From Candidatus Omnitrophota bacterium (GTDB lineage Bacteria > Omnitrophota > Gorgyraeia > Zapsychrales > Fredricksoniimonadaceae), in NCBI GenBank assembly GCA_015232565.1, contig JADFZK010000002.1, forward strand, positions 64,935 to 128,934: DNA of 64,000 nucleotides, in the 5' to 3' direction. The translations under genes and the position numbers were made by a program. Positions 1 to 64,000 of this stretch are shown here, piece by piece (positions within the stretch are counted from its first letter, which is position 1; each line of letters begins with the position of its first letter). The notes under the pieces were generated by a model, which was given only the letters and a program-made list of their open reading frames with translations, ran no database searches and was not told where the DNA came from.

Positions 1-2
1 CG

Positions 3-104
3 GCTTTCGAAGTTGAGATCCAGGGCACCGGCGACTTGTCTAATGACAGTGCCGAGATCCTGAAGAAAGCTATCGGTGAATTTAAAGCGGAATTTAAAAA
101 GTAA
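3..104 (+). CDS. atpA: ATP synthase F1 alpha subunit, C-terminal end (5'-truncated by the window edge)
   Basis: Frame 3 reads through to a stop at 102-104 with a peptide ending in KAEFKK. It sits immediately upstream of atpG-atpD-atpC in the canonical F1 operon order. The peptide is too short to confirm by sequence alone. Confidence 0.45.
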   Translation, partial: AFEVEIQGTGDLSNDSAEILKKAIGEFKAEFKK

Positions 105-110
105 GCATCT

Positions 111-2371
<2,261 letters not shown>

Positions 2372-2380
2372 TCCTTCGCG

Positions 2381-2665
2381 ATGAGCCGAACTTTTAACGT
2401 TTCCATTGTTACTCCCGAGCGCAGTCTTTTTGAAGGGCCGGCGGTGTATCTGGCTGTTCCGGGCGGTGAAGGGAATATGGGGATTTTACCCGACCATGCT
2501 CCGTTACTATCTACCTTGTTACCCGGCCAGTTCGAGATAAGGCTCGATGAGGTAGCGGCCAAGCCGCTGTTCTTTAAGACTCAGAAGCCGGGTTTTATCG
2601 AAGTTAACAAGAACATTGTTTCCATCCTTTTGGATGCCGCTGATTCTTTTGCCCTGGCGCAATAG
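2381..2665 (+). CDS. atpC: ATP synthase F1 epsilon subunit
   Basis: 94 aa immediately after atpD. The N-terminal beta-sandwich region (VSIVTPERSLFEGPAVYLAVPGGEGNMGILPDHAPL) is characteristic of epsilon subunits. Confidence 0.85.
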   Translation: MSRTFNVSIVTPERSLFEGPAVYLAVPGGEGNMGILPDHAPLLSTLLPGQFEIRLDEVAAKPLFFKTQKPGFIEVNKNIVSILLDAADSFALAQ

Positions 2666-2669
2666 TACT

Positions 2670-4043
2670 ATGAATCTTCTGCATTACATTACTCAACATT
2701 TCTTCCGCAATCCTACCCGCGTGGCCGTAACGTCCTTTATGTTACTGGTGTCTACCGGAAGCATTCTGTTAAAATTACCCTGGGCGACCAATCCGGGCCA
2801 TATATCCTGGGTAGACGCGATCTTTACCGCCACTTCGGCTTGCAGTGTGACCGGACTAGGGGTACTGGATACCGGCACCTATTTTACTTTCGCCGGACAA
2901 TTGATAATATTGCTTTTGGTCCAGGTGGGAGGCGTGGGCATTATGACTTTCTCCACGCTGTTCATCCTGATGTCCGGGCGCAAGCCGGGGATCGTGGGCG
3001 GGCAGACTATCAAGGACACTTACACCCAGACGGGAGAGCGGCATCCGGCGGAGATATTAAAAGATGTGTTGCTCTTCACTCTTTTTATTGAAGCTCTGGG
3101 GGCGGCCTTGTTATTTGTGCGTTTTGCCCAGGAGTATCCGCTCCCAAAGGCGGTGTTCCTTTCGATCTTCCACTCAATATGCGCTTTTTGTAATGCCGGG
3201 TTTTCCTTATTTTCGAATAGCCTTATTGCTTATCGCGGCGACTGGTTGGTAAGCCTTACTATCGGCGGACTCATTATTCTGGGAGGCCTGGGCTTTCTGG
3301 TTTTCTCGGATATCAAACGGGCTATTCTTTCCCCGAATCGTTTCTGGAAAGAAGTAAGCTTGCAGTCTAAAGTGGTGGTTACTGCTACAATCATTATTCT
3401 GGTGGCCAGTACGGTTATTTTGCTCTGGATGGAGCGGAATTACACTTTAACGGGCCTGCCGCTTAATGAGAAGATCCTGGCCTCATTTTTTCAGTCAGTC
3501 ACGGCGCGTACAGCCGGATTTAATACCGTTGATATTGGCGCCATGGCAAATGAAAGCCTGCTTTTTATGATAGTCTTGATGTTCATCGGCGCTGGCCCCG
3601 GCTCGACCGCGGGCGGCGTGAAAATAACCACTGCCAGCGTACTGGTGCTCCTGGGCCTGGCGCATTTGAACGGCGAGGAACGGCCCCATATGTTTTTCCG
3701 TTCCATAAGTAAAGCCACTCTCGGCAAAGCGGTAAGTACGGTCCTTTTAAGTGTTATTGTTCTGGTCGGAATCGTTATTCTTTTGCAGATCTCCGAGGAA
3801 GGCAACCCGTTCTTGCCCTCCGGGCATGCCAAATTTCTGGACTTGTCTTTCGAAACGGTCAGCGCTTTCGGGACGGTTGGGCTTTCCACTGGGATCACCG
3901 GGAAATTATCCGCGTCGGGTAAACTGATCCTTTCCATTATGATGATCATCGGTAAACTGGGGATGCTTACGCTCGCCCTGGCCATCAGCCACCGCCGGAT
4001 GAAGAAATTTTATTATTCCGAAGAAAATATTATGATCGGTTAA
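2670..4043 (+). CDS. trkH: Trk/Ktr-type potassium transporter membrane subunit (TrkH/KtrB family)
   Basis: Polytopic membrane protein with repeated selectivity-filter-like motifs (TATSACSVTGLGV, NAGFS, TARTAGFNTVD, STAGGVKITT; the glycines sit in pore loops). The ATG at 2670 is preferred over the longer ORF start at 2616, which overlaps atpC. Confidence 0.8.
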   Translation: MNLLHYITQHFFRNPTRVAVTSFMLLVSTGSILLKLPWATNPGHISWVDAIFTATSACSVTGLGVLDTGTYFTFAGQLIILLLVQVGGVGIMTFSTLFILMSGRKPGIVGGQTIKDTYTQTGERHPAEILKDVLLFTLFIEALGAALLFVRFAQEYPLPKAVFLSIFHSICAFCNAGFSLFSNSLIAYRGDWLVSLTIGGLIILGGLGFLVFSDIKRAILSPNRFWKEVSLQSKVVVTATIIILVASTVILLWMERNYTLTGLPLNEKILASFFQSVTARTAGFNTVDIGAMANESLLFMIVLMFIGAGPGSTAGGVKITTASVLVLLGLAHLNGEERPHMFFRSISKATLGKAVSTVLLSVIVLVGIVILLQISEEGNPFLPSGHAKFLDLSFETVSAFGTVGLSTGITGKLSASGKLILSIMMIIGKLGMLTLALAISHRRMKKFYYSEENIMIG

Positions 4044-4068
4044 TCCTAACATTTACCCGGAGCATACT

Positions 4069-4725
4069 ATGAAACAGATCGTTATTATCGGCCTTGGCAA
4101 TTTCGGATTTTATCTGGCCCAGGAGCTGTCCCTGAAAGGTTACGAGATCATTGCGATCGACAAGAACCAGGCGAAGGTCCAGGACGCCCAGGAATTTGTT
4201 ACCCAGGCGATTGTTGCTGACGCTACTGATATTTCGGTGCTCCGTTCACTGGGGGTGGAGTCGGCGGACCTGGTAATTGTTTGTATCGGTTCCAACTTGA
4301 GCGATTCTATTTTGACTACTTTAAATGTTAAGGATATGGGGATTAAAAAGATCTATGCCAAAGCCTTAAGTGAATCGCATGGCCGCATCCTGGAGAAGCT
4401 TGGCGCCAGTGAAGTATTCTTCCCCGAGAAAGACCTGGCCATTGCGGTGGCCCGCAAGGTGCATAATCCGAATATGATCGACTATATTCCTTTTATTGAA
4501 GGCTACACTATTGTGGAGCTGGCGCCGCCCAAAGGTTTTATCGGCAAGCGCTTGCGCGATATGAATCTGATAAATAAATATCAGGTGCAGGTGATCGCTG
4601 TTAAAGACGTGCTGAAGGATTTTGTAAATATTGTTCCGACCGGCGAGTATATGATCAAGGACAGCGATATACTTATTTTGCTGGGCCTAAAGGAAAATAT
4701 CGAACGTATACGCGAGATCTCTTGA
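4069..4725 (+). CDS. trkA: Trk/Ktr system NAD-binding regulatory subunit (TrkA-N and TrkA-C domains)
   Basis: The N-terminal Rossmann motif IVIIGLGNFG is followed by the EIIAIDKN pattern of TrkA_N. A TrkA_C-like domain occupies the C-terminal half. It is adjacent to trkH. Confidence 0.8.
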   Translation: MKQIVIIGLGNFGFYLAQELSLKGYEIIAIDKNQAKVQDAQEFVTQAIVADATDISVLRSLGVESADLVIVCIGSNLSDSILTTLNVKDMGIKKIYAKALSESHGRILEKLGASEVFFPEKDLAIAVARKVHNPNMIDYIPFIEGYTIVELAPPKGFIGKRLRDMNLINKYQVQVIAVKDVLKDFVNIVPTGEYMIKDSDILILLGLKENIERIREIS

Positions 4726-4750
4726 CAAAAAGCTTCTGGCGGTATATCTT
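4722..4750 (+). promoter_or_regulatory. Candidate sigma70 promoter upstream of the HTH-receiver regulator gene
   Basis: TTGACA at 4722-4727, followed by a 15-17 nt spacer and then TATATC/TATCTT. It lies in the 73-nt gap after trkA. Confidence 0.4.
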
Positions 4751-4798
4751 TACTGTAAGTTTGTACCAGAAAAACTAGAAAAACAGGATGGTGGTTAT

Positions 4799-5389
4799 AT
4801 GTCAAATGAAAAGCCTTTAACAACCGGTGAAGTGGCCGACCTGACCCATGTGCATTTAAGGACGGTCTTGCAATGGATCCATGATGGAAAGCTTAAGGCG
4901 TACCGCACGCCCGGTAATCACAGCCGCATCCAGGTTTTGGACTTTATTGATTTCCTGAAAACTTACAATATGCCGATCCCCGAATTTCTGTCTTTACGGG
5001 GCAGTACCCGCAAGATCCTGATCGTGGATGATGATGCCAACATGGTGAGTTCTTTAAAACGCCTTTTCAAGAAAGATTCGTCCTTCGAAGTGGATGTGGC
5101 TTATGACGGCTTTGAGGCGGGTATTAAATTGTTGTTGTTCAAGCCGGATATAGTTATCCTCGACATGAGAATGCCCGGGATGAACGGCTATGAAGTGGCC
5201 CAGAAAGTGAAGCGTTCACCGAATTGTGTTCATACCGCCATCATCGGGGTTTCGGCGTATTTTGAAGAAGCCGATAAAAGGCGTTTGCTGGAGATCGGGG
5301 TAGAAGCTTGCGTGGATAAGCCGTTTAATTCCGAGGCCCTTTTGGCCCAGGTGCATTCGTTAATGAATGTGGTGAAAGCCAAAGGCTGA
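4799..5389 (+). CDS. Response regulator with an N-terminal excisionase/MerR-like HTH and a C-terminal receiver (REC) domain
   Basis: The N-terminus TTGEVADLTHVHLRTVLQWIHDGKLKAYRTPGNHSRI is a helix-turn-helix of the HTH_17/excisionase type. It is followed by KILIVDDD...DIVILDMRMPGMNGYEV with the phospho-acceptor Asp in DMRMP. It is paralogous to the protein encoded at 59548-60165. Confidence 0.75.
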   Translation: MSNEKPLTTGEVADLTHVHLRTVLQWIHDGKLKAYRTPGNHSRIQVLDFIDFLKTYNMPIPEFLSLRGSTRKILIVDDDANMVSSLKRLFKKDSSFEVDVAYDGFEAGIKLLLFKPDIVILDMRMPGMNGYEVAQKVKRSPNCVHTAIIGVSAYFEEADKRRLLEIGVEACVDKPFNSEALLAQVHSLMNVVKAKG

Positions 5390-5397
5390 TCGCCCGT

Positions 5398-6336
5398 ATG
5401 CCTTGTTTACCAGCGCTTTTTGTAGAGCGCTTAAAGCACATTATTCCCGTCAGCCAGTATGAAAGTGTGCTCGCCACGTTTGCCGGCGCCAGGGCTTTCG
5501 CTTTCCGGGTTAATACTCTTAAAATGAATTCCGCGGATACGTCCAGGATCTTGGAAACCCTGGGAGTATCCGCTTCTTTTCATCCGGCCTTACCGGATGT
5601 TTTTATCGTTCCTGCCGTTGCTCGAGATCAGATCCGCGAACTGGAATATTTTTCGGATGGCCGCTGGTATTGGCAGGCGCCTTCCAGCCTTTTGCCGGCT
5701 TTAGTGCTGGCTCCGGGCGCTGGTGAAAGTGTGCTGGACCTTTGTGCGGCGCCGGGCAGTAAGACCACGCAAATGGCCGCGCTGGTGGGGCCCCAGGGCG
5801 CTATAACGGCGGTTGAGGTTATCAAAGGGCGGTTCTTTAAACTTAAGTCGGTTTGTGCTTTGACCGGGGTGACTAATGTTAAATGCCTGCTTACTGACGG
5901 CCGCCGGTTTCGTCCGCCGCCCGAATTGTTTGCTAAAGTTTTGGTGGACGCGCCTTGCAGTTCCGAGGGGCGTTTTGACATCAATAATAAAAAGTCTTTT
6001 GGTTTCTGGAGCCCGCACAAGATCAAAGAGATGGCTCATAAGCAAAAAGGCTTGTTGCTTAACGCCGGGCGTTGTGTAAAGGACGGCGGCGTATTAGTGT
6101 ATTCCACTTGTACTTTTGCACCCGAAGAGAATGAAACGGTGGTGGACTGGTTCCTTAAGAAAACCAAAGGCGAGTTTATTCTGGAAGCTTTTGACCTGCC
6201 GGGTGTGCCGCGCTATCCGGCATTGCAGAGCTATGAGCGGCGTGAATATGCGGCCGACCTGTCGGCCTGCTGGCGGGTTCTTCCCGACGGTGTTTTTTCC
6301 GGATTCTTTATGGCGAGGCTGCGAAAGAAGTTATGA
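5398..6336 (+). CDS. rRNA cytosine-C5 methyltransferase of the RsmB/RsmF (NOL1/NOP2/Sun) family
   Basis: SAM-binding motif VLDLCAAPGSKTTQMA, catalytic DAPCSSEG and the TC-motif (YSTCTF). There is no NusB-like N-terminal domain, which makes it RsmF-like. Confidence 0.8.
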   Translation: MPCLPALFVERLKHIIPVSQYESVLATFAGARAFAFRVNTLKMNSADTSRILETLGVSASFHPALPDVFIVPAVARDQIRELEYFSDGRWYWQAPSSLLPALVLAPGAGESVLDLCAAPGSKTTQMAALVGPQGAITAVEVIKGRFFKLKSVCALTGVTNVKCLLTDGRRFRPPPELFAKVLVDAPCSSEGRFDINNKKSFGFWSPHKIKEMAHKQKGLLLNAGRCVKDGGVLVYSTCTFAPEENETVVDWFLKKTKGEFILEAFDLPGVPRYPALQSYERREYAADLSACWRVLPDGVFSGFFMARLRKKL

Positions 6337-7265
6337 ATCTATCAAATATTTTACAACATTGGGATATTAATTTCGCGCGTGAGCGTGAAGATTTTGTTAT
6401 TGCCGGCAGTCCGGAACGTACCGAAACGCGCCTGGTAATAGAAGACCAGAGCGCTAAATTGTTTGTACTGGAGGCGGTAGCGGGAGGGCTGTTGGCCAAG
6501 AAGCGCCGCATTGCACAGATCCTCGAACATCTAAGTACGCCCGGTTTACCGGAAGTATTTGCGTATCGGCGCAGCAGATCGGGCAAGCATATTTTGCCGT
6601 ATGAAGGCCGTTTCTGGCAAGTAGTGCCGTATGTCCCGGGCATACAACTGGACCGGCCAAAATATGTTTTTGAGGCCTGGCGCGGAACCGCGGCGGCGGA
6701 TTTCTTGTTACGCCTGCGTAATGCGGCCCCGGCGTTGAATGAACCCGTTTTCTCCTTGCCGGATTATATCGAACATTTAATGCCTGCTATTCAGAAGAAT
6801 CGCCCGGAAGTCCTGCCAAAAGTTAACTTGATCTACGAACATGTAAAAAAGCATCTGTTCCCGGTGTATAGCGCTCTGCCGGTATGTTTTGCCCACGGGG
6901 ACTTGCATGCTATTAATATCATCTGGAAAGAACAAGGCATTGCCGCGGTAATTGACTGGGAGTTCTGCGGGTTAAAGCCCGAGCTTTATGATGCGGCGAA
7001 CATGGTTACCTGCCTGGGCATTGAAGACCCTGAATGTTTATGGAGTGGCGCGCCGGTTAGTTTTATGGAGCGTTTACGGGCCTCGGGCCGTTATTCGGCG
7101 TTAAGCTTTAAACACTTTCCGGCTTTACTGATCGGCCTGCGTTTTGCCTGGCTCTCGGAATGGCTGCGCAAGAATGACGACGAGATGCTCAGGATGGAAT
7201 TCGATTATTTTGATGTGCTGGTGGCGTTGGCGGCAGGCGGGAGCGGGGATGGATCATCTCTTTAG
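6333..7265 (+). CDS. Aminoglycoside phosphotransferase (APH)/choline-kinase-fold kinase-like protein
   Basis: Contains the Brenner/APH catalytic motif HGDLHAINIIW and a metal-binding AVIDWEF segment. Its start overlaps the rsmB-like stop (ATGA at 6333-6336), suggesting translational coupling. Confidence 0.65.
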   Translation: MNLSNILQHWDINFAREREDFVIAGSPERTETRLVIEDQSAKLFVLEAVAGGLLAKKRRIAQILEHLSTPGLPEVFAYRRSRSGKHILPYEGRFWQVVPYVPGIQLDRPKYVFEAWRGTAAADFLLRLRNAAPALNEPVFSLPDYIEHLMPAIQKNRPEVLPKVNLIYEHVKKHLFPVYSALPVCFAHGDLHAINIIWKEQGIAAVIDWEFCGLKPELYDAANMVTCLGIEDPECLWSGAPVSFMERLRASGRYSALSFKHFPALLIGLRFAWLSEWLRKNDDEMLRMEFDYFDVLVALAAGGSGDGSSL

Positions 7266-8028
7266 CTGTCTTGACCAGGCTACTTTTAGTGTGTTCGACC
7301 AGATCTCCCGCCGGGCGGGCAAAGTGATCGGCGATTACAACCTGATAAAAGATGGTGACCGAATCCTGGTGGCGGTTTCCGGCGGTAAAGACAGCCTTAC
7401 CTTGCTTAACGTAATGATCCATCGCCGTAGTATCGCGCCGGTTAATTTTGACCTGCTGGCCATTCATGTGGACCTGGGGATGCCCGGGCCCGACCTGGGG
7501 TTGTTGGAAGCGTACCTTAAATCTACCGGAATACCCAACCATATTGCCCGGGCCGACCTGTTTAAAACTTCCGATGGACAGAAACACCCCGACCTGAATT
7601 GTTTCTGGTGTTCCTGGAACCGGCGCAAGATCCTGTTTCGCTACGCTCAGCAGAACGGTTTTAACAAGATCGCTTTCGGTCATCACCTCGACGATATTGT
7701 GGAAACCATCCTGTTAAACCAGTTTTTTAAGGGTGAACTAAGTGCCATGTGCCCGCGGCAGGAGATCTTCAACGGAGCCTTGACTCTTATTCGTCCGCTG
7801 ACTTATGAGAACGAGCAAACGATCCGCACTTTTGCCAAAGGCGCCGGCATTGGCGGCCTGGGCGGCTGCCGCTGTCCGGTAGCGGCGCATACCCAGCGCG
7901 CTGCCATCAAGAAGATCATCAGCGAAATGGAAAAAGTCACTCCGGCATTAAAGATCAATATCTTTAACAGCTTAAAGAACATCAAGCCGGAGTACATTCC
8001 TGAGAACATGATTGAAAATTTATTTTGA
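7249..8028 (+). CDS. ttcA: tRNA 2-thiocytidine biosynthesis protein TtcA (PP-loop ATP pyrophosphatase)
   Basis: PP-loop VAVSGGKDS plus Fe-S cysteine motifs CFWCSWNRR and CRCPV. The ATG at 7249 (MDHLFS) is preferred because the longer ORF from 7144 overlaps the upstream gene. Confidence 0.8.
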   Translation: MDHLFSCLDQATFSVFDQISRRAGKVIGDYNLIKDGDRILVAVSGGKDSLTLLNVMIHRRSIAPVNFDLLAIHVDLGMPGPDLGLLEAYLKSTGIPNHIARADLFKTSDGQKHPDLNCFWCSWNRRKILFRYAQQNGFNKIAFGHHLDDIVETILLNQFFKGELSAMCPRQEIFNGALTLIRPLTYENEQTIRTFAKGAGIGGLGGCRCPVAAHTQRAAIKKIISEMEKVTPALKINIFNSLKNIKPEYIPENMIENLF

Positions 8029-8056
8029 TATAGGTGTTTCGTGTGTTATATTTAGG

Positions 8057-8074
8057 TTAGTTCATATGAACTAA
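8057..8074. promoter_or_regulatory. Perfect 18-bp palindrome TTAGTTCATATGAACTAA, a likely autoregulatory operator of the TA operon
   Basis: The palindrome lies about 14 nt upstream of the antitoxin start. It is followed by the RBS AAGAAGGGAG. Type II TA operons are usually autorepressed at such palindromes. Confidence 0.45.
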
Positions 8075-8087
8075 GAAGGGAGTTACT

Positions 8088-8327
8088 ATGGTTTCAGTTA
8101 ACACACACCAGGCGAAAACAAAACTCTCCGCACTATTGGCCGCTGTGCAATTTAAGGGTGAGCGAGTGATAATTTGCCGCCATGGAACACCGGTGGCCGA
8201 ATTAACACCTTTTCGCGGAGTGCCTAAAGATCCGTTTCACCAGGATCCTGCCCTGAAGAAAGTCATTTTTAAAGGCTCGCCGATGGACCCTCTTGATGAT
8301 GAAGAGTGGTCCAGGAAGATCAGGTAA
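8088..8327 (+). CDS. Type II antitoxin of the Phd/YefM family
   Basis: 79 aa with N-terminal HQAKTKLSALLAAVQFKGERVIICRHGTPVAELTP, typical of Phd/YefM. It lies directly upstream of a PIN toxin gene. Confidence 0.7.
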   Translation: MVSVNTHQAKTKLSALLAAVQFKGERVIICRHGTPVAELTPFRGVPKDPFHQDPALKKVIFKGSPMDPLDDEEWSRKIR

Positions 8328-8333
8328 ATACCT

Positions 8334-8720
8334 ATGATAATCCTGGATACCTGCGCTTTGCTTTGGCTGGCTGCTGATCAGAAAGAATTATCGTTAAAAG
8401 CCCGTGCGGCTATCACGAAACATGCCCAGACCTTGTACATTTCCGCGATCTCGGCTTTCGAACTGGCGGTAAAACAACGTCGTAAGAAACTAATACTACC
8501 TTTGCCGGCGGGGGAATGGTACGCTAAAACTTTGGATCATCATGGTATTCAGGAGATCGTTGTGTCTTCTGATATCTTGGTGCGTTCGGTAAACCTGCCG
8601 TCACTCCATAATGATCCTTGCGATCGTATAATTATTGCTACGGCCTTGCATCATCGTTGCCCGATACTCACCTGTGACAGCTGGATATCCCGTTACCCAA
8701 TTGTTACAACCATATGGTAA
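8334..8720 (+). CDS. vapC: PIN-domain toxin VapC
   Basis: 128 aa. Starts MIILDTCALLWL with the conserved acidic residues D5, E(FELAV) and D(DPCDRIIIATA) of PIN nucleases. There is a 6-nt gap from the antitoxin. Confidence 0.8.
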   Translation: MIILDTCALLWLAADQKELSLKARAAITKHAQTLYISAISAFELAVKQRRKKLILPLPAGEWYAKTLDHHGIQEIVVSSDILVRSVNLPSLHNDPCDRIIIATALHHRCPILTCDSWISRYPIVTTIW

Positions 8721-8775
8721 ATTGCATTCCGGAACATGCTCAATTACGACTGGATAAAATTACTGGAGGCATGAA

Positions 8776-8994
8776 ATGACTGTTTATACGTATTCCAACG
8801 CTCGTCAAAATCTATCCAGAGTTCTCGACAAAGCCCGCAGGGAAGGGGAAGTGCTTATTAAACGCCAGGATGGCAGCCTGTTTTCTCTTAGGCGAGCATT
8901 GCCTGTTACGTCACCCCTTGATGTTACCGGCATCGCTACGAATATTTCCCGACATGACATCCTGGCCGCAGTCCGCGAATCACGTTCGCGCTGA
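8776..8994 (+). CDS. Orphan Phd/YefM-like antitoxin with no cognate toxin gene downstream
   Basis: 72 aa with N-terminal YSNARQNLSRVLDKARREGEVLIKRQDGSLFSL, an antitoxin-like fold signature. The RBS GGAGG lies 6 nt upstream. The downstream 290 nt contains only short repeats and no toxin-sized ORF. Confidence 0.5.
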   Translation: MTVYTYSNARQNLSRVLDKARREGEVLIKRQDGSLFSLRRALPVTSPLDVTGIATNISRHDILAAVRESRSR

Positions 8995-9090
8995 CGTTCT
9001 TAACATCCGTACCTGCGCTATTAAAACGTCATTGCGAGGAGCGAGCCAGTGTTTTCGTGTGGCGAGCGAAGAAGCAATCAACGTAAATAA

Positions 9091-9130
9091 TTCAATGTGT
9101 CCCGGTTTACTTCAATGTGTCCCGGTTTAC
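9091..9130 (+). repeat. Two tandem copies of a 20-bp unit, TTCAATGTGTCCCGGTTTAC
   Basis: Exact duplication at 9091-9110 and 9111-9130. A 17/20 inverted copy (AACCGGGACACATTGAA) is at 26214-26232. Confidence 0.8.
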
Positions 9131-9424
9131 TTAAGCCATTGTCCCGCAATGTTTTGTGTTTCTTCTGGTTTGTCGTAAATCAATCGCAAATCATTCTGAA
9201 AACACCTTGAATTCCTACCCGCTGTATGGTTAGATAGTGCATCTCCATCTATAAATTCTTTTTAAATTCTTATCTACTCAGGGTTGACTTTTTTCATGCC
9301 CTTATTTGAATACACTAAAAGATTTAACTTTTTAATAGCCCAACGCACGACCACTGTGACGTGTAAGCTATTGAACGCCTGCCGGCATGCCTTTTGCACC
9401 CCGTTAATTAATGATTTATTCATG

Positions 9425-9530
9425 TTCGTAGGGGCGGACTTTATGTCCGCCCGGCAATATGACGATTCTTCAATGCGTCAGACAAAAAACGTCATTACGC
9501 CGGGCGGACATAAAGTCCGCCCCTACGGAC
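9425..9530. repeat. REPIN/BIME-like element: two inverted REP-like hairpin units flanking a roughly 45-nt spacer
   Basis: Left arm CGTAGGGGCGGACTTTATGTCCGCCCGGC at 9427-9455. Right arm GCCGGGCGGACATAAAGTCCGCCCCTACG at 9499-9527 is its exact reverse complement. Each arm is itself a hairpin (GGGCGGAC/GTCCGCCC stem) next to a conserved GTAG. The spacer contains its own ATGACG...CGTCAT inverted repeat. Confidence 0.75.
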
Positions 9531-9721
9531 AGATAAGAATTCCATTACTTCACGCAATAGACCAGTTCCGCCCAGGCTTACATGTTGAAATTCCATCGCA
9601 TCGAATTATAGCCAAGGGCGAACCCGGCGCCCCGGTAGAGATTTCATCCCGTCGAACTTTAGCGAAGGTCGGGCCGAGCACCCTTGTGAACTCGCATTTG
9701 GCGTTGCGGGTGGTGGCGGGC

Positions 9722-12700
9722 ATGATATTGGCGGCGGGGGTTTTGCTGTCCTGCTCCACGGCGCAAGCGGCGTCACGGTACTGGGTGGGGGCGAACGGGG
9801 CTAATACCAATGATGCCAATAACTGGGCCGGGGCGGATCCGGCCAGTTGCGCTGGCGGCGGGGCGGGTATTCCCGGAAATTCGGACATCGCGTATTTTGA
9901 CGCGGATTGCGACAGCAATGCCTCGATCAACGCCAACCTGAACGTCGCCGGGATTAACATTGCTTCCGGCTACTCCGGCACGATCACCCAAACCAGCACT
10001 TACACGGTAACTGTCGGCGCCAGTCATTATACCCAGGTTGACGGCACATTTACCGGCGGATCAGGTGCTATCACTAATTCAGGCAATTTCAGTGTAACCG
10101 GCGGCGCATTCACCGCGACCAGCGGCACACTCTCCGTGGCAGGCGATGTCAATCTGAGCGGCGGGACTTATACCCATAATAACGGCATCATTGACCTTAC
10201 CAAAGCCGCGGGCACCCAAACCTTTGATTCCGGCAATCAAACCTTTTACCGGATCAATCATAATGCCGCGGGCACTCTGCAATTGATCAACAATTCCGTA
10301 ACGGCTACAAATTATATTTATCAGACAGCCGGCACCATTGATCTCAATACGTTGAGCATGACCAGCCAGGGTAACGGGCGTGTTCGTTACGGCGGGATCT
10401 TGAATAATGGTACGTTTACAGTATCTGGTTTAACAGGAAACCAGGTTACCATTGATAACAATGCGGTTATTGGAGCCAATATTTACATTACAGCAGGTAG
10501 CATAAATTTTACTGACGCCACTTTTAATGGCGTGGCATTCTTAAATTGTAATGGGACGACTCAAGGTGATTCTGTTAGCTATGGCGGAAGCACCTTTAAT
10601 AGCGACACAACGCTCCAAACCAGTGGGAGTGTGCAATTTTATACCAGTCAGTCCAAGGCGGATACATTTAACGGTCCGCTAACACTTAATAATACAAGTA
10701 ACGGCACGCTTACCATCAACTGGGCAGGCAACAATACTAAATTTAACAACAATATTTATGTTAACAACACCGGCTCCGGTACAGTTTCGGTCGGGGCGTA
10801 TTACGGTTCCAGCATGACCCTGGCTGACGGATATACCATTTCGGTTGGCTCAAGCGGCGTTTCTTCCGGCACTTTAAGTATCAAGGGCTTGTTGCAGGCC
10901 GGCACCACAGCCCAGAATATTGCGCTCACGGGCACCGCAACCATGAACATTTCTTACGGCGGCACCTTTAATGGCGACCTGACGGTTACCGGCGGCACGG
11001 GAAATACTGTTAACACCTACTCCACTGCCACCCGCTTCAACGGCAATCTGAATGTCACGGCTGGCATCATCAACCTGAACGGCGGCACCTTCAATGGGAC
11101 GTCTTATTTCAAGCAGACCGGAACAACGTCTGATAGCGGGGGCAGTAGCGGCAGCTGCACATTTAACAGCACAACCACGATCGAGAATAACGGATCCAGG
11201 GGATTTTCTTTGGGCTATTCTACGACCGACACCTTTAATGGACCACTGACCTTAACAAATACCAGTTCCGGTTATGTGAATGTGGTGTCTGGCACCAGCG
11301 GGACCGTTTTTAATAACGACATTTTCTTTAATAATACCGGCGCAGGAACAACCTCAATCGGCAATTACAATGGCACCAGGACTTCAACGCTGGCGGATGG
11401 CCATTCTTTGTCGATAGGCACTACGGGTTTTTCCAGCGGGACTCTGGCTATTCGTGGTTTAACGCAGGTGGGTTCGACGGGTTCGACCTTGGATCTCACC
11501 GGCACATCTTCGCTTGTTATGAATTATGCCAATACATTTAATGGGCCGTTAACGATCAGTACACCTGTGTTCAACCTGGGGCGTTCAACATTTAATGGCC
11601 CGGTAACGATCACAAAGACCGGGCTGGCAGGTTCTTATACGTATACCGATGGAGGCGACACCTTCAATAGCACGTTCACTTTTAATCAGAACGGAACAGG
11701 AAGCGGCGGTGGTGCTACCTCGGCATATCAGTATCTTGGAAATAACGGTCTTTATGAAACATTTAATGGAGATGTTACCTTTAACATCTTAAACAATTCG
11801 GATATTGGCCTAAATCAAACAGGTTATAAATTCAATGGCAATCTGATTGTGAATAGCTCAGGGTCCGGGAATATTTATATTTATAACTCTACTTTAGCAA
11901 CAGGGAAGACGATTTCTGTTGGAACAGGATATACAGGCGGAGAATTAAGGTTGCAGGGGTTTAATCAGGTCGGGGCAACGGCCCAGAATTTAACAATGGG
12001 TGGGACATCTATATTAACCTTGGGAACAGGTACAACATTTAACGGAGATACGACGTTTAGTGTTTATCAAACCACGGCGACTTCGGTTACATTTAATGGG
12101 GCGACAACATTTGAAGCAACGAAGTATTGGCGAATTTACGGATCAACTTTTAATGGTCCAGCCACAATGAATAATCCCAGTACTAATGATTGGTCCGGGT
12201 TTCAGAACACCGCGACCACGTTTAATAATGATGTAACATTTACCACTACTGGAAATCAAAGTTCCTATGTCGCTTTTGGTGTAAACACTATCTTTAATGG
12301 TAACGTTACTGGGGCAAATCGGGTGGTTTGGGGTAATGGGGGTATCCCCGTCTTTAGTAAGACTTCCGGGGTACAAACGTTGGATACTGCGAACATCGCT
12401 TTCTCAAACCTGACGCATTCCGGTGCGGGTGCGTTGCAATTAACAGGCAATAACTTAAGAATGACCAATGGTACTGCTCTTATTAATTCGGCAGGCACGC
12501 TAGACCTTAATGGCCGGAACATTACGGCCGTGTCGACGACGTTTACACTCACCAACTCCGGCGGTAATATTCAGCTTATCAATACCGAAACCACCAACAA
12601 TTTCACCCAGTACACGTCCAACGGCACCTGGACGTATGTGGGCAATGGCACCGCGACCACGCGCACGATCAAGGATTTCGGCGCTACGGATTATTTTAAC

Positions 12701-15700
12701 CTTTCGATCAATGCAACAGGCGCTACGCCGGATGTGTTTCAGATCACTTCTCCGTTAAATCTGGTAGGCGCCTTGCGGGTGCAAACACCATTTACACCCG
12801 GCACCTATTTGGTTACGCTCTCGGGGGCCACGGCCAGTTATACGTCCACGAATATTGATATTTCCAAGACCACCTGGACAGGCGGGTCTTTGAATATCCA
12901 ATCCGACCTGGATCAAACCCTGCCTTCGGGAGAGACGTATGGAACGTTGCAGTTGGGGCGTTTCTCAGGCACGGGCGGGACGATCTTTAACATGGGGTCC
13001 ACCATCGAGGGGAACTGGACAGTGGATGCGGATGCCACGGTAAACCTGACCGGGGACCTGGTGATCAGCGGGAGTGCCACCATCAACGGCCGGGTGAATA
13101 CGCAAGGCTGGAACCTGACAATTGCCGGAACACTCGACATGAACGGCACTCTGGACGCCACCCGCGGCGCCACGGCCAGCACCATTACGCTCAGCGGCAG
13201 TGCAGATTTTACCGGCGGCACCTTCACACGGGATAATTCGGTCCTGCTCTTTAACGGCACCGGCACCAAAACGCTCAAGTCCGCCAGCAACACTTTTAAC
13301 ACCCTGCAAGTCAATAACGCGGGGCTGACACTCTCCATGCAGGATTCACTCTTGGTCGGCGGCGACCTGACACTCACAGCTGGCACACTGGACGTAACCG
13401 CATCGAATTATGCGATTTCGGCGGCGGGCACCTGGACCAATGCGGGCGGCACCTTCACGCCGCGCAACGGCACGGTCACACTCAACGGCGCCAGTCAGCG
13501 GATCAACGGGACAAACACGTTTTACAATCTGCAAAAGAATGTCACCACGGCCGGTACGCTCACTTTTGAATCCGGCGCATCCCAGACGATCAGCAATGCC
13601 TTGACGTTAACCGGTCAATCCGGTGCGATATTAACCCTGGCCTCATCGTCGGGTGGCAGTTACTGGAATGTTAATCCGGCGGGCACGCACACGTTAAGTT
13701 ATTTAAGTGTCAGTGATTCGAACAATACGGGGGCTGACATCAACACAGCGGGGTTGAATATTGCCGATGGCGGCCATAATGTGGGCTGGACTTTTGTAGC
13801 CAACGGCACCTGGACGGGCGGGGGGGCCGATAATAACTGGTCGACTCCCGGCAACTGGAGCAGTGGCGTTCCTGCCACTTCCGATGTGGTTGTTTTCGAT
13901 ACAACCAGCACCAAGAGTTGTATTGTTGATATTCCAGCTACTGTTGCGGGGTTGAACATGGCAACCGGCTTCACCGGCACGATCACGGTTTCTAACGGGT
14001 TTACGATTAATGGTGACGCCACCTTGAACGCGGGGGATTTTAACGCTGCCGGTGCCAGCACGCTCGACATTAACGGATCGCTGGCGATCATCAGTTCGGA
14101 TTTTACCGCGCCCACCAATGCGGTCATGTCGATATCGAAATCCCTCACTATCGACTCAACGGCTTCGTGGAACTTCAGCGGGTCTGGCACCCTGTTCTTT
14201 GACGCCTCGGGCACTACCAAGACTATAACAACGAACAGTAAACAACTTCAGAATGTACGGTTCGATGCCTCTTACGCAGGGTCTACCGGCACGATCTGGA
14301 CCCTGCAGGATAATTTTACCGCCTACTCAATTAATGTGGCCACTACGCTGGCCAATGCGTCACTGGTGGATAACGGCAAGACGGTTACAGTGAACAGCCC
14401 GACGGCCGCAAATATCACCATTAATACCAGTGCAGTTAATATAGCGCCCTCCACCGGCACCTGGGTAATGGCAGCCAACGGGACGGTTTCGAACACTGTG
14501 CAGGGGTTTGCGATCTTTGAAGCCAGCGCCGGGGTTACGGTAACAATTTCGGGAACATGCGTGTTCAAAAAAGGTGTTTTAGGGGCGAACGCTACCGTTA
14601 ACGGGGGGCAGTTCTATGCATATTCACCTACGGCCAATGACTATTTTGATTTTGCGGCGGGATCAAATGTGTCAAACATTCTTACGTTATATGGCGGCGC
14701 CAATCGAACACAAAAATCAATTAATATTACTGGCCGGTTCTTCGACTTCTCCTACGCTAATTCATCTGTCATCATGAGCGGTGACTGGACAGTAGGGAAT
14801 ATGCAGCTTTCCCCATCCGCTGGTACAAATTCTGACACCGAGGCTGAAGCCCGTGTTTTTGATACCAATAGCAAGAATTTAACGGCGAACGGCTGGGTGA
14901 TCCTTGGTGCCGCAGGATCTTTAAGCCGGCAGGGCCAGCAAAAATTATTACTCCGCAACGGGACACACGTTATTACCGGAGCCTTGTATGTTGTCCAGGG
15001 AGCAGTGCCATCGGCGGGGTTGGTGATCCTGGATGATTCCGCCGGCTCGGTAGCGCTCGAAGTAGATGGCAACTGGACTATGAAAGACATGAAAGTAACT
15101 TTGGGTTCGGCCTCGGTGATATCAAAGGGGAATATGGATTATTCCAGCATGTACATCAGCAGTGAGTCCACCTGGGGCATGAACGCCGGAACCTCTACCA
15201 TTACGCTCTCGGGCGCGGCTAACCAGACGATCACTGCGGCCAACAGCGTGGACAATACCGGTGCAGCTATCGCGGAATTCTATAACATGGTGATCAATAA
15301 AACCGGCGCTGCCGGCACCGATAAAGTGATCATTTCATCGCCCGCTAACACGCTTGACCTCACTGTAACCAACAGCGCGCGGGTTATTGATGGCATCCTG
15401 GACTTGGCCACTAACAGCGCAGTGATGACCATCGGCGTGGCTCTGACAATCGACACTGCCGGGTCCATGACCGTGGGTGCGGCCTCCACCTTGACCATCG
15501 CCGGTACCGCGGCAACCTATAAATCAAGCGATATATTCTCGATCGCTAACACCACCTGGGCGTCCACGGCCACATTGAACTTGCAATCCGATCTCGACCA
15601 GACTTTACCGTCAGATGAGACCTACGGCAACCTGCAGCTGGGCCGCTACTCGGATTCTGGGGGGACGATTTATACCATGGGTTCCACTATCGCCGGGGAC

Positions 15701-18700
15701 TGGACAGTAGATTCTGACGCCACTGTGGAATTATCGGGCAATCTGTTTGTAACCGGCGATGTGACCATCAACGGACAGGTGAATACCAACGGGTTTAATA
15801 TGACTGTTGGCGGTAACTTAGATATCGCATCCGGCGCTACACTTGACGCCAGTCAGGATACCGGCTCCAGTAAGTCTGCTATTACGGTTACCGGATATTT
15901 TCATCCGACCGGCAATTTTGTTACTGACAGCACTACCCTTGCCATCGGTGCGGGCACTACCGCTATGAAATCCCCCTGGAGCCTGGGCAGTATCACGGTA
16001 GCCTCCGGTGCTGTTTTAACTACCGACGGATATAACTTTACCACTGCCACAGATGTTACGGTGCCCGGCACCCTGAACGCGGCCAGCGGAACAGGCGGCG
16101 CCAGTACGCTCACTGTGGGCGGAGGAGTTAATCTGGCCAATGGTGCCTTTACCGGTTCCGATTCAACTCTGATCCTGAATGCCAGTTCCGGTGCACAGTC
16201 ATTTGTAACCAATAATCAAACGTTCAATGTGATCCGGGTGACCGGCGCGGGTTCCTGGACTGTGACCGGGGGCTTAACCACCAGCAGTGATTTCACCATG
16301 ACGGCAGGCACCTTCAACGCCGCCAGCGCCGGCACCATGGACGTGAACGGGTCATTGGCGGTCACCGGGGCTTTCATTGCTCCGTCGGCGGTAATGTCGG
16401 TGGCCGGGTCGCTCACTATCGATGCCGCCACCACCTGGACCAGTTCTTCCGGCATCCTGAATTTTGATGCCAGCGGCTCCGGCAAGACCATTACCACCAA
16501 CGGCAAAAATCTTTACAATGCCTATTTCACCGGCTCCGGCGACTGGACTTTTAACGACAGCACCACGATCACCAACGATTTCACTCTTGCCGCCGGTACA
16601 CTAAAAGGCGGGACTTCCACTATTAGCGTTGGCCGGAACTGGGATTCCTCGGGAGCAACGGCTACATTTACATACAATCAGTCTACGGTTGACCTTACCG
16701 GAACCGGGCAAATGAAACTGCCTTATAATTCCTATTTTTATAACCTTAAGATCGCGGCACCCGGGCAGACAACCACCGTGCTCGATCCCACCAGCCTGAG
16801 AAACTTTTACATTTATGGCACTCTTACCCTGGGCTCCGGAACGCTGACTCATTCCACTGGCGTCTACGGATTATTATTTATACTTCGGGGAACCGTTACT
16901 CCGCTGGTTTATAACAATACAAATTTCGTTTACGGCAATATGTTGATCTACAACACTCAGGAAGACGGCTACACCTTTACCGTGCCGGCTATATCGACCG
17001 CGTCGAATCTGGCCGTTTCATTTACTCCCGCGGCAACTGTTACCTACAACCTTGGCGGCGCTTTGAATATCGGCGCCTTTGATGCTTATCAACAAACGGC
17101 TGGCAAGACATTGACCTACAATACAAATGGCTTTCCCATAACAACGTCAAACTTTGTCCGGGCTGTTGCCGGAAATGGTTCCATGGCTTATGCCCGAGGT
17201 GCCACGATTGCCAATTTCGCGAACAGCACAGTTACCGACGGGTGGGATGCCGGCACAACCTGGAGTAGTTACGCATATTCAGGAACGGTTAATCTTGAGT
17301 CTTCTGTCTGGGCTGTGTCCTGGGACTGGACCATGCAATCCTCCAATGGCACCATCACAGTCAATCCCGGCACATCCACAGTAAAGCTTTACAACACATG
17401 TAAATTGTGGTCGGGAGGAACTTCGTTTAACAATCTGCAGATCCTGGGCAATAGAACGCCCTACGATAACGTGTCGGTACTTGGTTCGTTGTACCTCAAG
17501 TCGTTTTCTTTTAACTGCTCCACCTATAACGCGGCCGTTACGGTGGCAGGCGCGGTTACGATCGATGCCGGATTCGCGTTCACCGCCGGAACCGCACCAT
17601 TTAATATTTCAGGCCCGACAGCCGCTTATACCAATGTTAATATCGCCGCTACCACCTGGACGGGCGGCACTTTGAACATACAGACCGATCTCGACCAGAC
17701 CCTGCCGTCGGGGGAGACTTATGGCAACCTGCAACTGGGCCGCTACTCAGGAAGTGGCGGGACGATATTCACTATGGGCTCGACCATTACTGGCAACTGG
17801 ACAGTGGATGCGGATGCCACGGTGGAACTATCGGGCAATTTAACTATCTCGGGGAATGCCACTATTAACGGCCGGGTGAATACCAACGGCTGGAACTTAA
17901 CTGTGGGCGGCAACTTTGATATTGCCTCCGGCGGCACACTTGACGCCAGCCAGGATACCGGCTCAACCAAATCGCGGATCGCGGTCACGGGTTACTTTCA
18001 TCCGCTGGGGAATTTCATCTCGGACAATACCACTCTTTTGATCGGCGCCGGCACTTCTACCATGAGATCCGCCTGGAGCCTGGGCAGTATCACCATTGCC
18101 GCCGGGTCCACTCTAGTTACTGACGGCTACAACTTCACCACCACCTCCGACGTAACCGTGCCCGGCACCCTCAACGCCGCCAACGGGGCCGGAGGCTCAA
18201 GCACTCTGGCCATCGGCGGCAGTGTGAACTTTACCGGCGGCACATTTACCAATACCCTTTCGACAGTTATTCTTAATTCGACCACCACGGCTCAAACCAT
18301 ACTTACGGCCGACAACCAGTACAATGTGCTAACCGTGTCCAATTCGGCGGCGGGCGGAGTGACCTTCTCGGATGCCTGGACGGTGGTGGACTTTACCGAT
18401 ATTACCGCCGGGTCAAAATTGTATTTCGAGAACGGCATAACTTATACAATATCCGGCACGCTCACATTAAACGGCACCTCGGGGAATCTTATAACACTCA
18501 ACACCCACGACGGCTTAACCACCAACTTCATACTTAAACCCGCGGGAGGTGTGCCCACGGTTAATTATTTAAGCGTACGGCGAGCGGATGCCCAAACTAA
18601 TGACATTACTTGTGTAAATTGCAACGACGCCGGCTACAACAACTCCGGCACCGGAAATAAACTCTGGGACTTCGACAACAGCGCAGAAAACGGCGGCTTA

Positions 18701-18724
18701 ATCTTCGGCGCCATGATGTTCTAA
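9722..18724 (+). CDS. Giant (about 3000 aa) secreted repeat protein; a predicted beta-helix, adhesin-like surface protein rich in FxxN motifs
   Basis: Single uninterrupted ORF. A signal-peptide-like start is present (LALRVVAGMILAAGVLLSCSTAQA|AS), reached by ATG at 9722 or TTG at 9698. The ORF-track start at 9284 is an artefact of read-through across the REPIN region. Composition is heavily biased to T/G/N/S/A. Dozens of TFNG/FNGx (FxxN) motifs are present, together with long internal near-duplications. No recognisable C-terminal sorting motif. Confidence 0.8.
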   Translation: MILAAGVLLSCSTAQAASRYWVGANGANTNDANNWAGADPASCAGGGAGIPGNSDIAYFDADCDSNASINANLNVAGINIASGYSGTITQTSTYTVTVGASHYTQVDGTFTGGSGAITNSGNFSVTGGAFTATSGTLSVAGDVNLSGGTYTHNNGIIDLTKAAGTQTFDSGNQTFYRINHNAAGTLQLINNSVTATNYIYQTAGTIDLNTLSMTSQGNGRVRYGGILNNGTFTVSGLTGNQVTIDNNAVIGANIYITAGSINFTDATFNGVAFLNCNGTTQGDSVSYGGSTFNSDTTLQTSGSVQFYTSQSKADTFNGPLTLNNTSNGTLTINWAGNNTKFNNNIYVNNTGSGTVSVGAYYGSSMTLADGYTISVGSSGVSSGTLSIKGLLQAGTTAQNIALTGTATMNISYGGTFNGDLTVTGGTGNTVNTYSTATRFNGNLNVTAGIINLNGGTFNGTSYFKQTGTTSDSGGSSGSCTFNSTTTIENNGSRGFSLGYSTTDTFNGPLTLTNTSSGYVNVVSGTSGTVFNNDIFFNNTGAGTTSIGNYNGTRTSTLADGHSLSIGTTGFSSGTLAIRGLTQVGSTGSTLDLTGTSSLVMNYANTFNGPLTISTPVFNLGRSTFNGPVTITKTGLAGSYTYTDGGDTFNSTFTFNQNGTGSGGGATSAYQYLGNNGLYETFNGDVTFNILNNSDIGLNQTGYKFNGNLIVNSSGSGNIYIYNSTLATGKTISVGTGYTGGELRLQGFNQVGATAQNLTMGGTSILTLGTGTTFNGDTTFSVYQTTATSVTFNGATTFEATKYWRIYGSTFNGPATMNNPSTNDWSGFQNTATTFNNDVTFTTTGNQSSYVAFGVNTIFNGNVTGANRVVWGNGGIPVFSKTSGVQTLDTANIAFSNLTHSGAGALQLTGNNLRMTNGTALINSAGTLDLNGRNITAVSTTFTLTNSGGNIQLINTETTNNFTQYTSNGTWTYVGNGTATTRTIKDFGATDYFNLSINATGATPDVFQITSPLNLVGALRVQTPFTPGTYLVTLSGATASYTSTNIDISKTTWTGGSLNIQSDLDQTLPSGETYGTLQLGRFSGTGGTIFNMGSTIEGNWTVDADATVNLTGDLVISGSATINGRVNTQGWNLTIAGTLDMNGTLDATRGATASTITLSGSADFTGGTFTRDNSVLLFNGTGTKTLKSASNTFNTLQVNNAGLTLSMQDSLLVGGDLTLTAGTLDVTASNYAISAAGTWTNAGGTFTPRNGTVTLNGASQRINGTNTFYNLQKNVTTAGTLTFESGASQTISNALTLTGQSGAILTLASSSGGSYWNVNPAGTHTLSYLSVSDSNNTGADINTAGLNIADGGHNVGWTFVANGTWTGGGADNNWSTPGNWSSGVPATSDVVVFDTTSTKSCIVDIPATVAGLNMATGFTGTITVSNGFTINGDATLNAGDFNAAGASTLDINGSLAIISSDFTAPTNAVMSISKSLTIDSTASWNFSGSGTLFFDASGTTKTITTNSKQLQNVRFDASYAGSTGTIWTLQDNFTAYSINVATTLANASLVDNGKTVTVNSPTAANITINTSAVNIAPSTGTWVMAANGTVSNTVQGFAIFEASAGVTVTISGTCVFKKGVLGANATVNGGQFYAYSPTANDYFDFAAGSNVSNILTLYGGANRTQKSINITGRFFDFSYANSSVIMSGDWTVGNMQLSPSAGTNSDTEAEARVFDTNSKNLTANGWVILGAAGSLSRQGQQKLLLRNGTHVITGALYVVQGAVPSAGLVILDDSAGSVALEVDGNWTMKDMKVTLGSASVISKGNMDYSSMYISSESTWGMNAGTSTITLSGAANQTITAANSVDNTGAAIAEFYNMVINKTGAAGTDKVIISSPANTLDLTVTNSARVIDGILDLATNSAVMTIGVALTIDTAGSMTVGAASTLTIAGTAATYKSSDIFSIANTTWASTATLNLQSDLDQTLPSDETYGNLQLGRYSDSGGTIYTMGSTIAGDWTVDSDATVELSGNLFVTGDVTINGQVNTNGFNMTVGGNLDIASGATLDASQDTGSSKSAITVTGYFHPTGNFVTDSTTLAIGAGTTAMKSPWSLGSITVASGAVLTTDGYNFTTATDVTVPGTLNAASGTGGASTLTVGGGVNLANGAFTGSDSTLILNASSGAQSFVTNNQTFNVIRVTGAGSWTVTGGLTTSSDFTMTAGTFNAASAGTMDVNGSLAVTGAFIAPSAVMSVAGSLTIDAATTWTSSSGILNFDASGSGKTITTNGKNLYNAYFTGSGDWTFNDSTTITNDFTLAAGTLKGGTSTISVGRNWDSSGATATFTYNQSTVDLTGTGQMKLPYNSYFYNLKIAAPGQTTTVLDPTSLRNFYIYGTLTLGSGTLTHSTGVYGLLFILRGTVTPLVYNNTNFVYGNMLIYNTQEDGYTFTVPAISTASNLAVSFTPAATVTYNLGGALNIGAFDAYQQTAGKTLTYNTNGFPITTSNFVRAVAGNGSMAYARGATIANFANSTVTDGWDAGTTWSSYAYSGTVNLESSVWAVSWDWTMQSSNGTITVNPGTSTVKLYNTCKLWSGGTSFNNLQILGNRTPYDNVSVLGSLYLKSFSFNCSTYNAAVTVAGAVTIDAGFAFTAGTAPFNISGPTAAYTNVNIAATTWTGGTLNIQTDLDQTLPSGETYGNLQLGRYSGSGGTIFTMGSTITGNWTVDADATVELSGNLTISGNATINGRVNTNGWNLTVGGNFDIASGGTLDASQDTGSTKSRIAVTGYFHPLGNFISDNTTLLIGAGTSTMRSAWSLGSITIAAGSTLVTDGYNFTTTSDVTVPGTLNAANGAGGSSTLAIGGSVNFTGGTFTNTLSTVILNSTTTAQTILTADNQYNVLTVSNSAAGGVTFSDAWTVVDFTDITAGSKLYFENGITYTISGTLTLNGTSGNLITLNTHDGLTTNFILKPAGGVPTVNYLSVRRADAQTNDITCVNCNDAGYNNSGTGNKLWDFDNSAENGGLIFGAMMF

Positions 18725-18737
18725 AAAATGGAGATGT

Positions 18738-19157
18738 ATGAAAAAAGCACAAAAGTTTCTCGTGGGGTTGTTGTTCTTAATAATGGCTGCCGGTCAAGCC
18801 TGGGCGCAAACAGCCTTGCTGGCGGTGCCCTATCGGTTTACGGCGGATTCGGGTGAGGAAGTGGAACTGGTGGTCTATTACACAGCCGGGTATAAAGCGG
18901 TGGAACACTATGGTTTTAATACAACTGTTGTACACCCCAATGGCAATATTACCATGGCGCTAACGGCTAACGAAGCGGGTGGCAAGATCAAACTGGCTCT
19001 CAAAGTCCTGGATAACAAAGTAACCGATACCACTGTCACCTCCGCGGGTTTACCCGCTGGCTCAAAAGTCCTGAGCATTAACAGCCGCAGTGGTGAAAAA
19101 CTATCATTCACCTTCACCGGCCCGAAGCCAACAGTCACATCAGACCGGATTAAATAA
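18738..19157 (+). CDS. Small secreted protein of unknown function, co-transcribed with the giant repeat protein
   Basis: 139 aa. RBS GGAG at 18728. Signal peptide MKKAQKFLVGLLFLIMAAGQAWA|QT. Starts 14 nt after the giant gene's stop and is followed by a hairpin. Confidence 0.6.
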   Translation: MKKAQKFLVGLLFLIMAAGQAWAQTALLAVPYRFTADSGEEVELVVYYTAGYKAVEHYGFNTTVVHPNGNITMALTANEAGGKIKLALKVLDNKVTDTTVTSAGLPAGSKVLSINSRSGEKLSFTFTGPKPTVTSDRIK

Positions 19158-19163
19158 AAAGAA

Positions 19164-19190
19164 AGAGCCGCGATTGCTCGCGGCTTTCCG
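19164..19190 (+). terminator. Stem-loop (AGCCGCGA-TTGC-TCGCGGCT) downstream of the small secreted protein gene; a weak intrinsic-terminator candidate
   Basis: Perfect 8-bp GC-rich stem starting 7 nt after the stop codon. The trailing sequence is TTTCC rather than a long U-tract, hence low confidence. Confidence 0.4.
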
Positions 19191-19293
19191 GTAACATATA
19201 TAACCGGGACATTATATTTCTTCCAGCTCGTTGAACCATTTCAATGACTGCTTTTCAAATTAATATAATGTTCCGGTTTACATCGTCTAATTG

Positions 19294-19322
19294 CCGGGCC
19301 GAGACAAGCTCGGCCGCTACGG
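19294..19322. repeat. Solo REP-like hairpin unit, CCGGGCCGAGACAAGCTCGGCCGCTACGG
   Basis: 7-bp stem GGCCGAG/CTCGGCC with loop ACAAG, adjacent to CTACG. It matches the right arm of the element at 30689-30717 (CCGGGCCGACACAAGGTCGGCCCCTACGC) with paired compensatory G/C swaps in the stem. Confidence 0.65.
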
Positions 19323-19366
19323 AAATTATTTATTCTATAAATCTGTTAAATACGCACATAAGTTTT

Positions 19367-19564
19367 ATTTATGGCTGACTTTGTGTAAGAAAACTCATGA
19401 ATTATGGTTGACTTTGTGTAAGGAAACGCCTGATTTATGGTTGACTTTGTGCAAGAAAACTCCTGATTTAGGGTTGACTTTGTGTAAAAAAACGCCTTAA
19501 TTATGGTTGACTTTGTGCACATATTCGAACGATCTTGGGCTGACTTTGTGCACAAAACAAAAGG
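19367..19564 (+). repeat. Six tandem 33-bp direct repeats with the core TTATGGTTGACTTTGTG(T/C)AAG
   Basis: Units start at 19367, 19400, 19433, 19466, 19499 and 19532. The period is exactly 33 bp. Units 1-5 are about 80-90% identical and unit 6 is degenerate. The array lies in the intergenic region immediately upstream of the thiC promoter. Confidence 0.85.
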
Positions 19565-19581
19565 CATCTTGATAATCCGTG

Positions 19582-19590
19582 TGCTATAAT
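19582..19590 (+). promoter_or_regulatory. Extended -10 promoter element (TGcTATAAT) for thiC
   Basis: TGCTATAAT at 19582-19590 lies about 40 nt upstream of the thiC start, with GGAG RBS at 19621. A TTGATA hexamer sits only 10 nt upstream, which is too close for a canonical -35. Confidence 0.5.
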
Positions 19591-19618
19591 GCGGCACTTT
19601 TTATATGAAATTCGTTAA

Positions 19619-21169
<1,551 letters not shown>

Positions 21170-21221
21170 CCCCCTTTTTAGACTTTCATCTCAACTTTTA
21201 TCTGCTTTTGTCTGACTTTAG

Positions 21222-21250
21222 TTGACATAAACGCACTTTAGTGCTATATT
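21222..21250 (+). promoter_or_regulatory. Sigma70-like promoter TTGACA-N17-TATATT upstream of the AAA ATPase gene
   Basis: TTGACA at 21222-21227, a 17-nt spacer, and TATATT at 21245-21250. The gene start at 21257 would make the transcript nearly leaderless. Confidence 0.5.
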
Positions 21251-21256
21251 TGAAGT

Positions 21257-22558
21257 ATGAAAAGGAAAATAACCTCTCAGTTATTGAATTGGAAAAACAA
21301 CCCCAGGCGCAAGCCTTTATTAATGTATGGAGCACGGCAAACCGGCAAGACCTATATAATTAATGAGTTTGGCCGCCTGCACTATGAAAACGTCATCTAT
21401 GTAAATCTGGAAACGAATGCCAGCCTGGCCGCGGACTTTATTGCCGATATTTCTCCGGAAAAGATCATTGACCGGCTGGAGATATTCTTTTCCCGTAAGA
21501 TCGCCCCTGAGAAAACCTTGATCTTCTTTGACGAGATCCAGTCTTGTGCCCGGGCTTTGACCTCGTTGAAATATTTTTGTGAGAACGCGCCCGAGTATCA
21601 TATCATCGCGGCGGGAAGCCTGCTGGGAGTAGCCGTAAACAGGGAACAACATTCTTTTCCCGTCGGCAAGGTTGATCTTTTGCATTTGTATCCGCTGGAC
21701 CTGGAAGAATTCTTTTGGGCATTGGGCAAAGAGGCTTTAACGGCAGAGATCCGGGCTTCCTATGTTGCCAATCGTCCTCTGGCGCCCATGATCCATAGCG
21801 CGGCACTGGAACTTTACAAGAGTTACCTGATAGTGGGCGGCATGCCGGCAGTAGTTAACGAGTATTGTCGCACCCAACATCTGCTGGATGCGGCTAATCT
21901 GCAAGCCATCATTCTTAATTCTTACGTTGCCGACATGGCCAAATACGCCACTCCGGCCGAAACCACCAGAATCATGGCGGCGTTCCAGTCCATCCCCGCG
22001 CAATTAGCCAAAAACAACAAGAAGTTCCAATATAAAGTAATTCAACGCGGCGGATCGGCTACTATCTTTGGAGCTTCTATCGATTGGCTCTGCGCGGCCG
22101 GCCTGGTAGTAAAATGCAATAAGGTAGCCCAAATAATGATCCCGCTGGCCGTACACCAGGACTTTTCCAGCTTTAAGCTTTATATGGGGGATTGCGGCCT
22201 GTTAACTTTCAAGTCAGGCATGCCCGCACACAATATCCTTACTCCTATCGAGGAAAACAACACCTTCCTGGGTGCTCTGGTCGAGAATTATGTGGCCGAT
22301 CAATTACGCGTTAACGGGCACGACCTGTGGTACTGGGAGTCCGACCATACCGCCGAGATCGATTTTATTATTCAGTGTCAGGAGAAAATAATACCGGTAG
22401 AAGTTAAAGCCAGCGGGCATACTTATTCCCGAAGCTTGACGGTGTTTAAGCAGAAATTTATCCCGCCTTATTCGATCCGGATATCTTCCCGGAACTTCGG
22501 CTTCGAGAATAGCATCCGCTCTGTTCCGCTTTATGCCGTATTTTGCATCGAGAACTGA
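21257..22558 (+). CDS. AAA+ ATPase of the COG1373/DUF4143 family
   Basis: 433 aa. Walker A LLMYGARQTGKT near the N-terminus, Walker B LIFFDEIQ, and a C-terminal region typical of DUF4143 ATPases. Confidence 0.7.
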   Translation: MKRKITSQLLNWKNNPRRKPLLMYGARQTGKTYIINEFGRLHYENVIYVNLETNASLAADFIADISPEKIIDRLEIFFSRKIAPEKTLIFFDEIQSCARALTSLKYFCENAPEYHIIAAGSLLGVAVNREQHSFPVGKVDLLHLYPLDLEEFFWALGKEALTAEIRASYVANRPLAPMIHSAALELYKSYLIVGGMPAVVNEYCRTQHLLDAANLQAIILNSYVADMAKYATPAETTRIMAAFQSIPAQLAKNNKKFQYKVIQRGGSATIFGASIDWLCAAGLVVKCNKVAQIMIPLAVHQDFSSFKLYMGDCGLLTFKSGMPAHNILTPIEENNTFLGALVENYVADQLRVNGHDLWYWESDHTAEIDFIIQCQEKIIPVEVKASGHTYSRSLTVFKQKFIPPYSIRISSRNFGFENSIRSVPLYAVFCIEN

Positions 22559-22682
22559 TCTTTCCGCCTCCCGCACTTGTTTTTTGCCAATTCATATTAC
22601 ATACTTATACAGGTATGAGGCGCCTGCATGGATCTTACGCTGATCTTTGCGGCTTTTTAAAGCTCGTTGGGGGACCAGGGGA

Positions 22683-25600
22683 ATGCGTAGAATTGTTTCA
22701 CTAATTACAGTGTGCTGTTTTATTTTGAGCGGCAATGGTTTGCCGGCGGCTCTGGCGCAAAGTGTGATCCTGCCGGAACCCGGGCGCATGATCGCGCTCA
22801 GTCAACCCTTGACAGCTGTTACCCTCAAAGGGGTAAAGGTTTATGCTAATGATCCCTTGCGTCTGGATTTCATTATAGATAATAGTAACCTTGATCGTTC
22901 GCCTGTGTCCGATACAGGTGACCAGACCCGGCGGTATAAGGAAAGTCAGGCCGTCGAATCCCGGAAACTTATCAAATATTTTCTCGCCGCTCTAACAACT
23001 CCCGAGAAGGACCTGTGGGTCAATTTAAGCCCTTATGAAAAAGAACGCATTGTGCCGGAGGCTTTTGGCTTTACCGAGATGGGCCGCGACCTGCTGGCCC
23101 AGGATTATTTGTTAAAGCAGGTTACCGCGTCCTTGATCTATCCGGAAGGCGCTACCGGCCAGAAGTTCTGGTCCGAGGTATATCGCCAATCGTCAGCGCG
23201 CTACGGCACTACCGATATCCCAATCGATACCTTCAACAAAGTCTGGATCGTCCCCGCCCAAGCCACAATCTACGAAAACACCACAGCCGGCACAGCATAC
23301 ATAACCAAAAGCCGCCTAAAAATAATGCTGGAAACCGACTATTTAGCAACGTCGAATAAACCAATGCCAAACCCCACAATCGACCCAACCGAAATCACCA
23401 AGAACATCCTGCGCGAAATCGTGATCCCCGTACTGGAGAAAGAAGTCAACGAAGGCGCCAACTTTGCCCCACTCAGGCAGGTATATAATTCCCTGATCCT
23501 GGCGGCCTGGTTCAAAAAGAAAGTATCCGGTAACGCCCTGGACCAAGCGTTTGTGGACCGTAACAAGATCGGCGGCATAAACATCAATAACCCAAAAGAA
23601 CCCGGGCAGATCTGGTCCACCTACGTAGAAGCGTTCCAGAAAGGCGTATATAATTTCATCAAGGAAGAGATCGACGAGCCCACCGGCGAAGCTTTGCCGC
23701 GCAAGTATTTCTCCGGCGGAGCAGTGTTCGATAATAGCCAGCTTGATCCAGTACTGTCCTTCACTAAGGACGCCGCCGCGATATCCGGCCTGAGAGCCAA
23801 AGGCTTAACTTTGGTCGCCGCTTTATTAGGACTGGCAGGGGGGATGTATTATTTAAAAGCACCCACGCGCAACTTGCACAACGAAGCTTCGCCGCCAGAA
23901 ATTACCGTGAGCACTACCAATACCCGCACCGCTATGCCTGATCTCCCGAAAGCGCCGGCTTATCAGGGCGTAAACGGTTTTATGAATCTGGTGCTGGCGT
24001 CGACCGACAAAACCAATCTGTTCAATAACCTCAACATTAATATTACGGGCAAAGACCTTGCCAATCCGCAGATCTCCCGGGAAATGCGCGACGCCTTCAA
24101 CGCCGGGCTTAACCTGGAAATGGAAGAAGAGAGTTTTTCCTTCTTTATGCAACATTATTCCTTTGTGCGTTTTGAAACTATCGTTATGCAGATCCGCCTG
24201 GGCGATGCTTTCCAGAAAGCTATTGAAACATTTGCCGAAGAATTCCCATACCTCGACGGACAAATAATGCCCGATCGGGAAGCTTTCGGTGCCTGGATGG
24301 ACACACTGCTGTTGACCCATGAGCTGGGGCCCGAGACCTACCAGAAAAAGCTCCGTATGGTCTCAGAACTATTTCCCGATGATGTTCTGGTCTCGGCCTG
24401 TATAACTTTGAGGCAGAAAGATCCCCATTATCCTTTCTGGCGCATGATGAATAATTTTGTCAGACTTATCCATAAGTACGGCCAGGATGTGGAAAAGGCA
24501 AAAAACTCCTTACTAAAACTACCGTCCGAATTTGGCAATTTTACACTTCAGGACATTGCTAATATCTTTGCCGGTATTATGGATTACCCGCAGGAATATG
24601 TGGATCAGTTTGTTTCGAATGTTATGATCCGAAATCATTATTGCCTGGAATTATCGGTTGATCAATTAAAAGCTATGTCGGAAAGTTCATTTATCAGCTT
24701 TCTTACCTTTAACAGTACTTTTCGTGTTTTGATGCTTAAAAAGCCATTGGCGGCGGCTGTTTTCTTGCTTAACGAAGATCCGGGCCGCAGATTTGTTTAT
24801 GCTGACCAGGAACGATTGGCACAATTTCAGCTAGCCGCCGGTTTACCGGATAAGGAACTATTTAATCTACTTAACTGGAACTGGATCAAGATTGCCAACA
24901 AAGTTTCTTATGAAACACGTCAAAGATTGATTGCCATGGACAATGTTTCCTGGAGGCTGGAATTCGCATTAAACAATGTTATTCCCGGGTTCAATCCTGC
25001 TGACCCGTTTACAACGGCTAGCCTTGAGGTGGCATTAAAGCGTTATGGTAATGATTATAAGCGCCGTTTTGAGACATATGCCATCAACGATATTATCAAA
25101 GAAATGAATAAAGAAACCCGCGCACAACAAGAAACCAAATTGCGCGGACTTATAAGACAATACCTGCAAATGTCTTTTCAGGCCTCGGTTATGTCCCGCG
25201 AGAATGGTAAGAACAAGGAACTACAGGTTTTGCGTCAAAGGATCAATGATCTTACGACCATCATTAACACCCTGCGACATACTATCGACTCAGGAATCAT
25301 GGAGATTCATGAGCTATCTCTCCCAAATATTCCTGACACTAACAGTCCATTCTCTATGGAAAATATCTTACATCGCAACTCCGCGACTACTCCCGTAGAA
25401 GTAATTCCAACTACCCCCGAAGAAGCAATCCCAAAGACTCCCGCCACACCAGCCTGGACCGATTCTCCGGTGGTAGAAGAGAGCACCCCTGCGCCGAATC
25501 GAGTACCGCGCGCGGCGCCGCATGGGATCGGGACCAGAGACCAATTGCCAGAAACTCCTCCGTCGGAACCGGAACAGGGGGATCCAGTTCCGGGCTTCGA

Positions 25601-26210
25601 CCAACCGTCCGAAATGAATAATGTACCCCAGCCCACCGCGGAGCCTGAGCTCAATAATGAACCACAGCCACTTGAAACGTACCCAGGGGGGCCGGGGAAC
25701 TTATTACCACTTAATGCTTCACTAAATCCGATAGCTAATATGGGGGCAATAACGAAGGATCCGCTTGATCCGGTGCTCGATCTGATCGCCAATGGCCAGA
25801 TGCTATCAACGACGGGCGGCAATTATACTTTGCTTACATTCAGCGGTAAACTGGGGATCCGTATCAATAACCAGAATTCCGCGATCGAAACAATCTTTGA
25901 ATTTGGCCCGGATCAAGCCCCGGTTGAATTGAACATTACTGGCGAGCCAATGAAACGTATAACGGACAAAGTTAGTACCCGGCTGGCGGCCGCCGCTAAC
26001 GGGGTGGATCAGGCGGGACTCACGCCCGGTGGTATCGATCTTGGCTCCAGCGCTCAAAAAGTTATGATTAACGGCAACGGGCAAGGGAACATCACCGTCG
26101 CAATAAATCCGGCCTTACTACAACGCCTCCAAAACGCCTCAGGCCTTTTCCCGGTAGTCCTGGACAGCCAACCACTGGAAAGTTTAACGCGTTTTCTGGG
26201 TATTCAGTAA
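22683..26210 (+). CDS. Large secreted protein (about 1175 aa) with an unrecognised conserved N-terminal domain of roughly 350 aa, a predicted TM/hydrophobic segment, a helical middle, a Pro/Glu-rich linker and a C-terminal domain
   Basis: Signal peptide MRRIVSLITVCCFILSGNGLPAALAQ from the ATG at 22683. The N-domain is clearly homologous to the N-terminus of the 43101-48290 protein (shared LWVNLSPYEKERIVP, DLLAQDYLLKQ, YGTTDIPID..NKVWIVP, FAPLRQVY..LILAAW.KK, PRKYFSGG). A hydrophobic stretch LTLVAALLGLAGGMYYL follows. A low-complexity PTTPEEAIPKTPATP linker is present near residue 900. Confidence 0.7.
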   Translation: MRRIVSLITVCCFILSGNGLPAALAQSVILPEPGRMIALSQPLTAVTLKGVKVYANDPLRLDFIIDNSNLDRSPVSDTGDQTRRYKESQAVESRKLIKYFLAALTTPEKDLWVNLSPYEKERIVPEAFGFTEMGRDLLAQDYLLKQVTASLIYPEGATGQKFWSEVYRQSSARYGTTDIPIDTFNKVWIVPAQATIYENTTAGTAYITKSRLKIMLETDYLATSNKPMPNPTIDPTEITKNILREIVIPVLEKEVNEGANFAPLRQVYNSLILAAWFKKKVSGNALDQAFVDRNKIGGININNPKEPGQIWSTYVEAFQKGVYNFIKEEIDEPTGEALPRKYFSGGAVFDNSQLDPVLSFTKDAAAISGLRAKGLTLVAALLGLAGGMYYLKAPTRNLHNEASPPEITVSTTNTRTAMPDLPKAPAYQGVNGFMNLVLASTDKTNLFNNLNINITGKDLANPQISREMRDAFNAGLNLEMEEESFSFFMQHYSFVRFETIVMQIRLGDAFQKAIETFAEEFPYLDGQIMPDREAFGAWMDTLLLTHELGPETYQKKLRMVSELFPDDVLVSACITLRQKDPHYPFWRMMNNFVRLIHKYGQDVEKAKNSLLKLPSEFGNFTLQDIANIFAGIMDYPQEYVDQFVSNVMIRNHYCLELSVDQLKAMSESSFISFLTFNSTFRVLMLKKPLAAAVFLLNEDPGRRFVYADQERLAQFQLAAGLPDKELFNLLNWNWIKIANKVSYETRQRLIAMDNVSWRLEFALNNVIPGFNPADPFTTASLEVALKRYGNDYKRRFETYAINDIIKEMNKETRAQQETKLRGLIRQYLQMSFQASVMSRENGKNKELQVLRQRINDLTTIINTLRHTIDSGIMEIHELSLPNIPDTNSPFSMENILHRNSATTPVEVIPTTPEEAIPKTPATPAWTDSPVVEESTPAPNRVPRAAPHGIGTRDQLPETPPSEPEQGDPVPGFDQPSEMNNVPQPTAEPELNNEPQPLETYPGGPGNLLPLNASLNPIANMGAITKDPLDPVLDLIANGQMLSTTGGNYTLLTFSGKLGIRINNQNSAIETIFEFGPDQAPVELNITGEPMKRITDKVSTRLAAAANGVDQAGLTPGGIDLGSSAQKVMINGNGQGNITVAINPALLQRLQNASGLFPVVLDSQPLESLTRFLGIQ

Positions 26211-26213
26211 GAA

Positions 26214-26232
26214 TAACCGGGACACATTGAAT
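26214..26232 (-). repeat. Inverted copy of the 20-bp unit found in tandem at 9091-9130
   Basis: AACCGGGACACATTGAA is the reverse complement of TTCAATGTGTCCCGGTT (17/20 to the full unit). It lies in the convergent intergenic region 3' of both flanking genes. Confidence 0.6.
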
Positions 26233-26298
26233 TTCTGAACTTGTATACCCGATCAATAGATTGAATTATTTGAGTACCGACGAAGATCTGAGCTGTTA

Positions 26299-28104
26299 TT
26301 ACGCTGAGCGAGTGGGTGTTTTAACAGGGCAAAGGGCGGCTACTTTACGGGCGCAATCGTCGAGCTCGCTGAGAAACCGCTCGCGCGCGGTATCCGGCTC
26401 TTCGGAGATCAGTGGGACCAAAGTGCGGTAGTAAGCAATACCATCGTTCAGGTTGCGGGTGTATTCCTCAATGACCGCCTGGCGTTTATTGCCCGGGTCA
26501 TCGCTTTTATCAGCCAACAGAATTTCAAACTGATCGATATTCAGCCGAAGCTCTTTAATGAACATATGCGGGCGGTTCTTAAAAGGCATGATATTGCGCC
26601 GGCCGTAAATATGGTCGATCATGTCTTTTAAAGTGGCCGGACGATTAAAATAAGCAATGTTGGGCCCGGGGCAAACCGCCGGAGCGGTGCCTTCTTTTTT
26701 GGGAATATTCTCGTTAACGTAAAAACTGTCCCCAAGCTGGGCGCAAATACAGGCTTTACTGGTGATCTTGCGGGCCTGGCGATCGTACTCTTCCTGGGAA
26801 AGACCCAGGGCTTTAATGGCATCCAGTTTTAATTTCTGATAGGTCCGCGAAGCGGTACAGATCGGGTTCTTGGTAAACTCGGTATTGTTAGCCAGATGGC
26901 CCAGCAGGCAGGGACTGCCCGGTTCACCGCTGTTTATCAAGAGGCATCTTTTAATCTCGCTTAACGAATTCCGTAAATTATTAAACGCCACATTTAATGG
27001 CGAAACGTCACTTAAATAAATATCGTTCTCGCCGGCCGCGGCCAAACGGTCGAGCGTTTCTTTATCAATCTGCACCGCTTCGGGCACCAGCAGAAAAGGC
27101 GAACCCCAGCCGGTAGATATCGCGCCGTAATACCTTCTGAGAAAAACATCCTCAGCATAAGTGCCAATGCCGCCCTGGGCGGTCAGGCGAAAATCCAGAG
27201 CTCCCGCCGGCGCTTTCTTCCCTTTGGCTTTTAAAGCTTCCAGGTAAGCGGTGCCCAGCTGGTCAATAAGTTCCTGTTTTCTTTGTTTGAACTCTTCCAG
27301 TATCGGCCCCATCAGGTAACCGGAACCGGCAAAAGCATGGCCGCCGCAATTCAAGCCCGATTCAACGCGGAATTCCGAAACCCACAGGCCTTTACGGGTA
27401 AGAAACTTGCCCTGGGTAATTGCCGAGCGATAATCACTGACTTTCAGGATTATCTCTTTTTTAATAATGCCCCGGGCATCCGGATAAAAATCCGCAAACT
27501 CTTCAATATAGGTGTAAAGGCGGCGGTTAAAACCGGCCGAAAGCACGATCGCCGAAGTTACAGTACTGTTGGCATAACCACGTAAAGCGGAAAGCGCATC
27601 GGAATGTTCGTCGGGCAAAACTTCACCGGTCTTGGCAAAATTCAGCCGGTCGATCTTGGTCATTATATTGACGTCAATGCGGCCGGGGGCAATCATGGCC
27701 CGCAATTTTTCCTGTAAAAGGGCTTTGGCGCCAGTATCACTGCAAGAGAGCATGGACCGATAAAGTTCTTTGGCCGGAGAAGTCTCGGGCAGAAAATCGA
27801 AATATTTATTTATCTCACTGCCGGGTTCAAAGCGGGCATTCTTAAGGCCAGCGATCTGTTTTTGAATGATGCGGTCGGATAAATTAAGGTATTCGGTTAT
27901 ACGCCTTGCGCGCCAGTCATTATCGTGCTTCTTAATAGGCTCGTAAGGCTCGCCGTATTGCTGGGCATAGAATTTACGGACATCTTCGATAAGATTGTCA
28001 TCCACCAGGGATATGACCGACGAAATACCATAACGCGCCACGCGTATCGGCGAGTCGGTGGTAAATCCGGTGCCCATTACGGGTATGTGGAACGTATGCG
28101 CCAT
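26299..28104 (-). CDS. Hypothetical 601-aa protein, possibly a TIM-barrel enzyme, function unknown
   Basis: Long ORF with good coding character and no overlap. Motifs IPVMGTGFTTDSPIRVARYGISS, GLNCGGHAFAGSGYLMGP and TAQGGIGTYAED are reminiscent of FMN/phosphate-binding TIM-barrel families, but I cannot assign a family confidently. Confidence 0.55.
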   Translation of the reverse strand: MAHTFHIPVMGTGFTTDSPIRVARYGISSVISLVDDNLIEDVRKFYAQQYGEPYEPIKKHDNDWRARRITEYLNLSDRIIQKQIAGLKNARFEPGSEINKYFDFLPETSPAKELYRSMLSCSDTGAKALLQEKLRAMIAPGRIDVNIMTKIDRLNFAKTGEVLPDEHSDALSALRGYANSTVTSAIVLSAGFNRRLYTYIEEFADFYPDARGIIKKEIILKVSDYRSAITQGKFLTRKGLWVSEFRVESGLNCGGHAFAGSGYLMGPILEEFKQRKQELIDQLGTAYLEALKAKGKKAPAGALDFRLTAQGGIGTYAEDVFLRRYYGAISTGWGSPFLLVPEAVQIDKETLDRLAAAGENDIYLSDVSPLNVAFNNLRNSLSEIKRCLLINSGEPGSPCLLGHLANNTEFTKNPICTASRTYQKLKLDAIKALGLSQEEYDRQARKITSKACICAQLGDSFYVNENIPKKEGTAPAVCPGPNIAYFNRPATLKDMIDHIYGRRNIMPFKNRPHMFIKELRLNIDQFEILLADKSDDPGNKRQAVIEEYTRNLNDGIAYYRTLVPLISEEPDTARERFLSELDDCARKVAALCPVKTPTRSA

Positions 28105-28221
28105 AGTCTTTCCAATTGTTGTTTGTACACCGTCAATATAGAGGAAATTTACTTTAAATCAAGCTGTTTTCAATTGTTAATCCCAAAGATAATTCTTCCG
28201 GCTTTGAAATGTGATTTAACT

Positions 28222-28244
28222 GTTGAAAAAGCGAATGTTATAAT
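28222..28244 (+). promoter_or_regulatory. Candidate promoter with an extended -10 (TGTTATAAT) upstream of bioB, in a divergent intergenic region
   Basis: TTAACT-N17-TATAAT with TG at -15/-14; TATAAT at 28239-28244, 18 nt before the bioB ATG. Confidence 0.4.
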
Positions 28245-28262
28245 ACAATAACGGACAAAATT

Positions 28263-29333
28263 ATGGATCCCAAAACGCTCGATCAATTAATTGACGCTGT
28301 ATCCCGGCCGGCCGGTTTGTGTTTTGCTGATGGCCTGGCTGTGCTGGACCCGCAGAAGACCAGCCTGTTAACCTGTTTGAGCGCGGCCGGGCATTTCCGG
28401 GAAAAGCATTTTGCCCGGACAGTTACCGTGCATATTCTGAACAATGTCCAGAATGGTTTATGCCCCGAAGACTGCCGGTATTGCGCTCAATCGCGATCTT
28501 CCTCGGCTCCTATTGAAACTTATCCCATGAAACCCGCCGCCGAAATCCTGGCCGAAGCCAAAGCCGCTTATGAACAGGGGGCGCATCGGTATTGTATGGT
28601 TTTTTCCGGAACCGGCCCCTCCGACAGCCGGATTGAAACTATTTCCCGCATTGTCGAGGATATCAAAGCCCGCTACCCGATCGAGGTTTGTGTGTCACCG
28701 GGGGTTATTACCGAAGCTCACGCTCGAACATTAAAAGCCGCGGGCCTCGACCGGCTAAATCATAATTTAAATACCACCGAACGCTTTTATTCCGCGATCT
28801 GTTCTACCCATTCATACCAGGACCGGGTGGCCACTTTGCAAGCCGCAAAGAAGGCCGGTTTGGCGGTTTGCTCCGGCGTTATTATTGGCATGGGTGAGAC
28901 GGAGCATGATGTGGTCGAAATGGCCCTGCGCCTGCGGGAATTCCAGGCTGAGTCGATCCCGGTTAATTTCTATATCCCTCTACCCGGCGCGGCTATTAAA
29001 ACCGCCAGCGGCTTGACCCCGGAATATTGTTTGCGGGTTTTATGCCTGTTCCGCCTGATAAATCCCCAGGCCGAGATCCGGATGGCCGCCGGACGGGAGC
29101 TCCATTTAAGGTCGCTGGAAGCGCTGGGGCTCTACGCGGCAAACTCACTTTTTTTACAAGGTTATTTGAACGCGCGGGGAACGGCGGACACCCGCACCTT
29201 ACAAATGATCAAGGACGCCGGTTTTACTATCTTGTCCGAAGTCCCGCTCGACCAGTTATTATCCGGCCAACCCGCGGTCGAAAAACAAGCTCTAAAAACG
29301 CTCAACGAATTAAGGCCCTGCAACCTTTCTTAG
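28263..29333 (+). CDS. bioB: Biotin synthase BioB (radical SAM)
   Basis: Radical SAM cluster motif [11 protein letters not shown] as in BioB (CPEDCKYCPQS). [33 protein letters not shown] matches the BioB core. Confidence 0.8.
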
Positions 29334-29365
29334 GCCTCGGCGTAACTTTAATCTTAAGGATATTT

Positions 29366-30301
29366 ATGGAAAACCTGATCATCATTGGTTCCGGGCCGGC
29401 GGCACATACGGCGGCAATCTACGCGGCGCGGGCGAATCTGGCGCCTTTACTTTTTGAAGGCTTGATGGCCGGAGGGGTGGCGGCCGGTGGACAATTAACC
29501 ACCACTACCGAGATCGAGAATTTTCCGGGTTTCCCCGAGGCGATCTCCGGTCCGCTGTTAATGGAACAAATGCGCGCGCAATCGGTAAAATACGGCACCC
29601 GTATCGAAACCGAAACTATTACTAAAGTCGACCTGTCCAAAACCCCTTTTACCGTAACCACCGAGAGCGGGACTGTTGCCGTGGCCAAAGCGCTGATCAT
29701 TGCCACGGGTGCTACTGCCAAAAGAATGAATATCCCGGGTGAAGATAAATTCTGGCAGCGCGGCATATCCGCCTGCGCGGTTTGCGATGGCGCCCTGCCG
29801 TTCTTTCGCAACAAAGTGCTGGTAGTTATCGGCGGAGGAGATACCGCAGTGGAAGAAGCCACCCACTTGACCAAATACGCCGCCCGGGTGATCCTGATGC
29901 ACCGCCGGGGAGAATTGCGGGCTTCCAAAGCCATGCAAAAAAAGGTACTGGAAAACCCCAAGATAGAAGTAATGTGGAATACCGTCCCAATTGAAGCCAC
30001 CGGGGACAAGATCCTGGCCGGATTAAAAGTAAAGAACGTGCTTACCGACAGCATTTCCAGCCTGGCTTGCGGCGGGCTATTTTTTGCAATAGGGCACACG
30101 CCGAATACCGGATTTCTGGATAGGCAAATCCAGCTCGACGAAACCGGTTATATCAAGACCATTCCTGGATCGACCACCACCAATGTGCCCGGAGTATTTG
30201 CCTGCGGCGATGTGCAAGACCGTAAATATCGTCAGGCTATCGTAGCGGCCGGATCCGGCTGTATGGCGGCCTTGGAAGCAGAACATTATTTGAACGGATA
30301 G
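29366..30301 (+). CDS. trxB: Thioredoxin-disulfide reductase
   Basis: FAD motif [19 protein letters not shown], redox-active CAVCDG, and NADPH motif [13 protein letters not shown]. The ATG at 29366 has an AAGGA RBS. The ORF-track start at 29027 is a spurious upstream extension overlapping bioB. Confidence 0.85.
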
Positions 30302-30302
30302 C

Positions 30303-31163
30303 ATGGGTTTAACCAATTCAGCCTCGAACGCGATATTTAATAACATTGCCTGGCGTTATGACCGGGTGAACACGGTGTTGTCTTTTGGTTTGCATGAAGT
30401 CTGGCGCGCTCGCCTGGCGCGGGCTTTTCCCGCCGGCACCCGCTCTCTTTTAGACCTCGCCTGCGGGACAGGTGCGATTCCCTTGGCGTTCTTGCGTTAC
30501 CGTACTGATGTCACCGACCTGACCGGCCTGGATCTTTCCGTGCAAATGCTGAAAATAGCCAGTCAACGACTCCTTAATAATGGCAATCATCACTTGTTTA
30601 GCAAATCAGGAGATTTAATCAGGTGCGTAGGGGCGGACTTTATGTCCGCCCTGCGGAGTGGTGATAATAGCTCAGTTTGCCTCTCGTGCCGGGCCGACAC
30701 AAGGTCGGCCCCTACGCTCGACAAATCTCTCGATCTGCTACACAATTACAGCCCACTAGTCAGGTTGATCGAGGGTGACGCGCTTAATCTAACTTTTAAA
30801 GACGATTCTTTCGACGCTGTTACGGTGGGTTTTGCCCTACGCAATATCCCGGACGTAATTAAATTATTAACCTCCGCTTACCGAGTGCTGAAGCCGGGCG
30901 GCTATTTTGGCATATTGGAATTCTCGCGCCCCAAAGCCCTCATTACTCGAGCTTTCTATTGGTTATACTTAAGTTGTATTGTGCCGATTGTGGGCCTGTT
31001 AATTACCGGGAACTGGGCGGCTTATTACCACCTGGGTAAAAGCATTAAACAATTTCCCGAACCCGAGCGCTTTCACCGGATGCTCGCTCAATCCGGATTT
31101 AAGGAAATAACCGCATATCCGCTGGCATTGGGTGCGGTCACTTTGTACATGGCGAAAAAATGA
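30303..31163 (+). CDS. menG: Demethylmenaquinone/ubiquinone C-methyltransferase MenG/UbiE carrying an in-frame insertion of roughly 40 aa from a REPIN-like element
   Basis: UbiE hallmarks YDRVNTVLSFGLHEVWR, SAM motif LDLACGTG and GDALNLTFKDDSFDAVTVGFALRNIPD. The protein is 286 aa against about 240 typical; the extra segment (CVGADFMSALRSGDNSSVCLSCRADTRSAPTLDKS...) is encoded by the palindromic element at 30625-30720. Confidence 0.8.
   Translation: MGLTNSASNAIFNNIAWRYDRVNTVLSFGLHEVWRARLARAFPAGTRSLLDLACGTGAIPLAFLRYRTDVTDLTGLDLSVQMLKIASQRLLNNGNHHLFSKSGDLIRCVGADFMSALRSGDNSSVCLSCRADTRSAPTLDKSLDLLHNYSPLVRLIEGDALNLTFKDDSFDAVTVGFALRNIPDVIKLLTSAYRVLKPGGYFGILEFSRPKALITRAFYWLYLSCIVPIVGLLITGNWAAYYHLGKSIKQFPEPERFHRMLAQSGFKEITAYPLALGAVTLYMAKK
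30625..30720. repeat. REPIN/BIME-like palindromic element inserted within the menG coding sequence
   Basis: Left arm GCGTAGGGGCGGACTTTATGTCCGCCC at 30625-30651 is identical over 24 nt to the left arm at 9427-9452. Right arm CCGGGCCGACACAAGGTCGGCCCCTACGC at 30689-30717 is a variant hairpin with compensatory stem changes. The reading frame is kept open through the element. Confidence 0.75.
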
Positions 31164-32515
31164 ATTCCGATCCGGCCAAAACATTAAAACGCAATTTATT
31201 AAAAGAATGCGCCAAAGCAGTTGCTGCCGGGCACTATCCGCTGGTCGTACGAGCCCAGGCCGAATGCACCAATGATTTCGACCCTTTATCCTGGCTGGCT
31301 TCACAAAAAGAATACCCTAAATTCTTTTGGCAGAATGCCGAAGGCGGCCGCGTCATGGCCTATGCCGGGGCGGCGCATATCTTTACCAATTCCGACCGTG
31401 CTTGTGCCGCGGATCAATGGGATTCAGTGCGCCGCTGGCTGGAACGCGTTCCCGGCTTGCGTTGCTGGTGCGGCGGGGCGTTTAATAACCGGATAACCGG
31501 GCAGGAATGGTCGGATTTTGATGCCTGGGCGATGTACATACCCAAGTTCGGCATTGAACGCGACCCCGCCAATGCCAAATGGCATCTGGTCTGTCAACTG
31601 ATCCTGCCCGAGAACGATGACGGGACTCTTAACGAAGCCGTCAGCCTGCTGGAGCGCCTGTCTTATAGTGAAGACCACTCCTTATTTACGCCGGATATCC
31701 TGGCGTTGGAAGAATCTCCTTCTTATGAAGACTGGCAAAAAACTGTCAACCATACGCTCGAGACTATCGCCCGGAATGAAATCTCTAAAGTTGTACTGGC
31801 CCGTTGTATGCGGCTAACACTCGATCACGCTGTTGCGCCCGAGGCGGTAATGGCCAGATTATTGCAAAACTCTAACCAGGGTTTTATGTGTTTACCCGCG
31901 CCGCTGACCGGGTTCTTGAGTGTTTCCCCGGAACTGCTTTACCATCGCCGCCGCGACCGGCTGGATACTTTTGCTATCGCCGGAACCCGCCCAAGGGGGC
32001 ATAATGAGCTCGAGGACCGACTGTTAAAAGCCGAATTAGCCGGATCCGTTAAGGACAAACTGGAACACCAGCAGGTCGTGGATATGCTGGCGGGAAAACT
32101 GGCCCAATTGTGCATTCTGGCCAAGCTGGACGGTAAAAGCACCCTGCTGGAACTGCCTAACCAAAGGCATTTCTACCAGCGTTTACGCGGCCGTTTGCTG
32201 GAAGGCGTTACCGATGAATTAATAATCAGAGCCTTGCACCCCACACCGGCCGTGGGCGGAGTGCCCGCCGATAAAGCGTTAAAACTTATTGCTTCTGCCG
32301 AGCCCTTCGATCGGGGCTGGTTCGCAGGTACGGTAGGGTGGCTCAGCCGCGATGAAGCCCAGATGGCCGTTGGCATCCGTTCCTGCCTTATCCGTCAGGA
32401 TCAGTGGTATGTTTATGGCGGGGCGGGTATAGTGGATGGCTCCCGGGCTCTGGCGGAATGGGAAGAGATCGGTTTAAAAATGAAGAATATCCTGGATGTG
32501 CTCCATGCCCGCTGA
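31160..32515 (+). CDS. menF: Isochorismate synthase (menaquinone-specific, MenF)
   Basis: 451 aa chorismate-binding enzyme with the C-terminal core GGVPADKALKLIASAEPFDRGWFAGTVGWL...AVGIRS. It overlaps menG by 4 nt and precedes menD. Confidence 0.85.
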   Translation: MNSDPAKTLKRNLLKECAKAVAAGHYPLVVRAQAECTNDFDPLSWLASQKEYPKFFWQNAEGGRVMAYAGAAHIFTNSDRACAADQWDSVRRWLERVPGLRCWCGGAFNNRITGQEWSDFDAWAMYIPKFGIERDPANAKWHLVCQLILPENDDGTLNEAVSLLERLSYSEDHSLFTPDILALEESPSYEDWQKTVNHTLETIARNEISKVVLARCMRLTLDHAVAPEAVMARLLQNSNQGFMCLPAPLTGFLSVSPELLYHRRRDRLDTFAIAGTRPRGHNELEDRLLKAELAGSVKDKLEHQQVVDMLAGKLAQLCILAKLDGKSTLLELPNQRHFYQRLRGRLLEGVTDELIIRALHPTPAVGGVPADKALKLIASAEPFDRGWFAGTVGWLSRDEAQMAVGIRSCLIRQDQWYVYGGAGIVDGSRALAEWEEIGLKMKNILDVLHAR

Positions 32516-34214
32516 ACAGCTATTACCCCAGGTTTTACGGCAACCGAATATTAATTTCTTATGGGCGGCTCTGCTGGTGGAAGAACTGCGCCGCCAGGGG
32601 GTAGGCTGTTTCTTTCTGGCACCAGGATCACGATCGGCTCCGTTAATATTCGCGGTCGGTAAAGATCCCCGGATCCATTCGCAAGTCCATTTTGATGAAC
32701 GCGCCCTGGCTTTTATGGCCTGTGGTTACGCCGCCGCATCGGGAAAACCGGCAGTCCTCATATGCACTTCCGGCACCGCCGCCGCCAATTTTTTACCGGG
32801 ACTGATCGAAGCTTCCAAGAAGAAACTGCCGCTGATCGTGTTAACCGCTGATCGCCCGCCGGAATTACAAAAGACCGGAGCGGCCCAAAGCATCGAACAA
32901 ACCGGTTTATTCAGCACCTACACCCGCTGGTCGGCCGAACTGCCTTGCCCGACCATGGAGATCAACCCCGAATACGTTCTGACCACCGCGGCCCAGGCAG
33001 TGTCCCGGGCCAAAGGCGAATTGCCCGGGCCGGTGCACATTAATGTCTTGTTTCGCGAACCATTGTCACCGGTTAAACAGTCCTCCGGCCTGGCACGTTA
33101 TACGACGTCCATAAAGAGTTGGGCGTTAAGCAACAAGCCGTTTACCAGTTACTTTTCCCGGACGGCTCAATTATCCGAAGACGCTCTAAAACATGCGGCA
33201 ACCCGCATCCACCAGATCAAGAACGGGTTGGTCCTGGCCGGCAAATTGGGCTCCCAGGCCGATCGTCAGGCGGTACTGACTTTTGCCGAAAAAACCGGCT
33301 GGCCGATACTGGCCGATATTACCTCCGGCTTGCGCCTGGGGCCGCAACATAAGAACGTTATAAGTTATTTCGACCAAGCCCTGACCAGAACTCTGCCATC
33401 TTTGGGTATTGATGGCGTAGTTCATTTTGGCGGCAGAATGACTTCCAAGAATTGCTATGAATTGCTAAAGAAGTCGCACTTAAACGATTATTTGATGATC
33501 CTGGCGCACCCTTTACGCAGTGACCCTTTGCATAAAGTTACCGCCCGATTCAATATCAGCCCGGCAATTTTTGTGGATCAAATATTCTATTTACTTGCAC
33601 AACGCACGCCTTCTAAATCTTTAGACGCTTTGCAAAAGGCGAATAGTGCGGCCAGCCGCCAGATCGACCAGAACCTCGCTCGTTCAGCTCTTTGTGAGCC
33701 GGGCATTGCGCGCGCGATATCAAAAATTATCCCCGCTGGACAGGGCTTGTTCCTGAGCAACAGTATGCCGGTAAGAGATATGGATTCCTACGCCGCCAGC
33801 GATGGCAATGCGGTAACTGTGGGCGCCAACCGGGGCGCGAACGGGATAGACGGCATCATCGCTTCGGGAATCGGATTCGCCGCCGGCCTTAAGCAAACCA
33901 CTACGCTTGTGATCGGCGACCTGGCCTTTCTTTACGACCTGAATTCCCTGGCTTTGCTCAAGACCGCGGAACAGAAACTAATTATCGTGCTAATAAACAA
34001 CGACGGAGGGAAAATATTCTCCCGTTTGGCCGGAGCTGAACGCTCGGCCTTCTTTGCCAAATATTTTACCGCTTCTCACGGCCTTAATTTTCGTTCGGCG
34101 GCTAATCTTTTTGCCCTGCGTTATTACGTTCCTGGCTCCACCAAGGCATTTGTAAAAGACTATGCCCGCGCTTTAAAAGCCCGGGGCTCTTCCTTGATAG
34201 AAGTGATCATATAA
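32496..34214 (+). CDS. menD: SEPHCHC synthase MenD (ThDP-dependent)
   Basis: 572 aa. The N-terminal WAALLVEELRRQGVGCFFLAPGSRSAPL matches MenD. The ThDP-binding GDLAFLYDLNSL...NNDGG motif is present. Confidence 0.85.
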   Translation: MCSMPAEQLLPQVLRQPNINFLWAALLVEELRRQGVGCFFLAPGSRSAPLIFAVGKDPRIHSQVHFDERALAFMACGYAAASGKPAVLICTSGTAAANFLPGLIEASKKKLPLIVLTADRPPELQKTGAAQSIEQTGLFSTYTRWSAELPCPTMEINPEYVLTTAAQAVSRAKGELPGPVHINVLFREPLSPVKQSSGLARYTTSIKSWALSNKPFTSYFSRTAQLSEDALKHAATRIHQIKNGLVLAGKLGSQADRQAVLTFAEKTGWPILADITSGLRLGPQHKNVISYFDQALTRTLPSLGIDGVVHFGGRMTSKNCYELLKKSHLNDYLMILAHPLRSDPLHKVTARFNISPAIFVDQIFYLLAQRTPSKSLDALQKANSAASRQIDQNLARSALCEPGIARAISKIIPAGQGLFLSNSMPVRDMDSYAASDGNAVTVGANRGANGIDGIIASGIGFAAGLKQTTTLVIGDLAFLYDLNSLALLKTAEQKLIIVLINNDGGKIFSRLAGAERSAFFAKYFTASHGLNFRSAANLFALRYYVPGSTKAFVKDYARALKARGSSLIEVII

Positions 34215-34303
34215 ACAAAACCATCAGCGCCCTTTCTTTTGGCCCGCGATTTTGCTAGAGTAATTTTAATTTGCAACTGGAGCCGGGCCCAATAAGAGAC
34301 TTT

Positions 34304-35413
34304 ATGATCACACCTGAACAAATATTGAACGCCAAGATCCTAATCCTCGAGGACGATAAAGCCAGCCGGCTTTTGTTAAAGAGCATCCTGCAAACTTCCG
34401 GTTTTCAGAACATCCACGGTTTGCCTAACGCTACTCGGATCTCCAATGTTTATCGTTCGTTTAAGCCCGACCTGCTGGTTTTAGACCTTAATATGCCGAG
34501 AATCAGCGGTTTTGATGTTATGGCCCGTTTACGCCGGGACTATCCCGATGATTATTTACCGATCGTGATAATCTCGGCTGATTCCGAGGATAGCATACAC
34601 CTGAGAGCCCTTTCGGCCGGGGCCAAAGATTTTCTTAACAAACCCTATGACCGCGCCAAGGTAATTATGCGCTGTCGTAATATCATTGAAACCAATCTTC
34701 TGCATAACGCTGTTAAAGCGCAAAACGTTAATTTAGCCCAGATCATCCATGAGCGTACCGCCGAACTGCATCAAAGCCGTCTGGATGTGATCCGCCGCCT
34801 GGGTTACGCGGCCGAGTACCGGGACACCGATACCGGCGATCACATTGTGCGCATGAGCCGTTATTGCGAACGCCTGGCCCGCGCCTTGGGCATGAACGAG
34901 GAAGAATGCGAATTGATCCTGGCCACCAGCCCATTGCATGATGTGGGCAAGATCGCTATTCCGGACAGCATCCTGCTGAAGCCCGGGGCCTTAACTCCTG
35001 AAGAGATCGTGGTAATGCATACCCATGCCGAGATCGGCGCGGAGATCCTTTCGGGCGGGACTTCACCTTTCCTGAAAATGGCCGAGACGGTGGCGCTTAC
35101 GCATCATGAGCGCTGGGACGGCAAAGGTTATCCTCACGGGCTTAAAGGGGAGGAGATCCCCCTGGTAGGCCGCATTTGCGCTATCAGCGATATTTTCGAC
35201 GCGCTCACTTCCGAACGCCCTTACAAGAAAGCCTGGACTTTCGATGCTTCCGTTAAAGAACTCAAGCGCATGCGCGGGTACCATTTCGACCCCAAGGTCC
35301 TGGACGCATTCATTAATGTCATCCCCGACATTAAAGCGATCAGCCGGGATGTTAACATGCCGCCGCATCGCCCCTCACGCCGCCAGCGCGTTTCACTGGC
35401 CGATTCGCGCTGA
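34304..35413 (+). CDS. Response regulator with REC and HD-GYP domains (c-di-GMP phosphodiesterase, RpfG-like)
   Basis: REC region ILILEDD...DLLVLDLNMP. The HD-GYP domain has HDVGKIAIP and HHERWDGKGYPHGL. Start taken at MITPEQ (34304); an in-frame ATG at 34271 is also possible. Confidence 0.8.
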   Translation: MITPEQILNAKILILEDDKASRLLLKSILQTSGFQNIHGLPNATRISNVYRSFKPDLLVLDLNMPRISGFDVMARLRRDYPDDYLPIVIISADSEDSIHLRALSAGAKDFLNKPYDRAKVIMRCRNIIETNLLHNAVKAQNVNLAQIIHERTAELHQSRLDVIRRLGYAAEYRDTDTGDHIVRMSRYCERLARALGMNEEECELILATSPLHDVGKIAIPDSILLKPGALTPEEIVVMHTHAEIGAEILSGGTSPFLKMAETVALTHHERWDGKGYPHGLKGEEIPLVGRICAISDIFDALTSERPYKKAWTFDASVKELKRMRGYHFDPKVLDAFINVIPDIKAISRDVNMPPHRPSRRQRVSLADSR

Positions 35414-35514
35414 TCACTAAAGGGTACTTTCGTTCCTTGTTGCGCTTTTCAGCCGTCTATAATATAATCTCTTTTCTATTAGTTAATTATTTCTAATTTA
35501 ACCGGAGGGAAGCG

Positions 35515-36810
35515 ATGGGGCAGGAAACAGCGAAGGTCATAATTGACGGCGTTACTCATGAATTGCCGGTTATTGTGGGTTCCGAAGGTGAACACGGTAT
35601 CGACATATCCAAACTGCGCACCCTGACCAATTACGTTACTCTCGACCATGGTTTCGGCAATACCTCCAATTGTTTAAGCGCCATTACTTTTCTCGACGGT
35701 GAAGCCGGGGTTTTGCGTTACCGCGGTTATCCTATCGAACAACTGGCCGAGCATTCCAGTTTTATCGAGACCGCTTATCTGCTGATCTACGGCGAATTGC
35801 CCACCGCGGATCAATTGCGCGACTTTTCGGATTCTTTCACCCAGCATTCCATGATCCACGAGGACATGAAAAACCTTTTTAACGGTTATCCGGCCACGGC
35901 ACATCCGATGGCCATCCTGGCTTCAATGGTATGTTCTCTCTCGGCCTATTATCCGGGTATCGACCTGATCAACCCCACGCGCGAACAATTTGATTCCATC
36001 GCGGTCCAGCTGATGTCCAAGATCCGCACCATCGCCGCGTTCGCCTACAAGAAATCTATCGGCGAGCCTTTCGTTTATCCGCGGGAAGACCTGGAATATG
36101 TGCCCAATTTCCTGAATATGATGTTTTCCTCGCCCACCAGGCAATACAAGCTTTACGACGAGGTAGTTACCGCGCTTAAAGTATTGCTGATCCTGCATGC
36201 CGACCATGAGCAGAATTGTTCCACCTCCACGGTCCGGCTGGTAGGCAGTGCGAAAGCCAATCTGTTCGCTTCTATCTCCGCCGGGATCTGCGCTTTATGG
36301 GGCCCTCTGCACGGCGGGGCGAACGAAGCGGTGATCGATATGCTGGAAGCGATCCATAAAGACGGCGGTGATGCTGACAAATATATCAACCTGGCCAAGG
36401 ACAAAGCCACCACTTTCCGCCTGATGGGCGTGGGGCACCGGGTGTACAAAAGTTACGATCCCCGTGCCAAGATCATCAAGAAATGCGCGCATGACCTTTT
36501 ACACAAGCTGGGCATTAATGATCCTTTACTGGAGATCGCCATCCAGATCGAGGAAAAGGTGCTCAAGGACCCGTATTTCACAGAACGCAATCTCTATCCC
36601 AACGTAGATTTTTACAGCGGGATCATTTACAAGGCTATTGGTATCCCTAAGGATATGTTCACTGTTATGTTCGCGATCGGCCGCCTGCCGGGTTGGATCG
36701 CTCACTGGAAAGAGATGACCGAAGTGCCCGGCGGTACCAAGATCGGGCGTCCGCGGCAGATCTACGTGGGCAGTAACAAACGGGATTATTTACTGATTAA
36801 TAAACGATAA
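35515..36810 (+). CDS. gltA: Citrate synthase
   Basis: 431 aa with the citrate synthase signature MGVGHRVYKSYDPRA and GPLHGGANE. RBS GGAGGG. Confidence 0.9.
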   Translation: MGQETAKVIIDGVTHELPVIVGSEGEHGIDISKLRTLTNYVTLDHGFGNTSNCLSAITFLDGEAGVLRYRGYPIEQLAEHSSFIETAYLLIYGELPTADQLRDFSDSFTQHSMIHEDMKNLFNGYPATAHPMAILASMVCSLSAYYPGIDLINPTREQFDSIAVQLMSKIRTIAAFAYKKSIGEPFVYPREDLEYVPNFLNMMFSSPTRQYKLYDEVVTALKVLLILHADHEQNCSTSTVRLVGSAKANLFASISAGICALWGPLHGGANEAVIDMLEAIHKDGGDADKYINLAKDKATTFRLMGVGHRVYKSYDPRAKIIKKCAHDLLHKLGINDPLLEIAIQIEEKVLKDPYFTERNLYPNVDFYSGIIYKAIGIPKDMFTVMFAIGRLPGWIAHWKEMTEVPGGTKIGRPRQIYVGSNKRDYLLINKR

Positions 36811-36818
36811 GAGGGTTC

Positions 36819-38270
36819 ATGATATCTTTTTACGCCAAACCCCGCCTGGACAAACAGGCGGCAGTTATATTGTTTACCAAAGAACAAGTCCAGAATAACA
36901 CCTGTCCTTTTGCCCTCAAGCCGGTCTGTGAAACCTTGCGCGCGGCGGTGAACGCTTTTCAGTTCGAAGGCGGTAAAGGCGAGATGTTCCCGGCGGTTAT
37001 CAACGGCCAGGTAATGATCCTGACGGGGCTGGGCAAAGCCTCCGAAGTCAACTTGACTGCCGTGCGCGTGGCACTACGGCGGGCTTTCTTGTCGGTGCCA
37101 TTAAAGAAACTAACCCACATTGAAGTGGTCATGCACGAAGACAGCGCGGATATCGCTCACGCGGCGGTGGAAGCGGCGATCATCGGCACTTATGCCTGGA
37201 AGAAATATATCTCCCGTAAAAAGGACGACCACACAGTTGACTTAAAGAAATTTTATCTGGTGACCGCCTTTGAAAAAGAAACCCGTCTGGCCGCCATTGT
37301 GGCCCAGGGGGTCAATTTTGCCCGCGACCTGGTTAACGATAACGCCGACACTGTTACACCCGAGTTCCTGGAGAAAACCGTACGCAGCCTGGTTAAGAAC
37401 GCTCCGCAAACCACTCTTGAAGTAATGGGCCGGAAAGAACTTACTGCCCGGGGCTTAAGGCTTTTACTGGCAGTGAACCAGGGCAGTAACAAGAAACCGC
37501 GGGTGGTCATTGTTAAATATACCGGCGCAGACAAAAAAGCGCCCTACACAGCTTTTGTAGGTAAAGGCCTTACTTTTGATAGCGGTGGACTGAACTTAAA
37601 ACCTTCCGGCAGTATGGAAACCATGCGGGAAGACATGAGCGGCGCCGCGGCGGTTATCGGTATTTTAAAAACCGTCCTCGAGTTAAAACCCAAAAAGAAC
37701 CTTATTTTTGCTTTTGGGGCGGTAGAGAATGCTATCGACGCCAATTCGTACAAACCGGGCGACGTTTTTACCGGTTATTCCGGCAAGACCGTGGAGATCG
37801 GCAACACCGATGCCGAAGGCCGGCTGGTACTGGCGGATGTGCTGGCTTACGTTATAAAAAACTATCAGCCCGCGCGCATAATTGACCTGGCTACTTTAAC
37901 CGGGGCTTGCGTAGTTGCGCTGGGCCATGATTACGCCGGGGTCCTGGGCAATAATGATGACCTTATTATGAAAGTTCTGGCCAGCGCGCACGCGTCCGAC
38001 GACCGGGCCTGGCAATTACCGCTTTACCCGGAATACAAAGATGATATCCGCTCCAAAGTGGCCGATATCAAGAACACCAGCAATGTGCGCGGCTCTGCCG
38101 GGACCATCAGCGGCGCGGAATTCCTGCGTCAATTTGTGGGGGAGACACCCTGGGCGCACCTGGATATTGCCGGCACCGCTTTCGTGGACGGAGATTCGCA
38201 CTGGTATTATGGCCATGGCGCCACCGGGTATGGCGTAAGGCTGGGCGTGAACTTTTTATTGAACAATTAA
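36819..38270 (+). CDS. pepA: Leucyl aminopeptidase (M17)
   Basis: M17 signature NTDAEGRLVLADVLAY and metal-binding MKVDMSGAA-like MREDMSGAA. Confidence 0.85.
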   Translation: MISFYAKPRLDKQAAVILFTKEQVQNNTCPFALKPVCETLRAAVNAFQFEGGKGEMFPAVINGQVMILTGLGKASEVNLTAVRVALRRAFLSVPLKKLTHIEVVMHEDSADIAHAAVEAAIIGTYAWKKYISRKKDDHTVDLKKFYLVTAFEKETRLAAIVAQGVNFARDLVNDNADTVTPEFLEKTVRSLVKNAPQTTLEVMGRKELTARGLRLLLAVNQGSNKKPRVVIVKYTGADKKAPYTAFVGKGLTFDSGGLNLKPSGSMETMREDMSGAAAVIGILKTVLELKPKKNLIFAFGAVENAIDANSYKPGDVFTGYSGKTVEIGNTDAEGRLVLADVLAYVIKNYQPARIIDLATLTGACVVALGHDYAGVLGNNDDLIMKVLASAHASDDRAWQLPLYPEYKDDIRSKVADIKNTSNVRGSAGTISGAEFLRQFVGETPWAHLDIAGTAFVDGDSHWYYGHGATGYGVRLGVNFLLNN

Positions 38271-38281
38271 GCAGGTGACAA

Positions 38282-39670
38282 GTGGGATCACGTATTGAAA
38301 CCGACAGTATGGGTGAAGTAAAGGTGCCTTCCGACCGGTATTACGGCGCCCAGACCCAGCGCTCGCTGGAGAACTTTTGTATCGGCACAGAACGTTTTCC
38401 GCGGGAATTCATTCGCGCCTTGGGCCTGGTAAAGAAAGCCTCCGCTTTGGCCAATACCCGCTTAGGCCTGTTGGATGCCATTAAAGCCGAAGCGATTGCG
38501 GGTGCAGCCGACGAGGTCATAGCAGGCACCTGGGACGCGCATTTTCCGCTGGTCATCTGGCAAACCGGTAGCGGCACCCAAACCAACATGAACGCCAACG
38601 AAGTTATTGCCAATCGGGCCATAGAGCGCCTGGGGGGCGTGATCGGTGCGAAAAAACCGGTCCATCCCAATGATGATGTTAACAAAGGGCAATCTTCCAA
38701 CGATGTTTTTCCCACGGCCATGCACATTGCGGCCGCCGAAGTCTTAAGGTCCCTGTTGGTCCCGGCCCTCACCGACCTGGAAGGCGCCTTAACGGCCAAA
38801 GCGCTGGAATTTAAAGATATCGTAAAGCTCGGGCGCACCCATCTCATGGACGCTACTCCAATAACTTTAGGACAGGAGTTTTCCGGATACGCCCAGCAAG
38901 TGCACAATGCCGTGGAACGCCTGGAAAGTTGCTGGCCGCGGCTGTTGGAACTGCCGCTGGGAGGCACTGCCGTTGGTACCGGGCTCAACACTCATGTAGA
39001 TTTTGACCGTACGTCCATCCGCCTGATCGCCGAAATAACCGGGCTGGATTTTAAACCCGCGCGTAATAAGTTCGAGGGGATCGCCGCGCACGATGCTTTG
39101 GTAGAACTAAGCGGCGCCCTTAAAGCCACCGCTGTCGGGTTAATGAAGATCGCCAATGATATTCGCTGGCTGGCTTCCGGCCCGCGCGGCGCTATCGGCG
39201 AGATAGCTTTGCCGGAGAACGAGCCCGGCAGTTCCATTATGCCCGGAAAAGTCAACCCTACCCAGGCCGAAGCCCTGGCCATGGTCTGCGCGCAAGTAAT
39301 TGGTAATGATGTCACTATTACCATCGCGGGCGCGGGTGGGAATTTCGAACTGAATGTTTATAAACCGGTGATCATTTTTAATATTTTACAATCGCTAACT
39401 TTACTGGCGGGCGCTTCCGGCAGTTTCCAGGCCAAATGTATCAACGGAATTAGTCCGATGTCCCAGCGCATCAAGGCCCATCTTGATAATTCGTTGATGC
39501 TGGTTACCGCCTTAACTCCCGGCATTGGTTACGATAAAGCCGCCGAGGTAGCCAAGAAGGCCTGGCACGACGGGATAACTTTAAAAGAGGCCGCTGTGTC
39601 TTTAGGCGTTATTTCGGCCGAAGACTTCGACCGTATTGTGCGTCCGGAACGAATGGTAAAGCATTTCTAA
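38282..39670 (+). CDS. fumC: Fumarate hydratase class II
   Basis: GTG start. The N-terminal [24 protein letters not shown] and [18 protein letters not shown] match FumC. The lyase signature [13 protein letters not shown] is present. Confidence 0.9.
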
Positions 39671-39680
39671 GGAGTTTATT

Positions 39681-40034
39681 ATGCCAGTCAAAATGAAGAA
39701 CAAGGTCCCTGAGCGTCGTTGCGCCCTGCGTGCCGACCGGGTGATTGCGGTCCAACATCGCCTCATCAAGCGCAACGCCAAAAAGCTGGATAATAACTGG
39801 AGCCTTTCGACTACCCAGAACATGAGCGCCAGCGGAATGCTCTTTGTAAGTACCCAGCCCTATCAAACCGGGGATGTGATAGAAGTAAGCGTGGTGATGT
39901 CTGGCGTTATTGACGTGGTCAAAGGCAATGCGGAGGTAGTTCGGGTGACCGAAAGGGGCCATACTGCGTTCAATGTGGCGGTCAAGTTCATCGCCGAAAA
40001 ACCTAAAAACCGCCCGGCCAAGTCACACTTTTAA
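39681..40034 (+). CDS. PilZ-domain protein (putative c-di-GMP receptor)
   Basis: 117 aa with the RxxxR motif (ERRCALRADR) and D/NxSxxG motif (NMSASGMLF) at PilZ-typical spacing. Confidence 0.6.
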   Translation: MPVKMKNKVPERRCALRADRVIAVQHRLIKRNAKKLDNNWSLSTTQNMSASGMLFVSTQPYQTGDVIEVSVVMSGVIDVVKGNAEVVRVTERGHTAFNVAVKFIAEKPKNRPAKSHF

Positions 40035-40042
40035 TTCCGGCT

Positions 40043-41431
40043 TTATTTAGCTTTAAATTCCGCTACCAGTTTCTGCACGATATCTTTAGCATCACCAAAG
40101 ATCATGCGCGTATTGTCATAATAGAAAAGCTCGTTCTCAACCCCCGCAAAACCGGAAGCCATTGAGCGTTTAATTACAAAGACAGTCCGAGCCTTAAAGA
40201 CTTCTACAATCGGCATGCCAAATATCGGGGATGTTTTATCGTTGAGCGCCGCCGGGTTAACCGTGTCGTTGGCGCCGATCACTATGGCTACATCGGTAGA
40301 CTCCATTAACGGATTGGCTTCCTCCATCTCCAACAGCTGGTCGTAAGGAATATTGGCTTCGGCCAAAAGAACATTCATATGCCCGGGCATACGTCCGGCT
40401 ACCGGGTGAATGGCAAACTTGACCTCACAGCCATTACGCTCCAGCGCCAGAGTAAGCTCGCGGACCGCGTGCTGGGCCTGAGCCACGGCCATACCATAAC
40501 CAGGAGCAAAGATCACGGTCTTGGCGGCTTCCAGCACCAGCTGGGCGTCTTCTACCGATATCGCCTGCGCAGTTTTCTTCTCGCCACCAAGTTTCTTTTT
40601 TTGCACCTGGCCAAACCCGCCAAATATAACGTTAACCAGTGAACGGTTCATGGCTTTGCACATAATGATACTCAGGATGATACCATTAGCCCCCACCAAA
40701 GCTCCGACCACGATCAAAAGAGTGTTGTTAATAACAAACCCGGTGGTGCAGGCCACGATCCCGGAATAACTGTTCAATACCGAAATAACCACCGGCATAT
40801 CTGCGCCGCCGATGGGTATCACCAGCAAAACACCGAACAAGGCCGACAAGGCTAAAAAAGTATAAAAGAATAGTGTTTGCTGCGGATGCATCAGGAACAT
40901 TACCCCAGACGCAATAATGCCAACCAGAATGAGAAAATTGAGCCATTGCTGGCCGGCAAAAAGGATGGGACGGCCAGGCAGTCTTTCACTAAGTTTACCC
41001 CAGGCAATAATTGAACCGGTAAAGGTAAGAGCGCCAATTACAATAGAAAGAAAGAGCGCGAAGCCTTCCACCATGCCAATAGCGAAGACCGGCAGGCTTA
41101 ACAACTTTTCATAATGCACCCAATCCACAAAAACACTGGCCAAAGCTCCGCAACCGTGCAGAAGCGCGATCATTTCAGGCATTTGGGTCATCGCGGCCCG
41201 CAGGGCAACGAAAGTACCGCAAACCGCACCGATCACCAGCCCCAGCAGTATCCACTGATAGCCAATAACGTGCTGGCCGGCCAGAGTGGCCAATACTGCC
41301 AACAACATACCGGTAGATGATAGCAGGTTGCCGCGCCGCGCGGTCACCGGTGAAGAAAGGAACTTGAGCCCGAAAGCAAAAAGTATCGAAGCGACTATGT
41401 AAGTTATCTGGACCAGAAATGAAAGGTTCAT
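40043..41431 (-). CDS. pntB: NAD(P) transhydrogenase beta subunit
   Basis: 462 aa. The N-terminal membrane domain MNLSFLVQITYIVASILFAFGLKFLSSPVTARRGN is characteristic of PntB, and a C-terminal NADP(H)-binding domain is present. Confidence 0.9.
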   Translation of the reverse strand: MNLSFLVQITYIVASILFAFGLKFLSSPVTARRGNLLSSTGMLLAVLATLAGQHVIGYQWILLGLVIGAVCGTFVALRAAMTQMPEMIALLHGCGALASVFVDWVHYEKLLSLPVFAIGMVEGFALFLSIVIGALTFTGSIIAWGKLSERLPGRPILFAGQQWLNFLILVGIIASGVMFLMHPQQTLFFYTFLALSALFGVLLVIPIGGADMPVVISVLNSYSGIVACTTGFVINNTLLIVVGALVGANGIILSIIMCKAMNRSLVNVIFGGFGQVQKKKLGGEKKTAQAISVEDAQLVLEAAKTVIFAPGYGMAVAQAQHAVRELTLALERNGCEVKFAIHPVAGRMPGHMNVLLAEANIPYDQLLEMEEANPLMESTDVAIVIGANDTVNPAALNDKTSPIFGMPIVEVFKARTVFVIKRSMASGFAGVENELFYYDNTRMIFGDAKDIVQKLVAEFKAK

Positions 41432-41724
41432 TACGCGCCATCCTTCTTTTTAAACATTTTAAGCATTCTTTCGGTAACCAGATAACCGCCTACCACGTTA
41501 AAAGCCGCCAGCGCTACCGCCGCGGTCCCCAGAACAATGGTAAAAGGAGACTCGGCTTCCACGCCAGCGGCGATAAGGGCCCCCACGATGATTATCCCGC
41601 AAATAGCATTCGCTTCCGACATTAAGGGCGTATGCAACAGGGGAGGGACTTTGCTTATAAGAGCAAAGCCCAGAAAGATCGACAAGGCCAAAATAAATAA
41701 TTGGTAAACCAACGGATCGTTCAT
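41431..41724 (-). CDS. pntA: NAD(P) transhydrogenase alpha subunit part 2 (membrane PntAB)
   Basis: 97-aa three- to four-TM protein located between the pntA part 1 gene and pntB. Its stop overlaps the pntB start. Confidence 0.8.
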   Translation of the reverse strand: MNDPLVYQLFILALSIFLGFALISKVPPLLHTPLMSEANAICGIIIVGALIAAGVEAESPFTIVLGTAAVALAAFNVVGGYLVTERMLKMFKKKDGA

Positions 41725-41741
41725 AATCGTTCTCCAAACAC

Positions 41742-42875
41742 TTACTTGTTGAGTGAACTATTAACAATTGCACCCTGATGGGTGATCAGGCAACCTTTAA
41801 TGATGTCATCCGCCAGATTCATTTCCAGCGTACTTTTTTCTTTATTCCAGGAATGTTCGATAAAGTTAACAAAATTGGCCGACAACATTTCGCTGGCGTC
41901 GATAGCGGCTTTACCCGGCATGTTAACCAGGCCGATTATCCGGACGCCATTAATGTCTACTTCCTGGCCCGCCTGCGCGCCTTCCACATTTCCACCCGAC
42001 TCAACGGCCAGGTCCACGAGGATACTGCCGGGTTTCATTCCGGCCACCATCTCTTTGGTGATGATCACCGGAGCTTTGCGCCCAAAAAGCTGGGCCGTGG
42101 TGATAACAATATCCGAGGCCGCGCAAATTTTGCTCATGCCGTCGCGTTGCCGGGCCAATTGCTCGGGAGTCAAGGCCTTGGCATAACCATCCTTGGTCTG
42201 GCCGGTCTCACCCAGGTCGATCTCGATGAATTTGGCGCCCAGGGATTGCACCTGTTCTTTAACCACCGGACGCGTATCAAAAGCTTCCACCCGTGCGCCC
42301 AGACGCTTGGCAGTCGCGATCGCCTGCAAGCCCGCCACCCCGGCGCCAACAATAAATACCCGGGCGGGGGGGATAGTGCCGGAAGGTGTAGTCATCATAG
42401 GGAAAATCTTTTTACTGCGTTCGGCCGCCAGGATCACCGCGGCATAACCCGCCAGGCTGGCCTGGGAACTTAAAGCATCCATCTTTTGCGCGAGAGTGGT
42501 ACGCGGGATCATTTCCAGTGAAATAGCCGAGACCTGTTTCGCGGCCAGGACATTTATAAGTTCTTTCTCGTTGAAAGGATCGAGGAAGCTTACATGGATA
42601 ACGCCGGGTTTCATTAAACCGATCTCGGCTAACGACGGTTTACGGACCCGCAAAAGCACATCGGCAGTTTTGAGGATATCTTCACGAGTTTGCAGTTTGG
42701 CTCCCGCTTTAAGGTAAGCGGCATCACTAAAAAACAGATCACTGCCCAACCCAGGCTCAATACTGACCTCAGCACCCTTTTTAACCAGTTTGGCCGTGGT
42801 CAAAGGCGTAAGCGCAACCCGATTCTCACCAGGAAAAGTTTCCTTTATTACACCGATCTTCATAGCTCTCCCCAA
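41742..42875 (-). CDS. pntA: NAD(P) transhydrogenase alpha subunit part 1 (alanine dehydrogenase-like dI domain)
   Basis: 377 aa with MKIGVIKETFPGENRVALTP and the Rossmann motif VFIVGAGVAGLQA. Confidence 0.9.
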   Translation of the reverse strand: MGRAMKIGVIKETFPGENRVALTPLTTAKLVKKGAEVSIEPGLGSDLFFSDAAYLKAGAKLQTREDILKTADVLLRVRKPSLAEIGLMKPGVIHVSFLDPFNEKELINVLAAKQVSAISLEMIPRTTLAQKMDALSSQASLAGYAAVILAAERSKKIFPMMTTPSGTIPPARVFIVGAGVAGLQAIATAKRLGARVEAFDTRPVVKEQVQSLGAKFIEIDLGETGQTKDGYAKALTPEQLARQRDGMSKICAASDIVITTAQLFGRKAPVIITKEMVAGMKPGSILVDLAVESGGNVEGAQAGQEVDINGVRIIGLVNMPGKAAIDASEMLSANFVNFIEHSWNKEKSTLEMNLADDIIKGCLITHQGAIVNSSLNK

Positions 42876-43100
42876 ATCAATTAGCTTCCATTGCGGTCTA
42901 TTCTCGATCTTCTATTACTCTGAACATTTCTTGAGCAAAAATGAAATTGGTTTTTTCAACAAGATACAGTACCAAATATGTTTACAAAGTCAAGTTTGCT
43001 GTGGGCGGAAAAATGACCCAATCTTGAATAATCTACGCAAGCACCCATCTAGCAACATTCTTTTGCATTCTATTCATACAAATGTTATATTTTTAATATT

Positions 43101-46100
43101 ATGTTTAGCATATTAAGCCAATTAATATTTTGTCGCTGGATCGCGATATTCCTGACCGGGGTCTTACTTCTGCAATCCTCAGGGGTTGCTCTGGCGGCGG
43201 AAATCATTTCGTCAGGATCCCCACTGGCCGCATCCATATACACAATACGCCAGCCAGCACTGCCGCAATTAAAAGGCCTGATTCTTAACCGTCAGGATCC
43301 GCTCAAGCTGGCTTTTATTCTATCCGGAGAGGGCGCTAGTGAACCGGCCACTTTGGATCCGGTTGCCGGACGGCGTTTGGCCGGGTATTTTCTGGCCGCA
43401 CTGGCTATTTCCGATAAAGACATCTGGGTCAATCTTTCCGCATTCGAAAAAGACCGTACCGTGCCGCCAGCCTTGGGAACCACGCCACTGGGGCAGGACA
43501 TGCTGGCGCAGGATTACCTGCTTAAACAGCTCACTTGCGAACTCACCAATCCCGACACTGCCCAGGGACGTGTTTTCTGGAACAAGATCTACGCCGCACT
43601 TAACAAACGTTTTGGCACCACTGACCTCCCGGTGGACCTGGTGAACAAAGTCTGGATCTTGCCGGAGAAAGCAGTGGTATCACGCAGGGGAAATGCGGTT
43701 TATGTAGTAGAACAAAAACTTAAAGCCATGACTGAAACAGACTATTATGCTCTCCGCCGATCGGGGGCACTAGCCCCCAATGATACCCAAGATATCTCCA
43801 ATACGGTTTTACGCGAAGTGATCCTTCCGCTAATTGATCAGGAGATCAACAACGGCGTGCAATTTGCACCATTACGCCAAATCTACAAAGCCATGATCCT
43901 GGCGGCCTGGTATAAAAAAAACCTGCGCCGATCCATTCTGGGCTCTGCATACGCCGACCAAAGCGCGGTAAACGGGATCCGTGCAACAGATCCAACAGCC
44001 AAAGAACACATCTATACTGCCTACCTGGAATCATTTCGCCAGGGAGCCTACAACTTAATTCGCGAGGAGCAAGACGCCTCGTCCGGAGAAAATATCGCCC
44101 GAAAATATTTCTCCGGCGGCCTAAGCGGACTGGGGCCCCAGGATTTCAGCGAGATCAGCAGCAGGTCGTTAACTTCGTACCAACAAAAACAAACGGCCAG
44201 GCCTGGTGATATTATAATGGGAGTGCAACTGCGTACTCTTGATTTTGCAGGGGATACTCTTGCTGATGAAGTCAAACTTTCCGATTCACTAACTGAAGAC
44301 ACCAGGCTATGGCAGCAAATCTTTCAACCAATTGATGAGTCGGCAATCAGAGTAAATAGTTTCTTATCAGCAACAGGGGCCAATGATTCACCAAATCAGC
44401 GTTTGTTTGATATATTGCTATACGACGAACTGCGTCTGGTAAAGAAACGAATGGATTTTGGATATCTTAAGTCTGGCACTGCGCACTTATCTGTTGATTA
44501 TTTTGACGGAATGATCCGGGCGATTGACCGGATCTTGATAACATTAAGTACCCTGCCGGCAAATTCAGCCTCGTTACAAGTTGGAATACAATGGTCGATC
44601 CAGGCGGTACAACAGTCACTAAAACCATCTTATGCGAACAACCCGGATTTGCAAGCTGGCCGCGGATTACAGTTCGTCATTAATTCTCTGCGCGGCATTT
44701 CAACTCAACACTACCGATCATTTCTTAGAATGAAACGTTATCTTGCACTTCTAAGAGAAAATTACGCACTCCCTACAACCTCTTTAAATCCGTTAAAGAC
44801 CGCGAACATCGCTGAAGATGAAAGAATGTGGTCTATAGCGGATCAATTAAACAACCAATGGGTTGCAGTACAAAATATTGTTTCGCGCGGTATCGCTGAT
44901 ATCCAATATGCAGGAGGGACAAGTCATTTCATTGGTGAAGCCCTGGATGAGATATTCAGTGCCTTTCAGGTTGCTAAGAATCGGGACTATATGTATCCCA
45001 AACAAGCCACATATATTGAAACCAGGCTTGCTCTTTTACAAGAAACACTGGAAAAGTGGAGCGATCCCGGCGAAGAACTTGCCAACAGGCAATGGGCAAT
45101 TGGGATCCTACGAAATGCCCGTAGACTGACACCAGCTGAAAAAGAAGATGCAGTCAAAAGAATCTCGACGGCCAAATTCATTCTAAGAAATGGTCTGAAG
45201 GTTATGGGACCGAACATCAAAGAAGCATTGGAAATTCTGAATAAAAGCCATTTCTTTCAGAACGCCGAGGCAGTTATTGAATATTTCAGCCAGCGAGATA
45301 GATCAATCAGCACTCGAACCGATTGGGATATTAATTCATCGGTTTTCGCTAACTGGACTTCAGTGAATCCTATTACGGTTCCGCCTACTCTTGAGACTGA
45401 CCCAATTGACATCGTTGCTTTGCCTGGCTATCTTCGTATACCAATTGTACAAAAAGCGGATGTGCTTCTTCAATCGGGATGGAATGGTAATCTGACGGCT
45501 TCAGTTGAGCAGTATCTAAAAACTTATTCGAGTTCGACCCTGTCGCCAGAAGCATATATGGCAATCAACGGGTTTGCCAGAAATGCCTCCCAACACAGAC
45601 AGACTGTGACAGTAGGTGACAAGATTATCTCTGGTACAGATTTCAATTCTTACCCTCAACTTCTGGCCCAGTTGCTGGATTTCTCATTATGGCGCTTGGC
45701 GGGCATAGATCCGTTTAGTGATGTTGGTAGCCGCCTGGCGGCTGTTTACCCTGCTATTGGGGTTAACGGAACCCAAAGAATCGGTCAAAAGGATGTAAAC
45801 GATAAATCCAGGATTATTACCGAGTTTATCGAAAGTTTAAATGCAGACATTGAAATTCGTGAAGCTTTTCTTAAGATAATGGACGCTTTTCTGACATTAA
45901 TATTCAATGATCAAATGTTCCGTCAACAGATCGATCCACGGGCAGGCCGGGGGGATGAGCATGAATATGGGCTGGTCTGGCCAGGTCAATTCTGGAGTAA
46001 CAGTACTGTCGATCAACTTGATCAATTGCCGGGCTTCGACCTGATCCAATATAAAGCCAAGTTCAATGAAGCTACCGCAGTATTTGTTTCTCGTATTCGT

Positions 46101-48290
46101 GAGCTTTTACCGTACAGACTATATTTGGCTAAACAATCCGGGCATATAAATATAGAGCCAATAATTAGTCGGGTGTTCAACGATAGCACAGGCAAGATCA
46201 AGTGGCGCCAATGGCATGTAGATCGTATTTATGAAACACTTCTGGCAGTAAAAGCACAAGGCATGTCGGAGGAAGCTGATGCGCTCTGGGAAGCGTTTAA
46301 ATCTAAACTAAGCACTATCGATCCCGCCGAAATAATTGCCCGCTCTTTTGACTCTGCTGGTAATTCTTTGCAGATGACTGCCGCAGAAGACCAACTGGTA
46401 CGTGAATGGTTAGACAGGAATAATCTTAAATGGCCAGTACCCCCGGATGTTGCAAATCTTACCCAAAGCGAACGGCTCAAATTTCTTACCCGATATTTGC
46501 TGAACCTTTACAAAATCATACCCAAATTTGATGATCATAAATGGCCGGTACAAATTCAGTATCCGTTAATTACTGAAGATCAACTCAAATTCCCGGGGCT
46601 TGGTGATACTTTTTCCTGGAGCAAAGTGGACACCTGGCAGAATTGGTTTATGCATACCTGGCCGGCGAATTTAACACTTTTCAACGGAGGAATTGAATTT
46701 ATCATTCCCGAGATAGAAAAATTGGAGAATGGGACCACGAAAGATCCGAATGGAACTATTAGTCAAATAGCAGAATATTTCACGTATGTTACAGAATCCA
46801 TGTATGACGTTACTACAGTTATTAATATGCTATCTGACATGCAGGGGGCCATTATAAATAATACATTCCGCACTAAATGGCCCGAAGGTATTGGGATTGG
46901 TTCCCCGATCAAGAGCGAAGATAAGTCCAACTGGTTTATCTACCAGATATTCAATGCTCACTCCAATGCGATAACACATCGCGCTGTTTTAAAGAAGATC
47001 GTTCTGGAGTTAGACCGTATTCGCCCAGATTGGAATGTTGCACTAAATGAGTTCAACCAATGGATCGCTAAAATAATGTTTCCTCATCCGGAATGGCAGC
47101 AAAATCTAAGAAAAGCTCAGATAGAGTTTGAGAATAATCAACAACTCCAAAAGGCCCGTTCCAGACAATCCCTCAGGACCGAAGCGTTAAGCGCGATATC
47201 AGAGCTGGTCGATCAAAGAAAGCAGGAAGCAAAAGAAAGATTGCATGCTCAGAATTTAATTGAATGGGCCCGGGCGCAGGCGCGTGGGGAGGCTTCTTTA
47301 ATGTTGCCACCGGTTTGGAGTGCTGATAACACCAGACTTGGAGAATTAAACAACCGAAACCGGGTTATTACACTAACGCCGGAAGTAGCCTATGTTATAG
47401 AAGAGATGACAAATCGTGATTATCCAATCGTTTTTAGAATTTTTAAAGATGCGGTACGCCATAAGGCCGGAATAGCAGGCAATAGCAAAGAATGGAAAGC
47501 TTTTGAACATATTTTCTATTCCAATCCTGACGCGGATGAACTTGCCGAGATGATAAAACGCTTCGACCTGCTTTTGGCGCTTACGCCAGCTGAGCAGATG
47601 AAATTCCTCGCTATGTACGAACGATATAACAGGGCCGGTTATTTCATTTTATATGAAGCTCAACTTTACGATTTTTATATTGATCGAAATGACCTTTTTA
47701 TTCAGGCCATCTTTGGCAAAGGCCATGGTTGGGAATTTATACCAGTTGCGAATAAACTAGGCCGCCTCAGAAAACTATTTCTTGATACCGACGCCCGGTC
47801 ATCTTTTGAATTAAGCTTTACAAATCATATGGCAACGATGCACGCCCATATTCGCGCCAATAATCTCACTCCGGCTATCAAGATTTGCATCTGGGTCGTA
47901 GAAAGATTCAAGAGATCTAAACTTTCTACTCCGTTACCACGAATATTAGCTCTGCTGGATAAAATCGCCTCAAATGAGCCAGCGCTCACCGCTCGTTGCA
48001 ATAATGTTAAATCGGCGCTTATCGATCAAGTAACAGGTTCAAATCCTAAGACGATGGACGGTCAATCACGAAAAAGGTTACCCACAGATTCAGCCGAAGG
48101 GCTTAAAGGCGGGATCGATTTCGCCGCTATGGGGTATACAATTAATGAGAACACGGAGAATCTGGATCTAGCCTGGCCGTCAGTTTGGCCATATGGCGGC
48201 AAGCCTCTTAATGACCTTACCCCTATAATTATCGGATATGCGCGCGCGTCAACATTACCCGGATTGATCCGGCCAGCTATTGCAAATTAG
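43101..48290 (+). CDS. Very large secreted protein (1729 aa) sharing the unrecognised N-terminal domain with the 22683-26210 protein, followed by about 1350 aa of mostly helical sequence of unknown function
   Basis: Signal-peptide-like N-terminus MFSILSQLIFCRWIAIFLTGVLLLQSSGVALAA. The N-domain motifs IWVNLSAFEKDRTVP, DMLAQDYLLKQ, FGTTDLPVD..NKVWILP, FAPLRQIYKAMILAAWYKK and ARKYFSGG align with the paralog. It is transcribed divergently from pntA part 1, with a 225-nt AT-rich intergenic region between them. Confidence 0.7.
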   Translation: MFSILSQLIFCRWIAIFLTGVLLLQSSGVALAAEIISSGSPLAASIYTIRQPALPQLKGLILNRQDPLKLAFILSGEGASEPATLDPVAGRRLAGYFLAALAISDKDIWVNLSAFEKDRTVPPALGTTPLGQDMLAQDYLLKQLTCELTNPDTAQGRVFWNKIYAALNKRFGTTDLPVDLVNKVWILPEKAVVSRRGNAVYVVEQKLKAMTETDYYALRRSGALAPNDTQDISNTVLREVILPLIDQEINNGVQFAPLRQIYKAMILAAWYKKNLRRSILGSAYADQSAVNGIRATDPTAKEHIYTAYLESFRQGAYNLIREEQDASSGENIARKYFSGGLSGLGPQDFSEISSRSLTSYQQKQTARPGDIIMGVQLRTLDFAGDTLADEVKLSDSLTEDTRLWQQIFQPIDESAIRVNSFLSATGANDSPNQRLFDILLYDELRLVKKRMDFGYLKSGTAHLSVDYFDGMIRAIDRILITLSTLPANSASLQVGIQWSIQAVQQSLKPSYANNPDLQAGRGLQFVINSLRGISTQHYRSFLRMKRYLALLRENYALPTTSLNPLKTANIAEDERMWSIADQLNNQWVAVQNIVSRGIADIQYAGGTSHFIGEALDEIFSAFQVAKNRDYMYPKQATYIETRLALLQETLEKWSDPGEELANRQWAIGILRNARRLTPAEKEDAVKRISTAKFILRNGLKVMGPNIKEALEILNKSHFFQNAEAVIEYFSQRDRSISTRTDWDINSSVFANWTSVNPITVPPTLETDPIDIVALPGYLRIPIVQKADVLLQSGWNGNLTASVEQYLKTYSSSTLSPEAYMAINGFARNASQHRQTVTVGDKIISGTDFNSYPQLLAQLLDFSLWRLAGIDPFSDVGSRLAAVYPAIGVNGTQRIGQKDVNDKSRIITEFIESLNADIEIREAFLKIMDAFLTLIFNDQMFRQQIDPRAGRGDEHEYGLVWPGQFWSNSTVDQLDQLPGFDLIQYKAKFNEATAVFVSRIRELLPYRLYLAKQSGHINIEPIISRVFNDSTGKIKWRQWHVDRIYETLLAVKAQGMSEEADALWEAFKSKLSTIDPAEIIARSFDSAGNSLQMTAAEDQLVREWLDRNNLKWPVPPDVANLTQSERLKFLTRYLLNLYKIIPKFDDHKWPVQIQYPLITEDQLKFPGLGDTFSWSKVDTWQNWFMHTWPANLTLFNGGIEFIIPEIEKLENGTTKDPNGTISQIAEYFTYVTESMYDVTTVINMLSDMQGAIINNTFRTKWPEGIGIGSPIKSEDKSNWFIYQIFNAHSNAITHRAVLKKIVLELDRIRPDWNVALNEFNQWIAKIMFPHPEWQQNLRKAQIEFENNQQLQKARSRQSLRTEALSAISELVDQRKQEAKERLHAQNLIEWARAQARGEASLMLPPVWSADNTRLGELNNRNRVITLTPEVAYVIEEMTNRDYPIVFRIFKDAVRHKAGIAGNSKEWKAFEHIFYSNPDADELAEMIKRFDLLLALTPAEQMKFLAMYERYNRAGYFILYEAQLYDFYIDRNDLFIQAIFGKGHGWEFIPVANKLGRLRKLFLDTDARSSFELSFTNHMATMHAHIRANNLTPAIKICIWVVERFKRSKLSTPLPRILALLDKIASNEPALTARCNNVKSALIDQVTGSNPKTMDGQSRKRLPTDSAEGLKGGIDFAAMGYTINENTENLDLAWPSVWPYGGKPLNDLTPIIIGYARASTLPGLIRPAIAN

Positions 48291-48385
48291 TTTAGTATTT
48301 CTTGGTATTTCTTGAATTTTGATCTCGAGCATGTTATATTATAGCTAGATTGGCTAGATTTATATTACTGAAAGGAATGCTTATG

Positions 48386-48661
48386 AAAACACTTGCGAAT
48401 AAAGTATACCGTCCCAACCCGAAGGCGTGGAATTTGGCCGATGCCAAGAACAGGTTCAGTGAAGTAGTGGGACTGGCGCTGCAGCAAGGGCCGCAAACGG
48501 TCTCCAGACGGAACGAAAGAGTGGTCATCATTTCGGAACGGGCCTTTCAAAAACTGACCGGGGTTGAACATACTTTTCTTGACTTCATTTTCAAAGGTCC
48601 GGGCCTGGACGGAGTCGACCTTACCCGCGACAAAGCGCTATCCAGAAAGATCTCGTTATGA
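48386..48661 (+). CDS. Type II antitoxin of the Phd/YefM family
   Basis: MKTLANKVYRPNPKAWNLADAKNRFSEVV...RRNERVVIIS is Phd/YefM-like. RBS AAGGA. Overlaps the downstream PIN toxin gene by 4 nt. The ORF-track start at 48350 is an upstream extension. Confidence 0.6.
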   Translation, partial: KTLANKVYRPNPKAWNLADAKNRFSEVVGLALQQGPQTVSRRNERVVIISERAFQKLTGVEHTFLDFIFKGPGLDGVDLTRDKALSRKISL

Positions 48662-49089
48662 AAGCTCTCCTTGATACCTGCATTATCTCACATATATATC
48701 GTGCGCACAGATCCGAACGCCTTAAGCACTTTCTGCACTCTATTGGCGAAGAGAACTGTTTTATTAGCGTGGTGACTCTGGGTGAGATAATTAACGGTAT
48801 TCATCAACTGGATGAAGGCAAGAAAAAGAAAGACCTGTTAGTTTGGGGCGAACAATTTGAATCAAAATACAGCGATCATCTTTTGCCAATTAATTCCGGT
48901 GTTGCCCGGGTATGGGGCGAATTAACCGCCAGGACAAAAAGAATCGGAAAAAACATACCGGTGGCCGATGGCTTGATCGCAGCAACAGCTCTTTATAATG
49001 GCCTGCATGTAATTACCGAGAATGTTAAAGATTTCGAACCCACTGGCGTCCAAGTCATAAATCCATATATCAATGTTACCAATCAATGA
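48658..49089 (+). CDS. vapC: PIN-domain toxin VapC
   Basis: 143 aa. MKALLDTCIISHIY with conserved D6, E(LGEII), and D(VADGLIAATA) and D(KDFE) of PIN. Confidence 0.8.
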   Translation: MKALLDTCIISHIYRAHRSERLKHFLHSIGEENCFISVVTLGEIINGIHQLDEGKKKKDLLVWGEQFESKYSDHLLPINSGVARVWGELTARTKRIGKNIPVADGLIAATALYNGLHVITENVKDFEPTGVQVINPYINVTNQ

Positions 49090-49194
49090 CTCTTTAAGCC
49101 AGAGGCCCTAACAAACTTCTCGAAAAGACTGTTATCCGTATCAGAATCGTGTTATTTTAACCTTGATTATTAATTTAATTAGCGAGGCAGGAAA

Positions 49195-49761
49195 ATGAAA
49201 GCAGTTATTGTTTTTCACTCGGTATGCGGGAATACTTATTTAATTGCCCGGGCTTTTGAGAAAGCTTTGTTAAATGGCGGGCATCAGGTGGTTTTGCGGC
49301 GGGTAGTAGACAGCGATTGGGTTGAGAAACCGGATGTGGCCGGCGATGTGCTGGCCAGTTTGCGCGCTATGCGCGCTTTACCGGAGGCCAAGCCCGACGA
49401 TCTGCTTTCTGCCGATATCATCCTGATGGGCTCACCGGTCTATTTCGGCAATGTCTCCGCAGAACTGAAAGCCTTTATGGACTCAACCGGCGGTTTGTGG
49501 TTCCAGGGTAAACTGGTCGGCAAGAAATTCGCGGCTTTTGTTTCGGCAGGTAATCCCGATGGCGGGGGGGACCTTACTCTTGCGGTCTTGCACACTTATG
49601 CCAAATACATGGGCCTGCTATCACTACCATTGCCTATAACCGTGCTCCAGGGCGATAATGGCAATGCCTTAGGCATTATCCAGTACTCAAATGGCAAACT
49701 TTCCGCCACTCTTGACGACAAAACTTCCCGATTGATCGACAGATGGAGCCGCACTATATGA
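49195..49761 (+). CDS. Flavodoxin-like fold NAD(P)H:quinone oxidoreductase/FMN reductase (WrbA-like)
   Basis: MKAVIVFHSVCGNTYLIARAF at the N-terminus and ILMGSPVYFGNVSAELKAFMD (the flavodoxin-like FMN site). Confidence 0.7.
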   Translation: MKAVIVFHSVCGNTYLIARAFEKALLNGGHQVVLRRVVDSDWVEKPDVAGDVLASLRAMRALPEAKPDDLLSADIILMGSPVYFGNVSAELKAFMDSTGGLWFQGKLVGKKFAAFVSAGNPDGGGDLTLAVLHTYAKYMGLLSLPLPITVLQGDNGNALGIIQYSNGKLSATLDDKTSRLIDRWSRTI

Positions 49762-50618
49762 CCATGACCATGCCGGTAACCAGTGAAGAACAACGTAAAT
49801 ACTTGCGTTTCGATACCGATGTCAAGATCCACTTCCATGTGCCTTACGAATTCCGCACCGAGGTCGATTTCTCGCTAAAACAAGTGCCGCTGGCCGAGAA
49901 ATACATCGGCTTCTCAAAGAATATTTCCGCCTATGGGCTGTGTTTTGAAGCCAATAAAGAAGTGCATATCGGCGGGCAACTTTGGCTCGAATTACACCTG
50001 CCGGAGAGCAAGGACATCATTTATATGCAAGGCATCGCCCGCTGGTGCCAGCTCAGTGTGCTAGCGCCCGAACGGCCGAAGATGTACTTGATCGGTGTCG
50101 AAGTGCTGGTGGTGGACGGAGTGAACGTGGAACAAACCACCTATTTCGACCAGAAATACGGCATTGTCTGGAGCGAACTTTTGGAACGGGTGTTAGGCAG
50201 TTACGCCCAGCTTCATAAAAAGAACTTTGCCGTCACCGTATTGCGCGGGATACTCAAGGAAAATGGCCGCTATCTGATGGTAAGGCGTTCTGCAAACTGT
50301 ACCACCTTCACTAACAAATGGGAATTCCCCGGCGGTAAAGTAATTGCCGGCGAACATACCTCGGCCGCCCTTAAACGCGAGTTCCAGGAAGAAGTCGCGC
50401 TCGAGATCGCGCCTTTAAAACGCTTTATGGACTTTACCCTGGAGCGCGCCGAAGGCAATGTGGAATACAAGATCTTCTTTGTGCAACGCGTTTCGGGCGA
50501 GCCGGCCTTAAGCGAAGAGCACGACAAACTGGGCTGGTTTTCGCCTGAAGAAATGAGAGAGCTGGACATTTCACCGCCGCTGTTGGACGTGGTGTCCCGG
50601 CTGATCAACGAAAGCTGA
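49758..50618 (+). CDS. PilZ-like N-terminal domain fused to a NUDIX hydrolase
   Basis: N-terminus RKYLRFD ... NISAYGLCF (PilZ RxxxR and DxSxxG-like motifs). C-terminal Nudix box GGKVIAGEHTSAALKREFQEEVAL. Overlaps the upstream gene. Confidence 0.65.
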   Translation: MTMTMPVTSEEQRKYLRFDTDVKIHFHVPYEFRTEVDFSLKQVPLAEKYIGFSKNISAYGLCFEANKEVHIGGQLWLELHLPESKDIIYMQGIARWCQLSVLAPERPKMYLIGVEVLVVDGVNVEQTTYFDQKYGIVWSELLERVLGSYAQLHKKNFAVTVLRGILKENGRYLMVRRSANCTTFTNKWEFPGGKVIAGEHTSAALKREFQEEVALEIAPLKRFMDFTLERAEGNVEYKIFFVQRVSGEPALSEEHDKLGWFSPEEMRELDISPPLLDVVSRLINES

Positions 50619-50627
50619 GTTCTTAAT

Positions 50628-51392
50628 ATGCGCTTGATAAGCTGGAATGTTAACGGGATCCGTTCCGCCGAAAAGAAAGGCTTCCTGGCCTGGTTTGCTA
50701 ATGAAGCTCCGGATATCCTGTGCCTGCAGGAAACCAAAGCTGAAAAGTCACAATTGTCTTCTGCCTTGCTCGAGGTGCCCGGTTACACTTCTTTCTGGTG
50801 CTCGGCGCAAAAGAAAGGTTATAGCGGAGTAGCGGTTTATTCCCGGACTGCGCCGCTGGCCGTGGAGTATGGGTTGGGGCAGGAAGAATTCGACAGTGAA
50901 GGCCGTACGCTGATCCTTATCTTTAAGGATTTTGTCCTTTATAATATCTATTTTCCCAATGGCGGAGCGGGCAATAAGCGCGTACCTTTTAAACTTGGAT
51001 TTTACGAAAGTTTTTTACGCTCCGCTGAAAAGTTTCGTCAAAGCGGGCGGGCGATAATTGTGTGCGGCGATGTAAACACCGCCCATACCGAGATCGACCT
51101 GGCGCGGCCAAAAGAAAACCAGAAGAATACCGGTTTTTTACCCGAAGAACGCGCCTGGGTGACCCGATTCATCACAACCGGTTACGTAGACACCTTTCGT
51201 CATTTCTGCCCGGAAGGCGGCCATTATTCCTGGTGGGATTATAAGACCGCGGCCCGGGAACGGAATATCGGCTGGCGGATCGATTACTTTTTTGTTTCCC
51301 CCGACCTGGTGGCCAAACTAAAACAGGCTTTTATTCTCAAAGATGTACCGGGGTCGGACCATTGCCCGGTAGGTATTGATATCAAGATCTGA
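50628..51392 (+). CDS. xthA: Exodeoxyribonuclease III (AP endonuclease)
   Basis: MRLISWNVNGIRS...DILCLQETK, and the C-terminal SDHCPV motif. Confidence 0.85.
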   Translation: MRLISWNVNGIRSAEKKGFLAWFANEAPDILCLQETKAEKSQLSSALLEVPGYTSFWCSAQKKGYSGVAVYSRTAPLAVEYGLGQEEFDSEGRTLILIFKDFVLYNIYFPNGGAGNKRVPFKLGFYESFLRSAEKFRQSGRAIIVCGDVNTAHTEIDLARPKENQKNTGFLPEERAWVTRFITTGYVDTFRHFCPEGGHYSWWDYKTAARERNIGWRIDYFFVSPDLVAKLKQAFILKDVPGSDHCPVGIDIKI

Positions 51393-51417
51393 ATCTATTT
51401 GTTTTTTCTTCGTTTTT

Positions 51418-51430
51418 TCCTTGGTATAAT
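51418..51430 (+). promoter_or_regulatory. Extended -10 element TGGTATAAT upstream of the PEBP-family gene
   Basis: TGGTATAAT at 51421-51429, 8 nt before the ATG at 51437, which implies a leaderless or very short-leader mRNA. The -35 is unclear. Confidence 0.35.
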
Positions 51431-51436
51431 TGCCAC

Positions 51437-52006
51437 ATGCCCACTTACATCTTCATACTATTCTGCTGTTTTATGATCGCACTGCCGAGCCGACCGTCTT
51501 TTGGCGCTGGCGAAGTTATTTCGTCGGCCATTACTATTGAACCGATCCCGCCGGCTTTTACCCTTACCAGCACCGAGTTTAAGGACGGGGAGACCATTCC
51601 CGACCGTTATACCTGCCGGGGGACCGATGTTAATCCTCCGCTGGTCATCACGAATATCCCTAAAGGCACCAAGACCATGGCGCTTACGGTGCATGATCCC
51701 GACGGCCTGGCCGGCGTATGGGTGCATTGGGTGGTTTTTAATATCCCGCCTGACACTGCAGGTATTAATGAAAAAGTTGTCCCGGGAACCCAGGCCTTAA
51801 ATGATTTTGGCAATTTTTATTATGGCGGCCCTTGTCCGCCGGACCGCAAACTGCATCATTACATTTTTACACTTTACGCACTTAATGCCTACCTGGACTC
51901 GGTTAACGAAGGCGCCACCAAAGACACCCTGGATAAAGCCCTGGCCGGAAAGATTATATCCCGGGCCATATTAACCGGCGTTTATCAGAACGTTAACTGG
52001 AAATAG
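51437..52006 (+). CDS. YbhB/YbcL (PEBP/Raf-kinase-inhibitor-like) family protein with signal peptide
   Basis: PEBP motifs TALTVHDPDGLAGVWVHWVVFNIP and GPCPPDRKLHHYIFTLYAL. Hydrophobic N-terminal leader. Confidence 0.8.
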   Translation: MPTYIFILFCCFMIALPSRPSFGAGEVISSAITIEPIPPAFTLTSTEFKDGETIPDRYTCRGTDVNPPLVITNIPKGTKTMALTVHDPDGLAGVWVHWVVFNIPPDTAGINEKVVPGTQALNDFGNFYYGGPCPPDRKLHHYIFTLYALNAYLDSVNEGATKDTLDKALAGKIISRAILTGVYQNVNWK

Positions 52007-52011
52007 CTGGT

Positions 52012-52425
52012 ATGTTTGCGTCCCTGATCAATTTCTTTAACCGGTCTTTTAGTAAGCGCTCCGCTATGCAGAAAATGCTTGCGGAAATTAACGCCAACCT
52101 GGAATGCTGTGAAGTCCTGGAACAGCGCCAGTTTATTGCCAACACCTTCGAGCTAAAGGCTTTTACCAGGGCCCGGGAATCATCCGGATCACAATTCAGC
52201 CCCGAAGTCCTGGCTTACGCCGCTGACCTGGAAAAGTTTAATCAGGCCTTCCAGGAAGTTAAATATTTTGCAGCCTTTTATTCCGCCTCAATGGATAATA
52301 AAAACCGGGCCAATGCCGAGATCCTTCATGCCCGCAAAGAAGCCCTTGCAGAATTGACCATAGGGTTAAAGCCCCGTATACTACTGGTACGTAACCAAAT
52401 ATCAGCCTTACTGGACACCCACTGA
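52012..52425 (+). CDS. Hypothetical protein
   Basis: 137-aa ORF with no recognisable motif. Its stop overlaps the xseA start (ATGA at 52422-52425). Confidence 0.4.
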   Translation: MFASLINFFNRSFSKRSAMQKMLAEINANLECCEVLEQRQFIANTFELKAFTRARESSGSQFSPEVLAYAADLEKFNQAFQEVKYFAAFYSASMDNKNRANAEILHARKEALAELTIGLKPRILLVRNQISALLDTH

Positions 52426-53729
52426 TGCCCGCCGATATATTCACTATCTCAGAGTTGAATAGCCTTATTAAAGATGTCGTTTCTTCCGGTTTTCCATCCT
52501 CATTATGGATATGCGGAGAGATCCAGAATCTCGACCGTTATAAAAGCAAAGCGCATTTATTCTTTGACCTGGTCGAGAAAGGTACCGACGCCAGGGAAGT
52601 AAAGGCTAAACTGGGAGTTACTATCTGGGCGGGAGTCAGGCCCCGGATCGAAGCTTTATTAAAGAAAGCCGAGAACGCCTTTGAACTAAAGGACGGCATC
52701 GAAGTAAAGTTCTCGGGGAAAGTCGATTTTTATCCGCCGTACGGCACCTTGCGTTTTGTAATAGACACTATCGACCCGATCTATACCCTGGGCAAGATCG
52801 CCCAGGACCGTCAAAAGCTGATCGCCGAACTTACCCAGGCCGGAGTCCTGGACCGGAACAAAACAAAAATGATCTCACCACTGCCATTAAGGATCGGATT
52901 AATCTCGGCCTTTGATTCGGCGGCTTATAACGACTTTATCCATGAGCTGAAACGCGGCGGCTACGCTTTCCAGGTTGCTTTTGTGAATGCGGTCATGCAA
53001 GGCAAGAATTGTGAAGCCAGCGTTTGCCAGGCACTGGAAATGCTGGAGCGCCGGGACGATCTGGACGTTATCGTCCTCAGCCGGGGGGGCGGCTCGATCG
53101 CTGAATTAAGCGCCTTCGATTCCCGGAAAATTGCCCTGGGCATCAGCACTTCCCGCTATCCGGTTATCACAGGCATAGGCCATGAGATCAATACTTCAAT
53201 AGCCGATCTGGCCGCACATACTTTTGTAAAGACCCCCACCGCGGCCGCCCAGTTCCTGGTAGAAAAGATCAACACGGCGATCGATATCCTGGACCGGAAA
53301 CACACTGAAATGAGCGCCAGCGCCACTGAATTCGTGGCCGCTAAGCAAACGGCCTTACGGAACAAAGCACTGGCCCTGCAGGAACGCACCCGGGACTTGT
53401 TCCAGGCTCATAAAGACACTCATGTCCGGCTGGCGCAACGCTTGACCCAACTGCCATTGCGCTTTTGCCTGGAGACCAAGAACGTCCTTTTGTTACACAA
53501 TGACAGCCTGAAACGTGCCCTGGGCCTGCGTTTGAAGATCGCCGCCACCCGGATCAACTCTGCCGATAAACTGGTATCCATGGCATCGCCGGCCCGGGTG
53601 CTAAAAAGAGGTTTTTCCATAACCCGCCTGGCATCCGGTAAATTGATCCGCGCCAGCCAGGATATCAGACCCGGCGATGAAATATTTACTGAAGTGCACG
53701 ATGGCCAAATAACAAGTATCGTAAAGTGA
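52425..53729 (+). CDS. xseA: Exodeoxyribonuclease VII large subunit
   Basis: N-terminal OB fold TISELNSLIKDVVSSGFPSSLWICGEIQN and catalytic core VIVLSRGGGSIAELSAFDSRKIALGI. Confidence 0.85.
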   Translation: MPADIFTISELNSLIKDVVSSGFPSSLWICGEIQNLDRYKSKAHLFFDLVEKGTDAREVKAKLGVTIWAGVRPRIEALLKKAENAFELKDGIEVKFSGKVDFYPPYGTLRFVIDTIDPIYTLGKIAQDRQKLIAELTQAGVLDRNKTKMISPLPLRIGLISAFDSAAYNDFIHELKRGGYAFQVAFVNAVMQGKNCEASVCQALEMLERRDDLDVIVLSRGGGSIAELSAFDSRKIALGISTSRYPVITGIGHEINTSIADLAAHTFVKTPTAAAQFLVEKINTAIDILDRKHTEMSASATEFVAAKQTALRNKALALQERTRDLFQAHKDTHVRLAQRLTQLPLRFCLETKNVLLLHNDSLKRALGLRLKIAATRINSADKLVSMASPARVLKRGFSITRLASGKLIRASQDIRPGDEIFTEVHDGQITSIVK

Positions 53730-53736
53730 GGATATA

Positions 53737-53934
53737 ATGCCCGAAATAAAATATGCAAAAGCGCTGGAGAAACTGGAAAGCATTATCCGCGGGATCGAGA
53801 ATGAAGAGATCGATATTGATGAACTGGCGGATAAAGTGAAAGAAGCCACCGCTTTGGTCAAGGTGTGTAAAGACAAGATCGCCAAGGCCGAGATAGAAGT
53901 AAAAGCCGTCGTCGACAGCTTCGGGGAGAATTAA
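53737..53934 (+). CDS. xseB: Exodeoxyribonuclease VII small subunit
   Basis: 65-aa helical protein FEKALEKLESIIRGIENEEIDIDEL, immediately after xseA. Confidence 0.8.
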   Translation: MPEIKYAKALEKLESIIRGIENEEIDIDELADKVKEATALVKVCKDKIAKAEIEVKAVVDSFGEN

Positions 53935-54246
53935 ATGCCCTGGCAAAAAGTGGCCGCGGTCAAAGATATCAAGAACGGTAACGGCATACCGGTCGTGGCG
54001 CCAGGCCGCAAGAAACCGATCGCCCTGTTTTGCGCCAACCATCAATATTTTGCGATCAGCGACGAGTGTTCACATGCATACGCGCCTCTTTCCGACAGCC
54101 CGGTCGAGGAGTACATCGTAACTTGTAAATGGCACGGCGCGCAGTTTGATATCCGCACTGGTAAAGGGATCGGGCCTTTGGCCTATAGCGATGTGAGAAC
54201 TTTCCCGGTTCGGATCACGGGAGAAATGATCGAAGTTGAGATATAA
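53935..54246 (+). CDS. Rieske [2Fe-2S] domain protein (NirD/ferredoxin-subunit-like)
   Basis: CxH ... CxxH ligands, CSHAYAPLSD and CKWHGAQFD. Confidence 0.75.
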   Translation: MPWQKVAAVKDIKNGNGIPVVAPGRKKPIALFCANHQYFAISDECSHAYAPLSDSPVEEYIVTCKWHGAQFDIRTGKGIGPLAYSDVRTFPVRITGEMIEVEI

Positions 54247-54268
54247 AAACCCATAAGCAAGGAGCGTT

Positions 54269-54619
54269 ATGCCTGAATGTGTTTTTTGCAAGAATTTGCC
54301 GAGAGTAATGGAGAACGAACTGGCTTATGTGCTTTTTGACATTGCCCCGATCTCGAAAGGCCACGCTTTAATCATACCCAAGCGCCATGTGGAGCAGATC
54401 TTCGACGCTACGCCTGAAGAGGGTGCAGCCATGCGCGCTTTGGTAATGGCCATGCGTATTCGGTTGCAGAAAGAGCACACCCCCGATGGCTTTAATATCT
54501 GGGTCAATTCGGGTAAAGCGGCTGGCCAGGTGGTTATGCACGCTCATATTCATCTTATCCCGCGTTACCAGGGGGAGATGATCCAGGTTAAAGACCATTT
54601 GAAAGGCAACATAGAATGA
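54269..54619 (+). CDS. HIT-family (histidine triad) hydrolase
   Basis: Histidine triad HAHIHLIPR. Nucleotide-binding region [13 protein letters not shown]. Confidence 0.8.
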
Positions 54620-55428
54620 AATGGGAAACCGCCAGAGAATTCACTGATATCTGCTTTGAGAAATATGAAGGCATTGCCAAAGTAACCATTAACCGCCCGC
54701 AGGTCCGCAATGCTTTTCGGCCGTTAACCGTCCAGGAAATGATGCAGGCTTTTGATGACGCCCGCAATGACCCGGCGATCGGGGTGATCATCCTTACCGG
54801 AGCCGGCGACCGGGCTTTTTGTTCCGGCGGCGACCAGAAGATCCGCGGCACGGCCGGCTATGCCGACGAAGAAGGCGTAGACCGTTTGAATGTTTTGGAT
54901 TTTCAGCGTCAGATCCGTTCTTGCCCCAAGCCGGTTATTGCCATGGTCGCCGGCTACGCTATCGGCGGCGGGCAGGTATTGCATATGCTTTGCGACCTGA
55001 CCATTGCCGCAGACAATGCTGTTTTTGGTCAGACCGGCCCCCGGGTGGGGTCTTTCGACGGCGGTTACGGCGCGTCTTACATGGCCCGGATCGTGGGCCA
55101 GAAAAAAGCCCGGGAGATATGGTTTCTTTGCCGCCAGTATTCCGCGCAGGAAGCGCTCGAGATGGGCTTGGTAAACAAAGTGGTCCCGTTAAAACAATTG
55201 GAAACAGAAACCCTGGCCTGGTGCCGCGAGATCCTGGCTCAGTCGCCATTAGCCCTGCGCTGTTTAAAGTCGGCGCTTAACGCCGACTGCGACGGGCAGG
55301 CCGGCCTGCAGGAGCTGGCGGGGAACGCCACCCTGCTTTATTACATGACCGCTGAAGCCCGGGAAGGCAAACAGGCCTTCATTGAAAAACGCAAACCCGA
55401 CTTTGCTCAATTCCGGCGTAATCCATAG
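54616..55428 (+). CDS. menB: 1,4-dihydroxy-2-naphthoyl-CoA synthase
   Basis: Crotonase fold with [29 protein letters not shown] and the MenB-specific C-terminal region. Confidence 0.9.
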
Positions 55429-55462
55429 TTTTTTTGCCGCCTTAAGGACGGTTACCTGATAT

Positions 55463-56332
55463 ATGAATCCATGGTTTCTGGCAATTCGACCCAAAACATT
55501 ATGGGCTTCCGTAGCACCAGTATTAATTGGTACCGCTATGGCCTTCGGCGATGGCATAGGGCATCTGCCTTCGGCTGTAGCCGCCCTGTTCGGGGCGCTT
55601 TTTGTGCAGATCGGCACCAACCTCGCCAATGATTATTTCGACCATAAAAGCGGTGTCGATACCCCGGAACGCAAAGGCCCGGTCCGGGCTACCCAGGCCG
55701 GATTAATTGCGCCCTGGGCGGTTAAATGGGCCTTCATCTTGTGTTTCTTTGCGGCCGGGCTGATAGCCAGTTATCTGGTAGCCCGCGCGGGAATGGTGGT
55801 ACTGATCATTGGCGTGCTTTCCGTGCTTTCCGGACTGCTTTATTCTGCGGGGCCCAAACCTTTATCGCATTTAGGCCTGGGTGATATTTTCGTCCTGCTT
55901 TTCTTTGGCCCGGTAGCTGTGGGGGGGACCTATTTTGTCCAATCCTACGAGATCGACGGCGCGGTCATTGCCGCCGGATTCGCGCCCGGATTGTTTTCGG
56001 CCGCTATTCTGGCGGTCAACAACCTACGTGATATAAACACCGACCGGCAAGCCGGTAAAATAACCCTGGCGGTGCGTTTTGGCAAAGGCTTTGCCCGGAT
56101 CGAATACCTGGTGTGCATTGTACTGGCCTGCATTGTCCCGGTGGCCGTATTTGCGATCACGTCCGGATCCAGACGGCTTTTGCTGGCCGGCCTGGTATTC
56201 TTCTTATTATTACCGGCGATAAATACTGTCTTTACCAATGAGGACGGAGAGTCACTAAATAATGCCCTGGCGCAAACCAGCCAGGCGCTTTTCGTTTATT
56301 CGCTAATTTTCTCCCTGACCTGGTTACTATGA
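55463..56332 (+). CDS. menA: 1,4-dihydroxy-2-naphthoate polyprenyltransferase (UbiA family)
   Basis: Membrane prenyltransferase with NDYFDHKSGVDT and a second Asp-rich NNLRDINTD motif. Confidence 0.85.
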   Translation: MNPWFLAIRPKTLWASVAPVLIGTAMAFGDGIGHLPSAVAALFGALFVQIGTNLANDYFDHKSGVDTPERKGPVRATQAGLIAPWAVKWAFILCFFAAGLIASYLVARAGMVVLIIGVLSVLSGLLYSAGPKPLSHLGLGDIFVLLFFGPVAVGGTYFVQSYEIDGAVIAAGFAPGLFSAAILAVNNLRDINTDRQAGKITLAVRFGKGFARIEYLVCIVLACIVPVAVFAITSGSRRLLLAGLVFFLLLPAINTVFTNEDGESLNNALAQTSQALFVYSLIFSLTWLL

Positions 56333-57393
56333 ACAAAACCTTTTACCTTGAACACTTTATTCTTAAACCCTATCGTTTGGCGATGGCCCGGCCTTTTTTG
56401 ATTAACGGGGAACCGCTGGCCTACCGTGAAGGCGTGTTATTGGAGATCATCAGCCGCGACGGCCACAGCGGGTACGGCGAAGCCGCGCCTTTGCCCGGAG
56501 TGAGCCTGGAATCCGTCAAGAAAGCCTTACACCAACTTAAATGCCTGGAACGTGAATGGGTGGGACGGTCCCTGCCGCTAAATTGTCGGGCACTCTGCAC
56601 GCGGCTGGTAAAAGACCTCGACCGCTCCATATTGGCGCCATCAGTGATCTTTGCCCTGGAATCCGCCTTGATATCTCTGGCCGCCCGAGCACATGGGCAG
56701 GCGCCATCCGAGTTCCTGTCGGGGATCGCTCCGGAAAATGTCAATTCGGCTTGCCTTTTACAAGGTGATATTCAAACTATCCAGGCTGACGGAGCGCGTT
56801 ACCAGGCCGCAGGATATTCAGTCTTCAAACTGAAAGTGGGCAGTAAGAATATCCCGCTTGATATCGCCAAGGTCGAAGCCTTAAGAGCGCTCCTCGGTTT
56901 TCACGATAAACTGCGTCTGGACGCTAATGCCGCCTGGGATTTGCCCGCAGCCATCACCTTTGCTTCGGCCATCGGAAAAGGGCAGGTCGATTTTATTGAA
57001 GAGCCCTGCCGCAATTGGCAAGACAATGAAATATTCTTTCGCCAAACCGATATGCCCTGGGCAATAGAGATCAATAATGCTACTCCGAACCTGCACGATC
57101 TGGAAGGCGCCCAGGGGTTAGCGGCCCTGATCGTTAAGCCCATGATAACGGGTGGGATAAGCGACTTTATGGCGCTTAAAAAAACCGCCTTTCGTATGGG
57201 AGTCAAAATAATAGTAAGTTCCGCTTTTGAAACCGCCACGGGGCTGACCATGCTGGCAAACCTGGCCGCGGTTATGAATAGCACCAGCGATCAACTCCAC
57301 TGCGGACTGGGCACGGCCGACTGGTTTGGCACTCCCGCCGCCGGTATACTCCAAAAAGGCGGCATTATTCCTGCCGCCAGATTGATCCCCTGA
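56329..57393 (+). CDS. menC: o-Succinylbenzoate synthase (enolase superfamily)
   Basis: Enolase-superfamily motifs KLKVG (K-x-K) and the metal ligands LRLDAN and FIEEP. Confidence 0.8.
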   Translation: MNKTFYLEHFILKPYRLAMARPFLINGEPLAYREGVLLEIISRDGHSGYGEAAPLPGVSLESVKKALHQLKCLEREWVGRSLPLNCRALCTRLVKDLDRSILAPSVIFALESALISLAARAHGQAPSEFLSGIAPENVNSACLLQGDIQTIQADGARYQAAGYSVFKLKVGSKNIPLDIAKVEALRALLGFHDKLRLDANAAWDLPAAITFASAIGKGQVDFIEEPCRNWQDNEIFFRQTDMPWAIEINNATPNLHDLEGAQGLAALIVKPMITGGISDFMALKKTAFRMGVKIIVSSAFETATGLTMLANLAAVMNSTSDQLHCGLGTADWFGTPAAGILQKGGIIPAARLIP

Positions 57394-57397
57394 ATTT

Positions 57398-58747
57398 ATG
57401 TCCTATCCACACTCTAATGCTATCCTTTGGAACGGCCGGGAGTTCACCTGGGATCTGGTGGATGACTACGTGCATAGCACCGCACGCCGGTTAAAAGAGA
57501 TCGGTGTAAAACCAGGCTATCGCGTGTTGCTGGAGGCCGCACCAGCTCCGGGGATGATCATTGTTTTTCTTGCGCTGCTGCATATTGGCGCGATCGCCTG
57601 TCCTTTCGATCCCCGGCTGACCGCCAGCATGTTCGATAGTATCAAACAAAAAATAGCGCCTTTTATCCTGCTGGCTTTTACTTTGCCGGATCAACGTTTT
57701 ACCGGACTGCGCACTTTTAAGATCGACGACGTTATTTGCCTGGAACCGGTTGAGCGGTTCATGAGCGCCAGCGCTACCGGGGATTTTAAGGAATTGCCGC
57801 CAGAGCGTGCGGCCACGATAATATTTTCCAGCGGTTCTACCGGTGATCATAAAGCGGTCTTGCATACTTTCTCCGCTCACTGGCACAATGCCCGTGGTTC
57901 AGCCGAAGCTATTCCTTTTGGACCCGGTGACCGCTGGCTAATGAGTTTGCCTTTGTACCGCATCTCGGGCATTGCGGTGATCTTTCGGGCGCTTTTCGGC
58001 AAAGGCACAATAATTCTGCCCGACCGGAATGCCCCCGATCTGGCCCAATCAATTATAAGTAACCAACCCACTCATATTTCACTGGTACCAACCCAATTCT
58101 TACGGTTGCTGGAAGTCCTGCCCCAAACCGCCTGGGGGAGCTTTAAGGCCATACTTATTGGTGGAGCGCCTGTTCCGGCTTTACTTATCGAACGGGCCGT
58201 TCAAATGGCACTGCCGGTCTTTCTGACCTATGGCATGACCGAGACCGCCTCACAGATCGCCACCAGCCCCCTTAATGAAGCCTGCGAGCAGGGCGCCCGT
58301 TTATTACCTTACAGGGAAGCCTGCATTATTGCTAACGAGATCTGCGTCCGCGGCCCGGTAACATTTAGCGGCTATGTTGAAGGCGAGAAGATCACTAATG
58401 CCTTTGATGCCAATGGCTGGTTTCATACCGGAGACCGGGGAGTATTAAACCGTCCTTTTCTGAAAGTAAGCGGCCGCCGCGACCGAATGTTCATTTCCGG
58501 CGGTGAGAACATCTATCCGGAGATCATCGAAAAAGCGCTTCTAAGTTATCCCGCGATAATTGCCGCCCGGGTAGAGCCTAAAGCAGATCCGCGCTTAGGC
58601 CAGGTGCCTAAAGCTTTTATTCGCCTTGGCACTGGCCACGTTTTTAACGAATCAGATTTAAGAACTATGCTTAAAGAACATCTTTTACCGTTTCAAATAC
58701 CCAAGGAATTCGACCTGGATCCCGGCTATCGGTTCCCGGATAAATAA
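57398..58747 (+). CDS. menE: o-Succinylbenzoate-CoA ligase
   Basis: AMP-binding motif IIFSSGSTGDHKAV, and TYGMTET, FHTGDRG and GRRDRMFISGGENIYP. Confidence 0.85.
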   Translation: MSYPHSNAILWNGREFTWDLVDDYVHSTARRLKEIGVKPGYRVLLEAAPAPGMIIVFLALLHIGAIACPFDPRLTASMFDSIKQKIAPFILLAFTLPDQRFTGLRTFKIDDVICLEPVERFMSASATGDFKELPPERAATIIFSSGSTGDHKAVLHTFSAHWHNARGSAEAIPFGPGDRWLMSLPLYRISGIAVIFRALFGKGTIILPDRNAPDLAQSIISNQPTHISLVPTQFLRLLEVLPQTAWGSFKAILIGGAPVPALLIERAVQMALPVFLTYGMTETASQIATSPLNEACEQGARLLPYREACIIANEICVRGPVTFSGYVEGEKITNAFDANGWFHTGDRGVLNRPFLKVSGRRDRMFISGGENIYPEIIEKALLSYPAIIAARVEPKADPRLGQVPKAFIRLGTGHVFNESDLRTMLKEHLLPFQIPKEFDLDPGYRFPDK

Positions 58748-58768
58748 TCCATTCACCAAAGAGGGCTT

Positions 58769-59182
58769 ATGTTCAAATATAAAACCCGGATCTTTTTACA
58801 TCACACTGACGCAGCCGGCCGCCTATTCTTTGCCAACCAGTTTTATCTTATCCATGAAGCCAATGAGCTGTTCCTGGAACACCTGGGCCTGCCGATCAAA
58901 GATATCCTAAACCATCCCCGGGCCACTTTTCCATTGGTTCACGCCGAGTCCGACTACAAAGCCGTACTGGTGGCTGGTGAACGAATATCCATCAAAGTCA
59001 GCATTGGTAAAATAGGGGAGACCTCGGTAACTTTTGATTTCATAATTCTAAAGGAGGACGGCACTCTGGCCGGCACCGCCAAAACAGTTCATGTAGCGGT
59101 AGACCTCCGCACTGCCTTAAAAACCCCCATACCCGCTGAATGGAAAAGCAAATTTGCATCAGCCATTATAACTAACGCCTGA
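58769..59182 (+). CDS. Hotdog-fold (4HBT/YbgC-like) acyl-CoA thioesterase, a candidate DHNA-CoA thioesterase
   Basis: 137 aa. IFLHHTDAAGRLFFANQFYLIHEANELF is 4HBT-like with a catalytic Asp. It sits last in the menBACE cluster. Confidence 0.6.
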   Translation: MFKYKTRIFLHHTDAAGRLFFANQFYLIHEANELFLEHLGLPIKDILNHPRATFPLVHAESDYKAVLVAGERISIKVSIGKIGETSVTFDFIILKEDGTLAGTAKTVHVAVDLRTALKTPIPAEWKSKFASAIITNA

Positions 59183-59193
59183 TGCAATGTTAC

Positions 59194-59438
59194 GGTGCAA
59201 AGGTAAAGCCTCCAGGGAAAGCTTATGATCCTTTCCGCCGCGTTCATAGAATTTAGAACGTCGCTCCGGATAAACCAACCGTCATTTTAACATTCAACGG
59301 GGATTGAGTCGGATGGCAATAGTTGTAGAAGATCCTACGCGTTAGCCATATCCTCCGCGCCATTCTAAATTCATGAACGCTCATGTAAACACAGTGGCGG
59401 GGCTCATATGCTTTCCCTGGAGGCTTTACCTTTGCACC
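59194..59438. mobile_element. MITE-like nonautonomous element of 245 bp with perfect 29-bp terminal inverted repeats and nested internal inverted repeats
   Basis: GGTGCAAAGGTAAAGCCTCCAGGGAAAGC at 59194-59222 is the exact reverse complement of 59410-59438. An inner imperfect inverted repeat joins CGCGTTCATAGAATTTAGAA (59239-59258) and TTCTAAATTCATGAACGC (59364-59380). Flanks TGCAATGTTAC and TGCATGTTC resemble an imperfect target-site duplication. It contains no ORF. Confidence 0.55.
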
Positions 59439-59547
59439 TCTGCATGTTCTTTGGTCTTTGATCTATCCCACAAAAGGGTTTGACTAAATATTTGTTAAAT
59501 CGGGTTTTATATGCCATACTTTACTCAGAAGGGACAGAAAGAACAGT

Positions 59548-60165
59548 ATGGACAGCCGCCACGGATTCGCTCTTATGAAACAGGAAAAACCTTTATCTGC
59601 CCGTCAGGCGGCCAGTTATTGCCAGGTCAATCTTAAAACCGCCCTGAAATGGATAGACGAAGGCAAACTGAAAGCTTACCAACTTCCGGACAGCGGCGTT
59701 AATCGCATTCTGTTGCCCGATCTTCTTGATTTCATGAAACGTTTCGGCCTGCCCATTCCTGCGGAGATAAATCTTTCCGGAGCAACCCGGCTTCTGGTAG
59801 TAGACGACGAATTACCGGCGATCAACACGCTGAAACGCATATTCCGTTCCCATGATCTGGTGCTGGAAGAAGCCCATGACGGCTTTGAGGCGGGACGTAA
59901 AGTGGAAACCTTCAAGCCCGACATTATCCTGCTGGACCTGCAAATGCCGGGGATGAGCGGCCGGGATGTATTAATGAAGATCAAACAAAATCCGGCGACC
60001 CGGCATATTAAAGTGATCATATTATCCGGCTATGTTGACATGGAAGCCAAGAACCGTCTGCTCAAAGATGGCGCCTGCGGTGTATTAGAGAAACCGATCG
60101 ACCGGAAGATATTATTCTCCCTGATCGGATTAACGACTACCTGCCGGAAGGACGACAATACATGA
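59548..60165 (+). CDS. Response regulator with an N-terminal excisionase/MerR-like HTH and a C-terminal REC domain; paralog of the 4799-5389 gene
   Basis: LSARQAASYCQVNLKTALKWIDEGKLKAYQLPDSGVNRI (HTH), then LLVVDDE...DIILLDLQMPGMSGRDV. About 45% identical to the 4799 protein across both domains. Overlaps the downstream kinase gene by 4 nt. Confidence 0.75.
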   Translation: MDSRHGFALMKQEKPLSARQAASYCQVNLKTALKWIDEGKLKAYQLPDSGVNRILLPDLLDFMKRFGLPIPAEINLSGATRLLVVDDELPAINTLKRIFRSHDLVLEEAHDGFEAGRKVETFKPDIILLDLQMPGMSGRDVLMKIKQNPATRHIKVIILSGYVDMEAKNRLLKDGACGVLEKPIDRKILFSLIGLTTTCRKDDNT

Positions 60166-62963
60166 AACTGGGCATTAAATACCTGCTAATGACCGTCTTT
60201 ATTGTCCTGCTATTAAGCGTATCTTTGGAAGGGATAAGCCTTAATCTTTTCAGCCGCAAGATCCACGACCTTACCAAAGACCTTTTTACCGAAAAGCTGG
60301 ACCGGCTTACCGCTTTGGCTTATCAGCAGGATGAATTATATTTTGAAGGCGTTTACAAGGATATTGATACCGGACGCCAGCGGTTAATTGATAAACTTGG
60401 TATTGATTACCGTATGTTAAAAGACCAGACTTCTTATGTCTTCGTTATCGATACGACCGGGAAGGTGATCCTGCACCCGGCTGAATCACGCTGGGGAACA
60501 ACCTTCAGGAACAAGATCGAAAAAGGCAAGCCGATATTCCCCGAAGCCGCCATGAATTACATGAATGCTGTTCGGCAGGGCGAATATTCCTACACCTGGC
60601 ATGGAATAAAGAAATGGTGTGTTTTTAAAATGTACGAACCCTGGGGGGTGTTCTTCTGCCAGACGACCTCCGTTGCCAACCGGGACAATGTGGTCATGTC
60701 TTTTCTCCTGGTCTCGGCCGGCGCGGCAATACTGGTTATACTTCTGGGAATGGTCATCACTTTGTGGCTTTCACAAAGATTGATCTATCCGGTAAACCTT
60801 GTTATCGCCCGTTTGCATAAGATCGCCAGAGGAGAACTGACCTTCTCTTCCGCCGCAAAAAGCAGAACAACTGACGACGAGATCATTCTCCTTGACCAGG
60901 CAGTTAACAAAATGGCCGAGGATCTTTCCAAAGTCACGGTTTCCCGTGATCACGTAGACAATATCCTTAACGCCGCGGCCGAAGGTATAATGGGCCTCGA
61001 TGTGCACGGGAAGCACACTTTCATTAATCTTTCCGCCACTCGGATGCTGGGCTATGACCCCGACGAATTGATCGGCCAGAAGAGCCATGATCTTTGGCAT
61101 CACACCAAAGCGGATGGCACTCAATGCACCGAACCGGAATGTTCTATCTACGCCGCCTTAACGAATGGTACTGTTTACAAAAGGAATGACGAGATCTTCT
61201 GGCGCAAAGATGGCACCAGTTTTCCGGTAGAGTATGCCTGCACCCCTTTATTGAAGAACGGCGTTATTACCGGGGCAGTGGTCACTTTTAATGATATTAC
61301 GGATCGTAAACAGGCCGAAGCGGCCTTGAGTGCGAGTGAGAGCCAATGGCAGTCCCTCGTTAAGGAAGCTCCGGCAAGAATAATTATGCTCAGCCAGGAA
61401 GGCCGAATATTATTTGTAAATCATCAGGAGCGGATCGGGTATAACAAATACCAGACCGGGCAACTTGCCCTGGACACTCTGGATATCATTGAACGCTCTC
61501 AATTCAGTGACGCTCTGAAGAAAGTCTTTACTACTGCCAGATCGAGTTCTTATCAAAGCCGGCACAAGCTCGCTGACGGATCCGAACATTGGTGTGATAA
61601 TCATCTTGGTCCGGTAAGAAGCGAACAGGGGATCAAAGCCGCCATCTGGATCACCTTTGATATAACTGAACGGATATTGGCTGAAGACAATAACCGCAAA
61701 CTTTCCCAGGCGGTCGCCCAAAGCTCGGCCTCGATCATTATCACTGATCGTTCCGGCGCTATTGAATATTGCAACCCGGCGTTCAGCAATACCTCCGGAT
61801 ATCGGTTAGACGAAGTCTTCGGACAGAATATCCGGATACTTAAATCCGGAGAACATCCGGACGATTTCTATCGTGCCATGTGGGAGAAACTGCTTTTCGG
61901 CCAATGCTGGACCGGCGAGATCCGGAATCGAAAGAAAGACGGCGGATTATTCTGGGAGTCGGTTCATATTTCCCCCGTACTGAACAGCGATAACAAGATA
62001 ACGCATTTTGTAGCTATAATAGAGGATATTTCCGAACGCAAAGAGATGGAAGCCAACCTGCGCGCGAATGAAACCAAGCTGATCGGAGCTTTGGAGGAAG
62101 TGAAGAAATACAACCAACAACTGGAACAGGCCCAGGACCAGCTGATACAACAGGAGAAATTGGCGGCTATCGGGTTTCTGGCGGCGGGTGTAGCCCACGA
62201 GATCAATAATCCTTTGGGTTATGTTCAGGGAAACCTTACGGCGCTTCAGGATTATACTAATACATTGCTAAAAATGAATTCTTTCCTGACCCCGTTCTCC
62301 GAGGCGGCAGTAGCGGGTGACCTGAACAAAGCCGCAGATATTCGAGCTGAGGTCGCCAAAGCACGCGAGGAACTGGAACTCGATTATATCACCGCTGATA
62401 TCGGCAAATTGCTTGTTGAAACCAATAACGGTCTTGATCGCATCAAGAATATCGTGCAAGGCCTTAAAAGCTTCTCCCGCTCTGACACCGGTAAAATGCA
62501 AACGGCCAATGTAAATGCTATCCTGGACGGGATCGTGAATATTGTCTGGAACGAGATCAAGTATCACGCGGATCTGGTCAAGGACTATGCCGTTCTTCCG
62601 CTGGTAGAATGCAATCCTCAACAATTGGGACAGGTCTTCCTGAACTTGCTGGTCAATGCCGCTCAATCGATGCCGGTTAAAGGCGTTATTACCCTGCGGA
62701 CCTTTTTGCGGAACGCTGCAGTGGTGGTAGAAGTCCGTGATACCGGAACAGGAATCCCGGATGATATTAAGAACAAGATCTTTGACCCGTTCTTCACTAC
62801 CAAAGAACCGGGTAAAGGTACCGGCCTGGGCTTAAGTATCAGTTACGATATCATCAAGAAACACGGCGGGTTTATAGACCTGCAAAGCAAAGCAGGTGAA
62901 GGGACGGTCTTTTCTGTTGTCCTTCCGCATACCAGGGCGCAATCACCGAAAGCGAAGGTGTAA
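60162..62963 (+). CDS. Membrane sensor histidine kinase with a periplasmic sensing domain, HAMP, three PAS domains, HisKA and HATPase_c
   Basis: Two TM helices (residues about 8-30 and about 175-200) bracket a periplasmic domain of about 150 aa. PAS signatures are present (for example [13 protein letters not shown] and [14 protein letters not shown] at the linkers). The H-box is [13 protein letters not shown]-boxes are RDTGTGIP and GTGLGLSIS. Confidence 0.85.
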
Positions 62964-62964
62964 C

Positions 62965-64000
62965 ATGACCAAACCGATCCATGTCCTGGCGCTGGATGAT
63001 GAAGAGAATATCCTTTCCTCAATCGAACGTAATTTCCTGCGCGAGCCCTACCGGGTATTCACGACCACCCGGGCTGATAAGGCCTGGGAGATCCTGTCCG
63101 CCGAGAAGATCAAGGTGATCATTTGCGACCAGCGGATGCCCGGGCTTTCCGGTGTACAATTCCTCAAGACAGCCAAAGAACGCTATCCGGACGCCCGGCG
63201 CATTTTGCTAACCGGACACGCCGATATGCAGGCCGCGGAAGAAGCGGTCAATCTGGGAGAAGTATATCGTTTTCTTACCAAGCCCTGGAACAGCGATGAC
63301 CTTAAGATTACTATCCGCGAAGCTATTGAGGCGTTCGACCTTACCGTTGAGAACCGCCGCTTGTTCGAGGAAACCCGCGTAGTGAATGCCCGGTTAATAC
63401 AGGCTAATATTGAACTACAGAAGTTATATGACAAACAAAAAGAATTCACCTCTACCGTATCCCATGAATTACGCACTCCTTTGGCATCCATAAAAATGGC
63501 GCTGGATATTGTCTTGAGCGGCACTCCGGGGCCATTAATGCCGGATCAGATTGATTTCCTGGATCGAGCCAAGGCCAATGTGGATCGTTTAAACCGGCTG
63601 ATCAATGATATCCTGGACCTTTCCAAACTGGAATCCGGACGGATCAGTATGCAATTGCGTTCTGGCGACCTTAACCAGGCCATCCTTGAATCGCTGGAAC
63701 CACAGCGCGCTGTTGCCCGGAATAAAGGCCTGCGGCTGGAATGTATTACCGACCCTTCTTTACCACCGGTCTTGTTCGACCACGACCGGATGCTACAAGT
63801 CCTTTATAATCTGGCCGGTAACGCAATAAAGTTCACTGATACCGGTTTTATACGAGTGGTAGTAAAGGGCGACGTTGAGAATAACCAGGTCGCCATCACA
63901 GTGGAAGACTCGGGCCCCGGAATCAAAGAAGAAGATCTGCCCAGATTATTCGGCAGATTTCAACAACTGGAAGGCGCCGTTAACCATAAAGCCGGAGGGA
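62965..64000 (+). CDS. Hybrid response regulator/histidine kinase (REC-HisKA-HATPase), 3'-truncated by the window end
   Basis: ATG at 62965 (not in the ORF track because no stop falls within the window). REC region IHVLALDDE...VIICDQRMPGLSG, H-box TSTVSHELRTPLASI, N-box LYNLAGNAIKFT and G1 EDSGPGI. Confidence 0.8.
   Translation, partial: MTKPIHVLALDDEENILSSIERNFLREPYRVFTTTRADKAWEILSAEKIKVIICDQRMPGLSGVQFLKTAKERYPDARRILLTGHADMQAAEEAVNLGEVYRFLTKPWNSDDLKITIREAIEAFDLTVENRRLFEETRVVNARLIQANIELQKLYDKQKEFTSTVSHELRTPLASIKMALDIVLSGTPGPLMPDQIDFLDRAKANVDRLNRLINDILDLSKLESGRISMQLRSGDLNQAILESLEPQRAVARNKGLRLECITDPSLPPVLFDHDRMLQVLYNLAGNAIKFTDTGFIRVVVKGDVENNQVAITVEDSGPGIKEEDLPRLFGRFQQLEGAVNHKAGG

What the first reader, a model, noticed from the sequence alone, without database searches (positions are those of the whole stretch)
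59194..59438. 245-bp MITE-like element with perfect 29-bp terminal inverted repeats between the men cluster and the signalling operon
Seen in sequence:
- GGTGCAAAGGTAAAGCCTCCAGGGAAAGC at the left end is perfectly reverse-complemented at the right end.
- An inner inverted repeat pairs CGCGTTCATAGAATTTAGAA with TTCTAAATTCATGAACGC.
- The flanking sequences (..TGCAATGTTAC | element | TCTGCATGTTC..) look like a degraded 9-bp target-site duplication.

No coding capacity. Either it is a nonautonomous transposon derivative (a MITE), or its transcript forms a roughly 240-nt extended hairpin ncRNA. It sits just upstream of the HTH-REC regulator gene and could provide or disrupt its promoter.
Basis: partly seen in the sequence, partly recalled or inferred. 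Interest (0 to 1): 0.5.

Follow-up and report, generated by a model that had tools for sequence, protein, structure and literature searches.

The report
Orphan MITE-like hairpin element, single copy
A real 245-bp non-coding DNA segment with perfect 29-bp inverted ends sits between two operons of an uncultured Omnitrophota bacterium; it looks like a small dead-end transposon relic, but no second copy, parent transposon or relative could be found anywhere, so it is an ordinary curiosity, not a discovery.

Summary
Window 59194-59438 is a 245-bp segment with perfect 29-bp terminal inverted repeats, which chance does not produce. Imperfect pairing continues inward, so either strand folds into a ~90-bp hairpin (z about -12).

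It has no credible coding capacity and matches no Rfam family. It fills the junction between the conserved menaquinone cluster (last gene: DHNA-CoA thioesterase) and an HTH_17-REC response-regulator/histidine-kinase operon. The source is an NCBI Omnitrophota MAG.

The MITE reading is the best fit to the anatomy but is unproven.
- No second copy occurs in the 64-kb window.
- No transposase or recombinase gene occurs in the window.
- There is no exact target-site duplication, only a gapped, offset flank similarity (p about 0.01-0.03).
- Exact-match scans of GTDB genomes, JGI metagenomes and IMG/VR gave no real hit. BLASTN against plasmids, phages and E. coli, and two protein-space searches with the element's reading frames, also gave none.
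- The nearest relatives (62-72% amino-acid identity) lack it on both the men side and the regulator side.

The regulator's conserved promoter and 5' leader block lies intact downstream of the element, so the element neither supplies nor disrupts that promoter.

Rivals not excluded: an invertible promoter switch, a cis-acting RNA hairpin, a paired protein-binding site. Interest is low.

The parts
59194..59438 (.). Whole 245-bp foldback element
   Evidence: Reverse-complement self-alignment is 65% over the full length. GC is 48%, against 50% for the window.
59194..59222 (+). Left terminal inverted repeat, 29 bp, perfect
   Evidence: exact match, 0 matches in shuffles.
59410..59438 (-). Right terminal inverted repeat, 29 bp, perfect reverse complement of the left one
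59223..59244 (.). Left subterminal extension of the inverted repeat. It pairs with 59388-59409. The whole arm is 51 nt at 84%, and 36 of the first 38 positions match.
59388..59409 (.). Right subterminal extension of the inverted repeat. It carries an 11-nt insertion relative to the left arm.
59239..59272 (.). Inner inverted-repeat block, left arm (CGCGTTCATAGAATTTAGAA...)
   Evidence: (I2: 24 nt, 79%).
59349..59380 (.). Inner inverted-repeat block, right arm (...TTCTAAATTCATGAACGC)
59273..59348 (.). Central non-palindromic core, about 76 nt
59362..59389 (-). Sigma-70-like promoter match inside the right arm (TTTACA-16-TAGAAT, 10 of 12), pointing left towards the thioesterase gene. It is a consensus match only.
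   Evidence: 2 sites found in the region, 0.9 expected. The mirror site in the left arm is weaker (read).
59184..59193 (+). Left flank GCAATGTTAC, one half of the gapped flank similarity (possible decayed target-site duplication)
   Evidence: p about 0.01-0.03; no exact abutting repeat.
59442..59449 (+). Right flank GCATGTTC, the other half of the flank similarity, offset 3 nt from the element end
59154..59187 (+). 15-bp hairpin (87% complementary, 4-nt loop) spanning the thioesterase stop codon, 6 bp left of the element
   Evidence: I4. One search lists a terminator-like site here on the - strand only.
58769..59182 (+). Left neighbour: 4HBT-type acyl-CoA thioesterase (DHNA-CoA hydrolase-like), the last gene of the conserved men cluster
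   Evidence: MBF0386451.1; synteny.
59492..59549 (+). Candidate promoter of the regulator operon: TTGTTA (59492-59497), 17-nt spacer, TG (59512-59513), one base, CATACT (59515-59520). A 5' leader block follows. The stretch 59504-59549 is conserved in orthologous loci L004-L008.
   Evidence: for conservation. The promoter assignment is my inference. The scanner did not call it; it matches 8 of 12 consensus positions, one below the scanner's threshold of 9.
59575..60165 (+). Right neighbour: HTH_17 + REC response regulator. The start is taken from the 196-aa NCBI protein.
   Evidence: MBF0386452.1.

Best explanation
The segment is most likely an orphan, non-autonomous foldback element of MITE type that carries no gene.

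Proposed mechanism (inferred): its two 29-bp ends, perhaps together with the inner repeat block, would be the binding and cleavage sites for a transposase supplied in trans. It lies in what would otherwise be a ~147-bp spacer, exactly at the joint between the conserved menaquinone cluster and a two-component signalling operon. It arrived there either by insertion or as the scar of a recombination between two copies that joined these two modules. The second route would also explain why no clean target-site duplication is present.

Likely present state (inferred): it is probably inert as a mobile element. Its effect is probably passive. If men-operon transcription runs past the thioesterase stop codon, the RNA would fold into a ~90-bp duplex. 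Such a duplex could block 3' exonucleases or be cut by RNase III. That would separate the men transcript from the downstream operon, which keeps its own promoter.

Shown: the anatomy, the absence of coding capacity, the location at the synteny joint, the intact downstream promoter block, and the absence of the element from the relatives examined.

Inferred: mobility, the transposase in trans, and any effect on RNA.
For: - Perfect 29-bp terminal inverted repeats, far beyond chance.
- Pairing decays from the tips inward: 20/20, then 16/20, then an indel, then a second ~90% block. This matches ends under selection more than one recent inverted duplication.
- Size of 245 bp, intergenic position, and no credible ORF. 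No protein anywhere resembles any of its reading frames. The only listed hits were repeat-inflated tandem-repeat proteins, and the six-frame chimeric query found nothing.
- It folds equally well on both strands with almost no G-U pairs (2 and 5). That points to a DNA-level palindrome and not to an RNA selected on one strand.
- It sits exactly at a synteny joint. Relatives L009, L012 and L014 conserve the gene order from the flavodoxin gene through xseAB, menB, menA, menC and menE up to the thioesterase gene. Variable cargo follows, then ilvN and ilvB.
- Regulator orthologues L004, L005 and L008 have other upstream genes and intergenic regions of only about 100-160 bp.
- Homology to the relatives stops at 59182 on the left and resumes near 59478 on the right. 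The element fills 245 of those 295 bp.
- The flanks show a gapped direct similarity seen at only 1-3% of random positions.
- It matches no Rfam family.
Against: - Only one copy exists in the 64-kb window.
- Pfam scans of 35 predicted proteins, covering nearly all ORFs of 120 aa or more that are not nested in a longer one, found no transposase, integrase or invertase.
- There is no exact target-site duplication of any length. A decayed duplication next to still-perfect 29-bp ends is internally awkward.
- The terminal 20-mer is absent from 185,579 GTDB species genomes.
- In JGI metagenomes it occurs only as chance hits inside an integrase-like coding sequence.
- The two-ended pattern returned 27 loci. 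All but one have inverted repeats of at most 17 nt. Most come from Bacteroidota and look like divergent promoters. The exception is one unrelated palindrome.
- IMG/VR, PLSDB, the phage collection and E. coli genomes gave nothing real.
- The element lies inside a 135-kb contig. My inference is that a high-copy, near-identical repeat would tend to break a short-read assembly there.
- The rest of the source MAG could not be searched.
Confidence: 0.45

Rival explanations
1. Invertible promoter switch (inverton). A site-specific recombinase encoded elsewhere would flip the 187-bp interior between the two identical 29-bp repeats. That would re-orient an internal promoter so that it reads either antisense into the end of the men operon or towards the regulator/kinase operon.
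For: Two perfectly identical inverted repeats flank a ~190-bp segment directly upstream of an operon, and recombination would keep them identical. The interior holds one good sigma-70-like match on the - strand (TTTACA-16-TAGAAT, 10 of 12). Its mirror position in the other arm is weaker (read), so the two orientations would differ. Single-copy status and the absence of a target-site duplication are expected for an inverton.
Against: Pfam scans of 35 predicted proteins across the 64-kb window found no tyrosine or serine recombinase. The palindromy continues well inside the 29-bp repeats, which an inverton does not need. The regulator operon already has its own conserved promoter block downstream of the element. 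One promoter-like match is close to the chance expectation (2 found, 0.9 expected). Neither orientation data nor relatives are available.
Confidence: 0.12
2. Locally evolved cis-acting RNA hairpin. It would be transcribed as the 3' end of the men operon, or as a stand-alone ncRNA. The long stem would act as a 3' stabiliser, an RNase III processing site or a transcriptional insulator between the two same-strand operons.
For: The fold is extremely stable on the + strand (-119.5 kcal/mol, z -12.2). It begins 11 bp after the stop codon of the last men gene and ends upstream of the next operon's promoter block. It is single-copy.
Against: It matches no Rfam family. The - strand folds as well or better, and G-U pairs are few on both strands. 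No U-tract follows the stem on either strand (read), and the scanner called no terminator for the whole hairpin. So it is not a classical intrinsic terminator. The relatives have no comparable hairpin after the thioesterase gene or before the regulator gene. A perfect 29-bp duplex is unusual for a selected ncRNA (general knowledge). Covariation cannot be tested without homologues.
Confidence: 0.15
3. Paired protein-binding sites. The two 29-bp repeats, 216 bp apart, would be operators for a DNA-binding protein, for example the adjacent regulator with its excisionase-type HTH_17 domain. Binding would loop the DNA upstream of the operon's promoter.
For: Identical inverted sites lie just upstream of a regulator gene whose DNA-binding domain is of the excisionase/MerR-like type.
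Against: Orthologous regulator genes at 62-69% identity keep the promoter block but have none of these repeats. A paralogous HTH_17-REC gene at 4799-5389 has no such site, because the repeat occurs nowhere else in the window. The model does not explain the inner palindromy.
Confidence: 0.05

Closest known systems
Bacterial MITEs with whole-element hairpin structure (for example Correia elements of Neisseria, ERIC/IRU of enterobacteria, RUP of Streptococcus pneumoniae, Nezha of cyanobacteria). The comparison rests on my own knowledge of these families.
   Same: Size of 100-400 bp, non-coding, terminal inverted repeats of about 20-30 bp, intergenic position, stable fold on either strand, and a position next to operon ends where such elements can be co-transcribed.
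   Different: Those families are defined by tens to hundreds of dispersed copies, characteristic target-site duplications (for example TA) and, for several, a known parent insertion sequence. Here there is one copy, no exact duplication and no parent. BLASTN against E. coli genomes, plasmids and phages showed no sequence similarity.
Invertons: invertible promoter segments such as E. coli fimS or the Bacteroides capsule-locus promoters (from my own knowledge)
   Same: Identical inverted repeats bracket a segment of 150-350 bp directly upstream of an operon. They are single-copy and have no target-site duplication.
   Different: No recombinase gene in the window, an interior that is itself palindromic, a separate conserved promoter downstream, and no evidence for a second orientation.
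REP/BIME-type extragenic palindromes that act as mRNA 3' stabilisers (from my own knowledge)
   Same: Extragenic position at the end of an operon, and a hairpin that could protect the upstream mRNA.
   Different: REP units are about 35-40 bp and highly repeated. This element is 245 bp and unique.

Membership tests
MITE (non-autonomous TIR transposon) | Short (under ~500 bp) and without coding capacity | tested here: met
   245 bp. Only ORFs of 21-52 aa overlap it. Flanking NCBI protein accessions are consecutive. No real protein homologue exists for any reading frame.
MITE (non-autonomous TIR transposon) | Terminal inverted repeats | tested here: met
   29 bp perfect, 36 of 38 matching, 51 nt at 84%.
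MITE (non-autonomous TIR transposon) | Target-site duplication abutting both ends | tested here: not met
   No exact direct repeat of 1-11 nt abuts both ends, so the feature as defined is absent. The only trace is a gapped, 3-nt-offset similarity (GCAATGTTAC / GCATGTTC) with p about 0.01-0.03, which leaves a decayed duplication possible.
MITE (non-autonomous TIR transposon) | Several dispersed copies in the genome or in related genomes | tested here: not met
   One copy in the 64-kb window. No real match in GTDB genomes, JGI metagenomes, IMG/VR, PLSDB, phages or E. coli. The rest of the source MAG could not be searched, so this holds only within reach of the tools.
MITE (non-autonomous TIR transposon) | An autonomous insertion sequence with matching inverted repeats that supplies the transposase | tested here: not met
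   No transposase domain in the 35 window proteins scanned against Pfam. The terminal 20-mer was not found at the end of any insertion sequence in the collections. ISfinder is not available here.
MITE (non-autonomous TIR transposon) | Presence/absence polymorphism (empty site) in close relatives | not testable with these tools
   The closest relatives are at 62-72% amino-acid identity and have a different gene order at the junction. The source proteins form single-member clusters.
Inverton (invertible promoter) | Inverted repeats bracketing a short segment next to a gene | tested here: met
Inverton (invertible promoter) | Orientation-dependent promoter inside the segment | tested here: inconclusive
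   One match at 10 of 12 on the - strand, with 2 sites found against 0.9 expected.
Inverton (invertible promoter) | A cognate site-specific recombinase | tested here: not met
   None among the 35 window proteins scanned against Pfam. One could be encoded elsewhere in the genome.
Inverton (invertible promoter) | Both orientations present in the population | not testable with these tools
   No reads are available, and there is no second assembly of this population.
Described structured RNA family (Rfam 15) | Match to a covariance model | tested here: not met
   No hit at E of 1 or below in 58900-59800. No hit at gathering score anywhere in the window.
Structured ncRNA in general | Covariation that supports the helices | not testable with these tools
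   No homologue was found in any collection.
Intrinsic terminator | G+C-rich stem followed directly by a U-tract | tested here: not met
   The tail after the stem is UCUGCAUGUUCUUUGG on the + strand and GUAACAUUGCAUCA on the - strand. The scanner called only a 6-bp sub-hairpin inside the right repeat.

The most novel reading that the evidence does not exclude
The element is not a transposon relic. Instead it is a lineage-specific functional device at the joint of the two operons. One form would be a phase-variable invertible switch, which has not, to my knowledge, been described in Omnitrophota. It would toggle antisense transcription into the menaquinone operon against extra transcription into the two-component operon. 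The other form would be a new single-copy long-hairpin RNA.
Probability: 0.12. Interest if true: 0.5.

Novelty: new member of a known kind. Interest (0 to 1): 0.18.

Why it matters
It matters little as it stands. If the MITE reading is right, the element adds one more small foldback element, in a poorly studied phylum (Omnitrophota). It also marks a rearrangement hot spot after the menaquinone cluster. It would become interesting only if reads from the source metagenome showed inversion (phase variation in an uncultured ultra-small bacterium), or if a discrete structured RNA were transcribed from it. One practical point for annotation: the element does not touch the regulator operon's conserved promoter block.

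Tried and rejected
1. Terminal 20-mer in GTDB genomes: no match.
2. The same 20-mer in JGI metagenomes: 3 hits, all one integrase-like coding sequence. The match stops at base 20, with no second end, so these are chance hits.
3. Two-ended pattern GGTGCAAAGGT-N(208-238)-ACCTTTGCACC in GTDB: 27 hits (my rough estimate for random sequence is about 2).
   - In 26 of them the inverted repeat is at most 17 nt.
   - Nearly all are Bacteroidota intergenic regions. TAccTTTGCA matches the Bacteroidota -7 promoter box TAnnTTTG (my own knowledge), so I read them as divergent promoters and not as homologues.
   - The exception, L022, is an unrelated 255-bp palindrome.
4. Two patterns in IMG/VR: none, or chance hits in coding sequence.
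5. BLASTN (word size 11) against plasmids, phages and E. coli genomes: only short chance matches in coding sequence, or nothing.
6. Searching for other copies as mis-called small proteins.
   - The 61-codon open frame against 1.84 billion representative proteins gave three tandem-repeat proteins whose scores are inflated by repeats.
   - A chimeric query of nine stop-free frame segments against 5.8 billion clusters gave nothing at E of 10 or below.
7. Fetching the source contig by exact protein look-up: not on record.
8. Empty-site test: impossible, because the nearest relatives are too distant and not syntenic across the junction.
9. Similarity between the left arm (CAGGGAAAGCTTATGATCCTTTC) and the glnB terminator upstream of the L008 regulator gene: a short, gappy match, judged coincidental.
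10. Assembly or amplification artefact: rejected. Only 29 bp are perfect, the arms differ by indels, and the element is internal to a 135-kb contig.
11. One simple recent inverted duplication: rejected. Arm identity is strongly uneven, with perfect tips, an 11-nt indel and a second conserved block.
12. One literature search (Omnitroph* plus 'miniature inverted') found no paper.

Full report
**Observation**

The sequence at 59194-59438 is as described. The 29-mer GGTGCAAAGGTAAAGCCTCCAGGGAAAGC occurs once on each strand, at the two ends. It occurs nowhere else in the window, even with three mismatches allowed, and never in shuffles.

Pairing continues beyond the 29 bp. The arms are 51 nt at 84%. 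After an 11-nt indel comes a second block around CGCGTTCATAGAATTTAGAA / TTCTAAATTCATGAACGC. About 76 nt in the centre are not palindromic.

Either strand folds into a hairpin of about 90 base pairs:
- RNA, + strand: -119.5 kcal/mol
- RNA, - strand: -124.9 kcal/mol
- DNA: -70.1 kcal/mol

All three have z-scores near -12.

Only ORFs of 21-52 aa overlap the element. The NCBI accessions of the flanking proteins are consecutive, so I infer that the depositor's annotation has no gene there.

The claimed 9-bp target-site duplication is not an abutting repeat at any length. What exists is GCAATGTTAC on the left against GCATGTTC on the right, starting 3 nt after the element. That similarity is reached at 1-3% of random positions in the window. 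It is suggestive, not convincing.

**Source and context**

The two flanking proteins are identical to MBF0386451.1 (acyl-CoA thioesterase) and MBF0386452.1 (response regulator). Both come from an NCBI MAG labelled Candidatus Omnitrophica/Omnitrophota, on a 135,475-bp contig. Each forms a single-member cluster.

Upstream lie MenA (UbiA family), MenC, MenE and the 4HBT thioesterase. Downstream lie an HTH_17+REC regulator, a Cache/PAS histidine kinase and a hybrid kinase that runs off the window.

Pfam scans of 35 predicted proteins, covering nearly all ORFs of 120 aa or more that are not nested in a longer one, found no transposase, integrase or invertase. The window has no tRNA gene and no Rfam family.

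**Comparison with relatives**

The closest thioesterase homologues are at 69-72% identity.
- Their contigs (L009, L012, L014) keep the gene order from the flavodoxin gene through xseAB, menB, menA, menC and menE up to the thioesterase gene.
- After that they diverge. The next item is nothing, a 1167-aa gene, or a superoxide dismutase gene.
- Convergent ilvN and ilvB follow in all three.
- The window has no ilvN.

The closest regulator homologues are at 62-69% identity.
- They head similar signalling operons but behind unrelated genes.
- Their upstream intergenic regions are about 100-160 bp.

So the element sits exactly at a synteny joint. Homology to the relatives ends at the thioesterase stop codon (59182) and resumes near 59478. 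The element fills 245 of those 295 bp.

None of the relatives' loci contains anything resembling the element. None has any long short-range inverted repeat.

**The regulator's promoter**

The block 59504-59549 (TTTATATGCCATACTTTACTCAGAAGGGACAGAA...) is conserved upstream of the orthologous regulator genes in L004-L008.

I read it as an extended -10 element with this layout:
- TG at 59512-59513
- one base
- CATACT at 59515-59520
- TTGTTA as the -35 at 59492-59497, with a 17-nt spacer

A 5' leader follows. This reading is my inference. The simple scanner did not call the site; it matches 8 of 12 consensus positions, one below the scanner's threshold of 9.

Either way, the conserved block is intact and starts more than 50 bp to the right of the element. 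The element therefore neither supplies nor interrupts it.

**Search for other copies or a parent element**

Every accessible route was negative.
- The terminal 20-mer has no match in 185,579 GTDB species genomes.
- In JGI metagenomes it has three matches. All lie inside one integrase-like gene family, and none extends past base 20.
- A two-ended pattern (11 nt at each end, 208-238 nt between) returned 27 genome loci. In 26 of them the inverted repeat is at most 17 nt. Most are Bacteroidota intergenic regions in which TAccTTTGCA matches the phylum's -7 promoter box, so I read them as divergent promoters. The remaining one (L022) is an unrelated palindrome.
- IMG/VR, PLSDB, phage genomes and E. 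coli genomes gave nothing meaningful.
- Other copies might have been mis-called as small proteins, so I searched protein space. The 61-codon open frame found only repeat-inflated artefacts among 1.84 billion representatives. A chimeric query of nine stop-free frame segments found nothing at E of 10 or below among 5.8 billion clusters.
- Rfam has no match.

The one thing I could not search is the rest of the source MAG and its reads.

**Interpretation**

The anatomy is that of a MITE-type foldback element: perfect ends, decaying subterminal pairing, a second inner repeat block, no gene, and an intergenic position.

The equal foldability of both strands, with almost no G-U pairs, points to a DNA-level palindrome and not to an RNA selected on one strand. 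Absence from both sets of relatives argues against a conserved regulatory RNA tied to either operon.

Its position exactly at a synteny joint fits either of two histories. One is insertion into a short spacer. The other is a scar of recombination between two copies, which would also explain the missing clean target-site duplication.

The family-defining evidence was sought and not found: multiple copies, a parent insertion sequence, an exact target-site duplication, an empty site. Perfect 29-bp ends next to a decayed duplication are awkward for a simple recent insertion. Continuity of a 135-kb contig also suggests low copy number.

I therefore hold 'orphan MITE-like element' at about 0.45. The rivals and my confidences are:
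- inverton, about 0.12. It explains the perfect repeats and the single copy. Against it: no recombinase in the window, a palindromic interior, and a redundant promoter.
- locally evolved cis-acting RNA hairpin, about 0.15. There is no U-tract, no strand asymmetry and no conservation.
- paired operator sites, about 0.05.

The remainder is unassigned.

**Likely consequence for the cell (inferred)**

If the men transcript reads through, a long duplex would form at its 3' end. That could stabilise the transcript or be cut by RNase III. Either way it would insulate the men operon from the signalling operon, which starts from its own promoter.

**Novelty and verdict**

The feature is real and statistically unambiguous, but it is a common kind of object. 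It is best filed as a new, so far single-copy, member of the bacterial foldback/MITE-like class, in an Omnitrophota MAG, with mobility unproven. Interest is low unless read-level data reveal inversion or a discrete RNA.

Noticed in passing
window 9423-9531: A second long palindrome: 48-nt arms, 88% complementary, 13-nt loop. Each arm itself contains a GGGCGGAC-TTTAT-GTCCGCCC hairpin. It lies at the 5' edge of the 3146-aa giant ORF and is unrelated in sequence to the element under study.
   Followed up: partly
window 9091-9130: A 20-bp unit, TTCAATGTGTCCCGGTTTAC, repeated twice in tandem in the repeat-rich region upstream of the giant ORF.
   Followed up: no
window 9284-18724, 43101-48290 and 22647-26210: Very large ORFs of 3146, 1729 and 1187 aa. 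The 1187-aa one has no Pfam match. The other two were not scanned.
   Followed up: no
window 59504-59549; L004 about 5990-6035; L008 about 5990-6030: A promoter and 5' leader block (TG-n-CATACT followed by TTTACTCAGAAGGGACAGAA) is conserved upstream of orthologous HTH_17-REC regulator genes that sit in otherwise unrelated contexts. It may be a shared regulatory leader.
   Followed up: partly
window 4799-5389: A paralogous HTH_17 + REC response regulator (196 aa) in the same window. It has the same unusual domain order, with the DNA-binding domain N-terminal to the receiver.
   Followed up: no
window 59183 onward, compared with L009 10409, L012 10409 and L014 10400: The slot after the DHNA-CoA thioesterase gene varies between lineages. 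It holds nothing, a 1167-aa gene, a superoxide dismutase gene, or (here) a two-component operon. In the three relatives convergent ilvN-ilvB follows. This looks like a rearrangement or insertion hot spot.
   Followed up: partly
L017-L043 (GTDB genomes, mostly Bacteroidota): GGTGCAAAGGT...ACCTTTGCACC pairs about 230-260 bp apart recur in Prevotella, Paludibacteraceae and Flavobacterium intergenic regions. TAccTTTGCA matches the Bacteroidota -7 promoter box. This compositional trap inflates hits for patterns of this kind.
   Followed up: yes
L022 868-1122 (Bacteroidia bacterium PG1894_40, BNYG01000001.1): A 255-bp near-perfect palindrome (59 of the first 60 positions pair). It may be a foldback element in its own right. 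It shares only the 11-nt tip imposed by the search pattern.
   Followed up: partly
L001 5274-5293, L002 2931-2950, L003 5148-5167, L046 1306-1323: The terminal 20-mer of the element occurs by chance inside an integrase-like gene (it encodes ...DGGFTFAPLKNN... and an HDLRHTF motif) found in several metagenome and viral contigs.
   Followed up: yes
window 8334-8720 and 48658-49089: Two PIN-domain (VapC-like) genes. The sequence at 8760-8995 after the first may encode a small partner protein.
   Followed up: no
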